From an uncultured Verrucomicrobiota bacterium (lineage in GTDB: Bacteria; Verrucomicrobiota; Verrucomicrobiia; Limisphaerales; CAIMTB01): 55,719 nt of DNA. The first letter of the stretch is position 1. Each line of letters starts with the position of its first letter. The notes under the pieces were generated by a model. The model saw only the letters and a list, made by a program, of their open reading frames with translations. It was not told the DNA's origin and ran no database searches. Below, one piece after another: positions 1-55,719 of the stretch. The position numbers and the translations under genes are program-made. The stretch spans positions 1 to 55,719 of the forward strand of contig CAIMTB010000301.1 in assembly GCA_903844265.1 (NCBI GenBank), read 5' to 3'.

Positions 1-43
1 CGTCCGACCCAACGGTGGTGACTCCCCACGCCCTGGCATGACG

Positions 44-64
44 AAACCCCGATGGGGTTTTGTG
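44..64 (+). terminator. Candidate intrinsic terminator of an upstream gene lying outside the window
   Basis: AAACCCC-GAT-GGGGTTT hairpin (44-60) runs into TTTTGTG. Stops in two + frames (19-21 and 39-41) lie just upstream. Confidence 0.3.
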
Positions 65-367
65 ACGAGGGTGCCGCGTACCCAGGGTAGGTCCGCTCCG
101 CGGCCCAACCCTTGGGCTAAGGGACGGAATCCCCGTTGGGATTCTCCCGACCCGATAGAGGGACAGGCCTTGCATGCTGACGCCTTGGGCACATCGAACT
201 GCACCTCGACCGGAAACCTCGCAAAGGACCTGTCCCTTGGTTGGGACGCCACCCACCGGGACCGGTTTATCGAAGGGGTGAGGGCTCGCGAAGCCGCCGG
301 CAGGGGAGAGGAACTATTCCGCCACCTTGCCAGTGCGCCTTGGCATCCCCTAGGGTGCGCGTCCTTT

Positions 368-1546
368 ATGACGGCAACGTCCGCGTCCAACGGTTCGTAC
401 ATCGCGAGGCACGTGCGGGGCATCCCCCGCTCGGGCATCCGCGAGTTCTTCGACATCGTGGCCAGCCAGAAGGACGTCATCTCGCTCGGCGTCGGTGAGC
501 CGGACTTTGTGACTCCCTGGCACATCCGCGAGGCCGCCATTTATGCCCTTGAGCAGGGGCGCACCTCGTACACCTCGAACCTGGGCACGCCCCAGCTCCG
601 GGCTGCGGTCGCCGCCCACATCGGCGAGAAATTCCACGTCAACTACGATCCTGCCACGGAGGTCCTCATCGCCGTGGGCGTGAGCGAGGCGATGGATCTG
701 GCCCTGCGCGCCGTCATTGATCCGGGCGACGAGGTCATCTACCACGAGCCCTGCTACGTCAGCTATTCTCCGAGCATCGCCCTGGCCCACGGTATTCCGG
801 TCCCGGTTTCGTGCCGGGCCGAGGACGGTTTTGCGGTGCGGGCCGCGGACATCGAGAAGGTGATCTCGCCGAAATCGAAGGCGTTGGTCCTGAATTTCCC
901 GACGAACCCGACCGGGGGCACCATGACCCGTCCGGAGCTGGAGGAGATCGCCGCCCTCGCGATCCGCCACGACCTGGTTGTGCTGACCGACGAGATTTAC
1001 TCGGAACTCACGTTCGAGGGCGAGCACACCTCCATTGCATCGCTGCCGGGAATGCGCGAGCGGACGATCTTCCTGCACGGCTTTTCCAAGGCCTACGCGA
1101 TGACGGGGTTCCGGATCGGGTATGCCTGCGCGCCTGTGGAGCTGACCGAGGCGATGATGCGCATCCACCAGTACTCGATGCTGTGCGCGAGCATCATCAG
1201 CCAGGAAGCCGCACTCGAGGCGATCCTGCACGGCGAACCCGACACCATCGAGATGCGCGACCAGTACAAGCTGCGCCGCAACTTCGTCGTCAGCGCCCTG
1301 AATTCCATGGGGCTCAAGTGCCACCTGCCGCGCGGTTCGTTCTACGCCTTCCCGTCGATCGCCGGGACCGGCCTCACGTCGAAGGAATTCGCGGTCCGCC
1401 TGCTGCGCGAGGAAAAAGTGGCCTGCGTACCCGGCAGCGCGTTCGGCGCCTGCGGCGAGACGTTCCTCCGCTGCTGCTTCGCCACGTCCCTGCCGCAATT
1501 GGAGCAGGCCATGGAGCGCATGCGGCGGCTTGTCAATCGGCTCTGA
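368..1546 (+). CDS. Class I/II PLP-dependent aminotransferase (aspartate/aromatic aminotransferase-like)
   Basis: ORF 38..1546 trimmed to ATG 368; the upstream part has weak third-position GC bias. Signatures LNFPTNPTGG and GFSKAYAMTGFRIGY (PLP-lysine motif). Confidence 0.85.
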   Translation: MTATSASNGSYIARHVRGIPRSGIREFFDIVASQKDVISLGVGEPDFVTPWHIREAAIYALEQGRTSYTSNLGTPQLRAAVAAHIGEKFHVNYDPATEVLIAVGVSEAMDLALRAVIDPGDEVIYHEPCYVSYSPSIALAHGIPVPVSCRAEDGFAVRAADIEKVISPKSKALVLNFPTNPTGGTMTRPELEEIAALAIRHDLVVLTDEIYSELTFEGEHTSIASLPGMRERTIFLHGFSKAYAMTGFRIGYACAPVELTEAMMRIHQYSMLCASIISQEAALEAILHGEPDTIEMRDQYKLRRNFVVSALNSMGLKCHLPRGSFYAFPSIAGTGLTSKEFAVRLLREEKVACVPGSAFGACGETFLRCCFATSLPQLEQAMERMRRLVNRL

Positions 1547-1588
1547 TTGGATCTTCAATAATGTCCGTGGCCACGGCATAATGCTCCC

Positions 1589-3274
1589 GTGCCTGGTATT
1601 CTCGCCATCGTGGGTCGTCCGAACGTCGGTAAATCGGCGATCTTCAACCGCATCGCCGGTCGCCGCATCGCCATCGTCCACGACGAACCCGGCGTGACGC
1701 GTGACCGCGTCATGGCCGAGGTCGAATATGGCGGCCACCCTTTCACGTTGATCGACACCGGCGGCATCGGCCTGCGCCGCGGCGAGAAGGGCGCTGACGT
1801 CATCACCCGGGCCGCGCTCGATCAGGTCGATCTGGCCATCGAATCCGCAGACGCGGTCCTGTTCGTCGTCAATGTCCAGGAGGGCCTCGTCCCCCTCGAC
1901 CAGGAAGTCGCCAAGCGCCTCCGCGAAGCCGGCAAGCAAGTCCTGGTCACGGTCAACAAGTCCGACAACGAGAGGGTCGCTGGAAACGCCGTCGACTTCT
2001 CCGCTCTCGGCTTCGACCGTCTCTACCCCATCAGCGCCATCCACGGCCGCGGGTTGGATGCGCTCATGCGCGCCGCGATCAAGCTTCTCCCACCGGCCGA
2101 CGAGCCCTCGAAGCCGAGGCGTTCGCCCACCAAGGAATCAAGGGAGGACGATCCTGACGTCGCCGAAGCGAAGGCCGCAGCCGAGGCCGAGGCCGAGGGC
2201 GGCGAGGGTGACGGTGATGATTCCGAAGCAGGCGGGCCCGGTCGCCGTCGCAACCGGCGTCATCGTGACGATCTGCCGCCGCGGGATTTCGATCTTGATC
2301 CATTGCGGCTTGCGATCGTGGGCCGGCCGAACGTCGGGAAATCGTCGATCATCAATTCCCTGACGAAATCGGCGCGGGTGGTGGTGAGCCCGATTCCGGG
2401 CACGACACGCGACGCCATCGACGTGCCGTTCGAGGTTGAGACGGAGGGTCGTCGCGAGCGTTACGTGCTGGTCGACACCGCGGGGGTGCGGAAGCGGCGG
2501 AGCATCGACAACTCGATCGAGTTCTACTCGGTGAAGCGAACCGAGGAAGCCATCCAGCGCTGTGACATCGCGGTGATGGTGCTCGACGCGCAGGACGGGA
2601 TCCTGGAGCAGGACAAGAAGATCGGGGCCATGATCACGGAGGCACGGCGGGCGTGCATCCTCGTCGTGAACAAGTGGGATCTGTACGCCGAGAAGGTGCT
2701 TGAGGCGCGCGAGGCTGAGATCGAACGCCGCCGCACCAGGTCCAAGGGCCGCGAGCAGCAGGGGGTCACGACGCTCATCGAATTCGGGCAGTGGGTGCAG
2801 GAGAAACTGTTCTTCCTCGATTACGCGCCTGTGATTTTCACGTCGGCGCAGTCGGGCTTCAACCTGGATCGCCTGCTGGAGGCGGTGCGTTACGTGGGCG
2901 CGCAGCTGCGCCAGGAAATCCCCACCGCAGTGCTGAACCGGACCCTGCGTGACGCGGTGGCATCGCGGCAGCCGGTGAGCAAGAGCGGCGTGGTGCTGAA
3001 GTTTTATTACGCCACGCAGATCGGGAAGGGGCCGCCGAAGTTCGTCCTCTTCTTCAACCGCGCCGACCTCTTCAACCGCGCCTACGAGAAGTATCTCGGC
3101 GACCAGCTGCGAAAGGCGTTCGGCTTCGAGGGCTGCCCGCTCGTGCTCTTCCCACGCGGACGACCCAAGACCATCGAACCCATCCGCAAACCGAAGCTGC
3201 CATCCACCGGGAAGCGGCGCGTGGCCGGAAAACGCCCGACGACGGAGAAAAGAGCTGGGCGACGGCGGACCTGA
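1589..3274 (+). CDS. der: Ribosome-associated GTPase Der/EngA with a long acidic inter-domain linker and a basic C-terminal tail
   Basis: GTG start. Two tandem GTPase domains: GRPNVGKS / DTGG / NKSD, then GRPNVGKS / DTAG / NKWD. KH-like C-terminal domain. Confidence 0.9.
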   Translation: MPGILAIVGRPNVGKSAIFNRIAGRRIAIVHDEPGVTRDRVMAEVEYGGHPFTLIDTGGIGLRRGEKGADVITRAALDQVDLAIESADAVLFVVNVQEGLVPLDQEVAKRLREAGKQVLVTVNKSDNERVAGNAVDFSALGFDRLYPISAIHGRGLDALMRAAIKLLPPADEPSKPRRSPTKESREDDPDVAEAKAAAEAEAEGGEGDGDDSEAGGPGRRRNRRHRDDLPPRDFDLDPLRLAIVGRPNVGKSSIINSLTKSARVVVSPIPGTTRDAIDVPFEVETEGRRERYVLVDTAGVRKRRSIDNSIEFYSVKRTEEAIQRCDIAVMVLDAQDGILEQDKKIGAMITEARRACILVVNKWDLYAEKVLEAREAEIERRRTRSKGREQQGVTTLIEFGQWVQEKLFFLDYAPVIFTSAQSGFNLDRLLEAVRYVGAQLRQEIPTAVLNRTLRDAVASRQPVSKSGVVLKFYYATQIGKGPPKFVLFFNRADLFNRAYEKYLGDQLRKAFGFEGCPLVLFPRGRPKTIEPIRKPKLPSTGKRRVAGKRPTTEKRAGRRRT

Positions 3275-3284
3275 TCGTGAGGCG

Positions 3285-4823
3285 TCAGAACACGGGGCCG
3301 AGGATCCAGGGCGCAAACTCCTCGTCGCCGAGCCCGGCCTGCTCGCTCTTGGTGTGTTCGCCGTTGGCGGTCGCGATCAAGGCCTCGAAGATGCGACGGC
3401 CGGCTGATTCCACGGACTCCGTGCCGTCGAGAATCGTGCCGGCGTTGAGGTCCATGTCGTCGCGCATCCAGTCGTAAAGCGGGGTGTTGGTGGCGATCTT
3501 GAGGCTGGGCGCGGGTTTGCAGCCGTAAACGCTTCCGCGACCGGTGGTGAATGCGCCGAGGTTGCAGCCGCCGGCGACGAGGCCGGTCATGCTCACCGGG
3601 TCGTAACCGGGAGTGTCCATGAAGCAGAGGCCGCGCGCGGTCACGGGCTCGGCGTATTGATAGACCGCCACGAGCGGGGCCTGCCCGCCTTTGGCGACCG
3701 CGCCGAGGCTTTTCTCGTAGATCGTGGTGAGCCCGCCTTCCTTGTTGCCGACGGACGGGTTGTTGTCGATCGACGCTCCGTGGAGCCGGGCGTGTTCCTC
3801 CCACCAGTGGATGCGATCGACGATGAGTTGGCCTACGTCAGCCGAGACGGCGCGGCGCGTGAGCAGGTGTTCGGCGCCGTAGATTTCGGGGGTCTCGGCG
3901 AGAACCGACGTGCCGCCGTGTCGGACGAGGAGGTCGGATGCGACACCCAGGGCGGGGTTCGCGGTGATGCCGCTGGCGCCGTCCGAGCCGCCGCAATTGA
4001 GGGCGAGCACGAGGCGGTCGAGGGGTGTTGGGACGCGGCGCAGCGAGTTGGCGGCAGGGAGAAGTCTCGCGACTGCGGCGACGCCGGCCTCGACGGTGCG
4101 AGCCACGCCACCCTGGGGCTGGATGTTCAACACCGCGGGGGATTCGAGGCTTTCGTTCCTGAGCAGTGACGACGTCTGGTTCACTTCGCATCCGAGTCCC
4201 ACGAGGACGTAGCCGCTGATGTTGGGGTGGCGTGCGATGCCGGCGAGCACGCGCTGGAGCAGCCGTGTGGGTTCGTCGGGCGACATCGCGCAGCCGCTCT
4301 TGTGGGTGAAGGCGATCACGCCGTCCACGTCTGGGAAATCGTGATGGAACCCGGGATTCCGGAACCGCTCGGCGATGTAACGCGAGACGGACGCAGAGCA
4401 GTTCACGCTGGAGATGACCGCGACGTAATTGCGTGTGCCCGCCCGCCCGTCGGGCCTGGGATAACCGAGAAACGTGCGCGCCTCGGCCTGGGGGATCGGC
4501 GGCAGCGGCCTGGCATCCACGCCAAACGCGTGTTCGCGGGCGAACTGCCCGGGCAGGACGTTGTGGGAGTGGACGTGGCTGCCTTCCAGGATATCGGTGC
4601 TGGCAAAGCCGATGATCTGGCCGTAGCGACGGATCGGGGCGCCGCTCGGGATGCGGGTGAGGGCGACCTTGTGAAGCGGCGGGATGCGATCGCGGGGTGT
4701 GATCGACAAGGCGCCTGCGAACGCTCCCTGTGGGTCGGGGAAGGATTGGCCGGGCAGGAGGGCCTTGCGCGCGACGGCGACGTTGTCGGACGGGTAGAGC
4801 TGGATGACGGAAGGGTTCACCAC
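3285..4823 (-). CDS. UxaA/GarD-family sugar-acid dehydratase (altronate/galactarate dehydratase-like)
   Basis: GTG start, 512 aa. N-terminal SAF-like segment (YPSDNVAVARKAL) plus a long UxaA-type C-terminal domain. Overlaps the stop of the upstream gene by 7 nt. Confidence 0.75.
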   Translation of the reverse strand: MVNPSVIQLYPSDNVAVARKALLPGQSFPDPQGAFAGALSITPRDRIPPLHKVALTRIPSGAPIRRYGQIIGFASTDILEGSHVHSHNVLPGQFAREHAFGVDARPLPPIPQAEARTFLGYPRPDGRAGTRNYVAVISSVNCSASVSRYIAERFRNPGFHHDFPDVDGVIAFTHKSGCAMSPDEPTRLLQRVLAGIARHPNISGYVLVGLGCEVNQTSSLLRNESLESPAVLNIQPQGGVARTVEAGVAAVARLLPAANSLRRVPTPLDRLVLALNCGGSDGASGITANPALGVASDLLVRHGGTSVLAETPEIYGAEHLLTRRAVSADVGQLIVDRIHWWEEHARLHGASIDNNPSVGNKEGGLTTIYEKSLGAVAKGGQAPLVAVYQYAEPVTARGLCFMDTPGYDPVSMTGLVAGGCNLGAFTTGRGSVYGCKPAPSLKIATNTPLYDWMRDDMDLNAGTILDGTESVESAGRRIFEALIATANGEHTKSEQAGLGDEEFAPWILGPVF

Positions 4824-5350
4824 GAGCCGTCGACGAGGAGTGAGACGATGTTGCGGGCGAGGTTGGCGGCGAGCAGGGGCATGGCCTGACGCTCGGCGCT
4901 GGGGAGGTCGCTCTGGACGCGAAGCATGGTGTGTCCCTGGACTTCCTGGTCGAGAAGCTTCTTTCCGGTGCCACGTTCCACGGCGGTGACGTGAGCCTTG
5001 ATCTCGAGGCGGTAGTCCCGCGTCGTGAGAGAGTCGAGGGTCTGGAGACTCTGCTCGAGGCGCTCGACGCTTTTCACGGTGCCGTTGACCACGATGTCGG
5101 CGTCGCCGTGCCTGGCGAGCTTATAGGTGCCCTCCTGTTGGAGTTGTCCCCGGAGCGCGGTGGCGATGGCCTCGGTCACGCGCGGCGCGAACGAGGCGTT
5201 ATCGAAGGGCATCACCGCCACGGAACGAGCGCCCGGGTCGACGCCGCTGCTGGGTCCGAGGCGGTAGGCGCAGCCGGTGGTGACGGCCAGGCCGAGGGCG
5301 AGAAGCGCTGCGAGCGCCGGGAATCGGGGGAGGAACCGGGACGTTCGCAT
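4817..5350 (-). CDS. Small lipoprotein, LptE-like (LPS-assembly lipoprotein candidate)
   Basis: ORF 4817..5932 trimmed to ATG 5350 (MRTSRFLPRF...). Signal peptide with lipobox LAVTTGC followed by AYRLGP, 177 aa. The part upstream of the Met is Pro/Ser/Arg shadow-like sequence overlapping the next gene. Confidence 0.5.
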   Translation of the reverse strand: MRTSRFLPRFPALAALLALGLAVTTGCAYRLGPSSGVDPGARSVAVMPFDNASFAPRVTEAIATALRGQLQQEGTYKLARHGDADIVVNGTVKSVERLEQSLQTLDSLTTRDYRLEIKAHVTAVERGTGKKLLDQEVQGHTMLRVQSDLPSAERQAMPLLAANLARNIVSLLVDGSW

Positions 5351-5378
5351 GGGAGGAGTTCGGGGCGGCGGGGTTTCG

Positions 5379-6476
5379 CTACTTGGCCGCGGGAGGTGCG
5401 GGAGGTGCGGGCTTTTGGGTGGGGGTGGCAGCGGCCGGCGGCGGGGTAAGGGCTGGGGCGTTGGTGTTGCCGGATGCTGCCTGGAGCTTGGTGCGCTTGG
5501 CGCCAATGATCGCAATACGTTCGCGGGCCTCCTGGGCGCGCGGCGCCTGAGGGTCCTTGACCAGGCGCGAGAAGATGTCGACCACCTCGTTGTAATAGAT
5601 GAGCGCGCCGTCGAGGCGCCGCCTCTTCTCGTAATAGCGCGCGATGCGATAATTGCCGTCAGCCTGGACGCGGTAGAGGTCGAGGATGCGTTTCTGGGCC
5701 TCGGGAACGCGGGAATCGCCGGGATAGAGGGAGATGAAGTCGGTGAAGGCGTTGATGGCGCGGCCCGCGGCGCTTTGGTCGTACTCGGCGGCCTCGGCTT
5801 CCTGGAGGTGGGCCATGCCCGCGCGCCAGAAGGCCTCGGAAGCGATGTCCCGTTTGTCGTTGTAGCGGTCGGCGGCGCGCTCGTAGGCGCGCACGGCAAG
5901 GCCCCACTCCTTCTGGATCTCGCGGGCGGCACCGATGTTCATCTGGGCCTGCGGGGCGACGTCGCTGTACGGGCCGTTGCGGATCAGCTTCTCGTACATG
6001 TCGACGACCTTGTCGCGGTCGGGCCCGGCGGGGATGACGCCCCAGAGGTAGAACCACTTTCCGTTGAGATAGAGCGTCCCAATGTCGAACTGCCGCTTGA
6101 GCACCTCGTCGTAGTTGTCGAGCTTCGGATAACGCTCGATGAGCTCCTGGAAGGCCCGGAACGCCCGGTCCGCACGGCCGCGTTCCTCGAGTGCACGGCC
6201 CAGAAGGTACTGGGCTTTGGGGGCGAAATCAGAGAGCGGCCAGACGTTCACCACGCGCCGCGCGGCCTTGGCGGCGAGTCGGTATTCGTGGCGATCGAAC
6301 GCCTGCTGGCCGACTTCAAGCTGGTCCTTGGCACGGTTGCGTTGCCATCGGGCACCGCCTTCGGCCTCATAGCTCCAACCTTCACCGGGCCGATAAATGA
6401 GGGGCGCAGGCGCGCTCTGCGGGAGAAGGCAGAGTGCAAGCAGCAATAACGGGACCCCCCACGAGCGAAAGCGCAT
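5379..6476 (-). CDS. BamD/YfiO-like TPR outer-membrane assembly factor with Pro/Ala-rich C-terminal tail
   Basis: Track start 6485 is TTG, so I prefer ATG 6476 (MRFRSWGVPLLLLALC...). Signal peptide. TPR-like helical repeats (YLLGRALEERGRADRAFRAFQELIERYP; FWRAGMAHLQ; RIARYYEKRRRLDGALIYYNEVV). Confidence 0.55.
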   Translation of the reverse strand: MRFRSWGVPLLLLALCLLPQSAPAPLIYRPGEGWSYEAEGGARWQRNRAKDQLEVGQQAFDRHEYRLAAKAARRVVNVWPLSDFAPKAQYLLGRALEERGRADRAFRAFQELIERYPKLDNYDEVLKRQFDIGTLYLNGKWFYLWGVIPAGPDRDKVVDMYEKLIRNGPYSDVAPQAQMNIGAAREIQKEWGLAVRAYERAADRYNDKRDIASEAFWRAGMAHLQEAEAAEYDQSAAGRAINAFTDFISLYPGDSRVPEAQKRILDLYRVQADGNYRIARYYEKRRRLDGALIYYNEVVDIFSRLVKDPQAPRAQEARERIAIIGAKRTKLQAASGNTNAPALTPPPAAATPTQKPAPPAPPAAK

Positions 6477-6539
6477 GGCCAACAATTAACCGGGATTCAA
6501 CAGCGAGTCATCAGCGAAGGCAAAGTCGCGATCAGGATG

Positions 6540-7019
6540 TCATGGCGTCACCGGCAGCCTCTGGTCGACCGGCTTGCCCGACATCAGGATGCCCTGCGCC
6601 TTGTACGGCTTGAGCATGAAATGCGTTGCGGTCGAGATGACCCCGTGAATGGTCGAGAGCTTCTCCGACACGAACGTCGCCACCTCGCGAAGATTGTGCC
6701 CGACCACCACCACCTGAAGGTCGTACCCGCCAGACATCAGGTGACAGGACTCCACCTCGTCATACTTGGAAATGCGGTCTGCCAGCCGGTCGAAGCCTCC
6801 ACCGCGCTCGGGCGTTATCTTCACCTCGATCACGGCGCGGACGATGTCGTGCCCCAGCTTTTCTTCGTTGAGGAGAGTCCGGTATCCCAGGATCACCCCT
6901 TCCTGTTCGTAGGCCTTCACCCGGGAGACGACATCCTCCTCGGGCGCGCCGAGCAACGCCGCCAGTTGGGCGGGTTTCAGGGCCGCATTGTCTCGGAGCA
7001 GTTTCAGCAGCGGATCCAT
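6540..7019 (-). CDS. Lrp/AsnC-family transcriptional regulator
   Basis: 159 aa. N-terminal HTH (LKPAQLAALLGAPEEDVVSRVKAYEQEGVI) plus a C-terminal RAM/AsnC_trans_reg-like domain. Confidence 0.9.
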   Translation of the reverse strand: MDPLLKLLRDNAALKPAQLAALLGAPEEDVVSRVKAYEQEGVILGYRTLLNEEKLGHDIVRAVIEVKITPERGGGFDRLADRISKYDEVESCHLMSGGYDLQVVVVGHNLREVATFVSEKLSTIHGVISTATHFMLKPYKAQGILMSGKPVDQRLPVTP

Positions 7020-7152
7020 GCCCGTGGTTTAGCAGGGATGGCGGCAGGGGCCAAGGGTCTGGTCTCGGGTCCCGGACGAAGCCCCAGCGTTCGTCGTTGC
7101 GGGGAGATCATTGGCAGGCGGCCGCTGGTGATTTGGTGGTGCATGCCTGATC

Positions 7153-8331
7153 TCAACCCGCGACGGGAGCATACTGCGGGATCTTGAGCCACTCGCCGTC
7201 CCTGAGGGCGGATTGGTGCGCCACGATCCCGCCGACCGTCAGGTTGAGGGCGAGGGAGATGTCCACGAGTGGTCTGCGGTTCTCGAGGATCGAGGTCACG
7301 AACTCGTTCATGAGATGGCCGTGGGAACCCCCGTGGCCACCTCCTGCGACCCCCGGCGGCAGCGGTGGACGACCGGTGTAGGGCAGCTTTTTCTCAAGGC
7401 CCACGTAGGTGTCGTGATACGTGCCGCGTTGGCCGCGAACACGGCCGCGCTCGCCTTCGTGGCCGGGGGTGTCCCAGCTCACTGCCATGCGGGCCGAGCC
7501 GCCCTCGCTGGTGCGGAACAGGGCGATCTCGGTGCCGAACGGATTCCGGTACCGGTTGTTCTCGGGGCGAAGGTGTTGGACGACGCTCGGGAATCCGGTG
7601 CAGGAGACCTTGGTGAAGCTGCCTCCGGTCACGCCCAGCGCGTAGGCGTTGGAGTGCGTGGGATACCACTGGGGCGGCAGCCCGACGCGCCAGTCCTTGT
7701 AAGACGCGATCGGTTCCTCCATGTAGTGGTAGTACTCTCCCTCGGCGTACACCACCTTGCCGAGCCCTCCAGCACGGTGGATTTCCCGCATGGCGTGGAG
7801 GTCCTCGTGATAACACGACGTCTCGAACATCATGTATTTCAGGCCGCTTCTCCTGACCGCGTCGAAGAGCTGCTCGGCTTCCTCGAGCGAGCCGAAGACA
7901 GCGGGTACGGCCGAGGCGACGTGCTTGCCGTGCTTGAGGACCTCGATGCAGTGCCGGGCGTGGCTCGGGGCATCTGTCGCCACGAACACCGCCTCGATGC
8001 GGTCATCCTTCACCAGTTCTTCGAGGGAAGGGTAGGTCTTGGAACAGCGGCAGGCCTTGGCGAGCCCCGCGCATTGGTCCGCAACGAGGTCGCTGACGGC
8101 AACGATCTCGACGTTGGGATGATCTTGGAAACCGAACTCGGCGCCAAACTTGCAGACACCGTAGCCGACGATCCCCATGCGAAGTTTCCGCTCGGAAACG
8201 GGCTTCCAACCGCGCGAGGCCTCGGGCGCGGTGGGGGTCCGCTCGAAGCCGGGAATCACCTTCTCAGCCGCAAGGCTGATGGTGGAGGCGCCGAGCGCGG
8301 CGATCTGCAGGAAGGAGCGGCGGGTCGTCAT
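7153..8331 (-). CDS. Gfo/Idh/MocA-family NAD-binding oxidoreductase with twin-arginine signal (GH109-like architecture)
   Basis: MTTRRSFLQIAALGAS TAT motif. Rossmann segment MGIVGYGVCKFG. Typical family length of 392 aa. Confidence 0.85.
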   Translation of the reverse strand: MTTRRSFLQIAALGASTISLAAEKVIPGFERTPTAPEASRGWKPVSERKLRMGIVGYGVCKFGAEFGFQDHPNVEIVAVSDLVADQCAGLAKACRCSKTYPSLEELVKDDRIEAVFVATDAPSHARHCIEVLKHGKHVASAVPAVFGSLEEAEQLFDAVRRSGLKYMMFETSCYHEDLHAMREIHRAGGLGKVVYAEGEYYHYMEEPIASYKDWRVGLPPQWYPTHSNAYALGVTGGSFTKVSCTGFPSVVQHLRPENNRYRNPFGTEIALFRTSEGGSARMAVSWDTPGHEGERGRVRGQRGTYHDTYVGLEKKLPYTGRPPLPPGVAGGGHGGSHGHLMNEFVTSILENRRPLVDISLALNLTVGGIVAHQSALRDGEWLKIPQYAPVAG

Positions 8332-8373
8332 AAGTGGCGGGTTCAGGATCGCATAACTCCACGGATCTGAGCC

Positions 8374-8736
8374 CTAGGACTTTCGGGCGTCTTGGATGCC
8401 TTGGGCGACGGCTTTGGCAACTTTGCGGACCGAGTCCTGGGTGCCATCCACCATGTCGTTGACCGCGTCGCACGCGATCGGGGCCTGCTCGGCCGCGAGG
8501 TAGCGGGCAATGGCCCCGAAGTAGCCGAACTGGGTCATGACGCCGCCAACAAAGAGGATGGGCATGGCGACTATCCCGCACCAGAAGTAGCGAGGGGGGC
8601 CGCCTCCGCCCATGGCCATGAAGAAGCTGGTGAGCCCGATGCCCATCAGCGCGAGGCCGAGGAGGAGGATCAGCGGTCCGCCGATGCGGAGGATGCGGCG
8701 GACCTTAGGGTGCCAGGGGTGTTGGAGTTGGCTCAT
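8374..8736 (-). CDS. Small integral membrane protein, function unknown
   Basis: ORF 8374..8847. I prefer ATG 8736 (MSQLQHP...) because the 37-codon upstream extension has low GC3 and is Pro/Ser low-complexity. Two or three hydrophobic helices. Confidence 0.5.
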   Translation of the reverse strand: MSQLQHPWHPKVRRILRIGGPLILLLGLALMGIGLTSFFMAMGGGGPPRYFWCGIVAMPILFVGGVMTQFGYFGAIARYLAAEQAPIACDAVNDMVDGTQDSVRKVAKAVAQGIQDARKS

Positions 8737-8912
8737 GGTGCTGGGGGGGCCGACTCTTCCGACGGAAGCAGAAATGGGGGGTGGCGGCAAGGACGGGGAT
8801 GCAGGACGGGGCATGCCAGAAACCAAGCAAAGGGACAGGTCTTTCATTGAGATGGCCGCCTTGAGGTTCTCCGAATGCTTGTCTCGGGGCTGGGGCCCGC
8901 GGATAACGGGGG

Positions 8913-9272
8913 ATGCGATATGTCATCGCGGCGTTGATTGGTTTGGTGAGTGGGGTGGCCAGCGGCCTTTTTGGCGTGGGCGGTGGCCTGATCATGGTGC
9001 CTGGCATGGCGGTGCTGATGAAGACGGACATCAAGATTGCGGTGGGAACGTCGTTGGCGGTGATCGTGCCGACGGCGATCACGGGCATGATCAAGCATTC
9101 CCAACTGCGCCAGATCGACTGGCATCTCGTGGCGATGCTTGCGCCGACGGCGATCCTGGGCGGGTTCATTGGGCCGTGGCTGACCACGAAGCTGTCCTCG
9201 ACCGAGTTGCAACGCCTGTTCGGCGGGTTCGTGGTGCTTGTTGGAGTGCGCCTGCTGGTGGCGGCGAAATAG
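8913..9272 (+). CDS. Half-size TSUP (TauE/SafE) family membrane protein
   Basis: 119 aa with 4 predicted TM segments. Family-typical GVGGGLIMVPGM and GTSLAVIVPTA motifs. Confidence 0.7.
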   Translation: MRYVIAALIGLVSGVASGLFGVGGGLIMVPGMAVLMKTDIKIAVGTSLAVIVPTAITGMIKHSQLRQIDWHLVAMLAPTAILGGFIGPWLTTKLSSTELQRLFGGFVVLVGVRLLVAAK

Positions 9273-9298
9273 GGGCGTCGGGAATTCAACGCGATTCC

Positions 9299-10567
9299 AT
9301 GCAACCGTTCGCATTGTGGGTACTCGGGCTCATCGTGGTTCGATGGGCGGCGCAGGTCGGGCTCGAATGGCTGAACCGCCGTCATGTCGTCGCGCACTCG
9401 GGGGCGGTGCCGCCGGCATTCCGCGAAACGATGGACGTGTCGACCTACGCGAGGGCGGTTGACTACACGCTGGCCCGGAACCGCTTCGCGACCCTCGAAC
9501 TGACCTGGGGCACGGTGGTTCTCCTGGGAGTGCTGTTCTCGGGAGTCCTGCCGCGCGTCTGGCAGGCCTGGGCGGATCTCGCCGGGACTTCGGCGTGGGC
9601 GATGGCGTCGGGATTGTTCCTGATCGGCGTGGGATTGTCGTTGCCGGGATTGCCGCTCGACGTGTGGGAGCAGTTCCGACTCGAGCAGCGGTTTGGGTTC
9701 AACACGACGACTCCGGGCACGTGGGTTCTCGATCGTCTGAAATCCTTGGTGCTTGGGGCGCTGCTCGGGATTCCCCTGTTGGCGCTGCTGGTGGCGTTGG
9801 TGAAGTGGACCGGTTCGGCGTGGTGGCTGTGGGGGTGGGGTGCGCTTTTCGCCTTCCAGTGTGTGATGCTGGTCGTGGCGCCTGTCGTGATCATGCCGTT
9901 GTTCAACAAGTTCACGCCGCTTCCTGAGGGAACGCTCCGTTCCCGATTGCTGGCGTTGGCGGAACGCACCGGCTTCCTGGCGCGCGCCATCGAGGTGATG
10001 GACGGCAGCCGACGATCACGGCACGCGAATGCCTTTTTCACGGGACTCGGGCGATTCCGGAAGATCGTCCTGTTCGACACGCTGATCAGCCAGTTGTCCG
10101 AGCCGGAACTTGAGGCGGTGCTGGCCCACGAGATCGGGCATTACCGCTTGCGGCATGTGCCGAAGCTTGTGGCCTGGTCGGCGGTGATGACTTTTGCCGG
10201 GTTTGCGGTGATTGCGTGGATTGCGGGCCAGTCGTGGTTCTTTGCGGCGTTCGGGTTTGGCGCGACGTCGGTCCCGGTGGCGTTGCTGCTGTTTGCGCTG
10301 GTGTCCGATGCGGTGACGTTCTGGTTCTCGCCGCTGAGCCATGTGCTGTCGCGGAAGTTCGAGTATCAGGCCGATGCCTTTGCCTCTGCCGCGGTGGGCG
10401 AGGCCGGATCGCTCATCGCCGCCCTGCGAAAGCTCCACGAGAAAAATCTCTCGAACCTCACCCCGCACCCGCTCTACAGCGGCTTCCACTATTCACACCC
10501 GACATTGCTCGAGCGCGAGGCAGCGCTCCGCAGAGTCCCGCTCAGTCGACTTCCACCACCGCCTTGA
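9299..10567 (+). CDS. M48-family zinc metalloprotease (Ste24/CAAX-prenyl-protease-like)
   Basis: ORF 8612..10567 trimmed to ATG 9299 (MQPFALWVLG...). The extension overlaps the TSUP gene in another frame. Multi-TM N-terminus, HEIGHYRLRH (HExxH) motif, downstream EYQADAF. Confidence 0.85.
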   Translation: MQPFALWVLGLIVVRWAAQVGLEWLNRRHVVAHSGAVPPAFRETMDVSTYARAVDYTLARNRFATLELTWGTVVLLGVLFSGVLPRVWQAWADLAGTSAWAMASGLFLIGVGLSLPGLPLDVWEQFRLEQRFGFNTTTPGTWVLDRLKSLVLGALLGIPLLALLVALVKWTGSAWWLWGWGALFAFQCVMLVVAPVVIMPLFNKFTPLPEGTLRSRLLALAERTGFLARAIEVMDGSRRSRHANAFFTGLGRFRKIVLFDTLISQLSEPELEAVLAHEIGHYRLRHVPKLVAWSAVMTFAGFAVIAWIAGQSWFFAAFGFGATSVPVALLLFALVSDAVTFWFSPLSHVLSRKFEYQADAFASAAVGEAGSLIAALRKLHEKNLSNLTPHPLYSGFHYSHPTLLEREAALRRVPLSRLPPPP

Positions 10568-11570
10568 TCACGCCGGTTTCGGGGCGTGCAAAGACGGGCA
10601 GGTCCTGGCCGAGCCGGTCGAAGTTGGTGCGATGCGTGATCCATGGACGTGTGTCGATGCGGCCTTCCTCAATGAGCCCAATGATGCGGGTGAAGTCGTC
10701 GGGCAGCGCGTTGCGCGAGGCGAGCAGGGTGAGCTCGCGGCGATGCAGCACGGGCGCGTGTGGGAATGAAAGTTCAGCCTGGGTGATTCCGACGTAGACC
10801 ACGCGTCCGCCAAACGCGGTCAACTCGAGGCACCGGCTCATCGAGCGGTTGCTTCCGGTGGCGTCGATGACGGCGTGCGCGAGTTCGCCATTCGTCAGGT
10901 CGCTCAAGGCGCCGAGACCGCCGTCTTCGCCGGTCGCAAGAATCGTGTGCTGGATGCCCATGGCGCGCCGGCAGAATTCGAGGCGCGATTCAACGAGGTC
11001 CACCACCACCAACCGCGCCCCGGTGAGTCTGACGAATTCGATCACAGACAGGCCGATGGGTCCCGCGCCGAGCACGAGCACGGTTTCCCGGGAATCGGGG
11101 TTCGCGCGATTCACCGCGTGGCATCCGATGGCGAGGGTCTCGACGAGCGCGAGTTGTTCAGGCGCGAGACGGGTCGAGGGATGCAGCTTGCGGGCGGGGA
11201 CGATGAACCTGGGACGGAGGCCGCCGTCGGTGTGGACCCCGAGCACCTTCAGGTTCTCGCAGCAGTTGGTCCGGCCGCGGCGACAGGCGGAACACGACTG
11301 GCAGTTGATGTAGGGTTCGACGGAACATCGGTTTCCGGCGGCCACATTCGTGACGCCGTCGCCGACAGCGAGCACCTCAACGCCCAGTTCGTGCCCCGGA
11401 ATCCTCGGGTAGGAAAAGAACGGCATCTTGCCCATCCACCCCGAGTAATCGGTCCCGCAGATTCCGACGCGATGGACGCGCACGAGGGCATCGCCGGGCC
11501 CGGGAGCCTGGGGCTCGGGGAGGTCGAGCAAACGGAGCGTCAGGGGTTTCTCGAACTGGATCGCGCGCAT
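10542..11570 (-). CDS. Zinc-binding medium-chain dehydrogenase/reductase (threonine/sorbitol dehydrogenase-like)
   Basis: GICGTDYS...GHELGVEV catalytic-zinc motif. Structural-zinc Cys cluster CQSCSACRRGRTNCC. GAGPIGL Rossmann motif. Confidence 0.85.
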   Translation of the reverse strand: MRAIQFEKPLTLRLLDLPEPQAPGPGDALVRVHRVGICGTDYSGWMGKMPFFSYPRIPGHELGVEVLAVGDGVTNVAAGNRCSVEPYINCQSCSACRRGRTNCCENLKVLGVHTDGGLRPRFIVPARKLHPSTRLAPEQLALVETLAIGCHAVNRANPDSRETVLVLGAGPIGLSVIEFVRLTGARLVVVDLVESRLEFCRRAMGIQHTILATGEDGGLGALSDLTNGELAHAVIDATGSNRSMSRCLELTAFGGRVVYVGITQAELSFPHAPVLHRRELTLLASRNALPDDFTRIIGLIEEGRIDTRPWITHRTNFDRLGQDLPVFARPETGVIKAVVEVD

Positions 11571-11611
11571 CGGGTCATCGTGCGAAACCAGCGCAGGCGG
11601 GGCAATACCGG

Positions 11612-12970
11612 TCAGCGTTTGGCCTGGGGGATCGGCTTCGGATTCTTCAGGTCAGGAGGCGGGTTGAACACCCATTCACCGTTGTGAAACTGCGCGGTTG
11701 AGATGGGGACGATGTTATCCCAGCGGCCGTCGAAGATCATGTGACCTGTGACGCCATCCCATTCGTCGAGCGACGCGAGATAATCGCGGACTCGATAGCG
11801 ATTCGGGCCCACCTGGCGGATGGCCTCGATCATGAGGCGCGCCCCGTCGTAGCCATACGCGGCGTAGACATCGGGTTTTTCGCCGTAACGCCGTTCGAAG
11901 CGGCGGACGAAATCGACCCAGGGGCTGTCGGTGCGGCCGGGATTGGAGAAGTAGGTGATGGTGGTGCCCTCGGCTGCGGAGCCGGCTGTCTTCTTGAAGC
12001 CATCCTCCTTGAGCCGGTCGAAGCCGAAGAACTGTGCCTTCACGCCCTCGGTGCGGAGCCTGGCCGCGAGGCGGCCGATGTCCTCGGGTTGTCCGTAGAA
12101 CACGACGGCATCGACGTTGGCGGCCTTGATGCCCTCGATCTGGGTGTCCACGTCGGCCGCGCCGGGCCTGTAGTTGAAGTGCTGGACCGGCGGATGCCCG
12201 AGACGACGGATGTAGTTCGCGAAGTGCATCACGCCAACGCGTCCGGGCCGGCTGTCCTCGCGTAGGATGGCGACCCTCTCGCAACCGCGCTCGCGCATGG
12301 CCAGCAGCGCGAGGCGGAAACATTGCTGCCGGTCGTCGGGAAACACCCGCGTCAGCCACGGGATCTGTGTCTCGGTCAATGTCGGATCGGGATCCGACGT
12401 GTTGATCATGTACGTCTCGATCTTGAGCGCCACACGAAGGGCGACGTGTGTGGCGTCACCGTCAATGGTGCCGAGGAATCCGAGCACGTCCTCGTCCTTG
12501 AATTCCACGGCGATGTTGGCCGCGCTCCCCCACTGCGGGGAGTCCTCCTTGTAGACCAGCTCGAACGGGAGTTGGTCGGGGCGCCGGGCCTTCTCCGCCT
12601 CGATGAAGGCGAGTTCGATCCCCTTCTTGGTCCGCTCGCCCCGCGGGCCTTCCGGGCCCTTGCGGTTGGGGCTCAGCAGACCGACACGGAGGGTTTTCAG
12701 ACCCTTGGGATCGGGGTAGGCGGCGCCCGGCCCGCGGAATGGGAGCCGGGTGGTCCAGTAGCGGAAGTAAGGTTCGATGCCGCGGAACGGGATGAGTTCC
12801 TCGGGCGTGTTGGCGTAGTAGGGATACGCCCGCTCCGCAGGCGCGGAGTTGTCGGCGATGAGGCCGGATGGATCGGGCGTGACGGAGTTCGTCGGAGCGC
12901 CTCCCATCGACACGGGACAAGCGAGAACCGCGGCGAGGGAAGCTAGAATTGCAATCGCAAGCTTTGGCAT
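11612..12970 (-). CDS. Periplasmic solute-binding lipoprotein, LivK/Peripla_BP_6-like (orphan, no adjacent permease)
   Basis: Signal peptide with lipobox AVLAC. Type-1 periplasmic binding fold features across 452 aa. Confidence 0.75.
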   Translation of the reverse strand: MPKLAIAILASLAAVLACPVSMGGAPTNSVTPDPSGLIADNSAPAERAYPYYANTPEELIPFRGIEPYFRYWTTRLPFRGPGAAYPDPKGLKTLRVGLLSPNRKGPEGPRGERTKKGIELAFIEAEKARRPDQLPFELVYKEDSPQWGSAANIAVEFKDEDVLGFLGTIDGDATHVALRVALKIETYMINTSDPDPTLTETQIPWLTRVFPDDRQQCFRLALLAMRERGCERVAILREDSRPGRVGVMHFANYIRRLGHPPVQHFNYRPGAADVDTQIEGIKAANVDAVVFYGQPEDIGRLAARLRTEGVKAQFFGFDRLKEDGFKKTAGSAAEGTTITYFSNPGRTDSPWVDFVRRFERRYGEKPDVYAAYGYDGARLMIEAIRQVGPNRYRVRDYLASLDEWDGVTGHMIFDGRWDNIVPISTAQFHNGEWVFNPPPDLKNPKPIPQAKR

Positions 12971-13018
12971 CGCGTGGACGGCTGGAGATGGGTGTCGGCG
13001 TGGGCGGAGCTCAGGATC

Positions 13019-13573
13019 TCACGAGGGCTGGAGGAGCATCGCGATGGCCTCGATTTCGACGAGCAGATCGCTTCGGCAGATGCGGGCCTGAATGGCGGTG
13101 CTGGCAGGAAACGGATCCAGTCCCAGCGCGCGGAAGAACTCGTTCCGGACGTCGTTGAACTCGTCGTAGTCGCGTTCGATGTCGCGGATGTAGCACGTGG
13201 TGCGGACGATGTCCTTCCAGGTGGCGCCCTCGGCCTCGAGCAGTCGGGTGATGTTGAGGTAGGTGCGCCAGAGTTGTGCCCGGAAGTCGCCGGGATGCAG
13301 CGTCTCGCCATTTTCGCCGACGCTGGCGGTGCCGCTGATGAGCAGTTGGGTGACGCCGCCGGGCAGTTCGAGGCGGAGGCCGCGGCTGAAGGCGCTGCCG
13401 TACTCGGGAGCCTCGTTGAGCACACTGGGGGCGCAGATCGCCGTCATCCGGACGACAGGGCGTGACCCGGTGTCGGGCTTGAGGATGCCGGCGGGCGCGG
13501 GTTCGCAGTGCGGAAGGCCCATGGCGCGGCGTTCGAGTTTCTCGGCGTTGGAATAGTTCACGGCAGGTTCCAT
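13019..13573 (-). CDS. RidA/YjgF/TdcF-family (Rid) protein with N-terminal extension
   Basis: C-terminal 130 aa look Rid-like (ISGTASV..., TTCYIRDIERDYDEFNDV, ASTAIQARICRSDLLVEIEAIAM). Start ambiguous: ATG 13573 or ATG 13621. Confidence 0.65.
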   Translation of the reverse strand: MEPAVNYSNAEKLERRAMGLPHCEPAPAGILKPDTGSRPVVRMTAICAPSVLNEAPEYGSAFSRGLRLELPGGVTQLLISGTASVGENGETLHPGDFRAQLWRTYLNITRLLEAEGATWKDIVRTTCYIRDIERDYDEFNDVRNEFFRALGLDPFPASTAIQARICRSDLLVEIEAIAMLLQPS

Positions 13574-13681
13574 GGTAATGTCTGTGTCAGTCGAGAGAGT
13601 GGCGGGAGCCGCAGGATGCATGGCTTCGGTGTCCCTCGGGGATTAAGTTTGGTCGAGTGTTTAGGGGTGAAAGACTGAAGG

Positions 13682-14854
13682 TCAGGGATTCGACGCGGGC
13701 GTGACGCCGGGGCCCTTCGCGAGGATTCCCCGGCTGAGTCCGTCGGCTGTGGCGATCCACGCTTCGGTGTCGTCGGTCCAGATGCCGAGGACGAATCCGT
13801 TGACCAGCGAGGTGGTCATGGTGCGGTGCTCGACAGGTACGCCGGGCCGATGGATGTCGACGAGGCCCTGACCTTTTTCCCCGGGCAGATAGTTGACCCA
13901 GGTGTCGCCGTCCGTGACGGACAGGCCTTTGTCGGTGCCAATCCAGGCGGCGCGATTCCGGGCCCAGACGAATTGGGCGAAGTTCGAGGGCAACGGGGAT
14001 TTGCCTTCGACCCACGTCTTCCACTTGCTGCCGTCGTATCGCGAGCAGCCGAAGTAGGTGGTCTGCCAGAGGACGCCGTCGTCGATGGCGATCCAGGACG
14101 TGACGTCGTTGATCGGGCCGTCGTCTGGGACGAGGTCATAATGGAAATCGCCGTCGGGGTCGCGGTATTCCTTGAAGGTACCGCGGGCCGGGTCGTGCTC
14201 GACGATGCCACCGCCCCAGACGCCGATGTAGACGCGGTCATTGGCGCCCTTGACGGAATAGCACCAGGGCTCGTGCATGGCGGCGTTCTTGTGGTCGTAG
14301 ATGGCCCATTCGCCGGACCTGAGGTTGAGATCGCCGGTGCCTGCGGCGGTCGCGGCCCAGACGTGGTTGCTGTACACGTCGACGCCGTAGACCACGTTGT
14401 TGGGGAGGCCGCTGTCGGTCTGGAGGTAGCCGGTGATGCGACCGGCGGAGAAACGGTTGAGGCCGCGCATGGTGCCGATCCAGATGTCGCCGGTCCGTGT
14501 GTCCTCGGCGAGACAGAGGACCATCTTCTGGGTGAGGCCGTCGGCGGTGGTGTACCGCTTGAATTTGTTGCCCTCGCGGACGAGCAGGCCCTCCCAGGTG
14601 CCGACCCAGAGCCGGCCGTCGGAGGCCTTCAGGACGCAATGGACCTTGTGGCCCAGGAGTCCGTCGGCCTCGCCCAGGTTCTCGAATCTCTCGATGAGCG
14701 GAAACGGGAGCGGCGCAGGAATCGCGGCGTCGGCTGCAGCCGTTCGGGGCGTCGGGGCGAGCAAGAACAGCATCGCGAGTGCACGGAGAGGCGCGCGGCC
14801 CGCCCGGGCCACGGTGTCGCGAAGAAATGCGGGCAAGATAGGCGACGGGTTCAC
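13682..14854 (-). CDS. Secreted Reg_prop-type (two-component-regulator propeller) beta-propeller protein
   Basis: ORF 13682..15358 trimmed to GTG 14852-14854, which overlaps the upstream stop as GTGA (alternative ATG 14773). Seven W[IV]GT..GL-type blades (LWVGTWEGLLV, IWIGTMRGLNRF, VYIGVWGGGIV, AWIGTDKGLSV, AWIATADGLSRG). Confidence 0.65.
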   Translation of the reverse strand: MNPSPILPAFLRDTVARAGRAPLRALAMLFLLAPTPRTAAADAAIPAPLPFPLIERFENLGEADGLLGHKVHCVLKASDGRLWVGTWEGLLVREGNKFKRYTTADGLTQKMVLCLAEDTRTGDIWIGTMRGLNRFSAGRITGYLQTDSGLPNNVVYGVDVYSNHVWAATAAGTGDLNLRSGEWAIYDHKNAAMHEPWCYSVKGANDRVYIGVWGGGIVEHDPARGTFKEYRDPDGDFHYDLVPDDGPINDVTSWIAIDDGVLWQTTYFGCSRYDGSKWKTWVEGKSPLPSNFAQFVWARNRAAWIGTDKGLSVTDGDTWVNYLPGEKGQGLVDIHRPGVPVEHRTMTTSLVNGFVLGIWTDDTEAWIATADGLSRGILAKGPGVTPASNP

Positions 14855-16917
14855 AGCGTCTTCAGGTATTCCACGAGTTCGTTGAGCTGTTGTTTGGACA
14901 TGTAACTGCTCACGCCGTGGAGGTCGTTGGTTTGGTAGAGGGTCCAGAGTTCCTCGAGGCTCTTGGCGCGGCCGTCGTGCAGATACGGCGCGGAAGCCGC
15001 AATGCCAAGGAGATGGGGCGTGTCGAATTCGTCGGTCGAATCCTGGGGTGCGCGGGTTCCGACCGAGGCCTTGGCGCGATTGGTGTACAACGGCGGCCGA
15101 TGGCAGGTGGAACAACGGCGCTCGGGCGGGATCGGCTTTCCGTCCGAGGTCTGGACCGCGAAGAAAAGCAGACGCCCGCGTTCGCGGGTCTGGGTCCATT
15201 CGGTGTCCTGGACATGGCGGGTCCTGGGCGGGGGCATCGATTCGACGAAGTGGGTGAGATTGTCGAGCTGCTCGCCGTCGAAGGGGTCGGTGCGCATGAG
15301 AACCTTGGCGAAGCGCGGGCCGCACTGGACCTTGAGGCTGGGGTTCTTGCCGCTCCACTTGAAGGGCCAGGTGCCGGCGACGCCCTGGAGCGAGCGGTTG
15401 TCGAGGAGGTTGTCACCGATGCCATCGCCGTCGAAGTCGTAGTTCAGACCGTCGACGTGTCCGTCCGGGTGGCAGGAGCGGCACGAGAACTGGCCTTGGA
15501 ATGTCTTTCCCGCCCAGGTGAACAGGCGTTCGCCTCGCCGGATGGGGTCCGATTCGCCGCCGTCGCCGAGGACGACGCGACCCACCGCGGCGAGGTTCGT
15601 GGTGTTGATGACGAGGATCGAATCCTGGAGACGCTCGGCGATGAAGAGACGTGAGCCGTCGGGGGAGAGCGCGAGTTGGCGTGGGTTGCGCCGGGTGGGA
15701 ATGCGGGCGGCGACATACTGTGACGACAATTCGAGGTCGTGGATCGCGGTGCGCTTGGCGGCGTCGTCGGATTGGGCGAGCCAGTTCGCGAGGCGATCGA
15801 GGTCGATCACGCTCACGGTGTCGCCGCCTCCGGAGGCGAGGTAGGCGCGATGTCCCTCGGGATCCACGACCAGCCCGGCCGGGTCCGCGAAGTATCGGTT
15901 CGCCTCGTCGATGGGGACCTGGACGACGTTGTTACCCTCGGTGTCCGTGATGGCGAGGCCGCTCGTCATGACCCAGCCGCGAGCGACCTGGGTGATGGGG
16001 ACGAGGTTGCGGACGCGGACCATCGCGGTGAGCACCCAGGATCGTGAGGGGACGGGGACGGTGGCCTCGGAGAGATGGGCGGATATCAGGCGTGGGCGGG
16101 CGAGGACGCGTTGCCTGCCGGGATCAATGACGGTGAGTTCGGATGCGGGCGGGCGATCGATGCCCGGCATTTCAGCGAGGCGGGCGGAGACGTAGGCACG
16201 GGAGCCGTCGCTCGAGACGCCGACCCCGTAAGGCTCGCGTCCGGTGGTGAGGCGGACGGTCTCCTGGAGCGGCGCGGTCCTCAGGATCGAAGCGTCGTCG
16301 GAGATGGTGTTGGCGACGACCAGTTGGATTCCATTCGTGGTCTTGAGGCACCCGATTCCGACCGGGGCGATGCCGACGAAGGCGGATTCGGCTTCGGTGA
16401 AAGGGTCGAGGTCAAGGCGCGCCACGCGATCGCCGGAGCGGCAGGTGACGAAGAGGGAGGAGCCGTCAGGATGAAGGGCCAGTCCGGTGGGCTCGCCGGC
16501 GACGTGGGCGCGGCGGAGGACACGGAGGGTGTCGATCTTCACCTCGGCAATTTCGTCGAGTTCGGGCAGGGCGACGTAGAGGCGGGAGTTGTCGCGTGTG
16601 ACGACGAGCCCGGCGGGCGAGGGATGGCGTGGGTGGGGCTTGGCCCAGGGCAGTGCGTTGGTGGTTTCGCCGTGGCAATTCCGGCAACTGACATTGGAGA
16701 TGTCCTGCATCCCTGACTTCTCGCGGACGTGGTCGATGTCGCGCTTGGGCAATCCGAGTCCGGCCATGCCAATGACGTCGAGGACACGGATGCGCGTGGT
16801 ACGTCGGAATTTGAGCGGCGTGCTTCGCCAGGCCATCGCGACAACAATGGCGACCACCGCGAGGCCAATGGCCGCGGTGATCAGGGGTGTTCGGAGTCGC
16901 TTTCCCCGTCGGTTCAT
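14851..16917 (-). CDS. Membrane-anchored tri-haem protein: CXXCH + YVTN-like beta-propeller + di-haem cytochrome c peroxidase/MauG-like domain
   Basis: N-terminal TM helix. CRNCH (16672-16686), CRSCH (15469-15483), CSTCH (15100-15114). CCP-type motif FDTPHLLGIAASAPYLHDGRAKSLEEL. Propeller blades (SRLYVALPE, GSSLFVTCRSGDRV, GSRAYVSA, GHRAYLASGGGDTVSVIDL, GSRLFIAERLQDSILVI). Confidence 0.8.
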   Translation of the reverse strand: MNRRGKRLRTPLITAAIGLAVVAIVVAMAWRSTPLKFRRTTRIRVLDVIGMAGLGLPKRDIDHVREKSGMQDISNVSCRNCHGETTNALPWAKPHPRHPSPAGLVVTRDNSRLYVALPELDEIAEVKIDTLRVLRRAHVAGEPTGLALHPDGSSLFVTCRSGDRVARLDLDPFTEAESAFVGIAPVGIGCLKTTNGIQLVVANTISDDASILRTAPLQETVRLTTGREPYGVGVSSDGSRAYVSARLAEMPGIDRPPASELTVIDPGRQRVLARPRLISAHLSEATVPVPSRSWVLTAMVRVRNLVPITQVARGWVMTSGLAITDTEGNNVVQVPIDEANRYFADPAGLVVDPEGHRAYLASGGGDTVSVIDLDRLANWLAQSDDAAKRTAIHDLELSSQYVAARIPTRRNPRQLALSPDGSRLFIAERLQDSILVINTTNLAAVGRVVLGDGGESDPIRRGERLFTWAGKTFQGQFSCRSCHPDGHVDGLNYDFDGDGIGDNLLDNRSLQGVAGTWPFKWSGKNPSLKVQCGPRFAKVLMRTDPFDGEQLDNLTHFVESMPPPRTRHVQDTEWTQTRERGRLLFFAVQTSDGKPIPPERRCSTCHRPPLYTNRAKASVGTRAPQDSTDEFDTPHLLGIAASAPYLHDGRAKSLEELWTLYQTNDLHGVSSYMSKQQLNELVEYLKTL

Positions 16918-18470
16918 GGGCTTTGCGTGAGGTCCGATCGCGCGGGTAGGAGTTTGACCGGCGGTTCGCGGACCGCGAGGGGCCGATTGTTTTCAGGGGC
17001 GCGATTGTGCGGCTCGTGACAGCCCACGCAGGAGCGGTTCTCACCGGGACGCAGCCAGAATGCAGGGGGACAGCGGCGCAGGATGTTGCGGTCGGCGTCG
17101 AGGAGTTCGATCGCCAGGGGGAGGTCGGCGGGGACCATGGCCATTGCCGAGCCGTCGGATTGCAATCGGACTTCACCGAGGATCCGGGGCACGTTGGGGG
17201 TGGGCCCGCCATAGGCGACGACGCGGAGATGGGTGCCGCGGTTCGTGGGATTGTTGGGTCCTTGAACCGGTCGATCGGAAAGGTGGGCGTCGAGGCACAG
17301 CAGGGTGGCATCGGTGCGCGTGGGATCGACATTCGACAGCCGGCCCAGGGGTCGGACCGGTCGGGTAGCCGAGATGGCCTCCACTTCGTTGCGCGTCGGA
17401 TCGTCGAAGACCGGCGTGCCCAGTCGCACGGTGCCTGCCGAGAGCCTGTAGACCGCGAAAGTCGCGAGCACGCGGTCCGGCCCCGTCTCCCGGAGGGTTG
17501 CGAGGAAGTTTCCGTCGTCGGTGGGCTCCACAGCCCGGCAGGGTGCGGCGATTTGAGGGAATGCGACCGAGCGGCTGCGGTAGGGTCGTGCAGCGAGGAC
17601 CTGCTCGATCCGGCCCTGCAGTGCGGGTCCGCCGGCGCCTGAGGACAGGAAAAGGATGCGCCCGTCGCGGGTTTCGCGAGGCCGACGGGTTGCGGTGGGG
17701 CCATCGTGCTGGCCGGCGTAGGGCGTGATCTCGGTGCCGTCGTTGTTGATCGTGAAGAGCGACGTGGCCGCCGGGGCTGAGCCCTCGGCTGTCGGGACAC
17801 CCGACACGAACAGAATCCGGCCATCGGCAAGCACCGTCGGGTCGGTCGCCGCAACCAGACCGTGGGTCAGTCGCGCCGGCGGTCCTCCGGTGATCGACTG
17901 CGTGAACAGTGCGGGGACGGCGGGCGCGGGGTGTGCGGCCGTGGCGGATCGTGGCACCGGCGAGCTGTAGACGAAGCGGCCGTTCGGCAGCCACGACGCC
18001 GCCATCGCGCCGCCCGGCTGCGACGTCAGCGGCTTCGGGATGCCACCCGCAAGTCCTGCCCGATACACCTGCCAAGCCTGGCTCATCTCGGCTTTCCCGG
18101 CGAAGAGCACGTCGCGCCCGTCGGGTCCGAGCACCGGTCCGCCCGCGGCTCGCAGTCCCTGAGAGAGGACGATCACGCGATCAGGGCGATCTGGCTGGGG
18201 GACCAGAACCACACGACTACCGGCGGGATAAAGAAGATCGAGCGCGTCGCCGGGATTTTCGTGAACGCCGGCTTCGATGGGCGTCTGCGTGACGATCAAC
18301 GACGCATCGGAAACCGCGGGCCGGGCAGGACCGCAAGCGGTCGATAACACGAGCGCAACAGCCAGAAAGGCCGGTCCGAGGATGCGCGCCTGCCTTCGCG
18401 ACGGGACGCGTCCCGCGGGCTGCCAGGCGGGCCCGTTCAGGGCGCCGCGATGTCCGAGGGCGGCCTTCAT
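16914..18470 (-). CDS. Lipoprotein with PD40/TolB-like beta-propeller and C-terminal mono-haem module (HzsA-related-like)
   Basis: Lipobox LSTAC. PD40-like repeats (PDGRDVLFAG, LPNGRFVYSS, LADGRILFVSG, TRDGRILFLSS). C-terminal ...VPADLPLAIELLDADRNILRR...WLRPGENRSCVGCHE (CXXCH at 17016-17030). ATGA overlaps at both ends. Confidence 0.65.
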   Translation of the reverse strand: MKAALGHRGALNGPAWQPAGRVPSRRQARILGPAFLAVALVLSTACGPARPAVSDASLIVTQTPIEAGVHENPGDALDLLYPAGSRVVLVPQPDRPDRVIVLSQGLRAAGGPVLGPDGRDVLFAGKAEMSQAWQVYRAGLAGGIPKPLTSQPGGAMAASWLPNGRFVYSSPVPRSATAAHPAPAVPALFTQSITGGPPARLTHGLVAATDPTVLADGRILFVSGVPTAEGSAPAATSLFTINNDGTEITPYAGQHDGPTATRRPRETRDGRILFLSSGAGGPALQGRIEQVLAARPYRSRSVAFPQIAAPCRAVEPTDDGNFLATLRETGPDRVLATFAVYRLSAGTVRLGTPVFDDPTRNEVEAISATRPVRPLGRLSNVDPTRTDATLLCLDAHLSDRPVQGPNNPTNRGTHLRVVAYGGPTPNVPRILGEVRLQSDGSAMAMVPADLPLAIELLDADRNILRRCPPAFWLRPGENRSCVGCHEPHNRAPENNRPLAVREPPVKLLPARSDLTQSP

Positions 18471-20239
18471 CGGGCGGATCCGGGCTCCTGAATTCTCAGG
18501 ATGCGATCGACGGTGAGGTTTTCCAGTTTCTGGACCTGGCCGCTTGGCCAGCGAATTTCGAGAAGGTCCACCTTCGAGGCCGCGCCCAGCCCGATATGCA
18601 CGCGCGGGTCGCCCTGCATCAGGAAAGTCGTGGAAGCCCGGGCGAGATGGAGCGTGGTCTTGCCCCCGGCTGTGACGTGAAGAATGGCGCCGAATCCGTC
18701 GCGATTGCTGCGGGTTCCCTCAAGATGGAGCGTGAGCCAGTGGTGGCCTGAGGTGGATCGGTTGTGAAGCAGGTAGGGACGATCCGCGATGGCCGTCATC
18801 AGGAGATCGGGACGGCCGTCATTGTCGAAGTCGAGGACCGCGGCGCCGCGGCCGCGAAGTTTCGATCGGAAAACGGCGCCGCCCTGGACTGCCGCGTCCG
18901 TGAAGGTCCCGCCGCCGCGGTTCTCAAGCAGCAAGCTTTGCCAGCCGACGAGATAATGGGCGTCGCCATTGGCGATGAAGATATCCTCGTCACGATCGTT
19001 GTCGAAATCGAAGAACACCCCACCCCACGCCACGTATTGGGCGGTGATGGCTCCGAGTCCCGAGACCACCATGGCGTCGGTGAAGACGCCGTTGGTGGTG
19101 CCGAGATAGAGCGAGCCATACCCGAATCGGGTCACGAGAATGTCCGGCCGACCGTCACCGTTCGAGTCGCCGATCGCCGCGCCCATCGAGCCGGCAGCTT
19201 CGCCGAGGGCATTGAACGCCACGCCGCGCTTCTGCCCCGACTCGGTGAAGTGGCCGTGGCCGTCGTTCATCAGGAGCAGGTTCGGCGAGAGATCGTTCGA
19301 GATGTACAGGTCCTGGTGCCCGTCAAGATCGGCGTCGAACGCAGTCACACACATCGCGCGATGGCCCGCGACCCGGATGCCCGACTTCTCGCTCACGTCC
19401 TCGAATGTTCCGTCGCCTCGATTCCGGTAGAGCACGTTCGCCTCCGGCTTGTACGCCAGCGCGCTTGGAAATCCATCCGGTTGGAAGTAGAGGCGGTACG
19501 TGGGATCGAACGTAAGGTAGTTCGCCAGAAAAAGATCAAGATGGCCGTCGTTGTCGAAGTCGGCGAACACCGCCCCAATACCGGTCCCCTTGTGGCCTAC
19601 GCCGGCACGGACAGTGACGTCCTCGAATGTTCCGTTGCCTCTGTTTCGGAACAGGTGGCTCTCGCCGACGCTGACCACGTAGAGGTCCGTGAAACCGTCG
19701 TTGTCAAAGTCGCCCGCCGCAGCCGTGACGCCATAACCGGAGCCCGTGAGACCGGCCTTGGCTGTGACGTCCTCGAACGTGCCGTCACCACGGTTTCGGA
19801 AGAGGCCGTTCGGGCGGCGCGCAGTTCCCGGGAGGTGGTGGGTCACGCCGTCGAGCGGACCCGAGTTGACAAGGAATATATCCATCCACCCGTCGCGGTC
19901 GAAGTCCAGAATGGCTCCTCCGGCTCCGTTCGATTCGATGATGTTCCCGATGTGGTCGTCGCAGAGCTGTTGGACAAATCGCAGCCCGGCACGGCCACTG
20001 ACATCCTCGAAAACATCCGATGCTCCGGCCACGATGGGGGCGGAACCCTCCGTGGGCGCCGAGTTGGTGGGAGGAACTCCCTTGAGGCCGACGCTCCTGT
20101 CTCCACCGCCACCGAGATCGGTCGAAATCGGACCGCAGCCCGTGAGGCACGCGATCGCGGCCGCGCCCAGCCAAGCCCGAAGGCTTTCGCGAAAAAGGCG
20201 CTGCCTGATCTGACGACTGTCTGACCGCGATGGGTCCAT
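18467..20239 (-). CDS. CRTAC1-family lipoprotein (FG-GAP/VCBS repeats + ASPIC/UnbV C-terminal domain)
   Basis: Lipobox CLTGC. Seven DFDxDGxxD[IL]-type FG-GAP repeats (DFDRDGWMDIFLVN, DFDNDGFTDLYVV, DFDNDGHLDLFLAN, ...). C-terminal ...NRDGFGAILHVTAGG...LLEIRWPSGQVQ. Confidence 0.8.
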   Translation of the reverse strand: MDPSRSDSRQIRQRLFRESLRAWLGAAAIACLTGCGPISTDLGGGGDRSVGLKGVPPTNSAPTEGSAPIVAGASDVFEDVSGRAGLRFVQQLCDDHIGNIIESNGAGGAILDFDRDGWMDIFLVNSGPLDGVTHHLPGTARRPNGLFRNRGDGTFEDVTAKAGLTGSGYGVTAAAGDFDNDGFTDLYVVSVGESHLFRNRGNGTFEDVTVRAGVGHKGTGIGAVFADFDNDGHLDLFLANYLTFDPTYRLYFQPDGFPSALAYKPEANVLYRNRGDGTFEDVSEKSGIRVAGHRAMCVTAFDADLDGHQDLYISNDLSPNLLLMNDGHGHFTESGQKRGVAFNALGEAAGSMGAAIGDSNGDGRPDILVTRFGYGSLYLGTTNGVFTDAMVVSGLGAITAQYVAWGGVFFDFDNDRDEDIFIANGDAHYLVGWQSLLLENRGGGTFTDAAVQGGAVFRSKLRGRGAAVLDFDNDGRPDLLMTAIADRPYLLHNRSTSGHHWLTLHLEGTRSNRDGFGAILHVTAGGKTTLHLARASTTFLMQGDPRVHIGLGAASKVDLLEIRWPSGQVQKLENLTVDRILRIQEPGSAR

Positions 20240-20662
20240 GTTGAATCTGTATCGAGCGTGTCCGCTCCTGCCGACTCTTCGTCGCCTTCGACGATCCTCC
20301 CCGGGGGAGGTTGAATCAGGTCGGAAACCGGTTGGGACAGTAGCATCCGCAAGGTGCCACAGGCCAAGTGAGGTGGGGTGAAATGCGGAAAACCGGGGTG
20401 GACCGCAAGAACATCCGGCGCCGCGTACGCAGACAACCTAGATTTCCAAGAATCGGACCCGGATGTGGGACGCGGACCCTCCGTTCATGAAAGTCGTTCC
20501 GTCATGGAGTGCCGTGGACTTCCACCGCCGTGGACACGCCGCGGCGGATCGCAGATCGAAGACCACCGGTCGTCCTCACTCAGTCGCCGGACGCTGCCCA
20601 TGCACCCCAGAGCGGCGGCGAGCCACCGCACGGATGACAGAGTCTGGAAGGGACGCCTCGGG

Positions 20663-21142
20663 TCAGCCGCGGAACACCACCATCACGCCGTAGTCGGTGA
20701 CATAATGCTCTGTGGCGAGATCCTTATACGTGTAGGTGATGGGGGTGATGCTGATGACGTACTGCTGGCCCACCTTCTGAAGGAACGCGGAGACCACCTC
20801 GTCGAAGTGATCCTTGTTCACCGTCATGGTATCCACGCGACGGAACGTCTGGATCCGTATCTTCTTGTCGAGTTCCTTGGCCGCGAATTCAAGCGTAGGC
20901 GTGGTCTTGGTAATGAGGTGCTCGGCGGGACCCTCGTGAAGCGGCACCACGAAGTGCTTTTCCTCCCGGCTCGCGTCCGTCGTAGCTGGCTGGCCGTGGG
21001 GCGCGGCCCGGATCCTGGTGATATCAGGGGACGGCACCGTCATCTTGCGATTGCAGGCCGGACAATCCACCGCGGAGCCGACCGCGGTGATGTCGACCTC
21101 GAGTTCCTGTTTGCAGTTGGGGCAGTTGAAGGTGAAGTCCAT
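20663..21142 (-). CDS. Zinc-ribbon protein with uncharacterised C-terminal domain
   Basis: ORF 20663..21406 trimmed to ATG 21142 (MDFTFNCPNCKQ...; alternative ATG 21175). CPNC...CPAC four-Cys ribbon, then a roughly 100-aa mixed alpha/beta-looking domain. Confidence 0.6.
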   Translation of the reverse strand: MDFTFNCPNCKQELEVDITAVGSAVDCPACNRKMTVPSPDITRIRAAPHGQPATTDASREEKHFVVPLHEGPAEHLITKTTPTLEFAAKELDKKIRIQTFRRVDTMTVNKDHFDEVVSAFLQKVGQQYVISITPITYTYKDLATEHYVTDYGVMVVFRG

Positions 21143-21347
21143 AGCTTTGCGCACTCCAGGCTGTCTTTCTTCCATAGCCTTGGCGCATGCAGAAGCACAG
21201 ACAAAACACGGGAGATGGCATCCAGGCGGGGTGGAACAGGTTGAGCTCGCAGGTCGCGGAGGACGAAAAGGGGCCTGCCCTCGAGGCGTCCGACGTTCAA
21301 CCGTTGTCGTCGACCAAATCGGCCGCCCGGGGTACGATGGGGCCCCG

Positions 21348-22280
21348 ATGAGCAAGACTGCGCTGCTGTTTGCCGGACAAGGCGCCCAGACCGTGGGCAT
21401 GGGCAAGGATTTCGCGGGGCAGTTTCCGGCTGCGCGCGAATTGTTCGGGCGCGCCGACAGCGCGCTTGGCTACCCGCTTTCCCATCTGTGCTTCGAGGGG
21501 CCCGAGGCGGAACTTACCCGCACCGAAAACGCACAGCCGGCCATTTTCCTCATGGGCTGGGTGGCCTTCGAGCTGCTCCGTCAAGAGGTCCATGGGTTGC
21601 GTTTTGAAGCCACGGCGGGTTTGTCTCTCGGAGAATTCACGGCCCTTGCCGCGGCGGGTGCGATGAGTTTCGAGGATGGCCTGCGCATCACACGGCTTCG
21701 CGGTCGGTTCATGCAGGAGGCGTGCGAGGCGACGCGCGGTTCGATGGCGGCGATCATCAACCTTGACGAGGGTCCCACCCGCGACGTATGCGCCGAGGCT
21801 GGTGTGGAATTGGCGAATCTGAATTGTCCGGGACAGCTCGTGATCTCAGGGGAGGCCACTGCGATCGCGAAAGCTTGCGAGCTCGCCAAAGCCCGCGGTG
21901 CGAAACGAGCCCTGCCGCTCGCGGTTGCCGGCGCCTACCATTCCCGGCTCATGGGGAGCGCCCAGGCGAAGCTCGCCGCCGAACTCTCCGGCGCCACCGT
22001 GATTTCGCCGTCTGTTACGGTGGTCTCGAATGTCACGGCCCGCCCGCACGAGGACCCCACCTCGATCAAGGACCTGCTTGTGCAACAGGTCTGCGCCCCC
22101 GTCCGCTGGGAAGCCTCGATCCGCTGGCTTTTGGAACAAGGATACACCCGCTTCATTGAGCTGGGACCCGGACGCGCCCTGGCCGGCTTCATGAAGCGCA
22201 TCGCGCCGGAGGTTCTCACGCTTAGCGTCGGGGATGTTCCCACGCTGCAAGCCGCAGTGGCGGTGCTTCAAACTCGATGA
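21348..22280 (+). CDS. fabD: Malonyl-CoA:ACP transacylase
   Basis: ORF 21018..22280 trimmed to ATG 21348 (MSKTALLFAGQGAQTVGMG). Active-site GLSLGEF. 310 aa. Confidence 0.9.
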   Translation: MSKTALLFAGQGAQTVGMGKDFAGQFPAARELFGRADSALGYPLSHLCFEGPEAELTRTENAQPAIFLMGWVAFELLRQEVHGLRFEATAGLSLGEFTALAAAGAMSFEDGLRITRLRGRFMQEACEATRGSMAAIINLDEGPTRDVCAEAGVELANLNCPGQLVISGEATAIAKACELAKARGAKRALPLAVAGAYHSRLMGSAQAKLAAELSGATVISPSVTVVSNVTARPHEDPTSIKDLLVQQVCAPVRWEASIRWLLEQGYTRFIELGPGRALAGFMKRIAPEVLTLSVGDVPTLQAAVAVLQTR

Positions 22281-22936
22281 CGATTGTCATCACCTGCGGT
22301 CCCGCGTGGGAGGCGATCGACGGCATGCGCCGCCTCACCAACGCCTCCACCGGCCAGTTGGGTGCTGTCCTGGCCGACGCTCTGGCCGATGCGGGTCACC
22401 GCGTTCTTCTCTATCGTGGCGATGGCGCCACCGCAAAACTTCCGATGCGGACCGTGGAAATGCACGCGTTCAGCACCAACGATGATCTGGCCTTTCAGCT
22501 CGCCGAACGTGCCGGATACGAGCACGTCCATGCCTTTTTTCACGCCGCAGCGCTCTGTGACTTCCGGGTTGCCCGGATCACGGACAGCCTCGGGGTCGAG
22601 CGGAAGGATTCCAAAATCCCTTCGCGAGCGGGCCGGATCCTGCTCGAACTGGAACCTGCAACCAAGGTCCTGCCGCAGCTGCGCAGGTGGTGGCCCGAGG
22701 CCCGGATTGTGGGCTGGAAGTACGAGCTGGGCGGGTCACGGGATGACGCGCTTGCCGCCGCCTGGCGGCAACTACACGACGCGCGGACGGATGTCTGTGT
22801 GCTGAATGGCTCCGCTTGGGGGGCCGGATTCGCGTGGTGCGAAGCTCCGGGAATCGTCATCCCGTGCCCTGACGCGGCAGCCTTGGGGTCGCACGTGGTC
22901 GAATGGCTTCAGATAGATCCGCGGATACCGACGTGA
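22277..22936 (+). CDS. Stand-alone CoaB-like protein (phosphopantothenate-cysteine ligase / DFP C-terminal domain family)
   Basis: ATGA overlap with fabD. ITCGPAWEAIDGMRRLTNASTGQLG resembles the CoaB motif ITxGxTxExID.VRxIxNxSSGxxG. Also AAALCDFRV and KIPS. No CoaC flavoprotein domain. Confidence 0.65.
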   Translation: MTIVITCGPAWEAIDGMRRLTNASTGQLGAVLADALADAGHRVLLYRGDGATAKLPMRTVEMHAFSTNDDLAFQLAERAGYEHVHAFFHAAALCDFRVARITDSLGVERKDSKIPSRAGRILLELEPATKVLPQLRRWWPEARIVGWKYELGGSRDDALAAAWRQLHDARTDVCVLNGSAWGAGFAWCEAPGIVIPCPDAAALGSHVVEWLQIDPRIPT

Positions 22937-23060
22937 CGGCGTCGGCAATTCGATGAATGTCCCGCTCCGCCGTTGATGAGAAGTTCCGGCGGTGAAGATC
23001 CACGGAATACCGATTCCGGGTTGCGGAGGGCGGTGCAGAACCGCCCGGTCCGCGGACCAA

Positions 23061-23186
23061 TCACTTCTTGCCGGTGGCGGTCTTCTTCGCGGCGATGGCC
23101 TGCTGTTTCTTGTCGCTGGCGCTGGTCGCCTTGACCTGCTTCTGCTTCGACGCCTTGTTCACGGACTTCGGAGATTTGTCGCCCAT
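23061..23186 (-). CDS. 41-aa lysine-rich small protein (not in ORF track)
   Basis: Translates to MGDKSPKSVNKASKQKQVKATSASDKKQQAIAAKKTATGKK. 38 of 41 codons end in G/C, matching the genome's coding bias. The competing ORF 22909..23334 is Arg/Gly shadow-like. Confidence 0.55.
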   Translation of the reverse strand: MGDKSPKSVNKASKQKQVKATSASDKKQQAIAAKKTATGKK

Positions 23187-23340
23187 AAGGAAGTGATGTT
23201 GGTGGTTGGGTTATTGGATTGCATGAACGTGCGGCCACGCGGTCACCGTTCGCGGCGGTACTATCACCGGAAACGCCACGGAAAGTAAACGCTTGGATAT
23301 GCCTGATTCCGAATGGCCCGTCCGGGGAGGCCAAGAGGCC

Positions 23341-23402
23341 CGGCGAAAAATGAGAAAACGGGGGGAATGGTGGCGGCCCGTGACCGCTTCCACCACTCCC
23401 CC
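23341..23402 (-). terminator. Rho-independent terminator downstream of the Ig/Calx-beta gene
   Basis: On the minus strand a 13-bp stem (GGGGGAGTGGTGG / CCACCATTCCCCC, one mismatch; 23361-23373 and 23390-23402) is followed by CGTTTTCTCATTTTTCG. Confidence 0.55.
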
Positions 23403-23512
23403 CGTCGTTGACTTACCTGCTCCCTGATGGCCCCTGATGGCCCCGGGCAGTTCCGGATCTCTACTCAGTCCCTGATTCAGTCCCTGATTTGACTTAGTCC
23501 GCTGCGGCGTTG

Positions 23513-23541
23513 CCCGCAGGAGTCCGGGGGACTCCTGCGGG
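23513..23541. repeat. Perfect 13-bp inverted repeat with 3-nt loop, 13 nt after the stop of the Ig/Calx-beta gene
   Basis: CCCGCAGGAGTCC-GGG-GGACTCCTGCGGG. No U-tract follows on the minus strand. Confidence 0.7.
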
Positions 23542-23553
23542 TCCTTGCCGCGC

Positions 23554-25995
23554 CTAGCGACTGCGCAGTGAGACGGTGACCGTCACGGGGCGCGTCGTGG
23601 TGACGGCGCCAGAGTTGTCGGTGATTTTCGCCGTGATGGCGTAGGTTCCCGAGCGGACGCGGCTCCAATTGAACACGTACAGGCCACCGGGCACGCGGTT
23701 GCTGTCACCCTCGTCCTCGCGACGGATCTGTTGTCCAAGTCCGATGGAGGTGTCTCCGACGAAGAACTCCACGGAAGCGACGGTGCCATCCGAATCCGAG
23801 GCGAAGGCCACGATCGGGATTGTGGAGTTCACGGGGAAGCGGGCGCCATCGGTCGGTCGGAGGATGCGTCCCGTGGGGAGTTGGTTGGCGGGCGGGGTCA
23901 CCGGCTCGCTTATAGTCACGACGGCCTGGTGCTTCTCGCCGAGCCGATAAGGAGTCGCTCCATCCGGCGCCTCGTCGAGCTCGAGTTTGACCGTGTCCCT
24001 GCCGTTCTCCGGCGAGTCGTTGTCCGCGATGGGGACGACCGTGATGTCGGCGAAGAGCTGGCCGGCGGGGAGGGTCACCGATTCCGGAAGCAACTGGTAG
24101 TCCTGGCCGTTCTTGGCACTGCCGCCGAGGCTGAAGTAGACCACGAGACTGGCGTTGACATCACCGCCGGTTCGGCTGATCCGGAAGGTCCCCGGGTCGA
24201 GGTTCTCCTCAGAGGCCGTGGGGTCGGGGCTGGTCACGCTGACGGTTGCCTTGCCGGTCACCGGAGGCGGCGTCACGACGTTGGTCACCAGGATGCTTAC
24301 CCGGCTCGACAGATAGACCTTGCCTGCCGCGTCGGTGGCTTCGGCCTGGTAGGAATACTCGCCTGCGCGGAGGCCCTTGATGTCGGTGGAGTAGGGAGGC
24401 GCGGTGAAGGTCGCCACCACGGTGCGTCCCTGGAAGAGCCGGACCTGTTTGGCAGCGCCATCGGGAGTTACCGCCGCGCTCAGTGCGAAGGACGCGGGAG
24501 CGGGATAGGAGGCGCCGCGGGCCGGGCTGGTCAGGGCGATCGTCAGCGGTGTCGGGGGCGGCGGCGTCGTGGTGACCACGAGGTCGGCGGCGTGACTGGT
24601 GGCGGAACCCACCGAGTTGACAGCCGTGACGGAGTAGCTTCCCGCGTCGGCTGTCGTGACCCGTGCCAGAGTGAGTGACTCACTGGTCGCTCCATTGATG
24701 AGTGTCGTTCCCTTCACCCACTGATAGGAGAAAGGCGCCGTACCCGAGACTCCGACGGTGAAGGTGACCGAGGCTCCTTCCAGGACCGTCTGGCTCGCGG
24801 GCTGCCGGGTAATGGACGGTGCGGTATCAGGCGGCGGCGGCGTCGAGGTGACGGTGAGATGTGCGATCGTGCTGCTCACGCCCGCAACCAGGTTGCTGAT
24901 TGTGACCGAATAATCGCCGGCGTTGGCGGGAGTCGCATGGGCGATGGTGAAAGTGGCGGCGTTTGCGCCTGTGATCGGCGTGGTTCCATTCAACCATTGA
25001 TAGGAAAGCGGAGCGGTGCCGGTGGCGACGACGGTGAACGTGGCAGGGTTTCCTTCGAGGACCGTCTGGCTCGCGGGCTGTTGCGTGATGGTCGGTGCGA
25101 TGCTGGGCGGCAGGACAGTAACACTGAGCTGCGCGGCGGTGCTGGTGACGGAGCCGACGGTGTTACCGACCGTGACCGAATAATTGCCGGCGTTTGCGGG
25201 AGCAACATGGGCGATGGTGAAAGTGGCGGCGTTCGCGCCTGTGATGGGCGTGGTTCCATTCAACCATTGATAGGAAAGCGGAGCGGTGCCGGTGGCGACG
25301 ACGGTGAAGGTGGCAGGGTTTCCTTCGAGGACCGTCTGGCTCGCGGGCTGTTGCGTGATGGTCGGTGCGATGCTGGGCGGCAGGACAGTAACACTGAGCT
25401 GCGCGGCGGTGCTGGTGACGGATCCGGCGGTGTTACCGACTGTAACCGAGTAACTGCCGGCGTCGGCGGGAGTAGCATGGGCGATGGTGAAAGTGGCGGC
25501 GTTCGCGCCTGTGATGGGCGTGACTCCACTCAGCCATTGATACGAGAGAGGCGCTGTGCCCGCGGCGACGACGGTGAAGGTGGCGGGGCTTCCCTCAAGG
25601 ACGGTCTGGTTCACGGGCTGTTGCGTGATCGTCGGCGGGGTGGGAGGCGGTGCCGGATGTGAAGCCGGATCGCTGGGGTTGGTGGGAGTGCCAGCGGGAT
25701 TGGGATCTCCCCGCAGCCATGCACCCAGCGGGTCACCAAGTTCCACGCCGTTGGAGAAGCCGTCCCCATCCGAATCCATGGCGGCGAGGGTGGCATTCCA
25801 GGCATGATTGTTCCTGGTGAAGGCAGAGCCGAAGGGTTTCAGGGGCGGACCGGTTGCGCCGTGGCACATCGTGCAACCGAGCACGGTGCCGTTGGGAACC
25901 ATCGTTTCGAACACGTTCAGTGCCGAGGCGGATCTTACTGCCAGCAGCAGAGTCAGAAGTAGGGCGATTCGAGTCAGTAGGGGTCTCATGGTCAT
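23554..25995 (-). CDS. Secreted multidomain protein: CXXCH motif + thrombospondin-type-3-like Ca loop + 4 Ig (I-set-like) repeats + Ig-like domain + Calx-beta + Ig-like domain
   Basis: Signal peptide. CTMCH (25861-25875). DSDGDGFSNGVELGD. Four 90-aa repeats (...QTVLEGxPATFTV...YQWLxG...DAGxYSVTV...). Calx-beta-like segment (...YFSLGGSAKNGQDYQLL...ADITVVPIADND). Confidence 0.85.
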   Translation of the reverse strand: MTMRPLLTRIALLLTLLLAVRSASALNVFETMVPNGTVLGCTMCHGATGPPLKPFGSAFTRNNHAWNATLAAMDSDGDGFSNGVELGDPLGAWLRGDPNPAGTPTNPSDPASHPAPPPTPPTITQQPVNQTVLEGSPATFTVVAAGTAPLSYQWLSGVTPITGANAATFTIAHATPADAGSYSVTVGNTAGSVTSTAAQLSVTVLPPSIAPTITQQPASQTVLEGNPATFTVVATGTAPLSYQWLNGTTPITGANAATFTIAHVAPANAGNYSVTVGNTVGSVTSTAAQLSVTVLPPSIAPTITQQPASQTVLEGNPATFTVVATGTAPLSYQWLNGTTPITGANAATFTIAHATPANAGDYSVTISNLVAGVSSTIAHLTVTSTPPPPDTAPSITRQPASQTVLEGASVTFTVGVSGTAPFSYQWVKGTTLINGATSESLTLARVTTADAGSYSVTAVNSVGSATSHAADLVVTTTPPPPTPLTIALTSPARGASYPAPASFALSAAVTPDGAAKQVRLFQGRTVVATFTAPPYSTDIKGLRAGEYSYQAEATDAAGKVYLSSRVSILVTNVVTPPPVTGKATVSVTSPDPTASEENLDPGTFRISRTGGDVNASLVVYFSLGGSAKNGQDYQLLPESVTLPAGQLFADITVVPIADNDSPENGRDTVKLELDEAPDGATPYRLGEKHQAVVTISEPVTPPANQLPTGRILRPTDGARFPVNSTIPIVAFASDSDGTVASVEFFVGDTSIGLGQQIRREDEGDSNRVPGGLYVFNWSRVRSGTYAITAKITDNSGAVTTTRPVTVTVSLRSR
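24556..25635 (-). repeat. In-frame 270-bp tandem repeat array (4 units) encoding the Ig-like repeats
   Basis: CAACCATTGATAGGAAAGCG recurs at 24991 and 25261. Units 24931-25200 and 25201-25470 differ at only about a dozen positions. The flanking units are more diverged. Confidence 0.85.
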
Positions 25996-26452
25996 CGGTT
26001 GGTTATTCTGGTGCGGTCTTTGTTGTCTGGCCGCGGACGGTCCATCGCTTGCGCGCTGGTATGCTGTGGTCCGCGACTCGGGTCCCTGGTGATCGTCACG
26101 TCAGGGACGAGGAATTCATCAGCAGGGGATGGGCCAGTCTTGCGGTCCCATTTTCCTGGAAGGATCTCGCGCGAGCCACTCACACGGAATGGCCTGCAAT
26201 CCGCGCCTTTTGCGCTCCACCACAAACAGTTCCGCAAGATATCAGGAGGTGACATTTCCCCGGTTGGGCAGGATTCCCCGCCGGGGGTGGGGAAGAATCC
26301 CTAATCGTGGTAAGGAGACTGGGGAATAACTCCCGCAATTCCCAAGGAGAGGTCTTGCAGGTGGTCCGTCGGCGGACCAGCAGGCGGGTTGTTGCGGGTG
26401 AGTGGTCCGGGCCGGAGTAGGATACTGGAGATCGCCGGGAGCCTGGACTCGG

Positions 26453-26785
26453 TCAGAGATGATTCTGGTAGGCGATCACCGTGCCGTTGCGGTCGAGGTC
26501 GATGGCGCGACTGGCCCAAGGCACGCAGCGTTTTTTGCCGCGTGCGGTGGGGTTCACGATTCTCCAGGCCTGCACTCGCCACTGGTCGCCACGGCGTTGA
26601 ACGACGAAGGCGACATCCGTCCACCCATCGAACTGGGTCACCGCGCGGCGGGCGGCGTCGATGACGGTCTGTTCCTCCTCGTTCCTGGGGGCGGGTGGCC
26701 AGTCGGAATCGGAGTCGGAACAGCCTTGGAACGGGAGGCCGGCAAGGAGGGCTGCGAGAGCTGCGATGAGGCGGGTCGCGCCCAT
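26453..26785 (-). CDS. Small putative lipoprotein, function unknown
   Basis: 110 aa. Signal peptide ending LPFQGC, then an acidic SDSDSDWPP linker and a compact domain. Confidence 0.5.
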   Translation of the reverse strand: MGATRLIAALAALLAGLPFQGCSDSDSDWPPAPRNEEEQTVIDAARRAVTQFDGWTDVAFVVQRRGDQWRVQAWRIVNPTARGKKRCVPWASRAIDLDRNGTVIAYQNHL

Positions 26786-26901
26786 GGTGAAAAACCGGCG
26801 GCGGAGATGGATTCGGGGGGTGTCGGCGCCCTGTCTGGGCCGGCTTGGAGCGGTGGTTGGAGGCGACGTGGGGCGACGGGCGGACTAGGGGGGGGCGGCG
26901 A

Positions 26902-28371
26902 CTAGAGGAGACGGGGCTGGCGTGATTCCTTGTCGAAGGTAGCGGTGAAGCTCTCGGTGCGCGCGGCGCGACGTTCCATGACGTGCTTCTCGAGCGCGGC
27001 GCTGTAGGGCACGGGGTAATCGCCGTTGAAGCAGGCGAGGCAGAAGGAGTTCATGGGGTCGCCGACGGCCCCGACCATGCCTTCGAGGGAAAGGTAGCCG
27101 AGGGAATCGGCGCTGAGGTAGCGGCGGATCTCGTCGATTGTGTAATTGGACGCCAGCAACTTGGAGCGGTCGGGAAAGTCGATGCCGTAGACGCAGGGAT
27201 TGCGATGGGGTGGGCAGCTGATGAGGACGTGGACCTCCTTGGCGCCGGCTTGCTTGAGGCTGGTGACACGGGATCGGCAGGTGGTGCCGCGGACGATGGA
27301 GTCGTCGACGATGATGACGCGTTTGTCGCGGACCAGCTCGGCGATGAGGTTGAGTTTCACCCGGACATTGATGTCGCGGATGGTCTGGGTGGGCTGGAGG
27401 AAGCTGCGTCCGACGTAATGATTGCGGACAAACCCCATCTGGTAGGGAACGCCTGATTCGGCGGAATAGCCGAGGGCGGCGTAGTTGCCGCTGTCGGGGA
27501 CGGGCATGACCAGGTCGGCGTCGATCGGGAATTCCCGGGCGAGTTGGCGGCCCATGTCGACGCGGGCGCGGTGGACGCTATGTCCGTCGATGGTGCTGTC
27601 GGGGCGGGCGAAATAGACGTACTCGAATATGCAGAGGGCGCGTCGCTGGTGGACGGGAAAGGGTCGGAAGCTCCGAAGGCCTTGGCGATTGATGATGACG
27701 ACCTCGCCGGGTTCGACGTCGCGGACGAAGGAGGCGCCGATGAGGTCGAAGGCGCAGGTTTCGGAGGCGAGGATCCAGCCGTCGTTGAGGCGGCCGATGG
27801 AGAGGGGGCGGAAGCCGAACGGATCGCGGACGCCGATGAGTTCGTCGGTTGTGAGGATGACGAGCGAGTAGGCGCCTTCGATGCGGGTGAGGGCGTGGAT
27901 GAGAGGGTTGGGTTCGGCCGCGCTGGGCGGCTGGGCCATGAGATGGAGGATGATCTCGCTGTCGACGGTGGTCTGGAAGATTGAGCCGTGTTCCTCGAGT
28001 TCCTCCCGAAGCTGGGCGGCATTGGTCAGATTACCGTTGTGGGCAATCGCGATGGGGCCGCGGGAACAATTGACGACGAGAGGTTGGGCGTTGTTGAGCG
28101 TCGAGGATCCGGTGGTGGAGTACCGGGTGTGGCCTACGGCGAGGTCGCCTATCAGGTTGTGGAGCGTGGAGGCGTTGAAGATGTTCGGGACCAGGCCCAT
28201 GCCGATCTCGCGATGGAATTGCTTCCCGTCGCTGGTCACGATTCCCGCGCTTTCCTGGCCCCGATGCTGGAGCGCGTAGAGGCCGTAGTAGGTGAGCTCA
28301 GCCGCGTTCGGGCAGCCGAACACGCCGAAGACACCGCAGTAATGCTTGGGGTGGGAGGAAGTAGCCGCCAT
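26902..28371 (-). CDS. purF: Amidophosphoribosyltransferase
   Basis: ORF 26902..28713 trimmed to ATG 28371 (MAATSSHPKHYCGVFGVFG; Ntn catalytic Cys). PRTase motif RVIIVDDSIVRGTT. Confidence 0.9.
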   Translation of the reverse strand: MAATSSHPKHYCGVFGVFGCPNAAELTYYGLYALQHRGQESAGIVTSDGKQFHREIGMGLVPNIFNASTLHNLIGDLAVGHTRYSTTGSSTLNNAQPLVVNCSRGPIAIAHNGNLTNAAQLREELEEHGSIFQTTVDSEIILHLMAQPPSAAEPNPLIHALTRIEGAYSLVILTTDELIGVRDPFGFRPLSIGRLNDGWILASETCAFDLIGASFVRDVEPGEVVIINRQGLRSFRPFPVHQRRALCIFEYVYFARPDSTIDGHSVHRARVDMGRQLAREFPIDADLVMPVPDSGNYAALGYSAESGVPYQMGFVRNHYVGRSFLQPTQTIRDINVRVKLNLIAELVRDKRVIIVDDSIVRGTTCRSRVTSLKQAGAKEVHVLISCPPHRNPCVYGIDFPDRSKLLASNYTIDEIRRYLSADSLGYLSLEGMVGAVGDPMNSFCLACFNGDYPVPYSAALEKHVMERRAARTESFTATFDKESRQPRLL

Positions 28372-28488
28372 CGTAGGGCGCCCCAAGCTTCGTCTCCTTC
28401 CCTGACGCCGCAAGCGCCAAAACGCGAAGTGGCGGAATGGTCGCGCTTCGGTAGGTTCGGTCCGCGTCGCGCGGAGCGACCGAACAGG

Positions 28489-29823
28489 ATGCGAATCGTC
28501 CAGCTCACACCCGGCGCGGGAGGAATGTTCTGCGGGGCCTGCCTGCGGGACAACGCCGTCGTTGCAGGATTCCGGAAGCTCGGCCATTCGGTGACGCTCC
28601 TTCCGCTTTATCTCCCGCTGAAGACCGATGAGCCGGACCAGAGTGAGGGTGCGCCGATTTTCTTCGGTGGGATCAACGTCTACCTCGATGAGCATCTTCC
28701 GTTGTTCCGCCACTCGCCTGGCTGGATGCGGCGCCTGCTCGATTCACCCCGTCTCCTGCGCCTGGTGGGGACCCGCGCCGCGCAGACCCGCCCGGAGGAT
28801 GTCGGGGACCTGACGGTGTCGATGCTTCGCGGCGAAGAAGGCAACCAACTGCGTGAACTCGAGGAACTCAGCGGGTGGTTGTCAGGCCAGGAGCGCCCCG
28901 ACCTCGTCTGCCTGTCCAACGGGTTGCTCGCGGGAGTGGTGCGGAAACTGAAGCGCGATCTTGGGGTCGCGGTGGTTGTGACGCTGCAGGGCGAGGATGC
29001 TTTCCTGGATGCCTTGCCCCCGCGCAACCGGGACGCCGCGTGGCGTGAACTGGCCCTGCGCGTGGCGGAGGCCGACGGCATTGTCGCGGCGAGCCGGTAT
29101 TATGCGGATCGCATGGCGGACCGGCTGGGGCTCGCGCGCGGCCGGATCCATGTGGTTCCCAACGGGATCAGCCTCAGCGGTTGGCGCGTGGCCGAGGCCC
29201 CGCCGCAGCCGCCGGTCTTGGGCTATCTCGCCCGGATGTGCCCGGACAAGGGGCTGGATCGGCTTGTCGAGGCCTATATCCGGATCCGCAGGAGTGGGCG
29301 CTGTGGGGGCCTTCGTCTGGCGGTGGCGGGTGGCATGGGGGCCTCGGACGAACCTTTTGTGGAGCGGCTCAAGGCTCGCCTGCGCTCTGAGGGATTGCTT
29401 GGGGATTGCGAATTTCGAGCGAACCTCGAGCACTCGGCCAAGCAGGATTACATGCGTGGTCTGACGGTTTTGTCGGTCCCGGCGCATTACGGCGAGGCGT
29501 TCGGGTTGTATCTTCTCGAGGCGATGGCGTCCGGGGTGCCGTTTGTGCAGCCTGCGACGGCGGCATTTCCGGAGATCACGGCCGAGTCCGGGGGGGGTAT
29601 CCTCTGTGCGCCGGACGACCCGGAGTCCTTGGCGGACGCGATTGTTTCGGTCGTGGAGGACCCTGAGTTTTCGGCTTGTTTGGGTCGTTCGGGGCGCGCA
29701 TCAGTGGAGCGTCTCTACAACAATGAGGCATCGGCGCGTCATCTGGCGGCGATGTTTGAGGGTGTGCTCGCGGCGAGGGTTGGCGGGCGGAACGATGAAT
29801 CCGAGGTATGTCATGCCCAGTGA
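28489..29823 (+). CDS. GT4-family glycosyltransferase
   Basis: ORF 27988..29823 trimmed to ATG 28489 (MRIVQLTPGAGG). C-terminal GT-B motif EAFGLYLLEAMASGVPFV. Confidence 0.85.
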   Translation: MRIVQLTPGAGGMFCGACLRDNAVVAGFRKLGHSVTLLPLYLPLKTDEPDQSEGAPIFFGGINVYLDEHLPLFRHSPGWMRRLLDSPRLLRLVGTRAAQTRPEDVGDLTVSMLRGEEGNQLRELEELSGWLSGQERPDLVCLSNGLLAGVVRKLKRDLGVAVVVTLQGEDAFLDALPPRNRDAAWRELALRVAEADGIVAASRYYADRMADRLGLARGRIHVVPNGISLSGWRVAEAPPQPPVLGYLARMCPDKGLDRLVEAYIRIRRSGRCGGLRLAVAGGMGASDEPFVERLKARLRSEGLLGDCEFRANLEHSAKQDYMRGLTVLSVPAHYGEAFGLYLLEAMASGVPFVQPATAAFPEITAESGGGILCAPDDPESLADAIVSVVEDPEFSACLGRSGRASVERLYNNEASARHLAAMFEGVLAARVGGRNDESEVCHAQ

Positions 29824-30259
29824 GTTCCTAGTCCGACGGACAGTCGAGTTTTCCGAGACGGACATGGCGGGGATCATGCACTACTCGAATTTTTTCCGGT
29901 ACATGGAGACGGCGGAGCACGCGTTTTTCAGGTCGATCGGGTATTCCGTTGCGGCTCGGCCGGGCTTGCCGCAGGTGGGTTGGCCGCGGGTGCACGCCTC
30001 GTGCGACTATCATCGGCCGCTGCGATTTGAGGACGTCGTGGAGATCCGGATGAAGATCCTGGAAAAGCGTTCGAAGGCGCTGACCTACGGCTTTCGCTTC
30101 ATCAAGGTATCAGGAGCGGAGGTGGAGAGGGTGGCGGAGGGTCGGTTGACCGTGGTTTGCGTGGCGCAACGTCCGGATGGGACGATGAAGGCTGTGGAAA
30201 TACCGGCAGAAATCGCCGAAAAGATCGAAGTTTCTCCGGATTCTTCGGTCCTTGACTGA
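29795..30259 (+). CDS. Hotdog-fold acyl-CoA thioesterase (4HBT/YbgC-like)
   Basis: ORF trimmed to ATG 29795 (alternative ATG 29813). VEFSETDMAGIMHYSNFFRYME is typical of 4HBT. Overlaps the end of the GT4 gene. Confidence 0.8.
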   Translation: MNPRYVMPSEFLVRRTVEFSETDMAGIMHYSNFFRYMETAEHAFFRSIGYSVAARPGLPQVGWPRVHASCDYHRPLRFEDVVEIRMKILEKRSKALTYGFRFIKVSGAEVERVAEGRLTVVCVAQRPDGTMKAVEIPAEIAEKIEVSPDSSVLD

Positions 30260-30432
30260 TAAAGGAGTGGAATCAGGTCTGGCCAGCCTGCTGCTTGCGG
30301 CTGGCGTGCGTGCGGTGAGCGGAGCTCAAGGCCCAGGCGGGGCCCTTGGGCTACGCGGGCCTGGAGCCTGTGACATCGACCTTGTGTACGCGCGGGGGTG
30401 CGCGTGAGATCGATGCTTGGAGAGGGGTTGGG

Positions 30433-31815
30433 CTAGGCCCGTTCCTCGAGGAGGTCCCTGCGACCGCCGCTGAGCAGTTGTTCGATGAACGAAGTGGAGT
30501 AGACGCCCCTGCGGAAATTGGGGTCCTGGAGGATGGCCTGCTCGAAGGGGATGGTCGTCTTGACGCCGGTGATCATGTATTCGGAGAGCGCGCGGCTCAT
30601 GCGATCCATGGCCTCCCGGCGGTCTTTGCCGAAGGTGATCAGCTTTCCGATCATCGAGTCGTAGTAGGGAGGGATGACGTAGCCGCCGTAGGCGTGGGAG
30701 TCGAGTCGGACGCCACGACCGCCGGGGGGGTAGTACATTTCGATGCGGCCTGGGGAGGGGCGGAAGTCGTCGAAGGGATCTTCGGCGTTGATCCTGCATT
30801 CGATGGCGTGGCCCTTGAAGGCGATGTCGGCATCGCGCAGGCGCAGCGGTTCGCCCATGGCGATGAGCAGCTGTTGCTTTACGAGGTCGACGCCGGTGAC
30901 TTCCTCAGTGATGGGATGCTCGACCTGGATGCGTTTGTTGACCTCGAGGAAGTAGTACTGGCCTTGGGAATCGACGATGAACTCGACCGTTCCTGCGTTG
31001 GAATAGCCGGCTTCCTCCGCGATGCGGATCGCGGCCTTGCCCATTTTCTTGCGGAGATCGCGGTGTTTGTTCTCGATGAGCGGGGAGGGGGTTTCCTCGA
31101 CCAGCTTCTGGTTGCGTCGTTGGATCGAGCAGTCGCGTTCGCCCAGGTGGATGATGTTGCCGCGGGTATCGCCGAGGATCTGGAACTCGATGTGGTGGGG
31201 GTTCTCGATGAATTTCTCGATGTAAACCCCTGAGTTTCCGAAGGCCTTTTCGGCCTCGGCCCGGGCGGTGTGATAGCCCGTGACCAGGGACATGTCGTTG
31301 TGGGCGATCCGCATGCCGCGTCCGCCGCCGCCAGCGATGGCTTTGATCAGGACGGGGTAGCCGATCTTGGCGGCCACAAGTTTGGCCTCCTGTTCGTTCT
31401 CGATGACGCCGTCGGAACCTGGCGGCGTGGCGACGCCGGCCTTGCGGGCGAGGGCGCGGCTGACGTTCTTGTCGGCGAGCGCGTTCATGGCCCGGGCGCT
31501 GGGGCCGATGAAGCGGATGTTGCAGCTGGTGCAGATTTCCTCGAAGTGAGGATTCTCAGAAAGGAAGCCGTAACCGGGATGAATGCCGTCCACGTCGGCG
31601 ATCTCGGCGGCGGAAATGATGCGGTCGATGCGGAGATAACTCTCCGATGCGGGGCCTTTCCCGATGCATATCGCCTCGTCAGCGAGGTGGACGTGCATCG
31701 AGTTGGCGTCGGCTTCGGAGTAGACCGCGACCGTGCGGATGTTGAGTTCCCGGCAGGCGCGGATGACGCGGACCGCGATTTCTCCGCGGTTGGCGACTAG
31801 GACCTTCTCGAACAT
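30433..31815 (-). CDS. accC: Acetyl-CoA carboxylase, biotin carboxylase subunit
   Basis: [24 protein letters not shown]... ATP-grasp domain, 460 aa, highly conserved throughout. Confidence 0.95.
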
Positions 31816-31848
31816 GGGGAGTTCCGTTGATCTGCGATTCCGACGCGC

Positions 31849-32316
31849 TCAGAGAGGCCGGAGGCGGAACAGCGGTTGACCGAACTCGACGGGTTTGGCG
31901 TTGTCGATGAGCACTTGGGTGACCACGCCGCGGACTTCCGCTTTGATTTCGTTCATCACCTTCATGGCCTCGATGATGCAGACGACCGTGTCTGGGCTGA
32001 CTTCGGTTCCAATATCGACGTAAGGGTTCGATTCCGGAGAGGGTGAACGATACAGGGTCCCGATCATGGGCGACTTCACCTCAATCGAGGCGGAGGCGGG
32101 TTCGGATCCTCGGGATGCAGCGGACCCGGAAGCGGGGAGGGCCTGTGAGGCCTGGGTGGCGGATACCGTGGTCGCAGTATCGTCGTAGACGACGTTTTGA
32201 CCTCCGTTCACTCCTCGTTTCAGGCGAATCTTAAATTCCTGACGTTCAAGTTCGAACTCCGAGACCGCGTTTTTGCGCATCAGATCGATGATCGCCTTGA
32301 TGTCTTTCAGGTCCAC
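31849..32316 (-). CDS. accB: Biotin carboxyl carrier protein
   Basis: GTG start. Biotinylation motif EAMKVMNEI. Ala/Ser-rich linker. Confidence 0.9.
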   Translation of the reverse strand: MDLKDIKAIIDLMRKNAVSEFELERQEFKIRLKRGVNGGQNVVYDDTATTVSATQASQALPASGSAASRGSEPASASIEVKSPMIGTLYRSPSPESNPYVDIGTEVSPDTVVCIIEAMKVMNEIKAEVRGVVTQVLIDNAKPVEFGQPLFRLRPL

Positions 32317-32381
32317 AGCTCAGCTCCTGTTGGTCGGCCCAACGGTTATCGGCGGTGATGTGTGTCATCGCTGCCGCTAGA

Positions 32382-32417
32382 CCAAAAAGAGCAGTGGCCG
32401 AAGGCCGACTCCTGCTC
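32382..32417 (-). terminator. Candidate terminator/attenuator between aroQ and accB
   Basis: On the minus strand GAGCAGGAGTCGGCC-TTC-GGCCACTGCTC (bulged stem) is followed by TTTTTGG. Confidence 0.4.
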
Positions 32418-32521
32418 CCCTCGGTCCAAAGTGGGGCGGAACCTAGCGAGCGGTGGAATTTCGGTCAAGCTGAGTTTCAGGTGACCCCCTCAGGGGCCCT
32501 TCCAAACCCGGACAAGTCCCC

Positions 32522-32971
32522 TTAGTTCGAAGGATTTCTATTATTCGTTAATGTTACAGCCGCTCGAAGTGCCAAAATGTACGATTCCGGGCCAAATCCT
32601 GCGATCAATCCTTTCGCGACAGGTGCAATGAGGGAGCGATGTCGGAATTCCTCCCGGGCGTGGATGTTCGAGAGATGGATTTCGATCGTAGTCATTCCGC
32701 TGCCGCTGATGGCGTCCCGGAGGGCGATGCTGGTGTGGGTGTACGCGGCTGCGTTGAGGACGAGGATGTCCCAGTTCTGTGGGGCTTGCTGGATCCAGGT
32801 CACGAGTTCCCCTTCGTGGTTGGATTGCCGGAATTCGACGACCGCCTCCAATTCCTTCGCGAGGGTCCGGACGTTTGCCTCGATGTCAGCCAGGGTCAGT
32901 CGTCCGTAGATTCCTGGCTCTCGCGTGCCGAGCAGGTTGAGATTCGGACCGTTCAGGAAGAGGACGCGCAT
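32522..32971 (-). CDS. aroQ: Type II 3-dehydroquinate dehydratase
   Basis: ORF 32522..33565 trimmed to ATG 32971 (MRVLFLNGPNLNLLGTREPGIYG...). HLSNIHAREEFRH motif. Confidence 0.9.
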   Translation of the reverse strand: MRVLFLNGPNLNLLGTREPGIYGRLTLADIEANVRTLAKELEAVVEFRQSNHEGELVTWIQQAPQNWDILVLNAAAYTHTSIALRDAISGSGMTTIEIHLSNIHAREEFRHRSLIAPVAKGLIAGFGPESYILALRAAVTLTNNRNPSN

Positions 32972-33149
32972 TCGGGGACCGTAGCGCGGTGCGGGGGTTT
33001 TCTCACGTTGAAAAGCCGTGCACAGGTCGGCGGCGGTGCATCCCCCAGTTGCCGGCGGTAGGGGGGGCAGTCCCTTGCCCGCCGGGCGTTTACTGAGATC
33101 CGACGGCGCGCAGTGGAGTGGGCGCCCTGCCCACCTGAACCGAGTGCGC

Positions 33150-34508
33150 TCAGGTATTCGAGGGGCGGGCCTGGGCGAGGGCCCAGCCGAGGAGGGCAAA
33201 CGCGCACCAGGATGTGGCGGGAATGTAGAGACCGAACTCGACGAGTCCGTGGCTGAACCAGGCGAGCAGGCCGAGCCCTGTGGCTGTGACAAGCGGACTG
33301 CGATCTGCTGGGGGCGTTCGCGCGCGCCGGCGGTAGAGCAAGCCGAGTGCGCCAGCAACGAAGCCGGAATAGGCCAGGAATCCGGGAACGCCTGAATCCG
33401 TTGCCTGCTGCAGATAGTCGTTGTGCGCGAGTTGAGCCATCTCCGACTCGGGTCGTTTGACTCGGGCATAGACCTTTTTGAACGCGCCTGGGCCTTGGCC
33501 GAGGACGGGACGTTCCGCGAAGCCGGTCCATGCGGCGGACCAGTAATCCATGCGTGCCGCCGCACTTCTGGGGCCTTGCGCGAGCTTTTCCCGAAAAATG
33601 GTCACAAAACCCAGGAGACCCGCGACGACGAAGAGCGCGGCGATGGAGATCTGGTATTTTCGGGAGATGGCGCTGTGAAACAGAAGCAACAGGACAACCG
33701 CCATCGCGATCAGCCAGCCGGCCTTGGATCCGGACCAGACCAGCACGGAGACGCTGGCGAGTGTCGTTGTTCCGGCGGCGAGGCGGGCCCCGATCAGTCC
33801 GTGGCGTCGTCCCCAGTTCCAGGTCAGGATCGAGGTGAGCGGGGACAGGAGGAGCACGGCGCCGGCGAGTGCGTTGGGATAGACGAGCGAGCCGAAGACC
33901 CGGTTGCTCCGGATCCGGGCCAGGTATTCCGGAGGTAGTTTCGCGGATTCCGGTCGATCGAGGATCATCTTGCGCGTGGCCTCGAGTCCGCCGAAGTGCT
34001 GGTCGAAGGCGATCGTGAGGACTGCGAGGAATCCGAAGACCAGGCAGAGCCAGAACACGCGGGGTTCCGACACGCGGCTGAGGGCCCAATGGCCGAGGAG
34101 GAAGCAGGCGGTGATTCCGGTGAAGTGGGCGAGGATTTGCCGGGACGCATCGGGATCGATGGACGCGACGGAAGCTGCGCCTTGCCAGGCCAGCCATCCG
34201 AGGAGGAGGGCGATCAACGACCTTGGGGCGCGGGCGGATCGATCAGGGCTGGAGAAGACGAAAGCCGCGCCGACGAGGGCGACGAGGAGGGCGAGGCCCT
34301 GGCCGACTTTGACGGGCCAGGCGAAGATGCGCCATTCGTCGAAGGACTTGGGCAGTTCGACGAGGTGATCGAGGACGATGGGGTTGCCGAATTTCAGGAG
34401 GCCGACGCCGAGGAGGAGGCCGAAGACCCCGGCAAAGAGTGTGCCGAGGGATTCGCTGCGGGATCCGGGCTGCGCGGGGTAGGGGGCGATGCCCGGGGTT
34501 GTCTTCAC
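33150..34508 (-). CDS. O-antigen ligase/polymerase-like (Wzy_C domain) polytopic membrane protein
   Basis: GTG start. About 10-12 TM segments. Periplasmic loop with AHNDYLQQATDSGVPGF, typical of the O-antigen ligase family. Confidence 0.75.
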   Translation of the reverse strand: MKTTPGIAPYPAQPGSRSESLGTLFAGVFGLLLGVGLLKFGNPIVLDHLVELPKSFDEWRIFAWPVKVGQGLALLVALVGAAFVFSSPDRSARAPRSLIALLLGWLAWQGAASVASIDPDASRQILAHFTGITACFLLGHWALSRVSEPRVFWLCLVFGFLAVLTIAFDQHFGGLEATRKMILDRPESAKLPPEYLARIRSNRVFGSLVYPNALAGAVLLLSPLTSILTWNWGRRHGLIGARLAAGTTTLASVSVLVWSGSKAGWLIAMAVVLLLLFHSAISRKYQISIAALFVVAGLLGFVTIFREKLAQGPRSAAARMDYWSAAWTGFAERPVLGQGPGAFKKVYARVKRPESEMAQLAHNDYLQQATDSGVPGFLAYSGFVAGALGLLYRRRARTPPADRSPLVTATGLGLLAWFSHGLVEFGLYIPATSWCAFALLGWALAQARPSNT

Positions 34509-34532
34509 GGGGCGGAGCCGTCGGTGGGCGGG

Positions 34533-35567
34533 TCAGAGTTCGAGCCGGAGCATGGCGACTTCGAGGACGAGGGCTTCCTGGACGTTGGATTCGAGGAGTT
34601 GCTGGGTTTCCTCCAGGAGCTGGATATTGGCGAGGGCCCGGTGTGGGGAGAGGCGGCCGGCGACGACCTCTGTTTCGTAGGCGAGGTCTGGGAGTGCCAA
34701 CAGGTCCTTGGACTGGCCGGTCGTGCAGAGCCAGACGTCGCGGAGCCACCATTGCAGGAGCTGAAGGCTGCGCCGTCGGCGGAGGCGGTACTCGGCCTCG
34801 GTGGCTGCCTTTGCTTCCTCCTCCCATTGTTCCCGGAGTGAGGGCTCGACGTCTTTATGTTTCGAGCCGGGGGAACGTTCGGCGACTGCGGTCTCGGAGG
34901 CGGCGCGGACGGCGGTGAGATGCTGGAGGAGTCGATCGAGGAGTGTGTAGCGTGGGAGCAGGCTCTTGTTGGAGGCCTCGGTCCGGAGGCTCGATGCGAG
35001 GGAGTAGATCCAGTCTTTCTGGGGGGAGTCGGGTGCGTCGTTGCCGGGGAATACCAATCGAAGGCAGCGCGAGAGGATGGTCTCGAGCAGTTGGTCGGGC
35101 TCGGTCGTGAGCAGGATGAGGAGGGATCGGGAGGGTGGTTCCTCGAGGGTTTTCAGGAACGCGTTGGCGGCGTTCACGTGGAGGCGGTCTGCGGCGACGA
35201 GAATCCCCACTTTCAAGGGGGATTCCGTGGGCTTGAGCTGGATGGAATGGATCAGGTCCCGGACTTGATCGACGCGGATCACGCGGGACTTGGACTCGGC
35301 GCGGAGCCAATGGACATCGGGGTGGAGGCCCTGCCGGATTCTACGGCAGCTTGAGCACGATCCGCAGGCTTCGACCGCGAGGCCCGCGGGTGAGCGTGAG
35401 GGCGGCGAGGTGCAATTGACGGTCGTCGCGAGTTCGCGGGCGACGCGTTCGAGGAGGTCCGGGGATTCGCCGGAGAAGAGGTAGGCGTGGCCCAATCGGC
35501 CGCGCTCGAGACTCCGGCGAAGGAGGCCCACGGACTGCAGCGCTTCAGGAAGATCGGCCCAAGCCAC
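34533..35567 (-). CDS. holB: DNA polymerase III delta-prime subunit
   Basis: GTG start. GRLGHAYLFSG. Zinc module CGSCSSCRRIRQGLHPDVHWL. AANAFLKTLEEPP. Confidence 0.8.
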   Translation of the reverse strand: MAWADLPEALQSVGLLRRSLERGRLGHAYLFSGESPDLLERVARELATTVNCTSPPSRSPAGLAVEACGSCSSCRRIRQGLHPDVHWLRAESKSRVIRVDQVRDLIHSIQLKPTESPLKVGILVAADRLHVNAANAFLKTLEEPPSRSLLILLTTEPDQLLETILSRCLRLVFPGNDAPDSPQKDWIYSLASSLRTEASNKSLLPRYTLLDRLLQHLTAVRAASETAVAERSPGSKHKDVEPSLREQWEEEAKAATEAEYRLRRRRSLQLLQWWLRDVWLCTTGQSKDLLALPDLAYETEVVAGRLSPHRALANIQLLEETQQLLESNVQEALVLEVAMLRLEL

Positions 35568-35621
35568 GGGTGGAATTTACGGAGGGCCGAGGAGCAAGGC
35601 ACGGAGGAAATCGGAGCCAAG

Positions 35622-37151
35622 TCAGGCCTTCGGAGGTGCCGGGGAATTCGTCGATGGGGTGGGGGTCGGTGTCGAATTCGCGGGCTCGGCATCCGGTGGG
35701 CGGAGCGGAATGGCGGGCATGTCGAGCACGGTGCGGAGTTGGGCGGCGAGGACGTCGTCGAGAAATCCGTTCTTGGGGTCGATGACCTGGTCGAGGACGC
35801 GCCTGCGGATGACGGGCAGGGGATCGAGGTCGACGCGGTCGACGCGGACCTCTTCATTGCCGCGCATGGTCTTGAAGTCGACGCCCTTGGTGTAGGTCTG
35901 GGCGATTTTCTGGGCGAGACGGGCGTAGCCGTCGGCCTGGTCGGATTCTCCGACTGCGAGGTAGAAGAACGAGCGTTGGAGGATGCCCTCGATCATGAGG
36001 GTTGTCTTGTTGCGGGACGTCTCGCCGGCGTATTCGGTGACTCGCATGACGGCGTAATCATCGACCGTGATGCCATCGGGGACGGAGTTGGTGTAGGTCT
36101 TGCGGAGTTTATCGAACCACTTCGCGGCGTCGGACACGTGGTTCTGGGTGTAGAGCGTCCAGGCGAGATCGCGGAGGAAGTTCTTGTGACCGTTCTCGAT
36201 GTTCTGACGCATCTCCTGGTCGTCGCGGATCATGTCTTCGTAGGCGCGGTCGGCCTTCTCGGCCAGCACGAGGTTGGCGCCGATCTCGAAGCGTTTCATG
36301 TCCTTCTCGCCGCCGGCGACGGCGAGGAGTCGACCTCGGAGGCAGGCGAGGTGCATGGACTGGTAGATGACGCGGCGCAGCTGGATCAGCTGCGGTTTGG
36401 TCTTCGCGTTGTCGAGGCCGAGCATGGCCCAGTAAATCGCGTGGGATTCGGGGAGGCGCCATTCGAGCGGGCCGTACAACTCGTCGACCTTGCGCATGTA
36501 GGTCGGGTCGAGTTTGTAAATTTCCCGGAGGATCTGTGACTTCTCGCGTTGCTCGGGGGATTTGGGGTTGATGAGGACGTCCCAATCGGGATGGGTATCG
36601 CCGAGGACGTAGTTCATCTCGTAAGCCCACTGGCGTTTGTAGACCCAGTGGGCGTCGTCGAGGTCGGCGCCGAGCTTGTGTTGGAATTGCCAGGCGAGCT
36701 CGCGGTAGATGCCGGGATCGTGGGGGTTGTAGCGGAGGCCTTCGTCGCGGAGGAGCTCGATGGCCCGGCGGACCCAGGGCCAGCGCGCGGGCAGGTCGGG
36801 GATCTGGACCGAGACATTGTAGGACATGTTCCACGCGAGGTGGATCCACACCTGCGGGACGGTGGGCTGGAGTTTGCTGATCCAGTCGGCGAGCTGGACC
36901 ATTTCGAAGTACTTCCCGTCCTGCTGGAGTTCGTCCATCCGCATCCACAGCGCATTGGCGATGAGGCCGCGGAAGCCGCCGAGGGCGACGGTCGTGAAGG
37001 CGAGGACGGGTGGGGCGTTCTCGAGGGGTGCGGAGCGGGTGAGGCCGAGGACTTCGCGGTCGCGATTGAGCCGGTCCTGCGTGAGCGATGCGCCGAAGAG
37101 CGCCGCCACGATCAGCGCGATCATCGACCACTGGAAAAGGCGTCCGTTCAT
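35622..37151 (-). CDS. Membrane-anchored all-helical protein of unknown function (last gene of the ABC/SPFH array)
   Basis: 509 aa. Single N-terminal TM. Trp/Tyr-rich helical body. Pro/Thr-rich C-terminal tail. I recognise no family. Confidence 0.7.
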   Translation of the reverse strand: MNGRLFQWSMIALIVAALFGASLTQDRLNRDREVLGLTRSAPLENAPPVLAFTTVALGGFRGLIANALWMRMDELQQDGKYFEMVQLADWISKLQPTVPQVWIHLAWNMSYNVSVQIPDLPARWPWVRRAIELLRDEGLRYNPHDPGIYRELAWQFQHKLGADLDDAHWVYKRQWAYEMNYVLGDTHPDWDVLINPKSPEQREKSQILREIYKLDPTYMRKVDELYGPLEWRLPESHAIYWAMLGLDNAKTKPQLIQLRRVIYQSMHLACLRGRLLAVAGGEKDMKRFEIGANLVLAEKADRAYEDMIRDDQEMRQNIENGHKNFLRDLAWTLYTQNHVSDAAKWFDKLRKTYTNSVPDGITVDDYAVMRVTEYAGETSRNKTTLMIEGILQRSFFYLAVGESDQADGYARLAQKIAQTYTKGVDFKTMRGNEEVRVDRVDLDPLPVIRRRVLDQVIDPKNGFLDDVLAAQLRTVLDMPAIPLRPPDAEPANSTPTPTPSTNSPAPPKA

Positions 37152-37160
37152 CGGGGCGGG

Positions 37161-38960
37161 TCAGTGGTTGGACTGCGCGGTGGCCAGTTCGCGGCGTGTG
37201 AACGCGAAGATGCCGATGGCTGCGAACATCCCGCCGAGCAGGATGACCACAATGCCGACGGCCTGGCAGAGTTCGGTCCAGGTGACGCTTCGCCCGCTGC
37301 TGACGGCATCGATGGGCGAGAACTGCTGGACAAGGCTCACCACCTTCAACAGGACCTGGAAGATGGGCAGCATCAGGGCGTCGACCGCGGGGTTCACGCG
37401 TTCGGTGCTGTCGTGTTGGAACCCGAGGACGGTCCTGTCTTCGACGACCGACTTCAGGGTGCCTGTGGAGAGGCCGAGGATGAGGACGGTGGTGGCGAGG
37501 AATGCGGCGACGGGGAAGGACAGGAAGCTCGCGGCGGAGAGTCCGATGGCGGCGAGCAGGCCGAGCCAGCTGAAGAGAACGAGGCAGGCGCGGATGTAAT
37601 TGAGGCCGAAACCGCCTTCGCGGTAGAGCACCTCGAAGCCGTCATCGAGCGGGATCAGCAACGGCACGCCGCTGCGGTTGGCGATGTCGACGGTGAGCGA
37701 TCCATCGGGGTCGAGGGTGGCATGGTCGAACTGGATTTCATGCTGCGCCTCGGCGGCGAGGCTGCGAAAGGCGGTCTCGCGCTTCGCGCCCTCGGCCGGG
37801 CCGACGATGATCTCGAGTTCATACGGCCGTTTCGCGCTGAGCTCCGGTGTGTGGAACTTGAGGCGGACGAAGATCGGCTGGCCCTCGACGCGATCGGCGG
37901 CGTGCCGAAGATTGGGTCGGAATCTGCGGAAATGATCGGCGGGGACGACCTGGTCCTTGGCCTTGATCACTTCGCGGGCCTGGGCCCGGAACTCATCGAG
38001 GTTCACTCCCTTGGCCTGCAGTTCGGAAAGCCGTGCGCGGAGGATTTTCTCGGCGCGTTCGTCGATGTCGGCGATGGGTTCGCGGGCAGACGCGCGGGCC
38101 GTGAGGACGTTGTTGTGGAGCGCCTCCTGGACCTGGGGTGGGAGCTGGGTGGCGCGCCACTGCATCAGGAGATAGACGGCGCCGGTGGAAGTGCCGAGGA
38201 GGATGGCGTTCAGCACCATGATCCCGACCCATTTGCCGACCCAGATCTGCCAGCGCGGGATGGGTTTGGCTGCGACGACCTGCATGTGGCAGTCGTCGAT
38301 GTCGCGAGCGAGGGTGCCGCAGGCGAGCCACAGCGTGACCATGCTGAGCAGCGCGGTGATGATGCCGAGCGTGTAGGTGAGCAGGATCTGGGTGAAGCCG
38401 GCTGCGGTCTCGTCGTGTTTGATGACCACGGGCAGGACCACCACGGCTCCGACAAGGAGTGCCATCAGCACGATCACCAGACGATAGCGGAAGGCGGCGC
38501 GGACGGTCAGTCGTGCGATGGCCCAGAGCTGCTGCATCGAGGGGGGCGGGAATGCGAAGAAGCCGGCGTCCGTGTGGCGCGGTTTCGATTCCTGCGGAAT
38601 CCGCCCGTCGTTGCGGGCGACCAGGGCCACGGCATCCGAGTTTCGAGCCGCGACGATTCTTCCGAGGTATTCGTGCCCGAGATCCTCCTGTGCGGTCGCG
38701 AGCCATTCGGGTCCGCGGAAGAGCGCCACCAATCGTGGAGCGAGCAGTGCGAGGCCGATGGCGATGGGCTGGGTCGGGAGGAGCGCCGGCATCAACAGCG
38801 CGAGCAATCCATCGACTACCAGGAACAGCGCGGCGCGTAACCACAAGCGATGCCGGAGGGCCCAGGCCCACGACAGCGGCAAGGCGAGCCATGCGGGTCC
38901 GGCGGAGATTGCGCGGAACCTGCCGTCGGATTCTCGAAAGACTTGGAACGTGCCGGCCAT
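37161..38960 (-). CDS. ABC-2-type permease-like protein with extra N-terminal 2-TM module and a large extracytoplasmic insert
   Basis: 599 aa. ABC-2-like TM core with ...LARDIDDCHMQVVAAKPIPRWQIWVGKW (position of the ExxxGT..PxxR motif). A roughly 200-aa soluble insert. C-terminal TM bundle. Confidence 0.65.
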   Translation of the reverse strand: MAGTFQVFRESDGRFRAISAGPAWLALPLSWAWALRHRLWLRAALFLVVDGLLALLMPALLPTQPIAIGLALLAPRLVALFRGPEWLATAQEDLGHEYLGRIVAARNSDAVALVARNDGRIPQESKPRHTDAGFFAFPPPSMQQLWAIARLTVRAAFRYRLVIVLMALLVGAVVVLPVVIKHDETAAGFTQILLTYTLGIITALLSMVTLWLACGTLARDIDDCHMQVVAAKPIPRWQIWVGKWVGIMVLNAILLGTSTGAVYLLMQWRATQLPPQVQEALHNNVLTARASAREPIADIDERAEKILRARLSELQAKGVNLDEFRAQAREVIKAKDQVVPADHFRRFRPNLRHAADRVEGQPIFVRLKFHTPELSAKRPYELEIIVGPAEGAKRETAFRSLAAEAQHEIQFDHATLDPDGSLTVDIANRSGVPLLIPLDDGFEVLYREGGFGLNYIRACLVLFSWLGLLAAIGLSAASFLSFPVAAFLATTVLILGLSTGTLKSVVEDRTVLGFQHDSTERVNPAVDALMLPIFQVLLKVVSLVQQFSPIDAVSSGRSVTWTELCQAVGIVVILLGGMFAAIGIFAFTRRELATAQSNH

Positions 38961-38981
38961 CGGTGGGTGTGCGTGCGGAGA

Positions 38982-40214
38982 CTATTTCTTCTTCGAATCA
39001 CCGAGCAACGAGGCGAGCTTGTCGTCGGCCTTGCCGAGGTCGGCGGGCGGCGTCGTGGCGGCGGGCTTGTCGGAAGGAGTGCCCGGGGTCGCCGCGGGTT
39101 TGGCCGGGGCGGGGGCCGGTTCGGCGAGGATGTTGGCGAGGCGCCGTTCGGTGGCGGCGGGTCTGGCGTCGGGGACGGCGGCTGCCTTGGGTGCTGCGGG
39201 GGCGGGAGCGGCGGCGAGACTTTCGAGAACGCGCTCGCCGTGGTTGATGGCGGGTGCGGGGTCTCCCTGGAGGTAGGCGGCCACGCGGCCACCGGACGTT
39301 GCGCCGGAGGTATGGGCTTCGGCGGCGCGGGCGCGCTGGACCACGCCGAGGAAATAGCTCTCGAGATTCTGCGTCGGGGAGTCCATGCGGACGGCGTCCG
39401 GGGAAGTCTCGGCGCGGAGGATTTGCAGGACGCGCTCCAGTGTTTCGGGGGGGAGGAGCGGGGTTGTGATGCGGAGGGAGTCGCGTTCGGTGAGGAGTTC
39501 AGCGAGCGTGCCCATCGCCTGGATCTTGCCGCCGTAGTAGATGACCACGCGGTCGCAGACATCCTGGACATCGGCGAGGAGATGGCTGCTGAGGATCACG
39601 GTCTTGCCGCGTTTCGCGAGGGCGAGGATGAGGTCCTTGACCTCGCGGCAGCCGATGGGATCGAGGCCGGACGTGGGTTCATCGAGGATGACGAGGTCGG
39701 GATCGTTGATGAGCGCCTGGGCGAGGCCGATGCGGCGCTGCATGCCCTTGGAGAATTCGCCGACCACGCGGCGCTGGACGTTTTTCAGTCCGACCATCTC
39801 GAGCAACTGCTCCGTGCGTTCCTGGCGTTTGGCGGCGGGCAGTTGGAAGAGGTTGCCGAAGAAATCGAGCGTCTCGCGGGAATCGAGGTAGCGGTAGAGA
39901 TAGCTCTCCTCGGGGAGATAACCGATGCGGGCCTTGGTCGCCACGTGGCGCGGGGAACGGCCGAAGACATCGATCACTCCCTTCGTGGGATACAGCAGTC
40001 CGAGCAGCATCTTGACCGTCGTGGACTTGCCGGAGCCGTTGGGCCCGAGCAGCCCGAAGACCTCGCCGCGTCGGACCTCGAACGAGACGTTGTCGACCGC
40101 GCGCGCCTTCGGGCGACCCCAGAAGTCCTTGAAAACCTTGGTGAGTCCGGACACGCGGACGATGGCGTCCGAGGGTGCGTCCGTGCCTGTCGCGGCTTGG
40201 GATTGGGGAGGCAT
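38982..40214 (-). CDS. ABC transporter ATP-binding protein with ~130-aa Ala/Pro-rich C-terminal extension
   Basis: Walker A GPNGSGKST. Signature region FSKGMQRR. Walker B LVILDEPTSGLD. Confidence 0.9.
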   Translation of the reverse strand: MPPQSQAATGTDAPSDAIVRVSGLTKVFKDFWGRPKARAVDNVSFEVRRGEVFGLLGPNGSGKSTTVKMLLGLLYPTKGVIDVFGRSPRHVATKARIGYLPEESYLYRYLDSRETLDFFGNLFQLPAAKRQERTEQLLEMVGLKNVQRRVVGEFSKGMQRRIGLAQALINDPDLVILDEPTSGLDPIGCREVKDLILALAKRGKTVILSSHLLADVQDVCDRVVIYYGGKIQAMGTLAELLTERDSLRITTPLLPPETLERVLQILRAETSPDAVRMDSPTQNLESYFLGVVQRARAAEAHTSGATSGGRVAAYLQGDPAPAINHGERVLESLAAAPAPAAPKAAAVPDARPAATERRLANILAEPAPAPAKPAATPGTPSDKPAATTPPADLGKADDKLASLLGDSKKK

Positions 40215-40235
40215 GTCAGTGGTGGGGATTCCGCG

Positions 40236-42314
40236 TCACGCCATCTTGGGTCGGAGCTCGCCTTTGTCTCTCGGCGCGTCTGTCGAGGTGGTGGCGGCGG
40301 TGCCTGGCGTTGCGGGTTGTTCCTGGATGAACGGCTCGAGTTCCTCGCCCTGGCGGACGAGGCGGAAGCTGTTGAAGATGACGAGCAGCGCGCCGAGGAC
40401 GTGCATCATCGCGGCGACGATCGGCGGGATGAACTTCATGGCGGCGAGGATGAGGCCGCCGATGACGAAGACGATGCCGACCATGAAATTCTGGTTGATG
40501 ACCGCGCGGGTCATGCGCGAGAGGCGGATCAGGAACGGCAGGCGGCGGAGGTCGTTGTTCATGAGGGCGATCGAGGCGCTGTTGATCGCGACCTCGCTGC
40601 CGGCGGCGCCCATGGCGACCCCCAGGTCACCTGCGGCGAGAGCCGGGGCGTCATTGACGCCGTCGCCGACCACCGCGACGTGGTAGCCCTTCGCTCGAAT
40701 CGCCTTCACGTACTCGACCTTGTTTTCTGGCAGGCACTCCCCGGTGACATCGTCGCAGCCCACTTCCGCGCCGACGCGCTTCGCGACCGGCATGCGGTCG
40801 CCGCTGACCATGGCGATGCGGCGCACTCCGATCTCGCGAAGTTCGGCGATCGCCTCCCTTGCCTCGGCGCGGGTCTGGTCCTTGAGCCCGACCCAGCCGA
40901 CGCAGCGGCCGTCGGCGGCGACAAACACCAGGCTGAAACCTTCGTTCTCGTCGAGGTCGGCGACGCTGGCGAATCCGGCGGGCACGCCATTGTCGATGAG
41001 CCACTGGGCGCGGCCGACGAGGACCTTACGTCCATCGATCGTCGCGGTGACGCCGCGGCCGGCGGTTTCCTTGAAATCCTTGGGATCGGCGAGCGGCACG
41101 GCGGCTTCCTCGGCGAGGGCGGAGAGGGCGCGGGCGGTCGGGTGATTGCTGAAGCGCTCGGCCGAGGCGGTGAGGCGGAGGAGTTCCGAGGGTCGCATGT
41201 CGCCGATTGGGGCGAGGCGCGAGACGGCGAGGCGGCCGTGGGTGAGCGTTCCGGTCTTGTCGAACACGAAGGCGTTGATGCGCGCTGCGAGTTCGATGTT
41301 CGCGATGTTCTTGATGAGGATGCCGAGGCGCGCGGCGGCGGAAAGCGCGGCCACCATCGCGGTCGGGGTGGCGAGGATGAACGCGCAGGGGCAGGCCACG
41401 ATGAACACCGCGATCACGCGGCTCAGGTCCTGGGTGAAGGTCCAGACCAGCGCCCCGACGACCAGCACCAACGGGGTGTAGAAGCCCATGTACTGGTCGA
41501 CAATCCGCATGATCGGCAGGCGGGTCTGTTCCGCGGCGAGAATGAGCGAACGCACGCGGCCGAGCGTGGTATCCTGGCCGGCGCGGCTGACCTTCACCTC
41601 GAGGACGCCGGTGAGGTTCTGGGTGCCGGCGAACACCTCGTCGCCGACCTTCTTGTCCACGGGCAGTGATTCGCCGGTGATGTTGGCCTGGTTCAGCGTC
41701 GTCTGGCCGGAGAGGATGATGCCATCGGCGGAGACATTGTCGCCGGGGCGGACGCGGATGACATCGCCGACGGCGAGTTCAGAGACGGCGACCTCGTCTT
41801 CGGCGCCATCGGCGCGGAGGCGTCGGGCCTTGGTGGGGGTGAGTTTGATCAGGGACTCGATCGAGCGCCGGGCGCCGTCTGCGGTTCGGGTTTCGATGAT
41901 TTCGCCGAGCAGCATGAAGAAGGCGACCATGCCGGCCTCGCGGTAGTTGCCGGATGCGAAGGATGCGATCACGGCGAGCGCGACGAGTTCGTTGGTGGAG
42001 AGTCGTCCGGCGCGGAGGTCCTTGAGGGCGGTACGGACGATGGGCCAGCCGAGGACGAGTGCGCCGATCATGGCGCTGGCGTCGGCGGCCATGAGGCCTT
42101 TCTCGAAGAACCAATCGACGAGGAAGGCGTTGACCACGAAGAGGAGGCCGATGACCACCTGGGTCAGTTTGACCTCGGAATGCGAGTGGTCGTGGCCGCA
42201 GGACGAGCAGGATTCGCCTGGGGCGTGGTCATGGTGGGGATGATCGTGGTCGTGGTGCCCGTGCTCGTGCGGTGGGGCGCCTTCCTGCCGGCTGAGGAGA
42301 GAGGTGACTTGCAT
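40236..42314 (-). CDS. P1B-type heavy-metal-translocating ATPase (CPC type) with His-rich N-terminus
   Basis: TGES, ACPCAFILATP, DKTGTLT, GDGVNDAP. N-terminal HEHGHHDHDHPHHDH...CSSCGHDHSHS. No ferredoxin-like HMA domain. Confidence 0.9.
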   Translation of the reverse strand: MQVTSLLSRQEGAPPHEHGHHDHDHPHHDHAPGESCSSCGHDHSHSEVKLTQVVIGLLFVVNAFLVDWFFEKGLMAADASAMIGALVLGWPIVRTALKDLRAGRLSTNELVALAVIASFASGNYREAGMVAFFMLLGEIIETRTADGARRSIESLIKLTPTKARRLRADGAEDEVAVSELAVGDVIRVRPGDNVSADGIILSGQTTLNQANITGESLPVDKKVGDEVFAGTQNLTGVLEVKVSRAGQDTTLGRVRSLILAAEQTRLPIMRIVDQYMGFYTPLVLVVGALVWTFTQDLSRVIAVFIVACPCAFILATPTAMVAALSAAARLGILIKNIANIELAARINAFVFDKTGTLTHGRLAVSRLAPIGDMRPSELLRLTASAERFSNHPTARALSALAEEAAVPLADPKDFKETAGRGVTATIDGRKVLVGRAQWLIDNGVPAGFASVADLDENEGFSLVFVAADGRCVGWVGLKDQTRAEAREAIAELREIGVRRIAMVSGDRMPVAKRVGAEVGCDDVTGECLPENKVEYVKAIRAKGYHVAVVGDGVNDAPALAAGDLGVAMGAAGSEVAINSASIALMNNDLRRLPFLIRLSRMTRAVINQNFMVGIVFVIGGLILAAMKFIPPIVAAMMHVLGALLVIFNSFRLVRQGEELEPFIQEQPATPGTAATTSTDAPRDKGELRPKMA
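42180..42269 (-). other. His-rich / CxxC metal-binding tract of the P-type ATPase
   Basis: Residues 16-45 contain 12 His plus CSSC. Confidence 0.8.
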
Positions 42315-42391
42315 GGCGGTGGGGGTCGGATCAGCGGCGGATCAGGGTGGGGGCGAAAGCGGAGGGAGTGGGCGACGTGTCGGTTGAAGCG

Positions 42392-43630
42392 TCACTGCGG
42401 GAGCATCTGCTTCGGGGGCTTGACCGGTTCGCGGTTGATCATCAGGCGCAGTTCGTCGCCGGTCTTGAGGGGCGCGAAGAATTTCTCCTGCGCGTTGGTG
42501 AGGATCCGGCGCATCGATTCGATCTGGAGCCGGTCGCGGAAGTACTCCGGGTTCTTGCGGTATTCAGGCAGGAGGTTCGCGAACTTGCGGGCCTCGGACC
42601 CGACTGTCTGGACCATGCGATTGCGCTCGGTTTCGCCGGTGTTGATGCGGGACGTGGCGAGGCCGTACGCCTCGTTGACGACGCGGTTCGAATACGTCTG
42701 GGCTTCGCTGAGTGCCTCGGAGCGCTTGATTTCGGCGGCGAGAACCGCGGCGAACTCGGCTTTCACCTGGCGCGGGCGCAGGGTTTCGATCTGGCTGGGC
42801 TCGATCGTGACGCCGAGGGCGTGTTGGGCGACGAGTTCGTTGAGGCGCTTCATCACGACCTCCTTGAAGCCCGTGATGTCGCGGCGGAGTGCGTCGTCGA
42901 CCCGGTACCGTGCCGAGGCGTACATGAGCCCGTTGTCGACCAGGTTGGTCATCACCGACGCGCCGTCGCGATGGTTCAGGAAGAACTTCAGCGGCTCGGT
43001 GATCCGGTAACGGATCGAAGCTCGGGTGTGGATGATGTTGCCGTCGCCCGTGATCGCATAGCCTTCGGACGCCGGGTTCAGGGAAGCGCCGACCTCGGGT
43101 TCCGTGCCTTCTGCCTCCTGCGCCGCGGTCACGGCGAACCAGCCTACCGTCGATTGGACCGTCTGGATCTGCGCCACCGGCATCTTCACCACCTCGTCGA
43201 TGGGATAGGGAAAGGCCCAATGCAACCCCGCCCCGAGCTCCAGCTGCCCGGCGTGAAGCACGGGCTTTCCGAAACGCAGCACGATGGCGCGTTCCTGCGA
43301 TGTGACCGTGAAGATGCCGCTGCTCAGGAAATACACCACAAGGCCTGCGAGCAGAAAGCGGACGACCGCGAAACTGCTGCGCAACGCCTCGGCAAGCGCC
43401 ACGGCACCGGCGTCCTCGGATTGCTCGAGCGGGCGTGGGACCTCGGGCGACGGGCGGTGCGGATGGGTGTGCCCGTGGTCATGCGGGTGGGCATGATCAT
43501 GGGCATGATCATGGGAATGACCGTGGTCGTGGTCGTGATCGTGCCCGTGATCGTGGTCATGGTTGTGATCATGATCATGGGAGTGACCGTGGCCCTTGCC
43601 GTGATTGTGTTTGGAGGAATCGGCGCTCAT
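42392..43630 (-). CDS. hflK: HflK-like SPFH/band-7 protein with (His-X)n N-terminus
   Basis: SPFH domain. C-terminal FANLLPEYRKNPEYFRDRLQIESMRRIL closely parallels E. coli HflK FAKLLPEYKAAPEITRERLYIETMEKVL. Confidence 0.85.
   Translation of the reverse strand: MSADSSKHNHGKGHGHSHDHDHNHDHDHGHDHDHDHGHSHDHAHDHAHPHDHGHTHPHRPSPEVPRPLEQSEDAGAVALAEALRSSFAVVRFLLAGLVVYFLSSGIFTVTSQERAIVLRFGKPVLHAGQLELGAGLHWAFPYPIDEVVKMPVAQIQTVQSTVGWFAVTAAQEAEGTEPEVGASLNPASEGYAITGDGNIIHTRASIRYRITEPLKFFLNHRDGASVMTNLVDNGLMYASARYRVDDALRRDITGFKEVVMKRLNELVAQHALGVTIEPSQIETLRPRQVKAEFAAVLAAEIKRSEALSEAQTYSNRVVNEAYGLATSRINTGETERNRMVQTVGSEARKFANLLPEYRKNPEYFRDRLQIESMRRILTNAQEKFFAPLKTGDELRLMINREPVKPPKQMLPQ
43457..43609 (-). other. 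Alternating His-X dipeptide tract (residues 8-58 of the HflK-like protein)
   Basis: HNHGKGHGHSHDHDHNHDHDHGHDHDHDHGHSHDHAHDHAHPHDHGHTHPH. Every even position from 8 to 58 is His except K12. The DNA is not a perfect microsatellite (mixed CAC/CAT, GAC/GAT). Confidence 0.9.
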
Positions 43631-43642
43631 GGGCGGATCACA

Positions 43643-44551
43643 TTACTTGGCGCTGGGGAGCGCGGTCTTGGCTTCCGGTTTCACGAGCAGGTCGAAGGGT
43701 GGGGTGCGCGGGTCGACGATGAGCGTGGAACGTTCCTTGAGTGCGGCCTCGAGGGCATTGAGCTTGAGGATGAGGATGGCGAGCTCGGGATCCTGCTGGA
43801 AGACCGAGAACGACTTGGCGGCCTCGGCTTCGCCTTCGCCTCGGATGCGTGCGGCCTGGGCATCGGCCTCGGCGAGGAGTCGGTCGCGTTCGCGGTCGGC
43901 GGCGGACTTCACCTCTGCGGCTTCGCGCTGGCCCTCGGACCGGAGGCGTTCGATCTCGGTGTTGCGTTCGGCCTTCATGCGGTCGAAGACCTTTTCGGTG
44001 ACGCTTTCCGGGAGGCCGATGCGCTTGATGCGGACGACGTCGATTGCGATGCCGTAGGCCTTGGAGGCCTCCTGGACGGCGGTGAGCACTTCCTTTTCGA
44101 TCTCGTCGAACTTGAGATCGGCGGGGTTGACCGAGACGAAGTGTGAGAAGGGGTGGCGGCCGACGACGGCGTTTTTGGCGGTGCGGAGGGGGTTCTCGAG
44201 GAAGCGTTCGCCTTCGGATATGGAGCCGCCGTTGGACGCGCTGTAGAAGAGTGCGGGATCGGAGATGCGCCATCCGGTGAACATCATGATCAGCAGGCTG
44301 CGGTAGTCGGACGTGATGTTTTCCTCGAACTTGCCCTCGGAACTCTGCAGGCGCTTGTCGAGCTTGGTGACCTTCTGGACCGGCCACGGCCACTTGAAGT
44401 AGAGGCCTGGTTCGGTGATGGGGCGGGTGGCCTTGCCGAAGGTCGTGACCACCGCGACCTCGGTCTGGCGGACCTGGAAGAGGAAGAGCAGCAGGAGGAA
44501 CAGCGCCAGCAGCGAGGTGCCGATGACGAGATTGAGGCGACCGGTCTTCAT
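43643..44551 (-). CDS. hflC: HflC-like SPFH/band-7 protein
   Basis: N-terminal TM. SPFH domain. RMKAERNTEIERLRSEGQREAAEVKS...IRGEGEAEAAK is typical of HflC. Confidence 0.85.
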   Translation of the reverse strand: MKTGRLNLVIGTSLLALFLLLLFLFQVRQTEVAVVTTFGKATRPITEPGLYFKWPWPVQKVTKLDKRLQSSEGKFEENITSDYRSLLIMMFTGWRISDPALFYSASNGGSISEGERFLENPLRTAKNAVVGRHPFSHFVSVNPADLKFDEIEKEVLTAVQEASKAYGIAIDVVRIKRIGLPESVTEKVFDRMKAERNTEIERLRSEGQREAAEVKSAADRERDRLLAEADAQAARIRGEGEAEAAKSFSVFQQDPELAILILKLNALEAALKERSTLIVDPRTPPFDLLVKPEAKTALPSAK

Positions 44552-44650
44552 GGGTGGATCAGGGATCTGGGAAATCAGGTTCGAGGCTCGCGTGCGATGC
44601 GACTGTCAGGTTCGGTTCAGCTCGTGGATGGGCGACGAACTACCGTTCAA

Positions 44651-46534
44651 CTACCGTTTGGATTCGACGACAACGTCCAGCATGTCGGGCCTGAGTTTGT
44701 CCTCGAGGTTCAGGTTGAGGCTTTGTTGGGCGTTGGTGGCGGTGAGGACGATCTTCCGGGAGCCTGCGCTTCCCGCGGCGAACGCGTTGAGATAGGCGCG
44801 CTGGGTGTAGACCGCGGGCGATTCGCGGTAGGCCTTCACCTGGTTGGTGAACTGGGCTGCCTGCGCGACCGTCGCGGCGATCGTGCGGAGGCTGTAGGAC
44901 TCGGCTTGGCGGATGCGGTTGGTGGCTTCGGAGCGGGCGAGGATGACGTTTGTAATCGAATAGGTCCGGGAATGTTCGATGATCGTCGCCTTCTGCTGGA
45001 CGGCGGCGACGACGGCGTTGAATTCCTTCCCGACCTTCACCGGGGGATGGACGCTCTGGAGGCCGACGAAGAGGATGTGGACGCCGAGTTCCAGTTGGTC
45101 GGCGGCGGCCTGTACATTTTCGCGGAGCCTGGAGGCGGCGGTGGCGCGGCCGGTGGTCATGAACTCGAAGAAATCAACGCTGACCAGGTAGCGGACGACC
45201 TCGCGGGTGGCGATGCGTTCGAGGAGGTTGGTGGCGTTGGCGTGGCGGGTGGTCCACTTGAGCAGGTCGCTGATCTCGTACTGGACCGGGATGTTGACGG
45301 ACAGGAGGTTGACGGGCGGGGCCTGCTCGGTTCCGCGGATGACGCTTTCGCGTGAGGCGACGAGCAGGTTGTACTCCTCCTTGGCGTGGGCGACGGTCCA
45401 GAGGACGGTACGTTCGTCGGCGGGCGGGCGGGCGTTGGGGTGTTCGTCGTCGCCACGTTCCACGAGGCCGATGAGGAAGGAGCGGACCTCCTTGGTGCGT
45501 TCGCGGTAGACTTCGTCGATGGGCCACGGAAGCTTGAAATGGATGCCTGGGCCGAGCACTTCGCGGCCGGCGACGGGGCTTCCGTTGCGCTCGAGGATGG
45601 CGGCTTCACCGGCGTCGATGAAGGTGACGCACGTCGAGAGGAGCAGCAATCCGACCTGGCCGAGGAGGATCCACGCGGCGGAGCGTTGGATGAACTGGTA
45701 GAACCATGTGTCCGAGACCTTGAAGCCGAACTGATAATCGAGGGCCTGCGCGACCGTGCTGAAGATGCCGGCGGGCTGGCCGAGGAGCCCGACCAGGCGG
45801 CTCTCGTACATCACGCGCGTCTCGATCCGGCCCTTGACCCGGGGCCGGTACATTTCGAGGACGAGGGAGATGAGCGTCTCGACGGCGGCCAGTCCGAGGA
45901 TGATGGCGAAGCCGCGGGCGAGGTAGAGATCGGCCCGTATGAGGCCGGCCTCGACGGCACCGACAGCGAGGGCGACGGAGAAGCTGACGGCTGCGGCGAG
46001 GAGGACGTTCGAGGCGCCGGGGCGGAGGAGTCGCTGGTTGTCGAGTTGGGCAAGCTTGACCGAGTACTTGCCCATCAGGAGCAGCAGCAGCGCGAACATG
46101 CCGAACAGCGCCATGAGCAGCATGGGCTGGTTGAGCTTCCCGACGATGGGGTTCTGCAGCCAGAGCCAGATCCCGACGGCGCCGCCGGCCTGCGCCAGGA
46201 ACACCAGCACCGTCACGGCGGGGACGATGAATTTCTCGAACTGCTCCCGCGCCCGCTGTGCCGGGAAGATTTCCGCATCGCCGGTGTCGAACATCGTCGA
46301 GCCCTTGGCGGAACGCGCGAGTTCCTCGAGCTCGAGTTTCTCCAGCCGCTCGCGGTCCTCGAGCCGCATCTGGAACCAGCTCAGGAGGGCGATGATCAGC
46401 CCGCAGCCGACGAAGGCCATGCCCGCCTGGCCCGCAAAGGAGCCGGCTTCGCGCGCGAGCAGGATGCCCGCGGAACCTGCCACGAGCAGCAGGATCAGGT
46501 TGATAAGTCCGATGCGAGTGAGGTTTCGCGGCAT
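44651..46534 (-). CDS. Polytopic membrane protein with C-terminal SPFH (HflK-like) domain, the third SPFH paralogue
   Basis: About 300-aa multi-TM N-terminal half, then GIHFKLPWPIDEVYR... SPFH domain and a coiled C-terminus. The start is 1 nt after the upstream stop. Confidence 0.75.
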   Translation of the reverse strand: MPRNLTRIGLINLILLLVAGSAGILLAREAGSFAGQAGMAFVGCGLIIALLSWFQMRLEDRERLEKLELEELARSAKGSTMFDTGDAEIFPAQRAREQFEKFIVPAVTVLVFLAQAGGAVGIWLWLQNPIVGKLNQPMLLMALFGMFALLLLLMGKYSVKLAQLDNQRLLRPGASNVLLAAAVSFSVALAVGAVEAGLIRADLYLARGFAIILGLAAVETLISLVLEMYRPRVKGRIETRVMYESRLVGLLGQPAGIFSTVAQALDYQFGFKVSDTWFYQFIQRSAAWILLGQVGLLLLSTCVTFIDAGEAAILERNGSPVAGREVLGPGIHFKLPWPIDEVYRERTKEVRSFLIGLVERGDDEHPNARPPADERTVLWTVAHAKEEYNLLVASRESVIRGTEQAPPVNLLSVNIPVQYEISDLLKWTTRHANATNLLERIATREVVRYLVSVDFFEFMTTGRATAASRLRENVQAAADQLELGVHILFVGLQSVHPPVKVGKEFNAVVAAVQQKATIIEHSRTYSITNVILARSEATNRIRQAESYSLRTIAATVAQAAQFTNQVKAYRESPAVYTQRAYLNAFAAGSAGSRKIVLTATNAQQSLNLNLEDKLRPDMLDVVVESKR

Positions 46535-46535
46535 G

Positions 46536-47687
46536 TCAGCTCAATTCCCGGTTTTCGAACAGCGCGAGGGCCAGGGCCATCGCGGCGACGAGATAACAGA
46601 CCATGTAGAGGAAGGCCCGTTCGATGTAGACGGTCGGTATCTCCCTGGTCCCTTGGAGTGCGTCGGCCAGCCAGAACAGCTGCCAGTTCGGGACCACGGT
46701 GTAGACCACCTTGGCCCAGACAGCGCCGGCAAGTCCCGCCTCCGTGAGTTCCTTGCGCTCCGCCGGCGTCAGCTTCGTCTCCTCCTCGTACGTGAGCCGA
46801 CCCGACTTGTCGGCGTCATGACGCGAGATCACCTGGACGAGGAGTTCCTTCTGCCGCTCGCTCCAGGGCGAGGCCTTGATCTCCTCAAGATTGGTCGAGA
46901 ACGTGCGCCAGGCGGGCTCGGCCCTGCGGCCGAAGAGGTAGTCCGACATCAGGCCGATCAGGAATACCGCTGAGCAGACGGCGAGTGTCGGGATCAGTTC
47001 GAGGCGGGTGGCGCAGGCGATGGCGAGCGCCGCGAGGATCCAGAGGGCGAACAGGAGCAGGACGACCGCCGCCACCAGCCGCGGGTCCGCCTTGCCCTCG
47101 TAGCCCTCGGCGAACATGTACCGGGTGTCGATGAAGTAGTTGATGACCACGAACGCCAGGGTCGTCGTCACCGCCAGCGAGAACACGGCGTCCGACACGA
47201 AGGGCCGGCCGAGGAAGAAGTTGTTGAACCCGCCGATCGCGAAGGCGAGGGCCATGGCGCCGTAGAAAATCGCGAGCGCGGTGAGGTTCGGCTCGCCATA
47301 CGAGGTGAACGCCAGCTTGCTCGCCACCAGCGCCGCCATCAGGTTCACATACGAGAGCAGGGAGAGCGCCGCCGCCACGCCGGCAAACTTGGCCAGCAGG
47401 AACTTCACACGCCCGATCGGCTTCGCGAGGACGGCGAGGGCGGTGCCCGAGCGGATCTCCTGCGCCACCGACGACGCAGCACTGATCACCGCGCCGAACA
47501 GGCCGGTCAGGAAAATCACCGCCAGGACGCTGTCCTTCGTCATCTTCGGGTCGTCGCCCAACGCGAAATAATAGACGTTCGCGAGGAAGACGATGAAGGC
47601 GGTCGACACACTGAGCAGCACCAGGAACACGGTCTGGCGTGCCAGTTCCATGAACCCGTTCATCGCGATGGTCGCAAATTGCCGCAT
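46536..47687 (-). CDS. ABC-2-family permease (NosY-like) with soluble insert carrying an EF-hand loop
   Basis: AQEIRSGTALAVLAKPIGR (ExxxGT...PxxR ABC-2 motif). Six hydrophobic segments. A roughly 90-aa hydrophilic insert before the last TM. Confidence 0.75.
   Translation of the reverse strand: MRQFATIAMNGFMELARQTVFLVLLSVSTAFIVFLANVYYFALGDDPKMTKDSVLAVIFLTGLFGAVISAASSVAQEIRSGTALAVLAKPIGRVKFLLAKFAGVAAALSLLSYVNLMAALVASKLAFTSYGEPNLTALAIFYGAMALAFAIGGFNNFFLGRPFVSDAVFSLAVTTTLAFVVINYFIDTRYMFAEGYEGKADPRLVAAVVLLLFALWILAALAIACATRLELIPTLAVCSAVFLIGLMSDYLFGRRAEPAWRTFSTNLEEIKASPWSERQKELLVQVISRHDADKSGRLTYEEETKLTPAERKELTEAGLAGAVWAKVVYTVVPNWQLFWLADALQGTREIPTVYIERAFLYMVCYLVAAMALALALFENRELS
46782..46817 (-). other. 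Canonical 12-residue EF-hand Ca-binding loop
   Basis: DADKSGRLTYEE fits D-x-D-x-S-G-x-L-x-x-x-E. It is flanked by helix-prone ERQKELLVQVISRH and ETKLTPAERKEL. Confidence 0.6.
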
Positions 47688-47905
47688 GTCTCAATGTTCC
47701 GTTACTTTCCGATCCTAGCTCCCACCCAACGACATGCAAAGTCTGTCCTGTCGTCGGCCAGAGGCGGGGGTGCGGATGGTGGAGATACGGGGGCAGCAAG
47801 GAAACTGTGTTTTTTGCGGCACAGCAATTCCCGGTGCATCCACAGACTGACGGTAGGGCGCGCCCTCCGCTGCGCGCCGTCCTTCGCGGACACAGCCAGA
47901 AGTCG

Positions 47906-48196
47906 TCACCAGCGAAACCAGCCCGCCGCGAACAGCGCCAGCGCCGCCAGCGCGATCCACCACCAGAACCGCCGGCGCGGGTGTTGGCGCGTTCCTCCCG
48001 CCCCTCCGTCGCCGCCGCCGAATTCCGATCGCTCCCATGCCTCGTGATCAAATTCGCCCGGATCGGAGGGCAGGCCGAGGAGGTCCCCCGCAGCCTGCTC
48101 AGACCAGCCGGTCCGTTCATCGGCTCCGCAGCCCGGGCATGCGTTGGCCCGGGGCGGAACGTCGCCGCCGCAATGGGGACAGGTGCCCGGTTTCAT
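47906..48196 (-). CDS. Zinc-ribbon protein with C-terminal TM anchor
   Basis: ORF 47906..48259 trimmed to ATG 48196 (MKPGTCPHCGG...CPGCG), because the extension would overlap kdsB. C-terminal FWWWIALAALALFAAGWF. Confidence 0.5.
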   Translation of the reverse strand: MKPGTCPHCGGDVPPRANACPGCGADERTGWSEQAAGDLLGLPSDPGEFDHEAWERSEFGGGDGGAGGTRQHPRRRFWWWIALAALALFAAGWFRW

Positions 48197-48212
48197 CGGT
48201 GCGCGCCGGGAT

Positions 48213-48986
48213 TCAGCCGCGCAGGAGCGCCTCGACCCTGGCCACGTCCGAGGGAACATCCACCCCGATGCTCTCGTAGTCGACCTTCACCACGGCGATA
48301 GGAATGCCGTTCTCGAGGGCGCGCAGCTGCTCGAGCTTCTCGGCGGCCTCAAGCCCGGAGACCGGGAACGTCACCAGGCGCAGGAGCGTCTCGCGTCGAT
48401 AACCGTAGATCCCCAGGTGCTTGAGGAACGGGAATGCCGCCATCTGCTGGGCTATCGGGCTGTCCGCAAGGTCCCGGAGGTAGGGGATGCATCGTCGCGA
48501 GAAATAGAGTGCCCGACCCTGCGTGCCAACCACGACCTTCACGATGTTGGGATTGTCGTATTCTGATGGATCCCGCAAAGCCGTGGCGGCGGTCGACATC
48601 TCGGTGTTCCCGAGGGCCGCGGCGACGGCGTCGATGACCGCGGGGTCCATGAGAGGTTCGTCACCCTGGATGTTCACCACCGCGTCGCAGTCGAGCCGGG
48701 CTGCCACCTCCGCGATCCGGTCGGTTCCACTGGGATGCTCGGGCCGCGTCATCTCCACCCGGGCAAATTGCCGGGCCACAGAGGCGATCCGTTCGTCGTC
48801 GGTGGCAACGATCACCTCGGAGAGCGATCCGGCGAGACGGCAACGCTCGACGACCCGCTGGATCAGGGGAAGCCCCGCGATCGGGTAAAGCGGCTTGCCT
48901 GGGAACCGCGTCGACGCGTAGCGCGCCGGCACGAGGCCGATGACGCAGGGTTGGCGGCGTGTGGCAGGTGGGTGTGGCAACGACAT
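48213..48986 (-). CDS. kdsB: 3-deoxy-manno-octulosonate cytidylyltransferase (CMP-Kdo synthetase)
   Basis: GLVPARYASTRFPGKPL...IQGDEPL motifs. 257 aa. Confidence 0.9.
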   Translation of the reverse strand: MSLPHPPATRRQPCVIGLVPARYASTRFPGKPLYPIAGLPLIQRVVERCRLAGSLSEVIVATDDERIASVARQFARVEMTRPEHPSGTDRIAEVAARLDCDAVVNIQGDEPLMDPAVIDAVAAALGNTEMSTAATALRDPSEYDNPNIVKVVVGTQGRALYFSRRCIPYLRDLADSPIAQQMAAFPFLKHLGIYGYRRETLLRLVTFPVSGLEAAEKLEQLRALENGIPIAVVKVDYESIGVDVPSDVARVEALLRG

Positions 48987-49250
48987 GGACGATTCCTAGG
49001 CTGCCCGGGCGCTGGCTGCAAGTGAGGGTCGCGCTCCTTCTCCACGGATGGGCCCCAGGCCGGGGGACACGATCTCCACGAGGCATCAGCCTCCCGTCAG
49101 GGCAATTGGCGGACGCGGGTCCAACCCTTGGTTCACGGTGGCTTCCAAGGCGTACTATTCATCCCGCCGCGCTTTACGGGTCGGCGCGGCGGGGTCAGTA
49201 TCCGACTGTCTGCCCGCACCGGCGGTCCGCCGGTTGGGCAGGGTTGTGAC

Positions 49251-50183
49251 ATGTTCCTGATCGTCGAAGCCCGATTCCTGGCACCGGATGTAAAACTGCT
49301 CCGGGTGCAAGCCCCGTTGATCGCCCGCAAGCGGAAGGCAGGGCAGTTCGTCATCCTGCGCGTCCACGACCACGGGGAGCGTATTCCGCTCACCATTGCC
49401 GATTCCGATCCTGTCGCCGGGACGATTACGATTGTGGTCCAGGGGGTGGGCAAGACCACCAAGATGCTGAACTTGAAGTCTGCGGGGGACTCGATCTGCG
49501 ACGTGGTTGGGCCGCTGGGATTGCCGTCGCACGTCGAGAAGTTCGGGACGGTGGTGGTCATTGGGGGTGGTTTGGGGACGGCGATCGCCTATCCCACGGC
49601 GAAGGCGTTTCGTCAGGCGGACAACCATGTGATCTCGATCATCGGTGGGCGCAACCGGCAGTTCGTGATCCTCGAGGAGGAGGTGCGGGCCATCAGCAAC
49701 GAGTTGTTCGTCACCACGGACGATGGTTCCTACGCCGAGAAGGGATTCGTCACCGACCAGCTCGCCGCGCTCATCGCCGCGGGGCGCAAGCTCGACCTGG
49801 TCCTCGCCATCGGGCCGATCCCGATGATGCGGGCCGTCGCCGAGGTGACCCGACCGCACGGCATCAAGACCGTCGTGAGCCTCAACCCGATCATGGTGGA
49901 CGGGACGGGCATGTGCGGGGGGTGTCGCGTGATCGTGGGGGGCAAGCCGCAGTTTGCCTGTGTGGATGGCCCGGAGTTTGATGCCCACCAGGTTGATTTC
50001 CAGATCCTGATCCAACGAAATGCGATGTACCGGGACATGGAGCGCAAGGCATTGGACCAGCTGCTCCAGCCACCAGCGCCCGCCGTTTCGGCTGGGAAGG
50101 ATGCCCAATGTCCCGATGGGGATCCCTGTCGGTTCGTGGAGAAAGTCCCGGAATTGGCGGGCGTGTGGAAGACGGGGGCGTGA
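49251..50183 (+). CDS. Sulfide/dihydroorotate-dehydrogenase-like FAD/NAD-binding [2Fe-2S] protein (NfnA/SudB-like)
   Basis: ORF 49128..50183 trimmed to ATG 49251. FNR-like fold (RIPLTIADSD, GGGLGTA). Cys cluster MCGGCRV...ACVDGP. Confidence 0.85.
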   Translation: MFLIVEARFLAPDVKLLRVQAPLIARKRKAGQFVILRVHDHGERIPLTIADSDPVAGTITIVVQGVGKTTKMLNLKSAGDSICDVVGPLGLPSHVEKFGTVVVIGGGLGTAIAYPTAKAFRQADNHVISIIGGRNRQFVILEEEVRAISNELFVTTDDGSYAEKGFVTDQLAALIAAGRKLDLVLAIGPIPMMRAVAEVTRPHGIKTVVSLNPIMVDGTGMCGGCRVIVGGKPQFACVDGPEFDAHQVDFQILIQRNAMYRDMERKALDQLLQPPAPAVSAGKDAQCPDGDPCRFVEKVPELAGVWKTGA

Positions 50184-50226
50184 CTGCTCTCAGAATTACA
50201 ATCTAGTCCCCAGCCCCTGACCTACG

Positions 50227-51657
50227 ATGCACAACCCGATTCCGCCGAAGGAACGGATGAAGATCCACCGGCAATTGATGCCGGAGCAGCCCCCTCTCGA
50301 GCGCGCCCGCAACTTTGTCGAGGTCAATCGCGGACTCGACGTGGCGCTTGCGCAGGAGGAGGCCAGGCGATGCCTTACCTGCAAGACGCAGCATTGCTTC
50401 TCGGCCTGCCCGGTCGGGGTCCAGGTGCGTGACTTCATCGATCTCGTCGTGGCGGGCGACTATCTCGGCGCCGCGGCGAAGATTCGGGAGGACAATGTCC
50501 TTCCGGCGGTGACGGGGCGGGTATGTCCGCAGGAGAAGCAATGTGAGGGCTCCTGTATCTTGAGTGCCCGGGGCGAGTCGGTGGCGATCGGGTATCTCGA
50601 GCGGTTTGTGGCGGACTACGAGCGCAGCGTGGGGAAGGTCGGATTGCCGGCGCGCGCGCCGCTGACGGGCAAGAAGGTGGCGGTCGTTGGGAGCGGCCCG
50701 GCGGGGCTGAGCTGTGCGGGGGATCTTGTGCTCAAGGGGCATGACGTCACCGTGCTCGAGGCGTTGCACGAGATTGGTGGAGTCCTGGTCTATGGGATCC
50801 CGGAATTCCGGCTTCCGAAGCAGATCGTCCGTGACGAAGTCGAGAATCTCCGGCTCATGGGCGTGGAATTCCGCACGAACGTCGTGGTGGGTCGCACGGT
50901 CACGGTGGATGAGCTGTTGGGCGAGGAAGGCTATCACGCGGTGTTCGTGGCCACGGGTGCGGGATTGCCGATGTTCCTCAACATTCCCGGCGAGCACCTG
51001 TGTGGCGTGTATTCGGCCAACGAGTTTCTCACCCGGGTGAATCTGATGAAGGCCAATGAGTTTCCGGCCTACGATAATCCCATCTACGATTGCCGCGGCA
51101 AGGACGTCGCGGTCTTTGGTGCGGGCAACACGGCGATGGACGCGGTTCGCACCTCACTGCGGCTTGGCGCAAAGTGTGCCAGCATCGTCTATCGGCGTTC
51201 CGAAAAGGAAATGCCCGCCCGCGCCGAGGAGGTGCATCACGCCAAGGATGAGGGCGTGCAATTCCAGATGCTCACCAACCCCCTCGAATTCCTGGGTGAC
51301 GAGAAGGGATGGCTCACGGGTGTCAGGTTGCAGCGGATGGAACTGGGTGCCCCGGACAAGTCGGGCCGGAGATCCCCGGTGGCCATTGAAGGGTCTGAGC
51401 ATGTGTTGCCCATCCATGTCGCGATCATTGCCATCGGCAACAAGGGCAACCCCCTGGTGCAGTCCACCACCCCCGATCTCGCCACCACACGCAACGGATA
51501 CATTGTTGCCGACGCCGAGAAGCTCAAGACCAGCAAGCCGGGTGTGTTCGCGGGTGGCGACATCGTGACTGGCGGGGCGACCGTCATCCTCGCCATGGGG
51601 GCCGGACGCAAGGCTGCCAAGGCCATCCACGAATATCTCCAGTCCGGGATCTGGTAG
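50227..51657 (+). CDS. NADPH-dependent glutamate-synthase small-chain-like oxidoreductase (NfnB/GltD/SudA-like)
   Basis: Two 4Fe-4S Cys motifs (CLTCKTQHCFSACP; CPQEKQCEGSC). VAVVGSGPAGLSCA and VAVFGAGNTAMD dinucleotide folds. Confidence 0.9.
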   Translation: MHNPIPPKERMKIHRQLMPEQPPLERARNFVEVNRGLDVALAQEEARRCLTCKTQHCFSACPVGVQVRDFIDLVVAGDYLGAAAKIREDNVLPAVTGRVCPQEKQCEGSCILSARGESVAIGYLERFVADYERSVGKVGLPARAPLTGKKVAVVGSGPAGLSCAGDLVLKGHDVTVLEALHEIGGVLVYGIPEFRLPKQIVRDEVENLRLMGVEFRTNVVVGRTVTVDELLGEEGYHAVFVATGAGLPMFLNIPGEHLCGVYSANEFLTRVNLMKANEFPAYDNPIYDCRGKDVAVFGAGNTAMDAVRTSLRLGAKCASIVYRRSEKEMPARAEEVHHAKDEGVQFQMLTNPLEFLGDEKGWLTGVRLQRMELGAPDKSGRRSPVAIEGSEHVLPIHVAIIAIGNKGNPLVQSTTPDLATTRNGYIVADAEKLKTSKPGVFAGGDIVTGGATVILAMGAGRKAAKAIHEYLQSGIW

Positions 51658-51683
51658 CAGTCCCGGCGATTCACGCCTGTCCG

Positions 51684-53696
51684 TCAGCCCAAGACCCCCA
51701 CTGGACCCGGGGTCCCGAAAGGGTCGGGCGGCGTGCGCGCTCCAGTGCTTGCAGGGAGAAAAAGCCTGAAGAGGGAGCCCTTTTCCGGCGTGCTCTCCGC
51801 GTCCACCCATCCCTTGTGCTGTGCCGCGATTCCGTGGACGGTCGCGAGCCCGAGGCCTGTGCCCTTCCCGCACTCTTTTGTCGTAAAGAATGGCTCGAAG
51901 ATCCGCGAGAGTGTGACGGGGTCCATGCCGCATCCGGTGTCGGCGACGGAGCAGCAGACGAAGAGGCCGGGCGAGACCTCGCCCAAGCCCTGGATCCGGG
52001 CTTCATCGATCGGCTCGGTCGTCAGGGTGATGACAAGGGTCCCGCCCTGGGGCATCGCATCGCGGGCGTTGACCACGAGGTTCATGATGACCTGCTCGAT
52101 CATGCCCCGGTCGGCAAACACCGCGGGAATGCCCTCCCCCGCCTCGAACTCAACCTTGATGTGATCCCCGATCAGCCGGCGAAGCATCTTCAGAAGCGTC
52201 GCCACCAATTCACCCAGGTCGAGCATCTCGACTTTCAGGACAGATCTCCGACTGAATATCAGCAGTTGCTCGGTCAGGCTTGCCGCCCGCTTCACGACAG
52301 CCAGCAACTCGTCGATGGATTCCCGCGCCTCCGCGCCTCGGGGCTCGGCCTCCCGGAGGAAGCCAAGGTGCATCATCATGATGCCCAGGATGTTGTTGAA
52401 ATCATGGGCGACGCCTCCAGCCAGCTGTCCGACGGCTCCCAGCTTCTGGGATTGCCGCAGCTGATCCTCGAGCGCCTTCCTTTCGGTGATGTCGAGCGCC
52501 AGTCCTTCGATGATGGTCTCGGAGCTGTCGACGTTGTATCCCAGTGATCGATCGGCCAACCAGCGCCAGTTGCCGCGCGCGTCCCTGATCCGGTACTCCA
52601 CCAGAAAGGGCTGACCCGCCGCGGTATCCTGAATGACCTCGCCCACCCGGCGTATGTCATCAGGATGGATTGACTGCTGCCACAGCATCGGCCGTGCGTA
52701 GAGTTCCTCCGGGGAATAGCCAAGAACCTGCTTCACGAACGGCGAATAGAAGACACCACCGCGACGGGTCGAGTAAGCGTAGACGATCCCAGGCACTCCA
52801 TCGACCAGCTTCCGGTGCTTGTTCTCGCTCTCACGGAGGGCAAGTTCAGCCTCCTTCTGGTCCGAGATATCAATCCAACTGCCAGACATTTCCACCGGCA
52901 CGCCCCGGTCATCGCGGACGAGCCTGACCTGGTCGTGCATCCAACGATAGGTCCCGTCAAGATGTCGGAACCGATACTCATGCACATGCGTGCCATGCGT
53001 GAGGAGTAACGCCAGCGCCGACAACACCCGATCCAAGTCGTCCGGATGCACGTGGCTTATCCAAAATTCCGAATCCGAAGTGAAGGAGTCCGCGCGATAT
53101 CCCAGGAGCTGCTCGACGTTGTCCGATATGAAGGTTGCTCCGAAGTCACCGGACGGACGACATGTGTAGAGAACCGCCGGCGTCCGGGCGAGCAACATCC
53201 CAAGCCGCCCCGCCTCATCACGGAATGAGGTCTCGCTCCGACCGCGCCCGCTGATGTCACGGTAGATGCCGTGGACCAGACCCGCCCCGGCAACCTCCGT
53301 CGTGGTGACCTCAAGATCAACCAGAGTCCCATCGCTACGCAGGTAGTGTCCCTCGTGCCGCCCAGGCCCTGTTTCGCTGGCGCCTGCCGCTCCTGAAGCT
53401 TCGGCCGTCAAATCCCGCAACGACAGGGCGAGCATCTGCTCCCGGGAGTATCCCAGGAGCCGGCACATCGCCTCGTTGGTATCGAGGACGCGACCGTCCT
53501 TCGCATCTGTCACGAGCAACCCGTCCCTCATCTGGTGAAGGAAGTCCTCGGCGGTCCTCCCATCGGATGGGAATGAGATTCGATTATCCGGGTTCATGAA
53601 TGGGTCCCCATCGCGGGATGCCCCGCAGATCGCGGCATCGCCACTCACAAAGAACTGACACGTGGGTTCAAGCAATGCGTTTGGGGCGTGATGCAT
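51684..53696 (-). CDS. Multi-PAS sensor histidine kinase (cytoplasmic, no TM; orphan)
   Basis: About 3-4 PAS/PAC modules. HisKA H-box GGVAHDFNNIL. HATPase N/G boxes (NLVVNARDAM, DTGCGM, GKGTGLGL). Alternative start at Met34. Confidence 0.85.
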   Translation of the reverse strand: MHHAPNALLEPTCQFFVSGDAAICGASRDGDPFMNPDNRISFPSDGRTAEDFLHQMRDGLLVTDAKDGRVLDTNEAMCRLLGYSREQMLALSLRDLTAEASGAAGASETGPGRHEGHYLRSDGTLVDLEVTTTEVAGAGLVHGIYRDISGRGRSETSFRDEAGRLGMLLARTPAVLYTCRPSGDFGATFISDNVEQLLGYRADSFTSDSEFWISHVHPDDLDRVLSALALLLTHGTHVHEYRFRHLDGTYRWMHDQVRLVRDDRGVPVEMSGSWIDISDQKEAELALRESENKHRKLVDGVPGIVYAYSTRRGGVFYSPFVKQVLGYSPEELYARPMLWQQSIHPDDIRRVGEVIQDTAAGQPFLVEYRIRDARGNWRWLADRSLGYNVDSSETIIEGLALDITERKALEDQLRQSQKLGAVGQLAGGVAHDFNNILGIMMMHLGFLREAEPRGAEARESIDELLAVVKRAASLTEQLLIFSRRSVLKVEMLDLGELVATLLKMLRRLIGDHIKVEFEAGEGIPAVFADRGMIEQVIMNLVVNARDAMPQGGTLVITLTTEPIDEARIQGLGEVSPGLFVCCSVADTGCGMDPVTLSRIFEPFFTTKECGKGTGLGLATVHGIAAQHKGWVDAESTPEKGSLFRLFLPASTGARTPPDPFGTPGPVGVLG

Positions 53697-53998
53697 GCAC
53701 GATCCAACTCATCCTCGCTCCAGGATGAATGATTCTGCACGGGTCATCGGGTCGGGATCCTGAGGGTGACGTCCCCGATTGCCCTGGAAGCGAAGCAGGT
53801 TGCTGTGCGAAGTGACTAAGTCGGGCCCTCGGGAATTGCCCTAGGTCGACCGGTAGGTGTGTTTTCATAAGGAAATTCCGTGACCCTGGGGGAGTAGAAT
53901 TCGGCAATCCGCGTGTAGCTTTGCCGTCTTGGTTCAGGCTTTGAATGGCCATGTTCGGGATGACCGCGAAATGGGCGCGGTCGCCGGACTCGTCCTCT

Positions 53999-55719
53999 AT
54001 GAAACTTCTTTTGTCCCGCACGTGGGTTGGCGCGCTCGTCCTCCTCCTTCTGTCGCTGTTCGTGCCCGTCGGTTCGGCGGCCGTCGTGGTCTCGGCCAAC
54101 CGGGAGATTGCCGCGGGGGATGCGGCGCTCGACGGCCAGGACGTGGTGGTGGATGGGGCGACGCTGACGATCTCCGGAGAGCACACGGTCCGGAGCATCC
54201 AGTTGATCCATGGTGCGGTGCTCAACCATCCCGGTGCCTCGGCGGGCGAGCCCGAGCGTGCGGTGCGATTGACGGTCACGGGCAACGTGTCGATTGATGC
54301 GGCGTCGAGGATCGACGCGAGCGGTGGGGGCTATGCTGGGGCGGGCTCGCCGGGAGCTGGTTCGCGTGGGAGCTGGGCCGGCGCCGGGGGTGGCCACGGT
54401 GGTGTCGGGAGTGCGAGCGCCGGTTCGCCGGCTGGGACTGGCGGTGGCTCCTTTGATTCCGTGGTGGCGCCGGGTTCCTGGGGTGGCCCGGGTGGCAATG
54501 GCTCGAATGATGCCTTCGCCCCGGGGGGTGGACTCATTGTGCTTGAGGTGACAGGGGATGTTTCGATCGCGGGCAGCGTGGTCGCCAACGGGGCCGCGGG
54601 GACCGTGGACAACCAGGGCGGCGGAGCCGGAGGAACGGTCTCCATCCGTTGTGCGGTGCTTCGCGGCGCGGGCTCCATCTCCGCCGACGGCGCCAGCGGC
54701 GAATGGTTTGATGGCGGCGGCGGCGCTGGCGGTCGGGTCGCACTCTTTTTCGCGGCCAATGAATTCACCGGAAGCCTCTCCGCGGTAGGAGGCGGGGGGG
54801 CGGGCCGTGGCGGGGCGGGAACGGTTTATCTCAAGCCCGCGTCCGGTCTGGGTGAAGTCCGGATCCAGAATGCATCGCGCGGCGCGGAGACGCCGATCCA
54901 ATCCACGGTGGTGTTTGATCTCGTTCTGCGTTCCGACGCAGTGGTCCTGGCTGCGGCGCCGTTGTCGGTCGGGACGCTTGTGGTCGGGAGCGGCGCGGTG
55001 TTGGCGCAGGCGCCCGGCAGCACCGGGCTTGAGCTTCGCGTGGCGAAGGATCTGCGGGTTGAGGCGAATGGCACGGTCTCAGCGGACGGGAAGGGCTATC
55101 CTCTCAGCGGTGATCGGGGGGCCGGGACCGGGATCCCGGGCGGCTGGGCTGGGGCGGGAGGGTCTCATGGTGGGTTCGGCGGCAACAGTGCGAGCGGTGC
55201 GTTGGGTGGGGTTTCCTACGGATCAATCCTCGAGCCCGTGACCTTCGGCAGCCAGGGGGGTGACGGCAATGGCGGCGCTGGAGTCGCCGGGGGCGGGGCC
55301 ATGCACTTCATCGTCGGTGGAGCCCTGGTGGTGGAGGGCAGGATCAGTGCTGACGGATTGGCGTCGGGCATCGACAATTCGGGGGGTGGCGCGGGAGGCA
55401 GCATCTGGATCAGCGCGGCCACCTGCACGGGTGGCGGCGTCATCTCGGTGAACGGCGGTGCCGGGGAATGGTACGATGGCGGTGGTGGCGGTGGCGGCCG
55501 GATTGCCTGCTACCTCAATGCCAATGATTACAAGGGCAGTCTGACGGCCGTCGGTGGCGGTGGAAGCCAGCGCGGGGGTGCCGGGACCGTGTATCTCCGG
55601 CAGACGGGCGAGCGCGAAGGCTTTCTGCGCATCGATAATGGAGGTGTCTGGGGCCAGCTGACTCCCGTGCGTTCCCCCGAGGCGTTCCGCCTGCTGATCA
55701 CCAACAACGCCTCCTGCTA
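53999..55719 (+). CDS. Secreted glycine-rich repeat (beta-helix-like) protein, 3'-truncated by the window edge
   Basis: Missing from the ORF track because it has no stop in the window. ATG 53999 gives signal peptide MKLLLSRTWVGALVLLLLSLFVPVGSAA. I read the frame open to 55719 (573 codons). Strong GC3 bias. Confidence 0.75.
   Translation, partial: MKLLLSRTWVGALVLLLLSLFVPVGSAAVVVSANREIAAGDAALDGQDVVVDGATLTISGEHTVRSIQLIHGAVLNHPGASAGEPERAVRLTVTGNVSIDAASRIDASGGGYAGAGSPGAGSRGSWAGAGGGHGGVGSASAGSPAGTGGGSFDSVVAPGSWGGPGGNGSNDAFAPGGGLIVLEVTGDVSIAGSVVANGAAGTVDNQGGGAGGTVSIRCAVLRGAGSISADGASGEWFDGGGGAGGRVALFFAANEFTGSLSAVGGGGAGRGGAGTVYLKPASGLGEVRIQNASRGAETPIQSTVVFDLVLRSDAVVLAAAPLSVGTLVVGSGAVLAQAPGSTGLELRVAKDLRVEANGTVSADGKGYPLSGDRGAGTGIPGGWAGAGGSHGGFGGNSASGALGGVSYGSILEPVTFGSQGGDGNGGAGVAGGGAMHFIVGGALVVEGRISADGLASGIDNSGGGAGGSIWISAATCTGGGVISVNGGAGEWYDGGGGGGGRIACYLNANDYKGSLTAVGGGGSQRGGAGTVYLRQTGEREGFLRIDNGGVWGQLTPVRSPEAFRLLITNNASC
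54260..55597 (+). repeat. Two ~190-aa Gly-rich modules (period ~255 aa) inside the secreted protein
   Basis: Module 1 is about 54260-54838 and module 2 about 55025-55597. Shared landmarks: DxxGxGY, GxWAGAGGxHGG, GGGAGGxxxI, GEW[FY]DGGGGxGGR, GSL[ST]AVGGGGxxRGGAGTVYL. Confidence 0.7.

Follow-up and report, generated by a model that had tools for sequence, protein, structure and literature searches.

What is a gene cluster laid out like hydrazine synthase (HZS) doing in DNA that holds nothing else of anammox character? The question arises from a 55,719-nucleotide stretch assigned to an uncultured Verrucomicrobiota bacterium (hereafter the window, 55.7 kb), in which a sequence-only reading had described four exported beta-propeller and haem c proteins as an extracytoplasmic complex with several propellers and four haems, patterned on HZS and probably acting on another substrate. 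The present analysis supports this description, the formation of a complex being probable, and revises several of its details.

Gene organization and distribution of the module

The four minus-strand genes of the original description (A to D) were recovered with the same coordinates, translations and ATGA, ATGA and GTGA junctions of four nucleotides (Table 1), and independent gene calls on public contigs carrying the same proteins gave 590, 518, 688 and 390 aa with identical overlaps. Genes A, B and C are translationally coupled. Their arrangement is not a matter of chance, because the A/B and B/C overlaps are kept in most of the related loci compared, which come from two phyla; at the C/D junction, relatives have a 4-nt overlap or else, in the majority of the remaining loci, 1-19 nt between the two genes. 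The proposed four-gene operon is thus real for A to D, but the co-directional unit does not end at position 13682 as had been stated. It continues into E and F and comprises six genes here and usually seven elsewhere, the additions being a protein of the Rid family plus orphan binding proteins of the LivK type, of which there are one or two.

Table 1. Genes, junctions and residues of the module, in window coordinates
Feature	Position	Strand	Description	Conservation or alignment
Gene A	18467..20239	-	590 aa, CRTAC1-type lipoprotein	
Gene B	16914..18470	-	518 aa, short HZS-alpha homologue, lipoprotein	
Gene C	14851..16917	-	688 aa, HZS beta-gamma fusion homologue	
Gene D	13682..14854	-	390 aa, secreted single Reg_prop beta-propeller, GTG start	
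Gene E	13019..13621	-	200 aa, Rid/YjgF-family protein	
Gene F	11612..12970	-	452 aa, exported LivK-type (Peripla_BP_6) solute-binding protein	
A/B overlap	18467..18470	-	stop/start ATGA	kept in 11/13 related loci
B/C overlap	16914..16917	-	stop/start ATGA	kept in 17/18 related loci
C/D overlap	14851..14854	-	stop/start GTGA	
A lipobox	20135-20146	-	LTGC (Cys35), read from sequence	
B Cys46	18333-18335	-	lipobox cysteine of ...LSTAC	retained by at least 90% of 111 homologues
B c-haem	17016-17030	-	single motif CVGCH	CXXCH kept in 74/74 homologues
C membrane anchor	16828-16887	-	N-terminal hydrophobic helix PLITAAIGLAVVAIVVAMAW, residues 11-30	
C extra N-terminal haem	16672-16686	-	CRNCH	kept in 87/89 homologues
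C propeller loop	15967-16008	-	NLVPITQVARGWVM, in YVTN seven-bladed propeller	conserved
C gamma-I haem	15469-15483	-	CRSCH	kept in 89/89
C Trp521	15355-15357	-		kept in 89/89; aligns with gamma His144
C Cys532	15322-15324	-	third cysteine	aligns with gamma Cys165
C Phe536	15310-15312	-		aligns with gamma Asp168; Phe 76/89, Leu 11/89
C gamma-II haem	15100-15114	-	CSTCH	kept in 89/89
C His647	14977-14979	-		kept in 89/89

Neighbourhoods were surveyed in 92 related loci, 58 of which include both flanks of C. As expected for a functional unit, the genes occur together in all related genomes examined, A, B, D and F accompanying C in 58/58 of the loci with both flanks. A homologue of A lies less than 5 kb upstream of C (67/67 loci), D is found directly downstream of C (64/65), and a homologue of F follows D (64/65), as a rule accompanied by another paralogue; most relatives have two binding-protein genes, against one in the window. 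Gene E is on the same strand in 37/58 loci, at a variable position, and the window order A-B-C-D-E-F is shared by 57/67 related loci. Flanking genes are unrelated from genome to genome, with neither an ABC permease nor an ATPase near the module in the flanks of the related loci compared. Found in hundreds of genomes from many phyla and habitats, the locus is a self-contained module, widespread both vertically and horizontally.

The window has a GC content of 65% and contains many long spurious ORFs on both strands, a circumstance that would suit a view of these genes as chance neighbours, or as mis-called frames of a GC-rich genome, forming no functional unit. Against this view, every gene has a significant family match, and the identical independent gene calls, the conserved overlaps and a synteny that holds across phyla down to 37% identity refute it, so that its probability is minimal.

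An alpha-type haem protein and a beta-gamma fusion

The domains predicted by the sequence-only reading were all found: FG-GAP and UnbV_ASPIC in A, HZS_alpha and PD40 in B, CCP_MauG and lactonase in C, and Reg_prop in D. The HZS-alpha and CCP-family matches are significant, and chains A, B and C of the HZS structure 5c2v are the best or sole sequence matches.

Gene B combines a six-bladed PD40/TolB-like propeller with an HZS-alpha middle domain (Pfam HZS_alpha 8e-17, plus PD40). Its AF2 model (pLDDT 85.9) has 5c2v_A as top Foldseek match (E 5e-26, TMq 0.73), followed by TolB (5e-10), and covers part of 5c2v_A (TMt 0.50); the score against NCBIfam hydrazine_alpha is 40.7 bits for a cut-off of 800. 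The protein had been described as ending at ...CVGCHE, which is wrong, as 33 more residues follow this only CXXCH motif; the C-terminal cytochrome c domain that carries the bis-His haem alpha-II in HZS is absent from them. In the alignment with 5c2v_A, CVGCHEPHNR offers no counterpart to alpha Tyr591, four residues after the CXXCH histidine, and no conserved Tyr occurs at this position among 111 B homologues. In HZS, Tyr591 ligates haem alpha-I and the CXXCH histidine is diverted to a zinc site. The B haem is predicted to be an ordinary His-ligated c-haem. One B homologue already carries the NCBI name 'HzsA-related protein'.

In the HZS beta-gamma fusion encoded by gene C, the domain of peroxidase/MauG type has two haems, and one more haem lies at the N-terminus, behind a membrane anchor. 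Searched against the PDB, its family profile matched 5c2v_B over the full length (1.8e-45) as well as 5c2v_C (2.5e-22), and 5c2v_B is the top Foldseek match of the model (E 2e-26, TMt 0.89). The best NCBIfam match is hydrazine_BC (138.1 bits, E 2.8e-40, cut-off 1250), the separate beta and gamma families scoring 115.4 bits (cut-off 560) and 62.6 bits (cut-off 625). Pfam matches include CCP_MauG (1.7e-9; 38.9 bits for a gathering cut-off of 25.6), Lactonase and YNCE, and there are weak matches to MbnH and MauG. The claim of four haems stands in number, with one CXXCH motif in B and three in C, all conserved among homologues (Table 1), but this is not the HZS set: alpha-II is missing and a haem has been added at the N-terminus of C. 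The parallel drawn with the propeller subunit of HZS also has to be relocated, since the counterpart of HZS beta is the propeller inside C and D is additional.

In the AF2 model, the gamma-like domain of C has a low pLDDT of about 48-69 (residues 480-560 and 610-670), and statements on its haem pockets are therefore drawn from sequence alignment alone. The putative third cysteine of gamma-I, Cys532, does not vary among 120 close homologues and is found in 65/89 across phyla; it is not essential to the family, because 23/89 homologues have Asp at this position. Arg535 is kept in 89/89. A conserved PYLHDG motif holds His647 together with Tyr645 (Tyr 81, Phe 8); the distal ligand of the electron-transfer haem is Met in peroxidases, Tyr in MauG and His in HZS gamma-II. 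The beta loop, which in the HZS beta subunit spans residues 245-260, has an invariant Asn304 and Gly314 and retains Trp315 in 87/89 homologues; Gln310 occupies the position of the conserved Mg-binding Glu of HZS (Gln 71, Arg 11, His 6, Glu 1; n=89).

Exported partners and a Rid-family protein

All four proteins of the original description carry predicted export or anchor signals, as had been proposed, with lipoboxes in A and B, a transmembrane segment in C and a signal-peptide-like N-terminus in D; the helix of C has the strongest N-terminal hydropathy among all six proteins. Gene A displays six FG-GAP_3 repeats (Pfam 2e-55) and a UnbV_ASPIC domain (3e-16), and matches human CRTAC1 in the PDB (9etn, 1.2e-18). 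The Reg_prop protein D matches 4a2l (1.7e-28) and 3v9f (3.8e-23), the periplasmic sensor propellers found in hybrid two-component systems of Bacteroides; it is an extra propeller of this sensor type.

Gene F belongs to Peripla_BP_6 (Pfam 2e-36; PDB 4mlc/4q6b 1e-22), with no transporter genes nearby. It appears to differ at most ligand-contact positions from LivJ, and a nitrogen-containing ligand for F is thus a guess. Gene E matches Ribonuc_L-PSP (Pfam 3e-19) and has a conserved N-terminal extension of ca. 90 aa. The PDB alignment reads 'PAST' in E where PH0854 has 'PARV', and the position lost corresponds to Arg105, the carboxylate-binding arginine of the RidA 'PAR' motif. All NCBIfam matches of E fall under cut-off, including TIGR00004 (51.6 bits for 106). 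With 'PAS' in place of 'PAR' and this sub-threshold score, a canonical RidA was ruled out, and E is a non-canonical member of the Rid superfamily. It is presumably cytoplasmic, because no signal peptide was found. The tie between E and the chemistry of the module is weak, since the protein is probably cytoplasmic, is missing from a third of the loci and has no RidA arginine.

Relation to hydrazine synthase and its homologues

With the HZS of Kuenenia stuttgartiensis (PDB 5C2V; HzsA, HzsB, HzsC), the window shares the alpha propeller and c-haem middle domain (in B), the seven-bladed beta propeller with its inserted loop (in C) and, judging from the alignment, the two-haem gamma domain with a third cysteine at the first haem (also in C). 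The differences are extensive. The alpha-II domain and Tyr591 are missing, as presumably is the zinc site, and in the alignment Asp168, His144 and the loop Glu are replaced by Phe, Trp and Gln, respectively; gamma Asp168 is the proton donor at haem gamma-I (PMC12607021), and gamma His144 lies between the two haems. Unlike Kuenenia HZS, the window module has an extra N-terminal haem, a membrane anchor, lipoprotein tethering and, in A, D, E and F, four further partners that are conserved, and has no hydrazine dehydrogenase in its neighbourhood.

A genuine hydrazine synthase, whose host would be a cryptic non-Brocadiia anammox bacterium, would account for three recognisable and adjacent subunit types and for the third gamma-I cysteine. 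However, the NCBIfam equivalog cut-offs are missed 9- to 20-fold, the catalytic features just listed are absent or replaced, and the same module is spread over hundreds of genomes from many phyla. The window also holds, as first noted, nothing else anammox-like in its 55.7 kb: no hydrazine dehydrogenase and no HAO-like or other multi-haem ORF, the other haem-motif ORFs being three with a single motif each (a Temptin_C/Ig protein and two short or non-canonical ones). This possibility comes near to being refuted and we consider it extremely remote; a recent comparative study arrives at the same rejection (PMC12758564). We conclude with high confidence that the complex is built on the HZS scaffold, with a common ancestry and the same arrangement of subunits, but is not a hydrazine synthase.

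Among other relatives, the Scalindua-type fused HzsBC (NCBIfam NF052342) has beta and gamma in one polypeptide, as in C, which reaches ca. 1/9 of the family cut-off; the alpha to beta-gamma order of the window is the reverse of that found in anammox bacteria. Phycisphaerae UBA1845, which is likewise outside Brocadiia, has as in the window a fused beta-gamma-like gene directly preceded by an alpha-like one, and a broader family of HZS-like enzymes with other substrates was proposed (Dalcin Martins et al. 2023, PMC10732223). The UBA1845 MAGs, however, have HAO and NXR genes and were considered to represent possible new anammox bacteria; no such genes occur in the window. Di-haem cytochrome c peroxidases, MauG and MbnH (PF03150) have in common with C two C-terminal CXXCH motifs and the inter-haem Trp. 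C stands apart from these enzymes in joining the domain to a propeller and one more haem, in the third cysteine that accompanies its first haem in this clade, and in its constant pairing with a haem protein of the HZS-alpha type.

The closest counterpart is clade III of the HZS homologues, of unknown function, identified by comparative genomics (Hagglund et al. 2025, Genome Biol Evol, PMC12758564). According to that account, clade III clusters share with the window an FG-GAP/CRTAC1 gene followed by the alpha homologue and a fused beta-gamma gene, ABC-type binding-protein genes downstream, an alpha homologue without the alpha-II haem and ca. 100 C-terminal residues, and a beta-gamma homologue with exactly one extra haem motif. 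Clades I-III are described there as missing Tyr591, with a two-residue gap at this site, as having Trp for gamma His144 and as having lost the loop Glu; the same residue changes are found in B and C. Three points differ. The window has one binding-protein gene and clade III two; the Reg_prop propeller D and the Rid gene E, conserved in our survey (64/65 and 37/58), find no mention for clade III in the text available; and the third gamma-I cysteine, attributed to clade I, occurs here in a protein with the clade III layout. Assigned by gene layout and domain features alone, the window cluster is of the clade III kind. The complex had been called uncharacterised, which holds biochemically and not for the cluster type, already described in 2025; the window adds another member to it.

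Proposed function and alternatives

The best overall explanation, which we favour by a modest balance of probability, is an extracytoplasmic haem-c complex on the HZS scaffold, operating along the lines of a working model. For its chemistry, a peroxidase/MauG-style two-site oxidoreductase on that scaffold is offered tentatively, at rather less than even odds. The module proteins, which we infer to associate physically, would assemble at the periplasmic membrane face from lipoproteins A and B, anchored C and secreted D and F. The membrane-proximal haem at the N-terminus of C may be where electrons are taken up or released; they would then move to gamma-II (His606; candidate second ligand, His647) and cross the invariant Trp521 to gamma-I. 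Such a Trp route between two haems is the one used in cytochrome c peroxidases and MauG. The gamma-I haem, which in this clade seems to retain the unusual third thioether cysteine of HZS, would be the first reaction centre. Phe stands in place of the proton-donating Asp168, which makes it probable that gamma-I takes up a small neutral oxidant (H2O2, O2 or NO) instead of converting NO to hydroxylamine. The conserved beta loop (Asn304, Gly314, Trp315) may act as the gate of a channel leading to the second haem, that of B. The extra propellers (A, D), together with the orphan binding proteins, would capture a second substrate, which may be a small nitrogen-containing compound, as hinted by these binding proteins and the Rid protein.

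The MauG-like domain of C could instead oxidise residues of a partner (A, B or D) into a protein-derived cofactor, the finished assembly then serving as a dehydrogenase of amines or amino acids supplied by the binding proteins, with the Rid protein handling imines. There are precedents, as MauG makes TTQ and MbnH acts on MbnP, and quinohaemoprotein amine dehydrogenase also consists of propeller and di-haem subunits; for this last likeness, 1jju_B appears in the Foldseek listing of the C model as a generic propeller match at rank 41. The CCP_MauG score above the Pfam cut-off, the weak MbnH and MauG matches and the presence of LivK-type and Rid-family genes within the module agree with such a role, as does the invariant Trp521, which occupies the position of the catalytic Trp of peroxidases and MauG (PMC12758564). 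Yet the entire HZS layout is kept, down to the haem of the alpha type and the gated loop, and this speaks for small-molecule chemistry. The conserved 4-nt coupling suggests stoichiometric subunits and not a catalytic maturase, the module includes neither a candidate small cofactor subunit nor a radical-SAM partner, and E has no RidA arginine. We regard a maturation function as unlikely.

The oxidoreductase model must also be weighed against detoxification, with B and C forming a peroxidase or an NO-scavenging reductase, tethered to the membrane and supplied with electrons by the respiratory chain, and A, D, E and F being accessory or unrelated to catalysis. The peroxidase-family domain of C with its Trp bridge, a membrane-proximal haem suited to electron uptake and the spread of the module over many phyla and habitats are consistent with this role, and peroxidases are common in microaerophiles and anaerobes. 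A simple peroxidase would, however, have no need of a second haem protein of the alpha type or of three further ligand-binding proteins, all present in 58/58 loci, and the loop facing the inter-haem channel is under strong constraint, so that we give this role a low probability. As for the oxidant in the two-site model, carriers of the module include MAGs labelled Thermoanaerobaculia and Bacteroidales, which are anaerobic lineages, making an O2-dependent chemistry an awkward fit.

Gene organization

Six co-directional genes, designated A to F, occupy the minus strand between positions 11612 and 20239 (see table). A sequence-only reading had described the first four (13682-20239) as an operon coupled by 4-nt stop/start overlaps. 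This observation was confirmed, with the three junctions reading exactly ATGA, ATGA, and GTGA, and the same products and overlaps are found in the public gene calls of contigs with identical proteins. The genes and their junctions stand, whereas the proposed boundary does not, since the co-directional unit extends to E and F, with intergenic gaps of 60 nt (D-E) and 48 nt (E-F). The coupling is conserved: the 4-nt overlap is kept in 11 of 13 related loci between A and B, and in 17 of 18 between B and C. The alcohol dehydrogenase gene that follows F was rejected as a member of the unit, being missing from all 18 related loci compared.

Coordinates of the six-gene cluster and of other features in the window
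Feature	Positions	Strand	Length	Remarks
Gene A	18467-20239	-	590 aa	CRTAC1-type lipoprotein
Gene B	16914-18470	-	518 aa	HZS-alpha homologue
Gene C	14851-16917	-	688 aa	HZS beta-gamma fusion homologue
Gene D	13682-14854	-	390 aa	Reg_prop propeller; GTG start
Gene E	13019-13621	-	200 aa	Rid/YjgF family
Gene F	11612-12970	-	452 aa	LivK-type binding protein
Zinc-type alcohol dehydrogenase	10542-11570	-		41 nt downstream of F, in the position of the second binding-protein gene of most relatives
M48 (Ste24-type) peptidase ORF	8612-10567	+	651 aa	Over-extended; 422 aa in public gene calls
ORF upstream of A	20663-21406	-		Probably ~160-170 aa by public gene calls
Exported Temptin_C protein	23554-25995	-	813 aa	Single CTMCH
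ORF with CLECH	25733-26002			
ORF with CRDHCH	51399-52547			Non-canonical motif

Predicted products

Domain matches bore out the domains that had been predicted for A to D. Protein A, with a lipobox (LTGC), contains six FG-GAP_3 repeats and an UnbV_ASPIC domain, and its only solved relative is human CRTAC1. Protein B combines PD40 with the HZS_alpha middle domain (E 8e-17) and has a lipobox cysteine that at least 90% of 111 homologues share. Protein C matches YVTN/lactonase propellers, together with CCP_MauG over its cut-off, and D is a Reg_prop protein to which the periplasmic sensor propellers of Bacteroides hybrid two-component systems match at 1.7e-28. The export signals were read from the sequence: besides the lipoboxes of A and B, C begins with a strongly hydrophobic helix, and the N-termini of D and F are signal-peptide-like. 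F belongs to Peripla_BP_6, and its closest solved relatives were deposited as branched-chain amino-acid binding proteins. The Rid-family protein E has no export signal, starts with a conserved but non-hydrophobic extension of 90 residues, and is predicted to be cytoplasmic; a role for E as a canonical imine deaminase was ruled out, the RidA arginine being missing.

Relationship to hydrazine synthase

To our knowledge, anammox hydrazine synthase (HZS) was long believed to have no relatives, and its homologues offer the only view of the evolution of this enzyme. When compared with all PDB sequences, C matched the beta and gamma chains of the Kuenenia enzyme (5c2v_B, 8.8e-29; 5c2v_C, 5.8e-13), and the alpha chain (5c2v_A) was the only match of B. 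A profile built from 120 C homologues recovered HZS beta (1.8e-45, spanning the full length of beta) and HZS gamma (2.5e-22). AlphaFold2 models of both proteins were confident overall (pLDDT 85.9 for B and 83.7 for C), and Foldseek searches of the PDB placed 5c2v_A at the top for B (E 5e-26, TMq 0.73; the next fold, TolB, at 5e-10) and 5c2v_B at the top for C (E 2e-26, TMt 0.89, rmsd 2.7). From these sequence, profile, and structural matches, B is therefore an alpha-type subunit and C a beta-gamma fusion. The HZS-like subunit logic of the sequence-only reading thus holds in that B and C match all three HZS subunits, but not in its mapping, as the beta equivalent sits inside C. D was ruled out for that role, its matches being to the Bacteroides sensor propellers. 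With the boundary and the mapping corrected, the interpretation as an HZS-like, four-haem multi-propeller complex acting on another substrate is supported.

All four CXXCH motifs are conserved, in 74 of 74 B homologues and in 87, 89, and 89 of the 89 C homologues, among which Arg535 and His647 of C are also kept. The beta loop of C, NLVPITQVARGWVM, barely differs between Verrucomicrobiota and Planctomycetota proteins whose overall identity is about 40%, with Asn304 and Gly314 invariant and Trp315 present in 87/89 relatives. In HZS, gamma Cys165 provides a third covalent haem link. The aligned Cys532 of C is invariant in 120 close homologues, and across phyla it is found in 65/89 and replaced by Asp in 23/89. 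Position 98, a candidate sixth ligand of the N-terminal haem, is His in 48/89 and Tyr in 39/89. These two positions divide the C homologues and may mark functional subtypes.

Both B and C fall short of the HZS equivalog cut-offs, by a factor of 9 to 20. Whereas HZS has an alpha-II cytochrome domain, B ends 33 residues past its single CXXCH, so that this domain is absent, and the Tyr ligand that follows the motif of haem alpha-I in HZS is not found in B, which reads CVGCHEPHN. In C, gamma His144 aligns with Trp521, the Mg-binding Glu of the HZS beta loop is Gln310, and gamma Asp168, the proposed proton donor for NO reduction (PMC12607021), aligns with Phe536. In line with the sequence-only reading, which saw nothing else anammox-like, the window contains nothing HAO-like, and outside B and C only three ORFs carry a haem-type motif, one each. 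A genuine hydrazine synthase, which the matches to all three subunits could bring to mind, has next to no probability beside these replacements; an HZS-type scaffold that is not itself HZS is very probably what the cluster encodes.

Distribution and published relatives

Eighteen loci were recovered in a first scan of species-representative genomes, and a profile scan then found C relatives in more than 455 species-level genomes, 80 of which were kept. B relatives, as protein clusters at 50% identity, numbered 260 at E <= 1e-30 and 1063 at E <= 1e-10. Carriers were labelled as Verrucomicrobiota (Opitutia, Pedosphaera, Limisphaerales), Planctomycetota, Acidobacteriota, Gemmatimonadota, Bacteroidota, Chlorobiota, Binatia, Desulfurellales, and Elusimicrobia, although some labels may be wrong because all carriers are MAGs. 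In four loci from MAGs labelled Acidobacteria/Thermoanaerobaculia (L040, L048, L064, and L044), the C homologue shares 57-58% identity with the window protein, the same level as in Opitutia/Opitutaceae-labelled MAGs, which suggests recent horizontal transfer or mis-binning.

Synteny was compared over 92 loci. A and B lie less than 5 kb upstream of C in 67/67 loci, in the order A-B-C in 57 and B-A-C in 10, and D and F each lie downstream of C in 64/65. Wherever both flanks could be checked, A, B, D, and F all accompany C (58/58), defining an invariant five-gene core; E occurs in 37 of these 58 loci at variable positions, and most relatives have a second binding-protein paralogue. Set against such co-occurrence, the view that these genes are mere neighbours or mis-called ORFs is highly improbable.

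Related arrangements have been reported. In Phycisphaerae, hzsA-like genes were found upstream of fused hzsBC-like genes, and a broad HZS-like family acting on other substrates was proposed (Dalcin Martins et al. 2023; PMC10732223). Co-located HZS homologues were then grouped into clades I-IV (Hagglund et al. 2025; PMC12758564). Clade III has an FG-GAP/CRTAC1 gene upstream of an alpha homologue that is about 100 residues shorter and without alpha-II, a beta-gamma fusion with one extra haem motif, and two binding-protein genes downstream. The authors further noted that Tyr591 is missing, that the loop Glu is lost, and that a Trp replaces gamma His144, and they concluded that these homologues do not make hydrazine. 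Among the taxa named in that study, Planctomycetota such as Aquisphaera and Thermogutta, as well as Opitutaceae, may include cultured carriers. Judged by layout and domain features, the window cluster fits this description point by point, except that clade III has two downstream binding-protein genes whereas the window has one, with the unrelated alcohol dehydrogenase in place of the second. One B homologue is also named 'HzsA-related protein' by NCBI. This kind of cluster was described in late 2025, so the idea is already published and ours is not a first sighting. The value of the present analysis is a sharper parts list and residue map. New in it are the invariant five-gene core, of which the Reg_prop propeller is part, the Rid gene as a variable member, the way in which the proteins are tethered, the conservation of the 4-nt coupling, Phe in place of Asp168, and a third cysteine whose presence depends on the clade. 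Literature searches found no biochemical characterization of these HZS homologues or of bacterial CRTAC1/UnbV proteins, and a constrained, widespread periplasmic haem machine without an assigned reaction represents a real gap in microbial redox or nitrogen biochemistry.

Proposed mechanism

The model builds on features observed directly, namely the homology of B and C to the three HZS subunits, their conserved haem motifs, the export signals, the conserved translational coupling, and a five-gene core (A, B, C, D, and F) that co-occurs obligately. The products would come together on the periplasmic side of the membrane, B and C being placed like HZS alpha and beta-gamma, and the membrane-proximal N-terminal haem of C could be the link to the electron-transport chain. 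Electrons might pass from gamma-II through the invariant Trp521 to gamma-I, as between the haems of cytochrome c peroxidase or MauG. The same resemblance would suit a MauG-like maturase building a protein-derived cofactor for an amine-dehydrogenase-type complex, a role that we consider unlikely. At gamma-I, where a hydrophobic residue replaces the proton donor, the haem probably binds a small neutral oxidant and probably does not reduce NO with three electrons and three protons. Another reading, a tethered peroxidase or NO scavenger that is aided by accessory proteins, likewise seems unlikely. Two-site chemistry in the peroxidase/MauG style is our tentative preference, a possible reading rather than a probable one. 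In this model, the constrained loop would gate a channel that leads to the His-ligated haem in B, the site of reaction of a second substrate, the extra propellers and orphan binding proteins being obvious candidates for its capture.

With LivK-type proteins and a Rid-family gene in the module, the substrate might be a small nitrogen compound. This hint is weak because E lacks the RidA arginine, appears cytoplasmic, and does not occur in a third of the loci, and because F, in a tentative alignment with E. coli LivJ, appears to differ at most ligand-contact residues (conserved Arg, Asp, Asp). A further reading, which we consider improbable, is a nitrogen transformation in ordinary heterotrophs. 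One haem would activate a small N- or O-species, and the product would reach the second haem by way of the loop-gated channel; there it would be joined, or transferred, to an amine-type substrate that the orphan binding proteins supply. If this reading is true, hydrazine synthesis would have a relative that forms N-N or N-O bonds in many phyla outside anammox bacteria.

Flanking regions

Outside the module, genes differ in every genome compared; flanks from six other genomes, searched for pathway hints, were mutually unrelated, and no ABC permease or ATPase was found near the module in the loci compared. Rfam searches of the ~420-nt leader between A and the ORF upstream of it, and of the whole window, matched no riboswitch or known RNA, leaving the leader with no recognizable RNA element, and short blastn and shared 9-mers revealed no leader motif above chance among relatives. 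Promoter and terminator scans gave counts within about 1 SD of shuffled expectation and are therefore uninformative. For the ORF upstream of A, similarity is limited to faint zinc-ribbon/DUF7560 matches, and conservation to the nearest relative, L005. Downstream, the M48 peptidase ORF converges with the alcohol dehydrogenase gene, overlapping its 3' end by ~25 nt. The exported 813-aa protein, whose Temptin_C domain is N-terminal, also contains four near-identical immunoglobulin I-set repeats, Calx-beta, and two Big_7 domains.

Several related loci carry further genes. A Tll0287-like gene (PF11845), presumably encoding a haem-binding PAS-like fold, lies directly 3' of the second binding-protein gene in L023 (16126-16725) and L025 (15907-16644), and may in some cases be part of the module. 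A DUF2249 gene, absent from the window, is divergent and upstream of the FG-GAP gene in one lineage (L019, 6180-6470; L020, 66-356). Additional CRTAC1-type FG-GAP/UnbV paralogues flank the module in L023, L030, L032, L082, and others; some of those in L023 lie next to TPR proteins or are fused to them, and a faint cytochrome c554 match was obtained for one neighbouring TPR protein of L023.

What the first reader, a model, noticed from the sequence alone, without database searches (positions are those of the whole stretch)
35622..47687. Co-directional array: split ABC system wrapped around three SPFH paralogues and a CPC P-type metal ATPase
Seen: eight minus-strand genes have short gaps (1, 99, 12, 77, 21, 21 and 9 nt). 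In transcription order they are: ABC-2 permease (EF-hand insert); polytopic SPFH protein; HflC-like; HflK-like with (His-X)n head; P1B ATPase with His-rich head; ABC ATPase with Ala/Pro tail; ABC-2-like permease with a large insert; unknown 509-aa anchored helical protein. holB and an O-antigen-ligase-like gene follow. Established: HflK/HflC form a membrane cage that classically encloses FtsH, and hflK normally precedes hflC. Here there is no ftsH, the order is hflC then hflK, a third SPFH paralogue is present, and the first permease sits about 6.3 kb from the only ABC ATPase. Inference: this may be an SPFH-scaffolded membrane microdomain that organises metal export (P-type pump and/or the ABC exporter). 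I do not know of such an arrangement being described.
Basis: partly seen in the sequence, partly recalled or inferred. Interest (0 to 1): 0.7.

Follow-up and report, generated by a model that had tools for sequence, protein, structure and literature searches.

The report
Three-scaffold metal pump cassette inside ABC operon
Eight neighbouring genes in an uncultured Verrucomicrobium are a conserved unit: a widespread four-gene cassette (three membrane-scaffold proteins plus a metal-pumping ATPase, the same cassette as the zinc-starvation-induced hmtA locus of Pseudomonas aeruginosa) sitting inside a split ABC transporter operon.

Summary
In detail: eight minus-strand genes at the stated coordinates, gaps and domains. 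It is far more than chance. In 80 Verrucomicrobiota genomes the order g1-g8 is never broken (g1 74/74, g3 76/76, g4 68/69, g5 61/61, g6-g8 about 92%), while the flanks differ. The core is g2-g5: a long polytopic HflK-like protein, an HflC-like protein, a third SPFH protein and a P1B ATPase. This is a self-contained cassette, also found alone in alpha-, beta- and gammaproteobacteria, often on plasmids. It is the reciprocal-best-hit counterpart of P. aeruginosa PA2439-PA2435 (paFlo5-6-7 plus hmtA), a Zur-bound, zinc-depletion-induced locus whose ATPase is reported to import Zn/Cu. So the arrangement is not undescribed, and "export" is not the safest reading. The ABC genes (g1, g6, g7, g8) are a lineage-specific addition. 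g1 and g7 are paralogues, and a similar ABC set occurs without SPFH or ATPase in a Nitrospirota plasmid. No ftsH is linked anywhere. Most likely the three SPFH proteins scaffold the pump, with cytoplasmic His-rich tails acting as a metal antenna. Physical association and transport direction remain untested.

The parts
47712..47739 (-). Sigma-70-type promoter of the cluster: TTGCAT, 16-nt spacer, TAGGAT. It ends 24 nt before the g1 ATG.
   Evidence: Exact site located. The pattern TTGCNN-N16-18-TANNNT occurs at the same place upstream of g1 in 48 of 72 loci, against 1.3 in shuffles. It occurs in 0 of 46 g5|g6 junctions.
46536..47687 (-). g1: ABC-2-type permease-like membrane protein (383 aa), with an optional EF-hand-like insert at residues 258-322 (loop at 46782-46817).
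   Evidence: Weak PF12679/PF12730 hits. The C-terminal half is homologous to g7. Present ahead of g2 in 74 of 74 loci with a median gap of 7 nt. The insert is in 19 of 75 orthologues.
44651..46534 (-). g2: long polytopic HflK-like SPFH protein (627 aa). Six extra TM helices and conserved cytoplasmic loops occupy residues 1-300 (45635-46534). E219 is invariant, and the motif ALDYQFGFKVS lies at 45713-45745. A seventh TM, the SPFH domain and a long coiled-coil helix follow.
   Evidence: Band_7 and TIGR01933 hits. AlphaFold2 with 62 sequences gave pLDDT 80. Foldseek top hits are HflK/C, stomatin and prohibitin. The family has 732 50%-identity clusters at E<=1e-30. Reciprocal best hit of PaFlo5/PA2439.
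43643..44551 (-). g3: HflC-like SPFH protein (302 aa).
   Evidence: TIGR01932 at 150.9 bits, above its cutoff. Present in 76 of 76 loci. Reciprocal best hit of PaFlo6/PA2438.
42392..43630 (-). g4: third SPFH protein, HflK-like (412 aa). It has a cytoplasmic (His-Asp)n head at residues 8-58 (43457-43609), the conserved EDAGSxALxEALRSSF motif and a single TM (43310-43372).
   Evidence: Forty of 73 orthologues have at least 4 His in the head before the conserved motif (42 of 73 when the first 70 residues are counted). Reciprocal best hit of PaFlo7/PA2437.
40236..42314 (-). g5: HmtA-type P1B ATPase (692 aa). The His-rich CxxC-GHDHSH head is at 42177-42272, CPC at 41385-41393, DKTGT at 41247-41261 and the invariant TM6 His638 at 40401-40403.
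   Evidence: TIGR01525 at 548 bits. Motif conservation across 62 orthologues. phmmer gives 417 bits to P. aeruginosa HmtA, against at most 332 to any solved P1B ATPase. His638 aligns with the His of HEGST in the P1B-4 pump sCoaT.
38982..40214 (-). g6: ABC ATPase (410 aa) with an Ala/Pro-rich C-terminal tail (38985-39332).
   Evidence: PF00005 at 113.8 bits. Best NCBIfam models are DrrA/GldA-type, all below cutoff. Present in 47 of 51 loci. 47% identical to an ABC ATPase in a Ca. Manganitrophus plasmid.
37161..38960 (-). g7: ABC-2-type permease (599 aa). It has a clade-specific N-terminal extension (38541-38960) and an insert of about 180 aa (37611-38153).
   Evidence: PF12679 in 18 of 19 orthologues. 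Paralogous to g1 in the C-terminal TM region. Most orthologues are about 460 aa.
35622..37151 (-). g8: membrane-anchored all-helical protein (509 aa) of unknown family, always directly after g7.
   Evidence: No Pfam, NCBIfam or PDB match. Present in 43 of 47 loci with a median gap of 8 nt to g7. Its N-terminal 160 aa are homologous to a protein that follows an ABC ATPase and permease in Ca. Manganitrophus.

Best explanation
The locus combines two systems that are transcribed together.

1. g2-g5 is the Verrucomicrobiota version of a widespread, horizontally mobile four-gene cassette: a long polytopic HflK-like protein, an HflC-like protein, a third SPFH protein and an HmtA-type P1B ATPase. Its P. 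aeruginosa member is the Zur-controlled, zinc-starvation-induced PA2439-PA2435 (hmtA) locus.

2. By homology with HflK/C, the three SPFH proteins most likely co-assemble into a hetero-oligomeric cage or arc on the periplasmic face. This would fence off a membrane patch whose client is the P1B pump rather than FtsH. (Inferred.)

3. The six-helix membrane domain and conserved cytoplasmic loops of g2 are the likely docking element for the pump. (Inferred.)

4. The cytoplasmic His/Asp-rich tail on one SPFH subunit (g4 here, the HflC-like subunit in Proteobacteria) and the His/Cys head of the ATPase would form a dense metal-binding antenna at the pump's cytoplasmic mouth. It would buffer a divalent transition metal, most likely Zn2+, and hand it over. 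(Inferred.)

5. Transport direction is unresolved. The P. aeruginosa data favour a role in zinc-limited cells, with reported import.

6. g1, g6, g7 and g8 form a separate ABC-2-type transporter of unknown substrate: a heterodimeric g1/g7 permease, the g6 ATPase and the g8 accessory protein. In this lineage the cassette sits between g1 and g6 and uses the promoter upstream of g1.

Shown: synteny, homology, motifs and the promoter. Inferred: the physical complex, the antenna function, the metal and the direction.
For: Synteny in Verrucomicrobiota:
- Occupancy is g1 74/74, g3 76/76, g4 68/69, g5 61/61, g6 47/51, g7 44/48 and g8 43/47 loci. Order is never violated and the flanks are not conserved.
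- Median gaps are 7 nt (g1-g2), 18 nt (g2-g3), 12.5 nt (g4-g5) and 8 nt (g7-g8).
- A promoter is conserved upstream of g1 only.

The same four genes, in the same order and without ABC genes, occur elsewhere:
- On plasmids of Burkholderia (IS-flanked), Rhizobium and Klebsiella.
- In the chromosomes of Raoultella, B. multivorans, Citrobacter, Kluyvera and Pantoea, with overlapping stop/start codons and unrelated flanks.

Link to P. aeruginosa:
- The locus was retrieved with published PA14 primers. One contig matches all six primers.
- Reciprocal best hits pair g2 with PaFlo5, g3 with PaFlo6, g4 with PaFlo7 and g5 with HmtA.
- g5 scores 417 phmmer bits to HmtA, against at most 332 to solved CopA, ZntA or CoaT.
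- The TM6 (L/M)H(N/V/T) signature is shared.

His-rich heads:
- On the ATPase in 63 of 66 orthologues; CxxC..H[DE]H in 59 of 62.
- On g4: 40 of 73 orthologues have at least 4 His in the head (42 of 73 over the first 70 residues).
- On the HflC-like subunit instead in Burkholderia, Rhizobium and P. aeruginosa.

Literature:
- PA2435 and PA2437-2439 are induced 5.6- to 14.4-fold in a znuA mutant (PMC4542158). The proteins rise under Zn depletion (PMC11761036).
- Zur shifts the PA2439 promoter in EMSA (PMC8531726).
- HmtA overexpression causes Zn/Cu accumulation (as reviewed in PMC10393844).
- Zur-box-like sites lie upstream of the Raoultella cassette.

Structure: the g2 model has the HflK/C fold plus six extra TM helices.

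Precedents: PacL1/CtpC platforms with a DLHDHDH zinc motif (PMC9374683), and stomatin cages enclosing transporters (PMC12407830).

ABC part: g1 and g7 are paralogues. A g6/g7/g8/g1-like set exists without the cassette in Ca. Manganitrophus.
Against: - No experiment or structure shows that any of these SPFH proteins touches the ATPase.
- A P. aeruginosa paFlo5-7 deletion had only marginal phenotypes, although metal limitation was not tested (PMC13086221).
- hmtA mRNA did not respond to zinc addition in one study (PMC8531726). The importer claim rests on overexpression.
- The g4 His head is short or absent in nearly half of the orthologues. The window's ATPase has HV where many relatives have HN.
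- No Zur-type operator could be recognised in the Verrucomicrobiota promoters. Two of four further enterobacterial cassettes (Citrobacter, Pantoea) have no Zur-like box in the intergenic region directly upstream of the cassette; Pantoea has one about 2.5 kb upstream, ahead of the preceding gene.
- The g5|g6 junction tolerates toxin-antitoxin insertions, and g6-g8 are absent there in 4 loci. The ABC system may therefore be functionally unrelated to the cassette.
- Co-transcription is inferred, not measured.
Confidence: 0.6

Rival explanations
1. The three SPFH proteins are specialised HflK/C-type modulators of FtsH, which is encoded elsewhere. They would present the P1B ATPase to the protease, or shield it, so that pump abundance follows metal status. 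The ATPase would then be a substrate, not a resident client.
For: g3 passes the HflC equivalog model, and g2 and g4 are HflK-like. The fold matches HflK/C in FtsH complexes. FtsH is itself a zinc metalloprotease. Authors of the P. aeruginosa proteomics study read PA2438/PA2439 as FtsH interactors (PMC11761036). From my own knowledge, FtsH degrades other P-type ATPases such as MgtA.
Against: No ftsH is linked in the window, in 80 Verrucomicrobiota loci or in 11 proteobacterial loci. P. aeruginosa keeps a canonical hflK-hflC operon in addition (PMC13086221). The cassette moves on plasmids between classes, so it would have to work with any host FtsH. g2 and g4 fall below the HflK equivalog cutoff.
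Confidence: 0.2
2. The SPFH cage and the pump form a periplasm-facing metallation chamber. The ATPase would export a metal at a low rate into the space enclosed by the cage, to load secreted or periplasmic metalloproteins when metal is scarce. In Verrucomicrobiota, the NosY-like ABC-2 system and g8 would serve the same periplasmic assembly process.
For: All structurally characterised P1B ATPases export. The closest solved relatives are exporters. By homology and the positive-inside pattern of the g2 loops, the SPFH domains face the periplasm. g1 and g7 hit PF12679 (ABC2_membrane_2), which to my knowledge, not checked here, is the family that includes NosY of the N2O-reductase maturation system. 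Induction under zinc starvation is compatible with prioritised metallation.
Against: HmtA overexpression raised cellular Zn/Cu, the opposite of export. No candidate periplasmic metalloprotein is linked to the cassette in any locus. The ABC genes are absent from Proteobacteria.
Confidence: 0.12
3. The cluster has no joint function. The cassette merely landed inside an unrelated ABC operon, and the eight genes work as two or three independent systems that stay together by inheritance.
For: The cassette is autonomous and mobile elsewhere. The ABC set exists on its own in Nitrospirota. Toxin-antitoxin inserts occur at g5|g6, and 4 loci lack g6-g8.
Against: g1 is retained directly ahead of g2 in 74 of 74 loci, with a 7-nt median gap and the only conserved promoter. 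Both outer flanks have been reshuffled, but the g5-g6 adjacency survives in 47 of 51 loci at 47-50% protein identity.
Confidence: 0.3

Closest known systems
P. aeruginosa PA2439-PA2435 locus (paFlo5-paFlo6-paFlo7, PA2436, hmtA)
   Same: Same gene order and architecture: a long polytopic HflK-like protein, an HflC-like protein, a third SPFH protein and a CPC-type P1B ATPase with a His-rich head and a TM6 His. Every pair is a reciprocal best hit. One SPFH subunit carries a cytoplasmic His-rich tail.
   Different: P. aeruginosa has an extra small gene (PA2436) before the ATPase, carries the His tail on the HflC-like subunit, and has no ABC genes. Identities are low (24-39%). Zur control and import activity are known only for P. 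aeruginosa.
E. coli HflK/HflC-FtsH complex
   Same: SPFH domain, N-terminal TM anchor and long coiled-coil helix. An HflK-like gene sits directly before an HflC-like gene. The g2 model's best structural matches are HflK/C.
   Different: There are three paralogues instead of two. One has six additional TM helices. No ftsH, hfq or hflX is linked. The conserved partner gene is a P1B ATPase.
Mycobacterial PacL1-CtpC metal efflux platforms ('effluxosomes')
   Same: A P1B ATPase is encoded next to a membrane-anchored scaffold that carries a short His/Asp zinc-binding motif (DLHDHDH, against (HD)n here). The scaffold is proposed to stabilise the pump in membrane foci (PMC9374683).
   Different: PacL proteins are small DUF1490 proteins unrelated to SPFH. 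Their platforms are flotillin-independent and restricted to Actinobacteria, and the system is an exporter induced by metal excess.
Stomatin cages enclosing aquaporin-1 and urea transporter-B
   Same: An SPFH oligomer with a transporter rather than a protease as its enclosed client (PMC12407830).
   Different: This is a eukaryotic homo-oligomer on the cytoplasmic face, with no genetic linkage and no metal-binding tails.
ABC-2 systems with accessory membrane proteins (NosFY-NosD, GldAFG)
   Same: g6 scores best with DrrA/GldA-type ATPase models, and g1 and g7 hit the NosY-type family PF12679. There are two different membrane subunits plus an accessory protein.
   Different: All scores are below the equivalog cutoffs. 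There is no NosD, NosL or GldG homologue. g8 has no known family and the substrate is unknown.

Membership tests
HmtA/PaFlo5-7 cassette (P. aeruginosa PA2439-PA2435 type) | Collinear genes: long polytopic HflK-like, HflC-like, third SPFH, P1B ATPase | tested here: met
   Window g2-g5. The same order occurs in 61-76 Verrucomicrobiota loci and 11 proteobacterial loci, including P. aeruginosa contigs.
HmtA/PaFlo5-7 cassette (P. aeruginosa PA2439-PA2435 type) | Each protein is the reciprocal best hit of its positional counterpart | tested here: met
   blastp in both directions: g2/PaFlo5 26-27%, g3/PaFlo6 27%, g4/PaFlo7 24%, g5/HmtA 38-39%.
HmtA/PaFlo5-7 cassette (P. aeruginosa PA2439-PA2435 type) | ATPase subfamily signature: CPC in TM4 plus (L/M)HN in TM6, and closer to HmtA than to other P1B groups | tested here: met
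   CPC and His638 are invariant. Twenty-eight of 52 orthologues have HN; the window has HV. phmmer gives 417 bits to HmtA against at most 332 to solved P1B pumps.
HmtA/PaFlo5-7 cassette (P. aeruginosa PA2439-PA2435 type) | Zur control and induction by zinc depletion | tested here: inconclusive
   No recognisable Zur-type palindrome in the Verrucomicrobiota promoters. Zur-like boxes lie upstream of the Raoultella cassette, but none lies directly upstream of the Citrobacter or Pantoea cassettes.
HmtA/PaFlo5-7 cassette (P. aeruginosa PA2439-PA2435 type) | Zn/Cu import activity of the ATPase | not testable with these tools
   Needs transport assays.
Canonical HflK/HflC-FtsH system | SPFH domain with N-terminal TM and C-terminal coiled coil | tested here: met
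   Pfam Band_7 in g2, g3 and g4. The g2 model matches HflK/C chains at E 1e-12.
Canonical HflK/HflC-FtsH system | Scores above the HflK and HflC equivalog cutoffs | tested here: not met
   g3 passes TIGR01932 (150.9 against 134.4). g2 (115.8) and g4 (140.3) fail TIGR01933 (cutoff 159.4).
Canonical HflK/HflC-FtsH system | FtsH as partner | not testable with these tools
   No ftsH in the window or in any fetched locus. An unlinked ftsH partner cannot be excluded without whole genomes or biochemistry.
P1B-type ATPase | DKTGT, HAD and actuator domains, and a CPx motif in TM4 | tested here: met
   TIGR01525 at 548 bits (cutoff 346). CPC at residue 308 and DKTGT at 352.
P1B-2 (ZntA/CadA) subgroup | TM5 Lys and TM6 DxG (from memory of the Arguello classification) | tested here: not met
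   TM5 reads INQNF and TM6 reads MMHVLG, with no Lys/Asp pair.
P1B-4 (CoaT/CzcP) subgroup | SPC in TM4 and HEGxT in TM6 | tested here: not met
   The His aligns with the His of HEGST in 7qbz. However, TM4 is CPC and the EGxT residues are absent.
ABC-2-type transporter | ABC ATPase plus ABC-2 family permeases | tested here: met
   g6 hits PF00005 at 113.8 bits. g7 hits PF12679 at 27.5 bits (cutoff 27.2), as do 18 of 19 orthologues. g1 is below cutoff but is homologous to g7.
PacL/CtpC metal efflux platform | DUF1490 scaffold protein next to the ATPase | tested here: not met
   No DUF1490 hit in any cluster protein. The resemblance is functional only.
EF-hand | 12-residue Ca-binding loop flanked by helices | tested here: inconclusive
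   DADKSGRLTYEE fits the loop consensus through position 12. There is no Pfam EF-hand hit, and only 19 of 75 orthologues carry the loop.

The most novel reading that the evidence does not exclude
A dedicated, three-paralogue SPFH cage whose obligate client is a P1B metal pump rather than the FtsH protease. One subunit would supply a six-helix membrane dock and another a poly-His antenna. The unit is packaged as a mobile four-gene cassette found from Proteobacteria to Verrucomicrobiota and Planctomycetota, and in Verrucomicrobiota it is wired into an ABC-2 transporter operon. This would be the first genetically defined bacterial SPFH-transporter machine.
Probability: 0.35. Interest if true: 0.8.

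Novelty: new variant of a known kind. Interest (0 to 1): 0.62.

Why it matters
What bacterial SPFH cages do beyond controlling FtsH is an open question. This is an SPFH set whose partner is fixed by gene order in at least 529 species, plus many Proteobacteria. The partner is a metal pump, and one member sits in a well-studied pathogen where the locus responds to zinc starvation. That makes the question directly testable by co-purification, cryo-EM and zinc phenotypes of paFlo5-7 versus hmtA mutants. It could also settle the disputed direction of HmtA-type pumps. It extends to Gram-negative bacteria the idea, so far limited to mycobacterial PacL/CtpC platforms, that P1B ATPases work inside dedicated scaffolds with their own metal-binding tails. 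The Verrucomicrobiota version adds an unexplained coupling to an ABC-2 system.

Tried and rejected
- The simple promoter/terminator scan found no promoter and no minus-strand terminator inside the cluster. The real promoter emerged only from comparing 72 upstream regions.
- Protein searches seeded with the Burkholderia and Klebsiella long-HflK proteins returned only Burkholderiaceae and Enterobacteriaceae. They never reached P. aeruginosa.
- The original HmtA paper (PMC2651836) is not held. I obtained the P. aeruginosa locus instead by scanning metagenome contigs for a published PA14 primer.
As a single sequence it gave an unusable model (pLDDT 43).
- Profile searches of g8, g7 and g1 against PDB sequences found nothing. 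Pfam scans of g8 orthologues gave only sub-threshold TPR hints.
- The g2 model gave weak Foldseek hits to CDF zinc transporters (E 0.009-0.2). I treat these as a lead only, because there is no Pfam support and no CDF-type Asp/His site in the conserved columns.
- I rejected a defence-system reading. PADLOC hit only generic ABC ATPase models.
- I could not recognise a Zur operator in the Verrucomicrobiota promoters. The GGAATAAC motif is not palindromic.
- The cassette is not in 5,426 complete E. coli genomes at blastn sensitivity.
- Metal specificity could not be assigned. g5 fits none of the P1B-1, P1B-2 or P1B-4 signatures.

Full report
**1. The observation.** The eight minus-strand ORFs exist exactly as listed, with gaps of 1, 99, 12, 77, 21, 21 and 9 nt. 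Their third-position GC is 0.83-0.90, typical of real genes in this 65% GC sequence.

Pfam and NCBIfam confirm the domain calls:
- g1: weakly ABC-2-like.
- g2: a Band_7/HflK-like domain behind about 300 polytopic residues.
- g3: passes the HflC equivalog model.
- g4: HflK-like, with 25 His in its first 60 residues.
- g5: a P1B ATPase (TIGR01525, 548 bits) with CPC, DKTGT and a His/Cys head.
- g6: an ABC ATPase whose tail is 42% Ala+Pro.
- g7: an ABC-2 permease with an insert.
- g8: no family.

holB and a Wzy_C gene follow. No ftsH lies anywhere in the 55.7-kb window. The window matches metagenome contigs of an uncultured organism. Its relatives are Verrucomicrobiota, mostly labelled Limisphaerales or Pedosphaera.

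**2. Conservation.** I scanned one genome per species with a g2 profile. At least 529 species were hit, and the best 80 loci were all Verrucomicrobiota apart from a few records with doubtful labels. I ran tblastn of the window proteins against these loci. Among loci with enough flank:

| Gene | Loci with the gene in order |
|---|---|
| g1 | 74 of 74 |
| g3 | 76 of 76 |
| g4 | 68 of 69 |
| g5 | 61 of 61 |
| g6 | 47 of 51 |
| g7 | 44 of 48 |
| g8 | 43 of 47 |

The order is never violated, with g2 identity down to 47%. The upstream kdsB gene is kept only in close relatives, and holB is not found downstream in distant ones. The cluster is therefore conserved against a reshuffled background.

Median gaps are 7 nt (g1-g2), 18 nt (g2-g3), 12.5 nt (g4-g5) and 8 nt (g7-g8). 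The g5-g6 gap has a median of 92 nt and exceeds 200 nt in 19 of 54 loci. Those larger gaps hold toxin-antitoxin-like inserts. In four loci g6-g8 are absent and the next genes are on the other strand.

A sigma-70-type promoter (TTGCNN, 16-18 nt, TANNNT) ends a median of 21 nt before the g1 start in 48 of 72 loci, against 1.3 in shuffles. It is absent from all 46 g5|g6 junctions tested. In the window it lies at 47712-47739. No minus-strand terminator-like site lies inside the cluster.

**3. The core is a mobile four-gene cassette.** tblastn of g2 against plasmids found proteins that also match the end of its polytopic region. The annotated neighbourhoods on a Burkholderia ubonensis plasmid (between IS elements), a Rhizobium tumorigenes plasmid and a Klebsiella aerogenes plasmid each show four genes:
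- a long HflK (568-672 aa);
- an HflC-like protein (about 340 aa);
- a third SPFH protein (about 350 aa);
- a P-type ATPase (about 650 aa).

The start and stop codons of the last three genes overlap, and there are no ABC genes. The chromosomes of Raoultella, B. multivorans, Citrobacter, Kluyvera and Pantoea carry the same four genes between unrelated neighbours. Each protein best matches its positional counterpart in the window.

The long-HflK family is large. There are 732 clusters at 50% identity with E<=1e-30, and most match full length at 30-35% identity. One is from the planctomycete Ca. Uabimicrobium.

**4. Link to P. aeruginosa.** A literature search showed three things about PA2435 (hmtA) and PA2437-PA2439 (annotated HflC/HflK family):
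- They are induced 5.6- to 14.4-fold in a zinc-starved znuA mutant (PMC4542158).
- The proteins rise under zinc depletion (PMC11761036).

A 2026 study names the three SPFH genes paFlo5-7 and finds them in one operon, but does not connect them to hmtA or to metals (PMC13086221).

Protein searches did not reach P. aeruginosa. I therefore scanned metagenome contigs for a primer from that paper's Table S2. Seven contigs carry the cassette, and one (L118) matches all six PA14 primers at consistent positions.

The P. aeruginosa proteins are reciprocal best hits of g2, g3, g4 and g5:
- PaFlo5: 666 aa, polytopic.
- PaFlo6: 346 aa, with the head GHSHSHSHHEHHHDHDHDHDHGHG.
- PaFlo7: 346 aa.
- HmtA: head HGSHGGCAHHHHH, CPC, and TM6 AALLHNLST.

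On one scoring scale g5 gives 417 bits to HmtA. It gives at most 332 bits to any solved P1B ATPase.

**5. The ATPase.** Across 62 orthologues the CPC motif, an NQN in TM5 and His638 in TM6 are invariant. The TM6 motif is (L/M)H(N/V/T), with HN in 28 of 52 as in HmtA and the plasmid copies. The His aligns with the His of HEGST in the P1B-4 pump sCoaT. The CopA and ZntA signatures are absent.

The N-terminus MQVTSLLSR...(H/D)n...CxxCGHDHEH is conserved. At least 4 His are present in 63 of 66 orthologues, and CxxC..H[DE]H in 59 of 62. The substrate is probably a divalent transition metal, but it cannot be assigned from sequence.

**6. The SPFH proteins.** AlphaFold2 of g2 with 62 sequences (pLDDT 80) gives six confident TM helices. 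These are followed by a cytoplasmic loop with two short helices, a seventh TM, the SPFH domain and a 70-residue helix. The best structural matches are HflK/C, stomatin, prohibitin and erlin.

The loops after TM2, TM4 and TM6 are rich in Arg and Lys. This places them in the cytoplasm and the SPFH domain in the periplasm, as in HflK (inference from the sequence). E219 in TM6 and G270 in the motif ALDYQFGFKVS are invariant from Verrucomicrobiota to Proteobacteria.

The g4 His/Asp head varies in length. At least 4 His are present in 40 of 73 orthologues. In Burkholderia, Rhizobium and P. aeruginosa the His-rich head sits on the HflC-like subunit instead. A metal-binding tail placed on different paralogues in different phyla argues for selection on the tail itself.

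**7. The ABC genes.** g1 and g7 share a homologous C-terminal membrane region that ends in F-x-x-R-E-L (hhalign P 79.5%, E 1.5e-5). g7 orthologues hit PF12679 in 18 of 19 cases.

A Ca. Manganitrophus (Nitrospirota) plasmid encodes a related ABC set among pilus-type genes, with no SPFH or P1B gene:
- a g6-like ATPase (47% identity);
- a 443-aa permease directly after it;
- a g8-like protein directly after the permease;
- a g1-like permease 5.5 kb further on.

The ABC set is thus an independent system that is split in both lineages. In Verrucomicrobiota the cassette lies between g1 and g6. Its substrate is unknown. The EF-hand-like loop of g1 and the N-terminal extension of g7 are clade-specific.

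**8. Regulation elsewhere.** The Raoultella cassette has two Zur-box-like sites (14/15 and 13/15 to TGTTATAWTATAACA). They are the only such matches in 17.9 kb. Kluyvera has a 12/15 site. Pantoea has a 14/15 site ahead of the preceding co-directional gene, and Citrobacter has none. The consensus is from my own knowledge. No comparable operator is evident in Verrucomicrobiota.

**9. Interpretation.** The best-supported reading is a scaffolded metal pump: three SPFH proteins that organise an HmtA-type ATPase, with His-rich cytoplasmic tails as a metal antenna. In this lineage it is co-expressed with an ABC-2 system.

Two precedents exist. One is the PacL1/CtpC platforms, whose DLHDHDH motif binds zinc (PMC9374683). 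The other is stomatin cages that enclose transporters (PMC12407830).

The physical complex, the metal and the direction of transport are inferences. The main rival is FtsH-mediated control of the pump. A periplasmic metallation chamber and mere co-location of unrelated systems remain possible.

**10. Verdict.** It is not undescribed, since the P. aeruginosa hmtA locus is the same cassette. "Export" is not the default reading. The cross-phylum cassette, the hopping His-rich tail and the Verrucomicrobiota ABC coupling are not treated in the papers I could search; a 2024 metallostasis review mentions neither HmtA nor SPFH in the part held. I rate it a new variant of a known kind, with interest 0.62.

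Noticed in passing
window 47906-48196 (-): A 96-aa ORF with a zinc-ribbon motif (CPHCG...CPGCG) and a C-terminal TM helix lies between kdsB and g1. It is conserved by tblastn only in the close relatives L001-L005, L008 and L015. It has no Pfam hit.
   Followed up: partly
L001 16384-17030; L009 16068-16700; L010, L031, L034, L038, L044, L054 (g5|g6 junction): The junction between the ATPase and the ABC ATPase gene has repeatedly acquired toxin-antitoxin-like genes in different lineages: Doc/Fic with Phd-like, DUF4160/DUF2442-like and HicB-like. The window itself has only 21 nt there.
   Followed up: partly
upstream of g1 in distant loci, e.g. L049, L053, L055, L059 (about 45-70 nt before the ATG): A conserved GGAATAAC(C)nTTTGCAATC element abuts or overlaps the -35 box. 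It is absent from the window's own clade and is not palindromic. It may be a regulator site.
   Followed up: partly
window 45635-46534 (g2 residues 1-300): After the SPFH hits, the only other family among the top 49 of the 50 Foldseek matches listed for the g2 model is the CDF zinc transporters (YiiP, ZnT1/3/7, SLC30A10; E 0.009-0.2). These presumably match the six-helix N-domain. There is no sequence support and no CDF metal site.
   Followed up: partly
L132 4789-7801 and 13328-14092 (Ca. Manganitrophus plasmid CP114554.1): Homologues of g6, g7, g8 and g1 sit inside a pilus-type gene cluster (prepilin, PilZ, STN, PilM). The g1-like permease is again separated from the ATPase by several genes.
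   Followed up: partly
L126 7829-7843 and 7902-7916; L131 4543-4557: Zur-box-like palindromes lie upstream of the Raoultella cassette. In Pantoea one lies upstream of a Lactamase_B/alkyl-sulfatase gene that precedes the cassette. The same sulfatase-type gene precedes the cassette in Citrobacter and lies near it on the Klebsiella plasmid.
   Followed up: partly
window 14851-20239 (-): Three genes with overlapping stop/start codons: a beta-propeller plus di-haem cytochrome c peroxidase protein, a protein with a hydrazine-synthase-alpha middle domain, and an FG-GAP/ASPIC protein.
   Followed up: no
window 23554-25995 (-): An 813-aa protein with four I-set immunoglobulin domains, Big_7, Calx-beta and an N-terminal Temptin_C domain. 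This is an unusual, eukaryote-like domain mix.
   Followed up: no
window 38541-38960 (g7 residues 1-140) and 46722-46916 (g1 residues 258-322): The N-terminal extension of g7 and the EF-hand-like insert of g1 are restricted to subsets of orthologues. Most g7 orthologues are about 460 aa, and the insert is in 19 of 75 g1 orthologues.
   Followed up: yes
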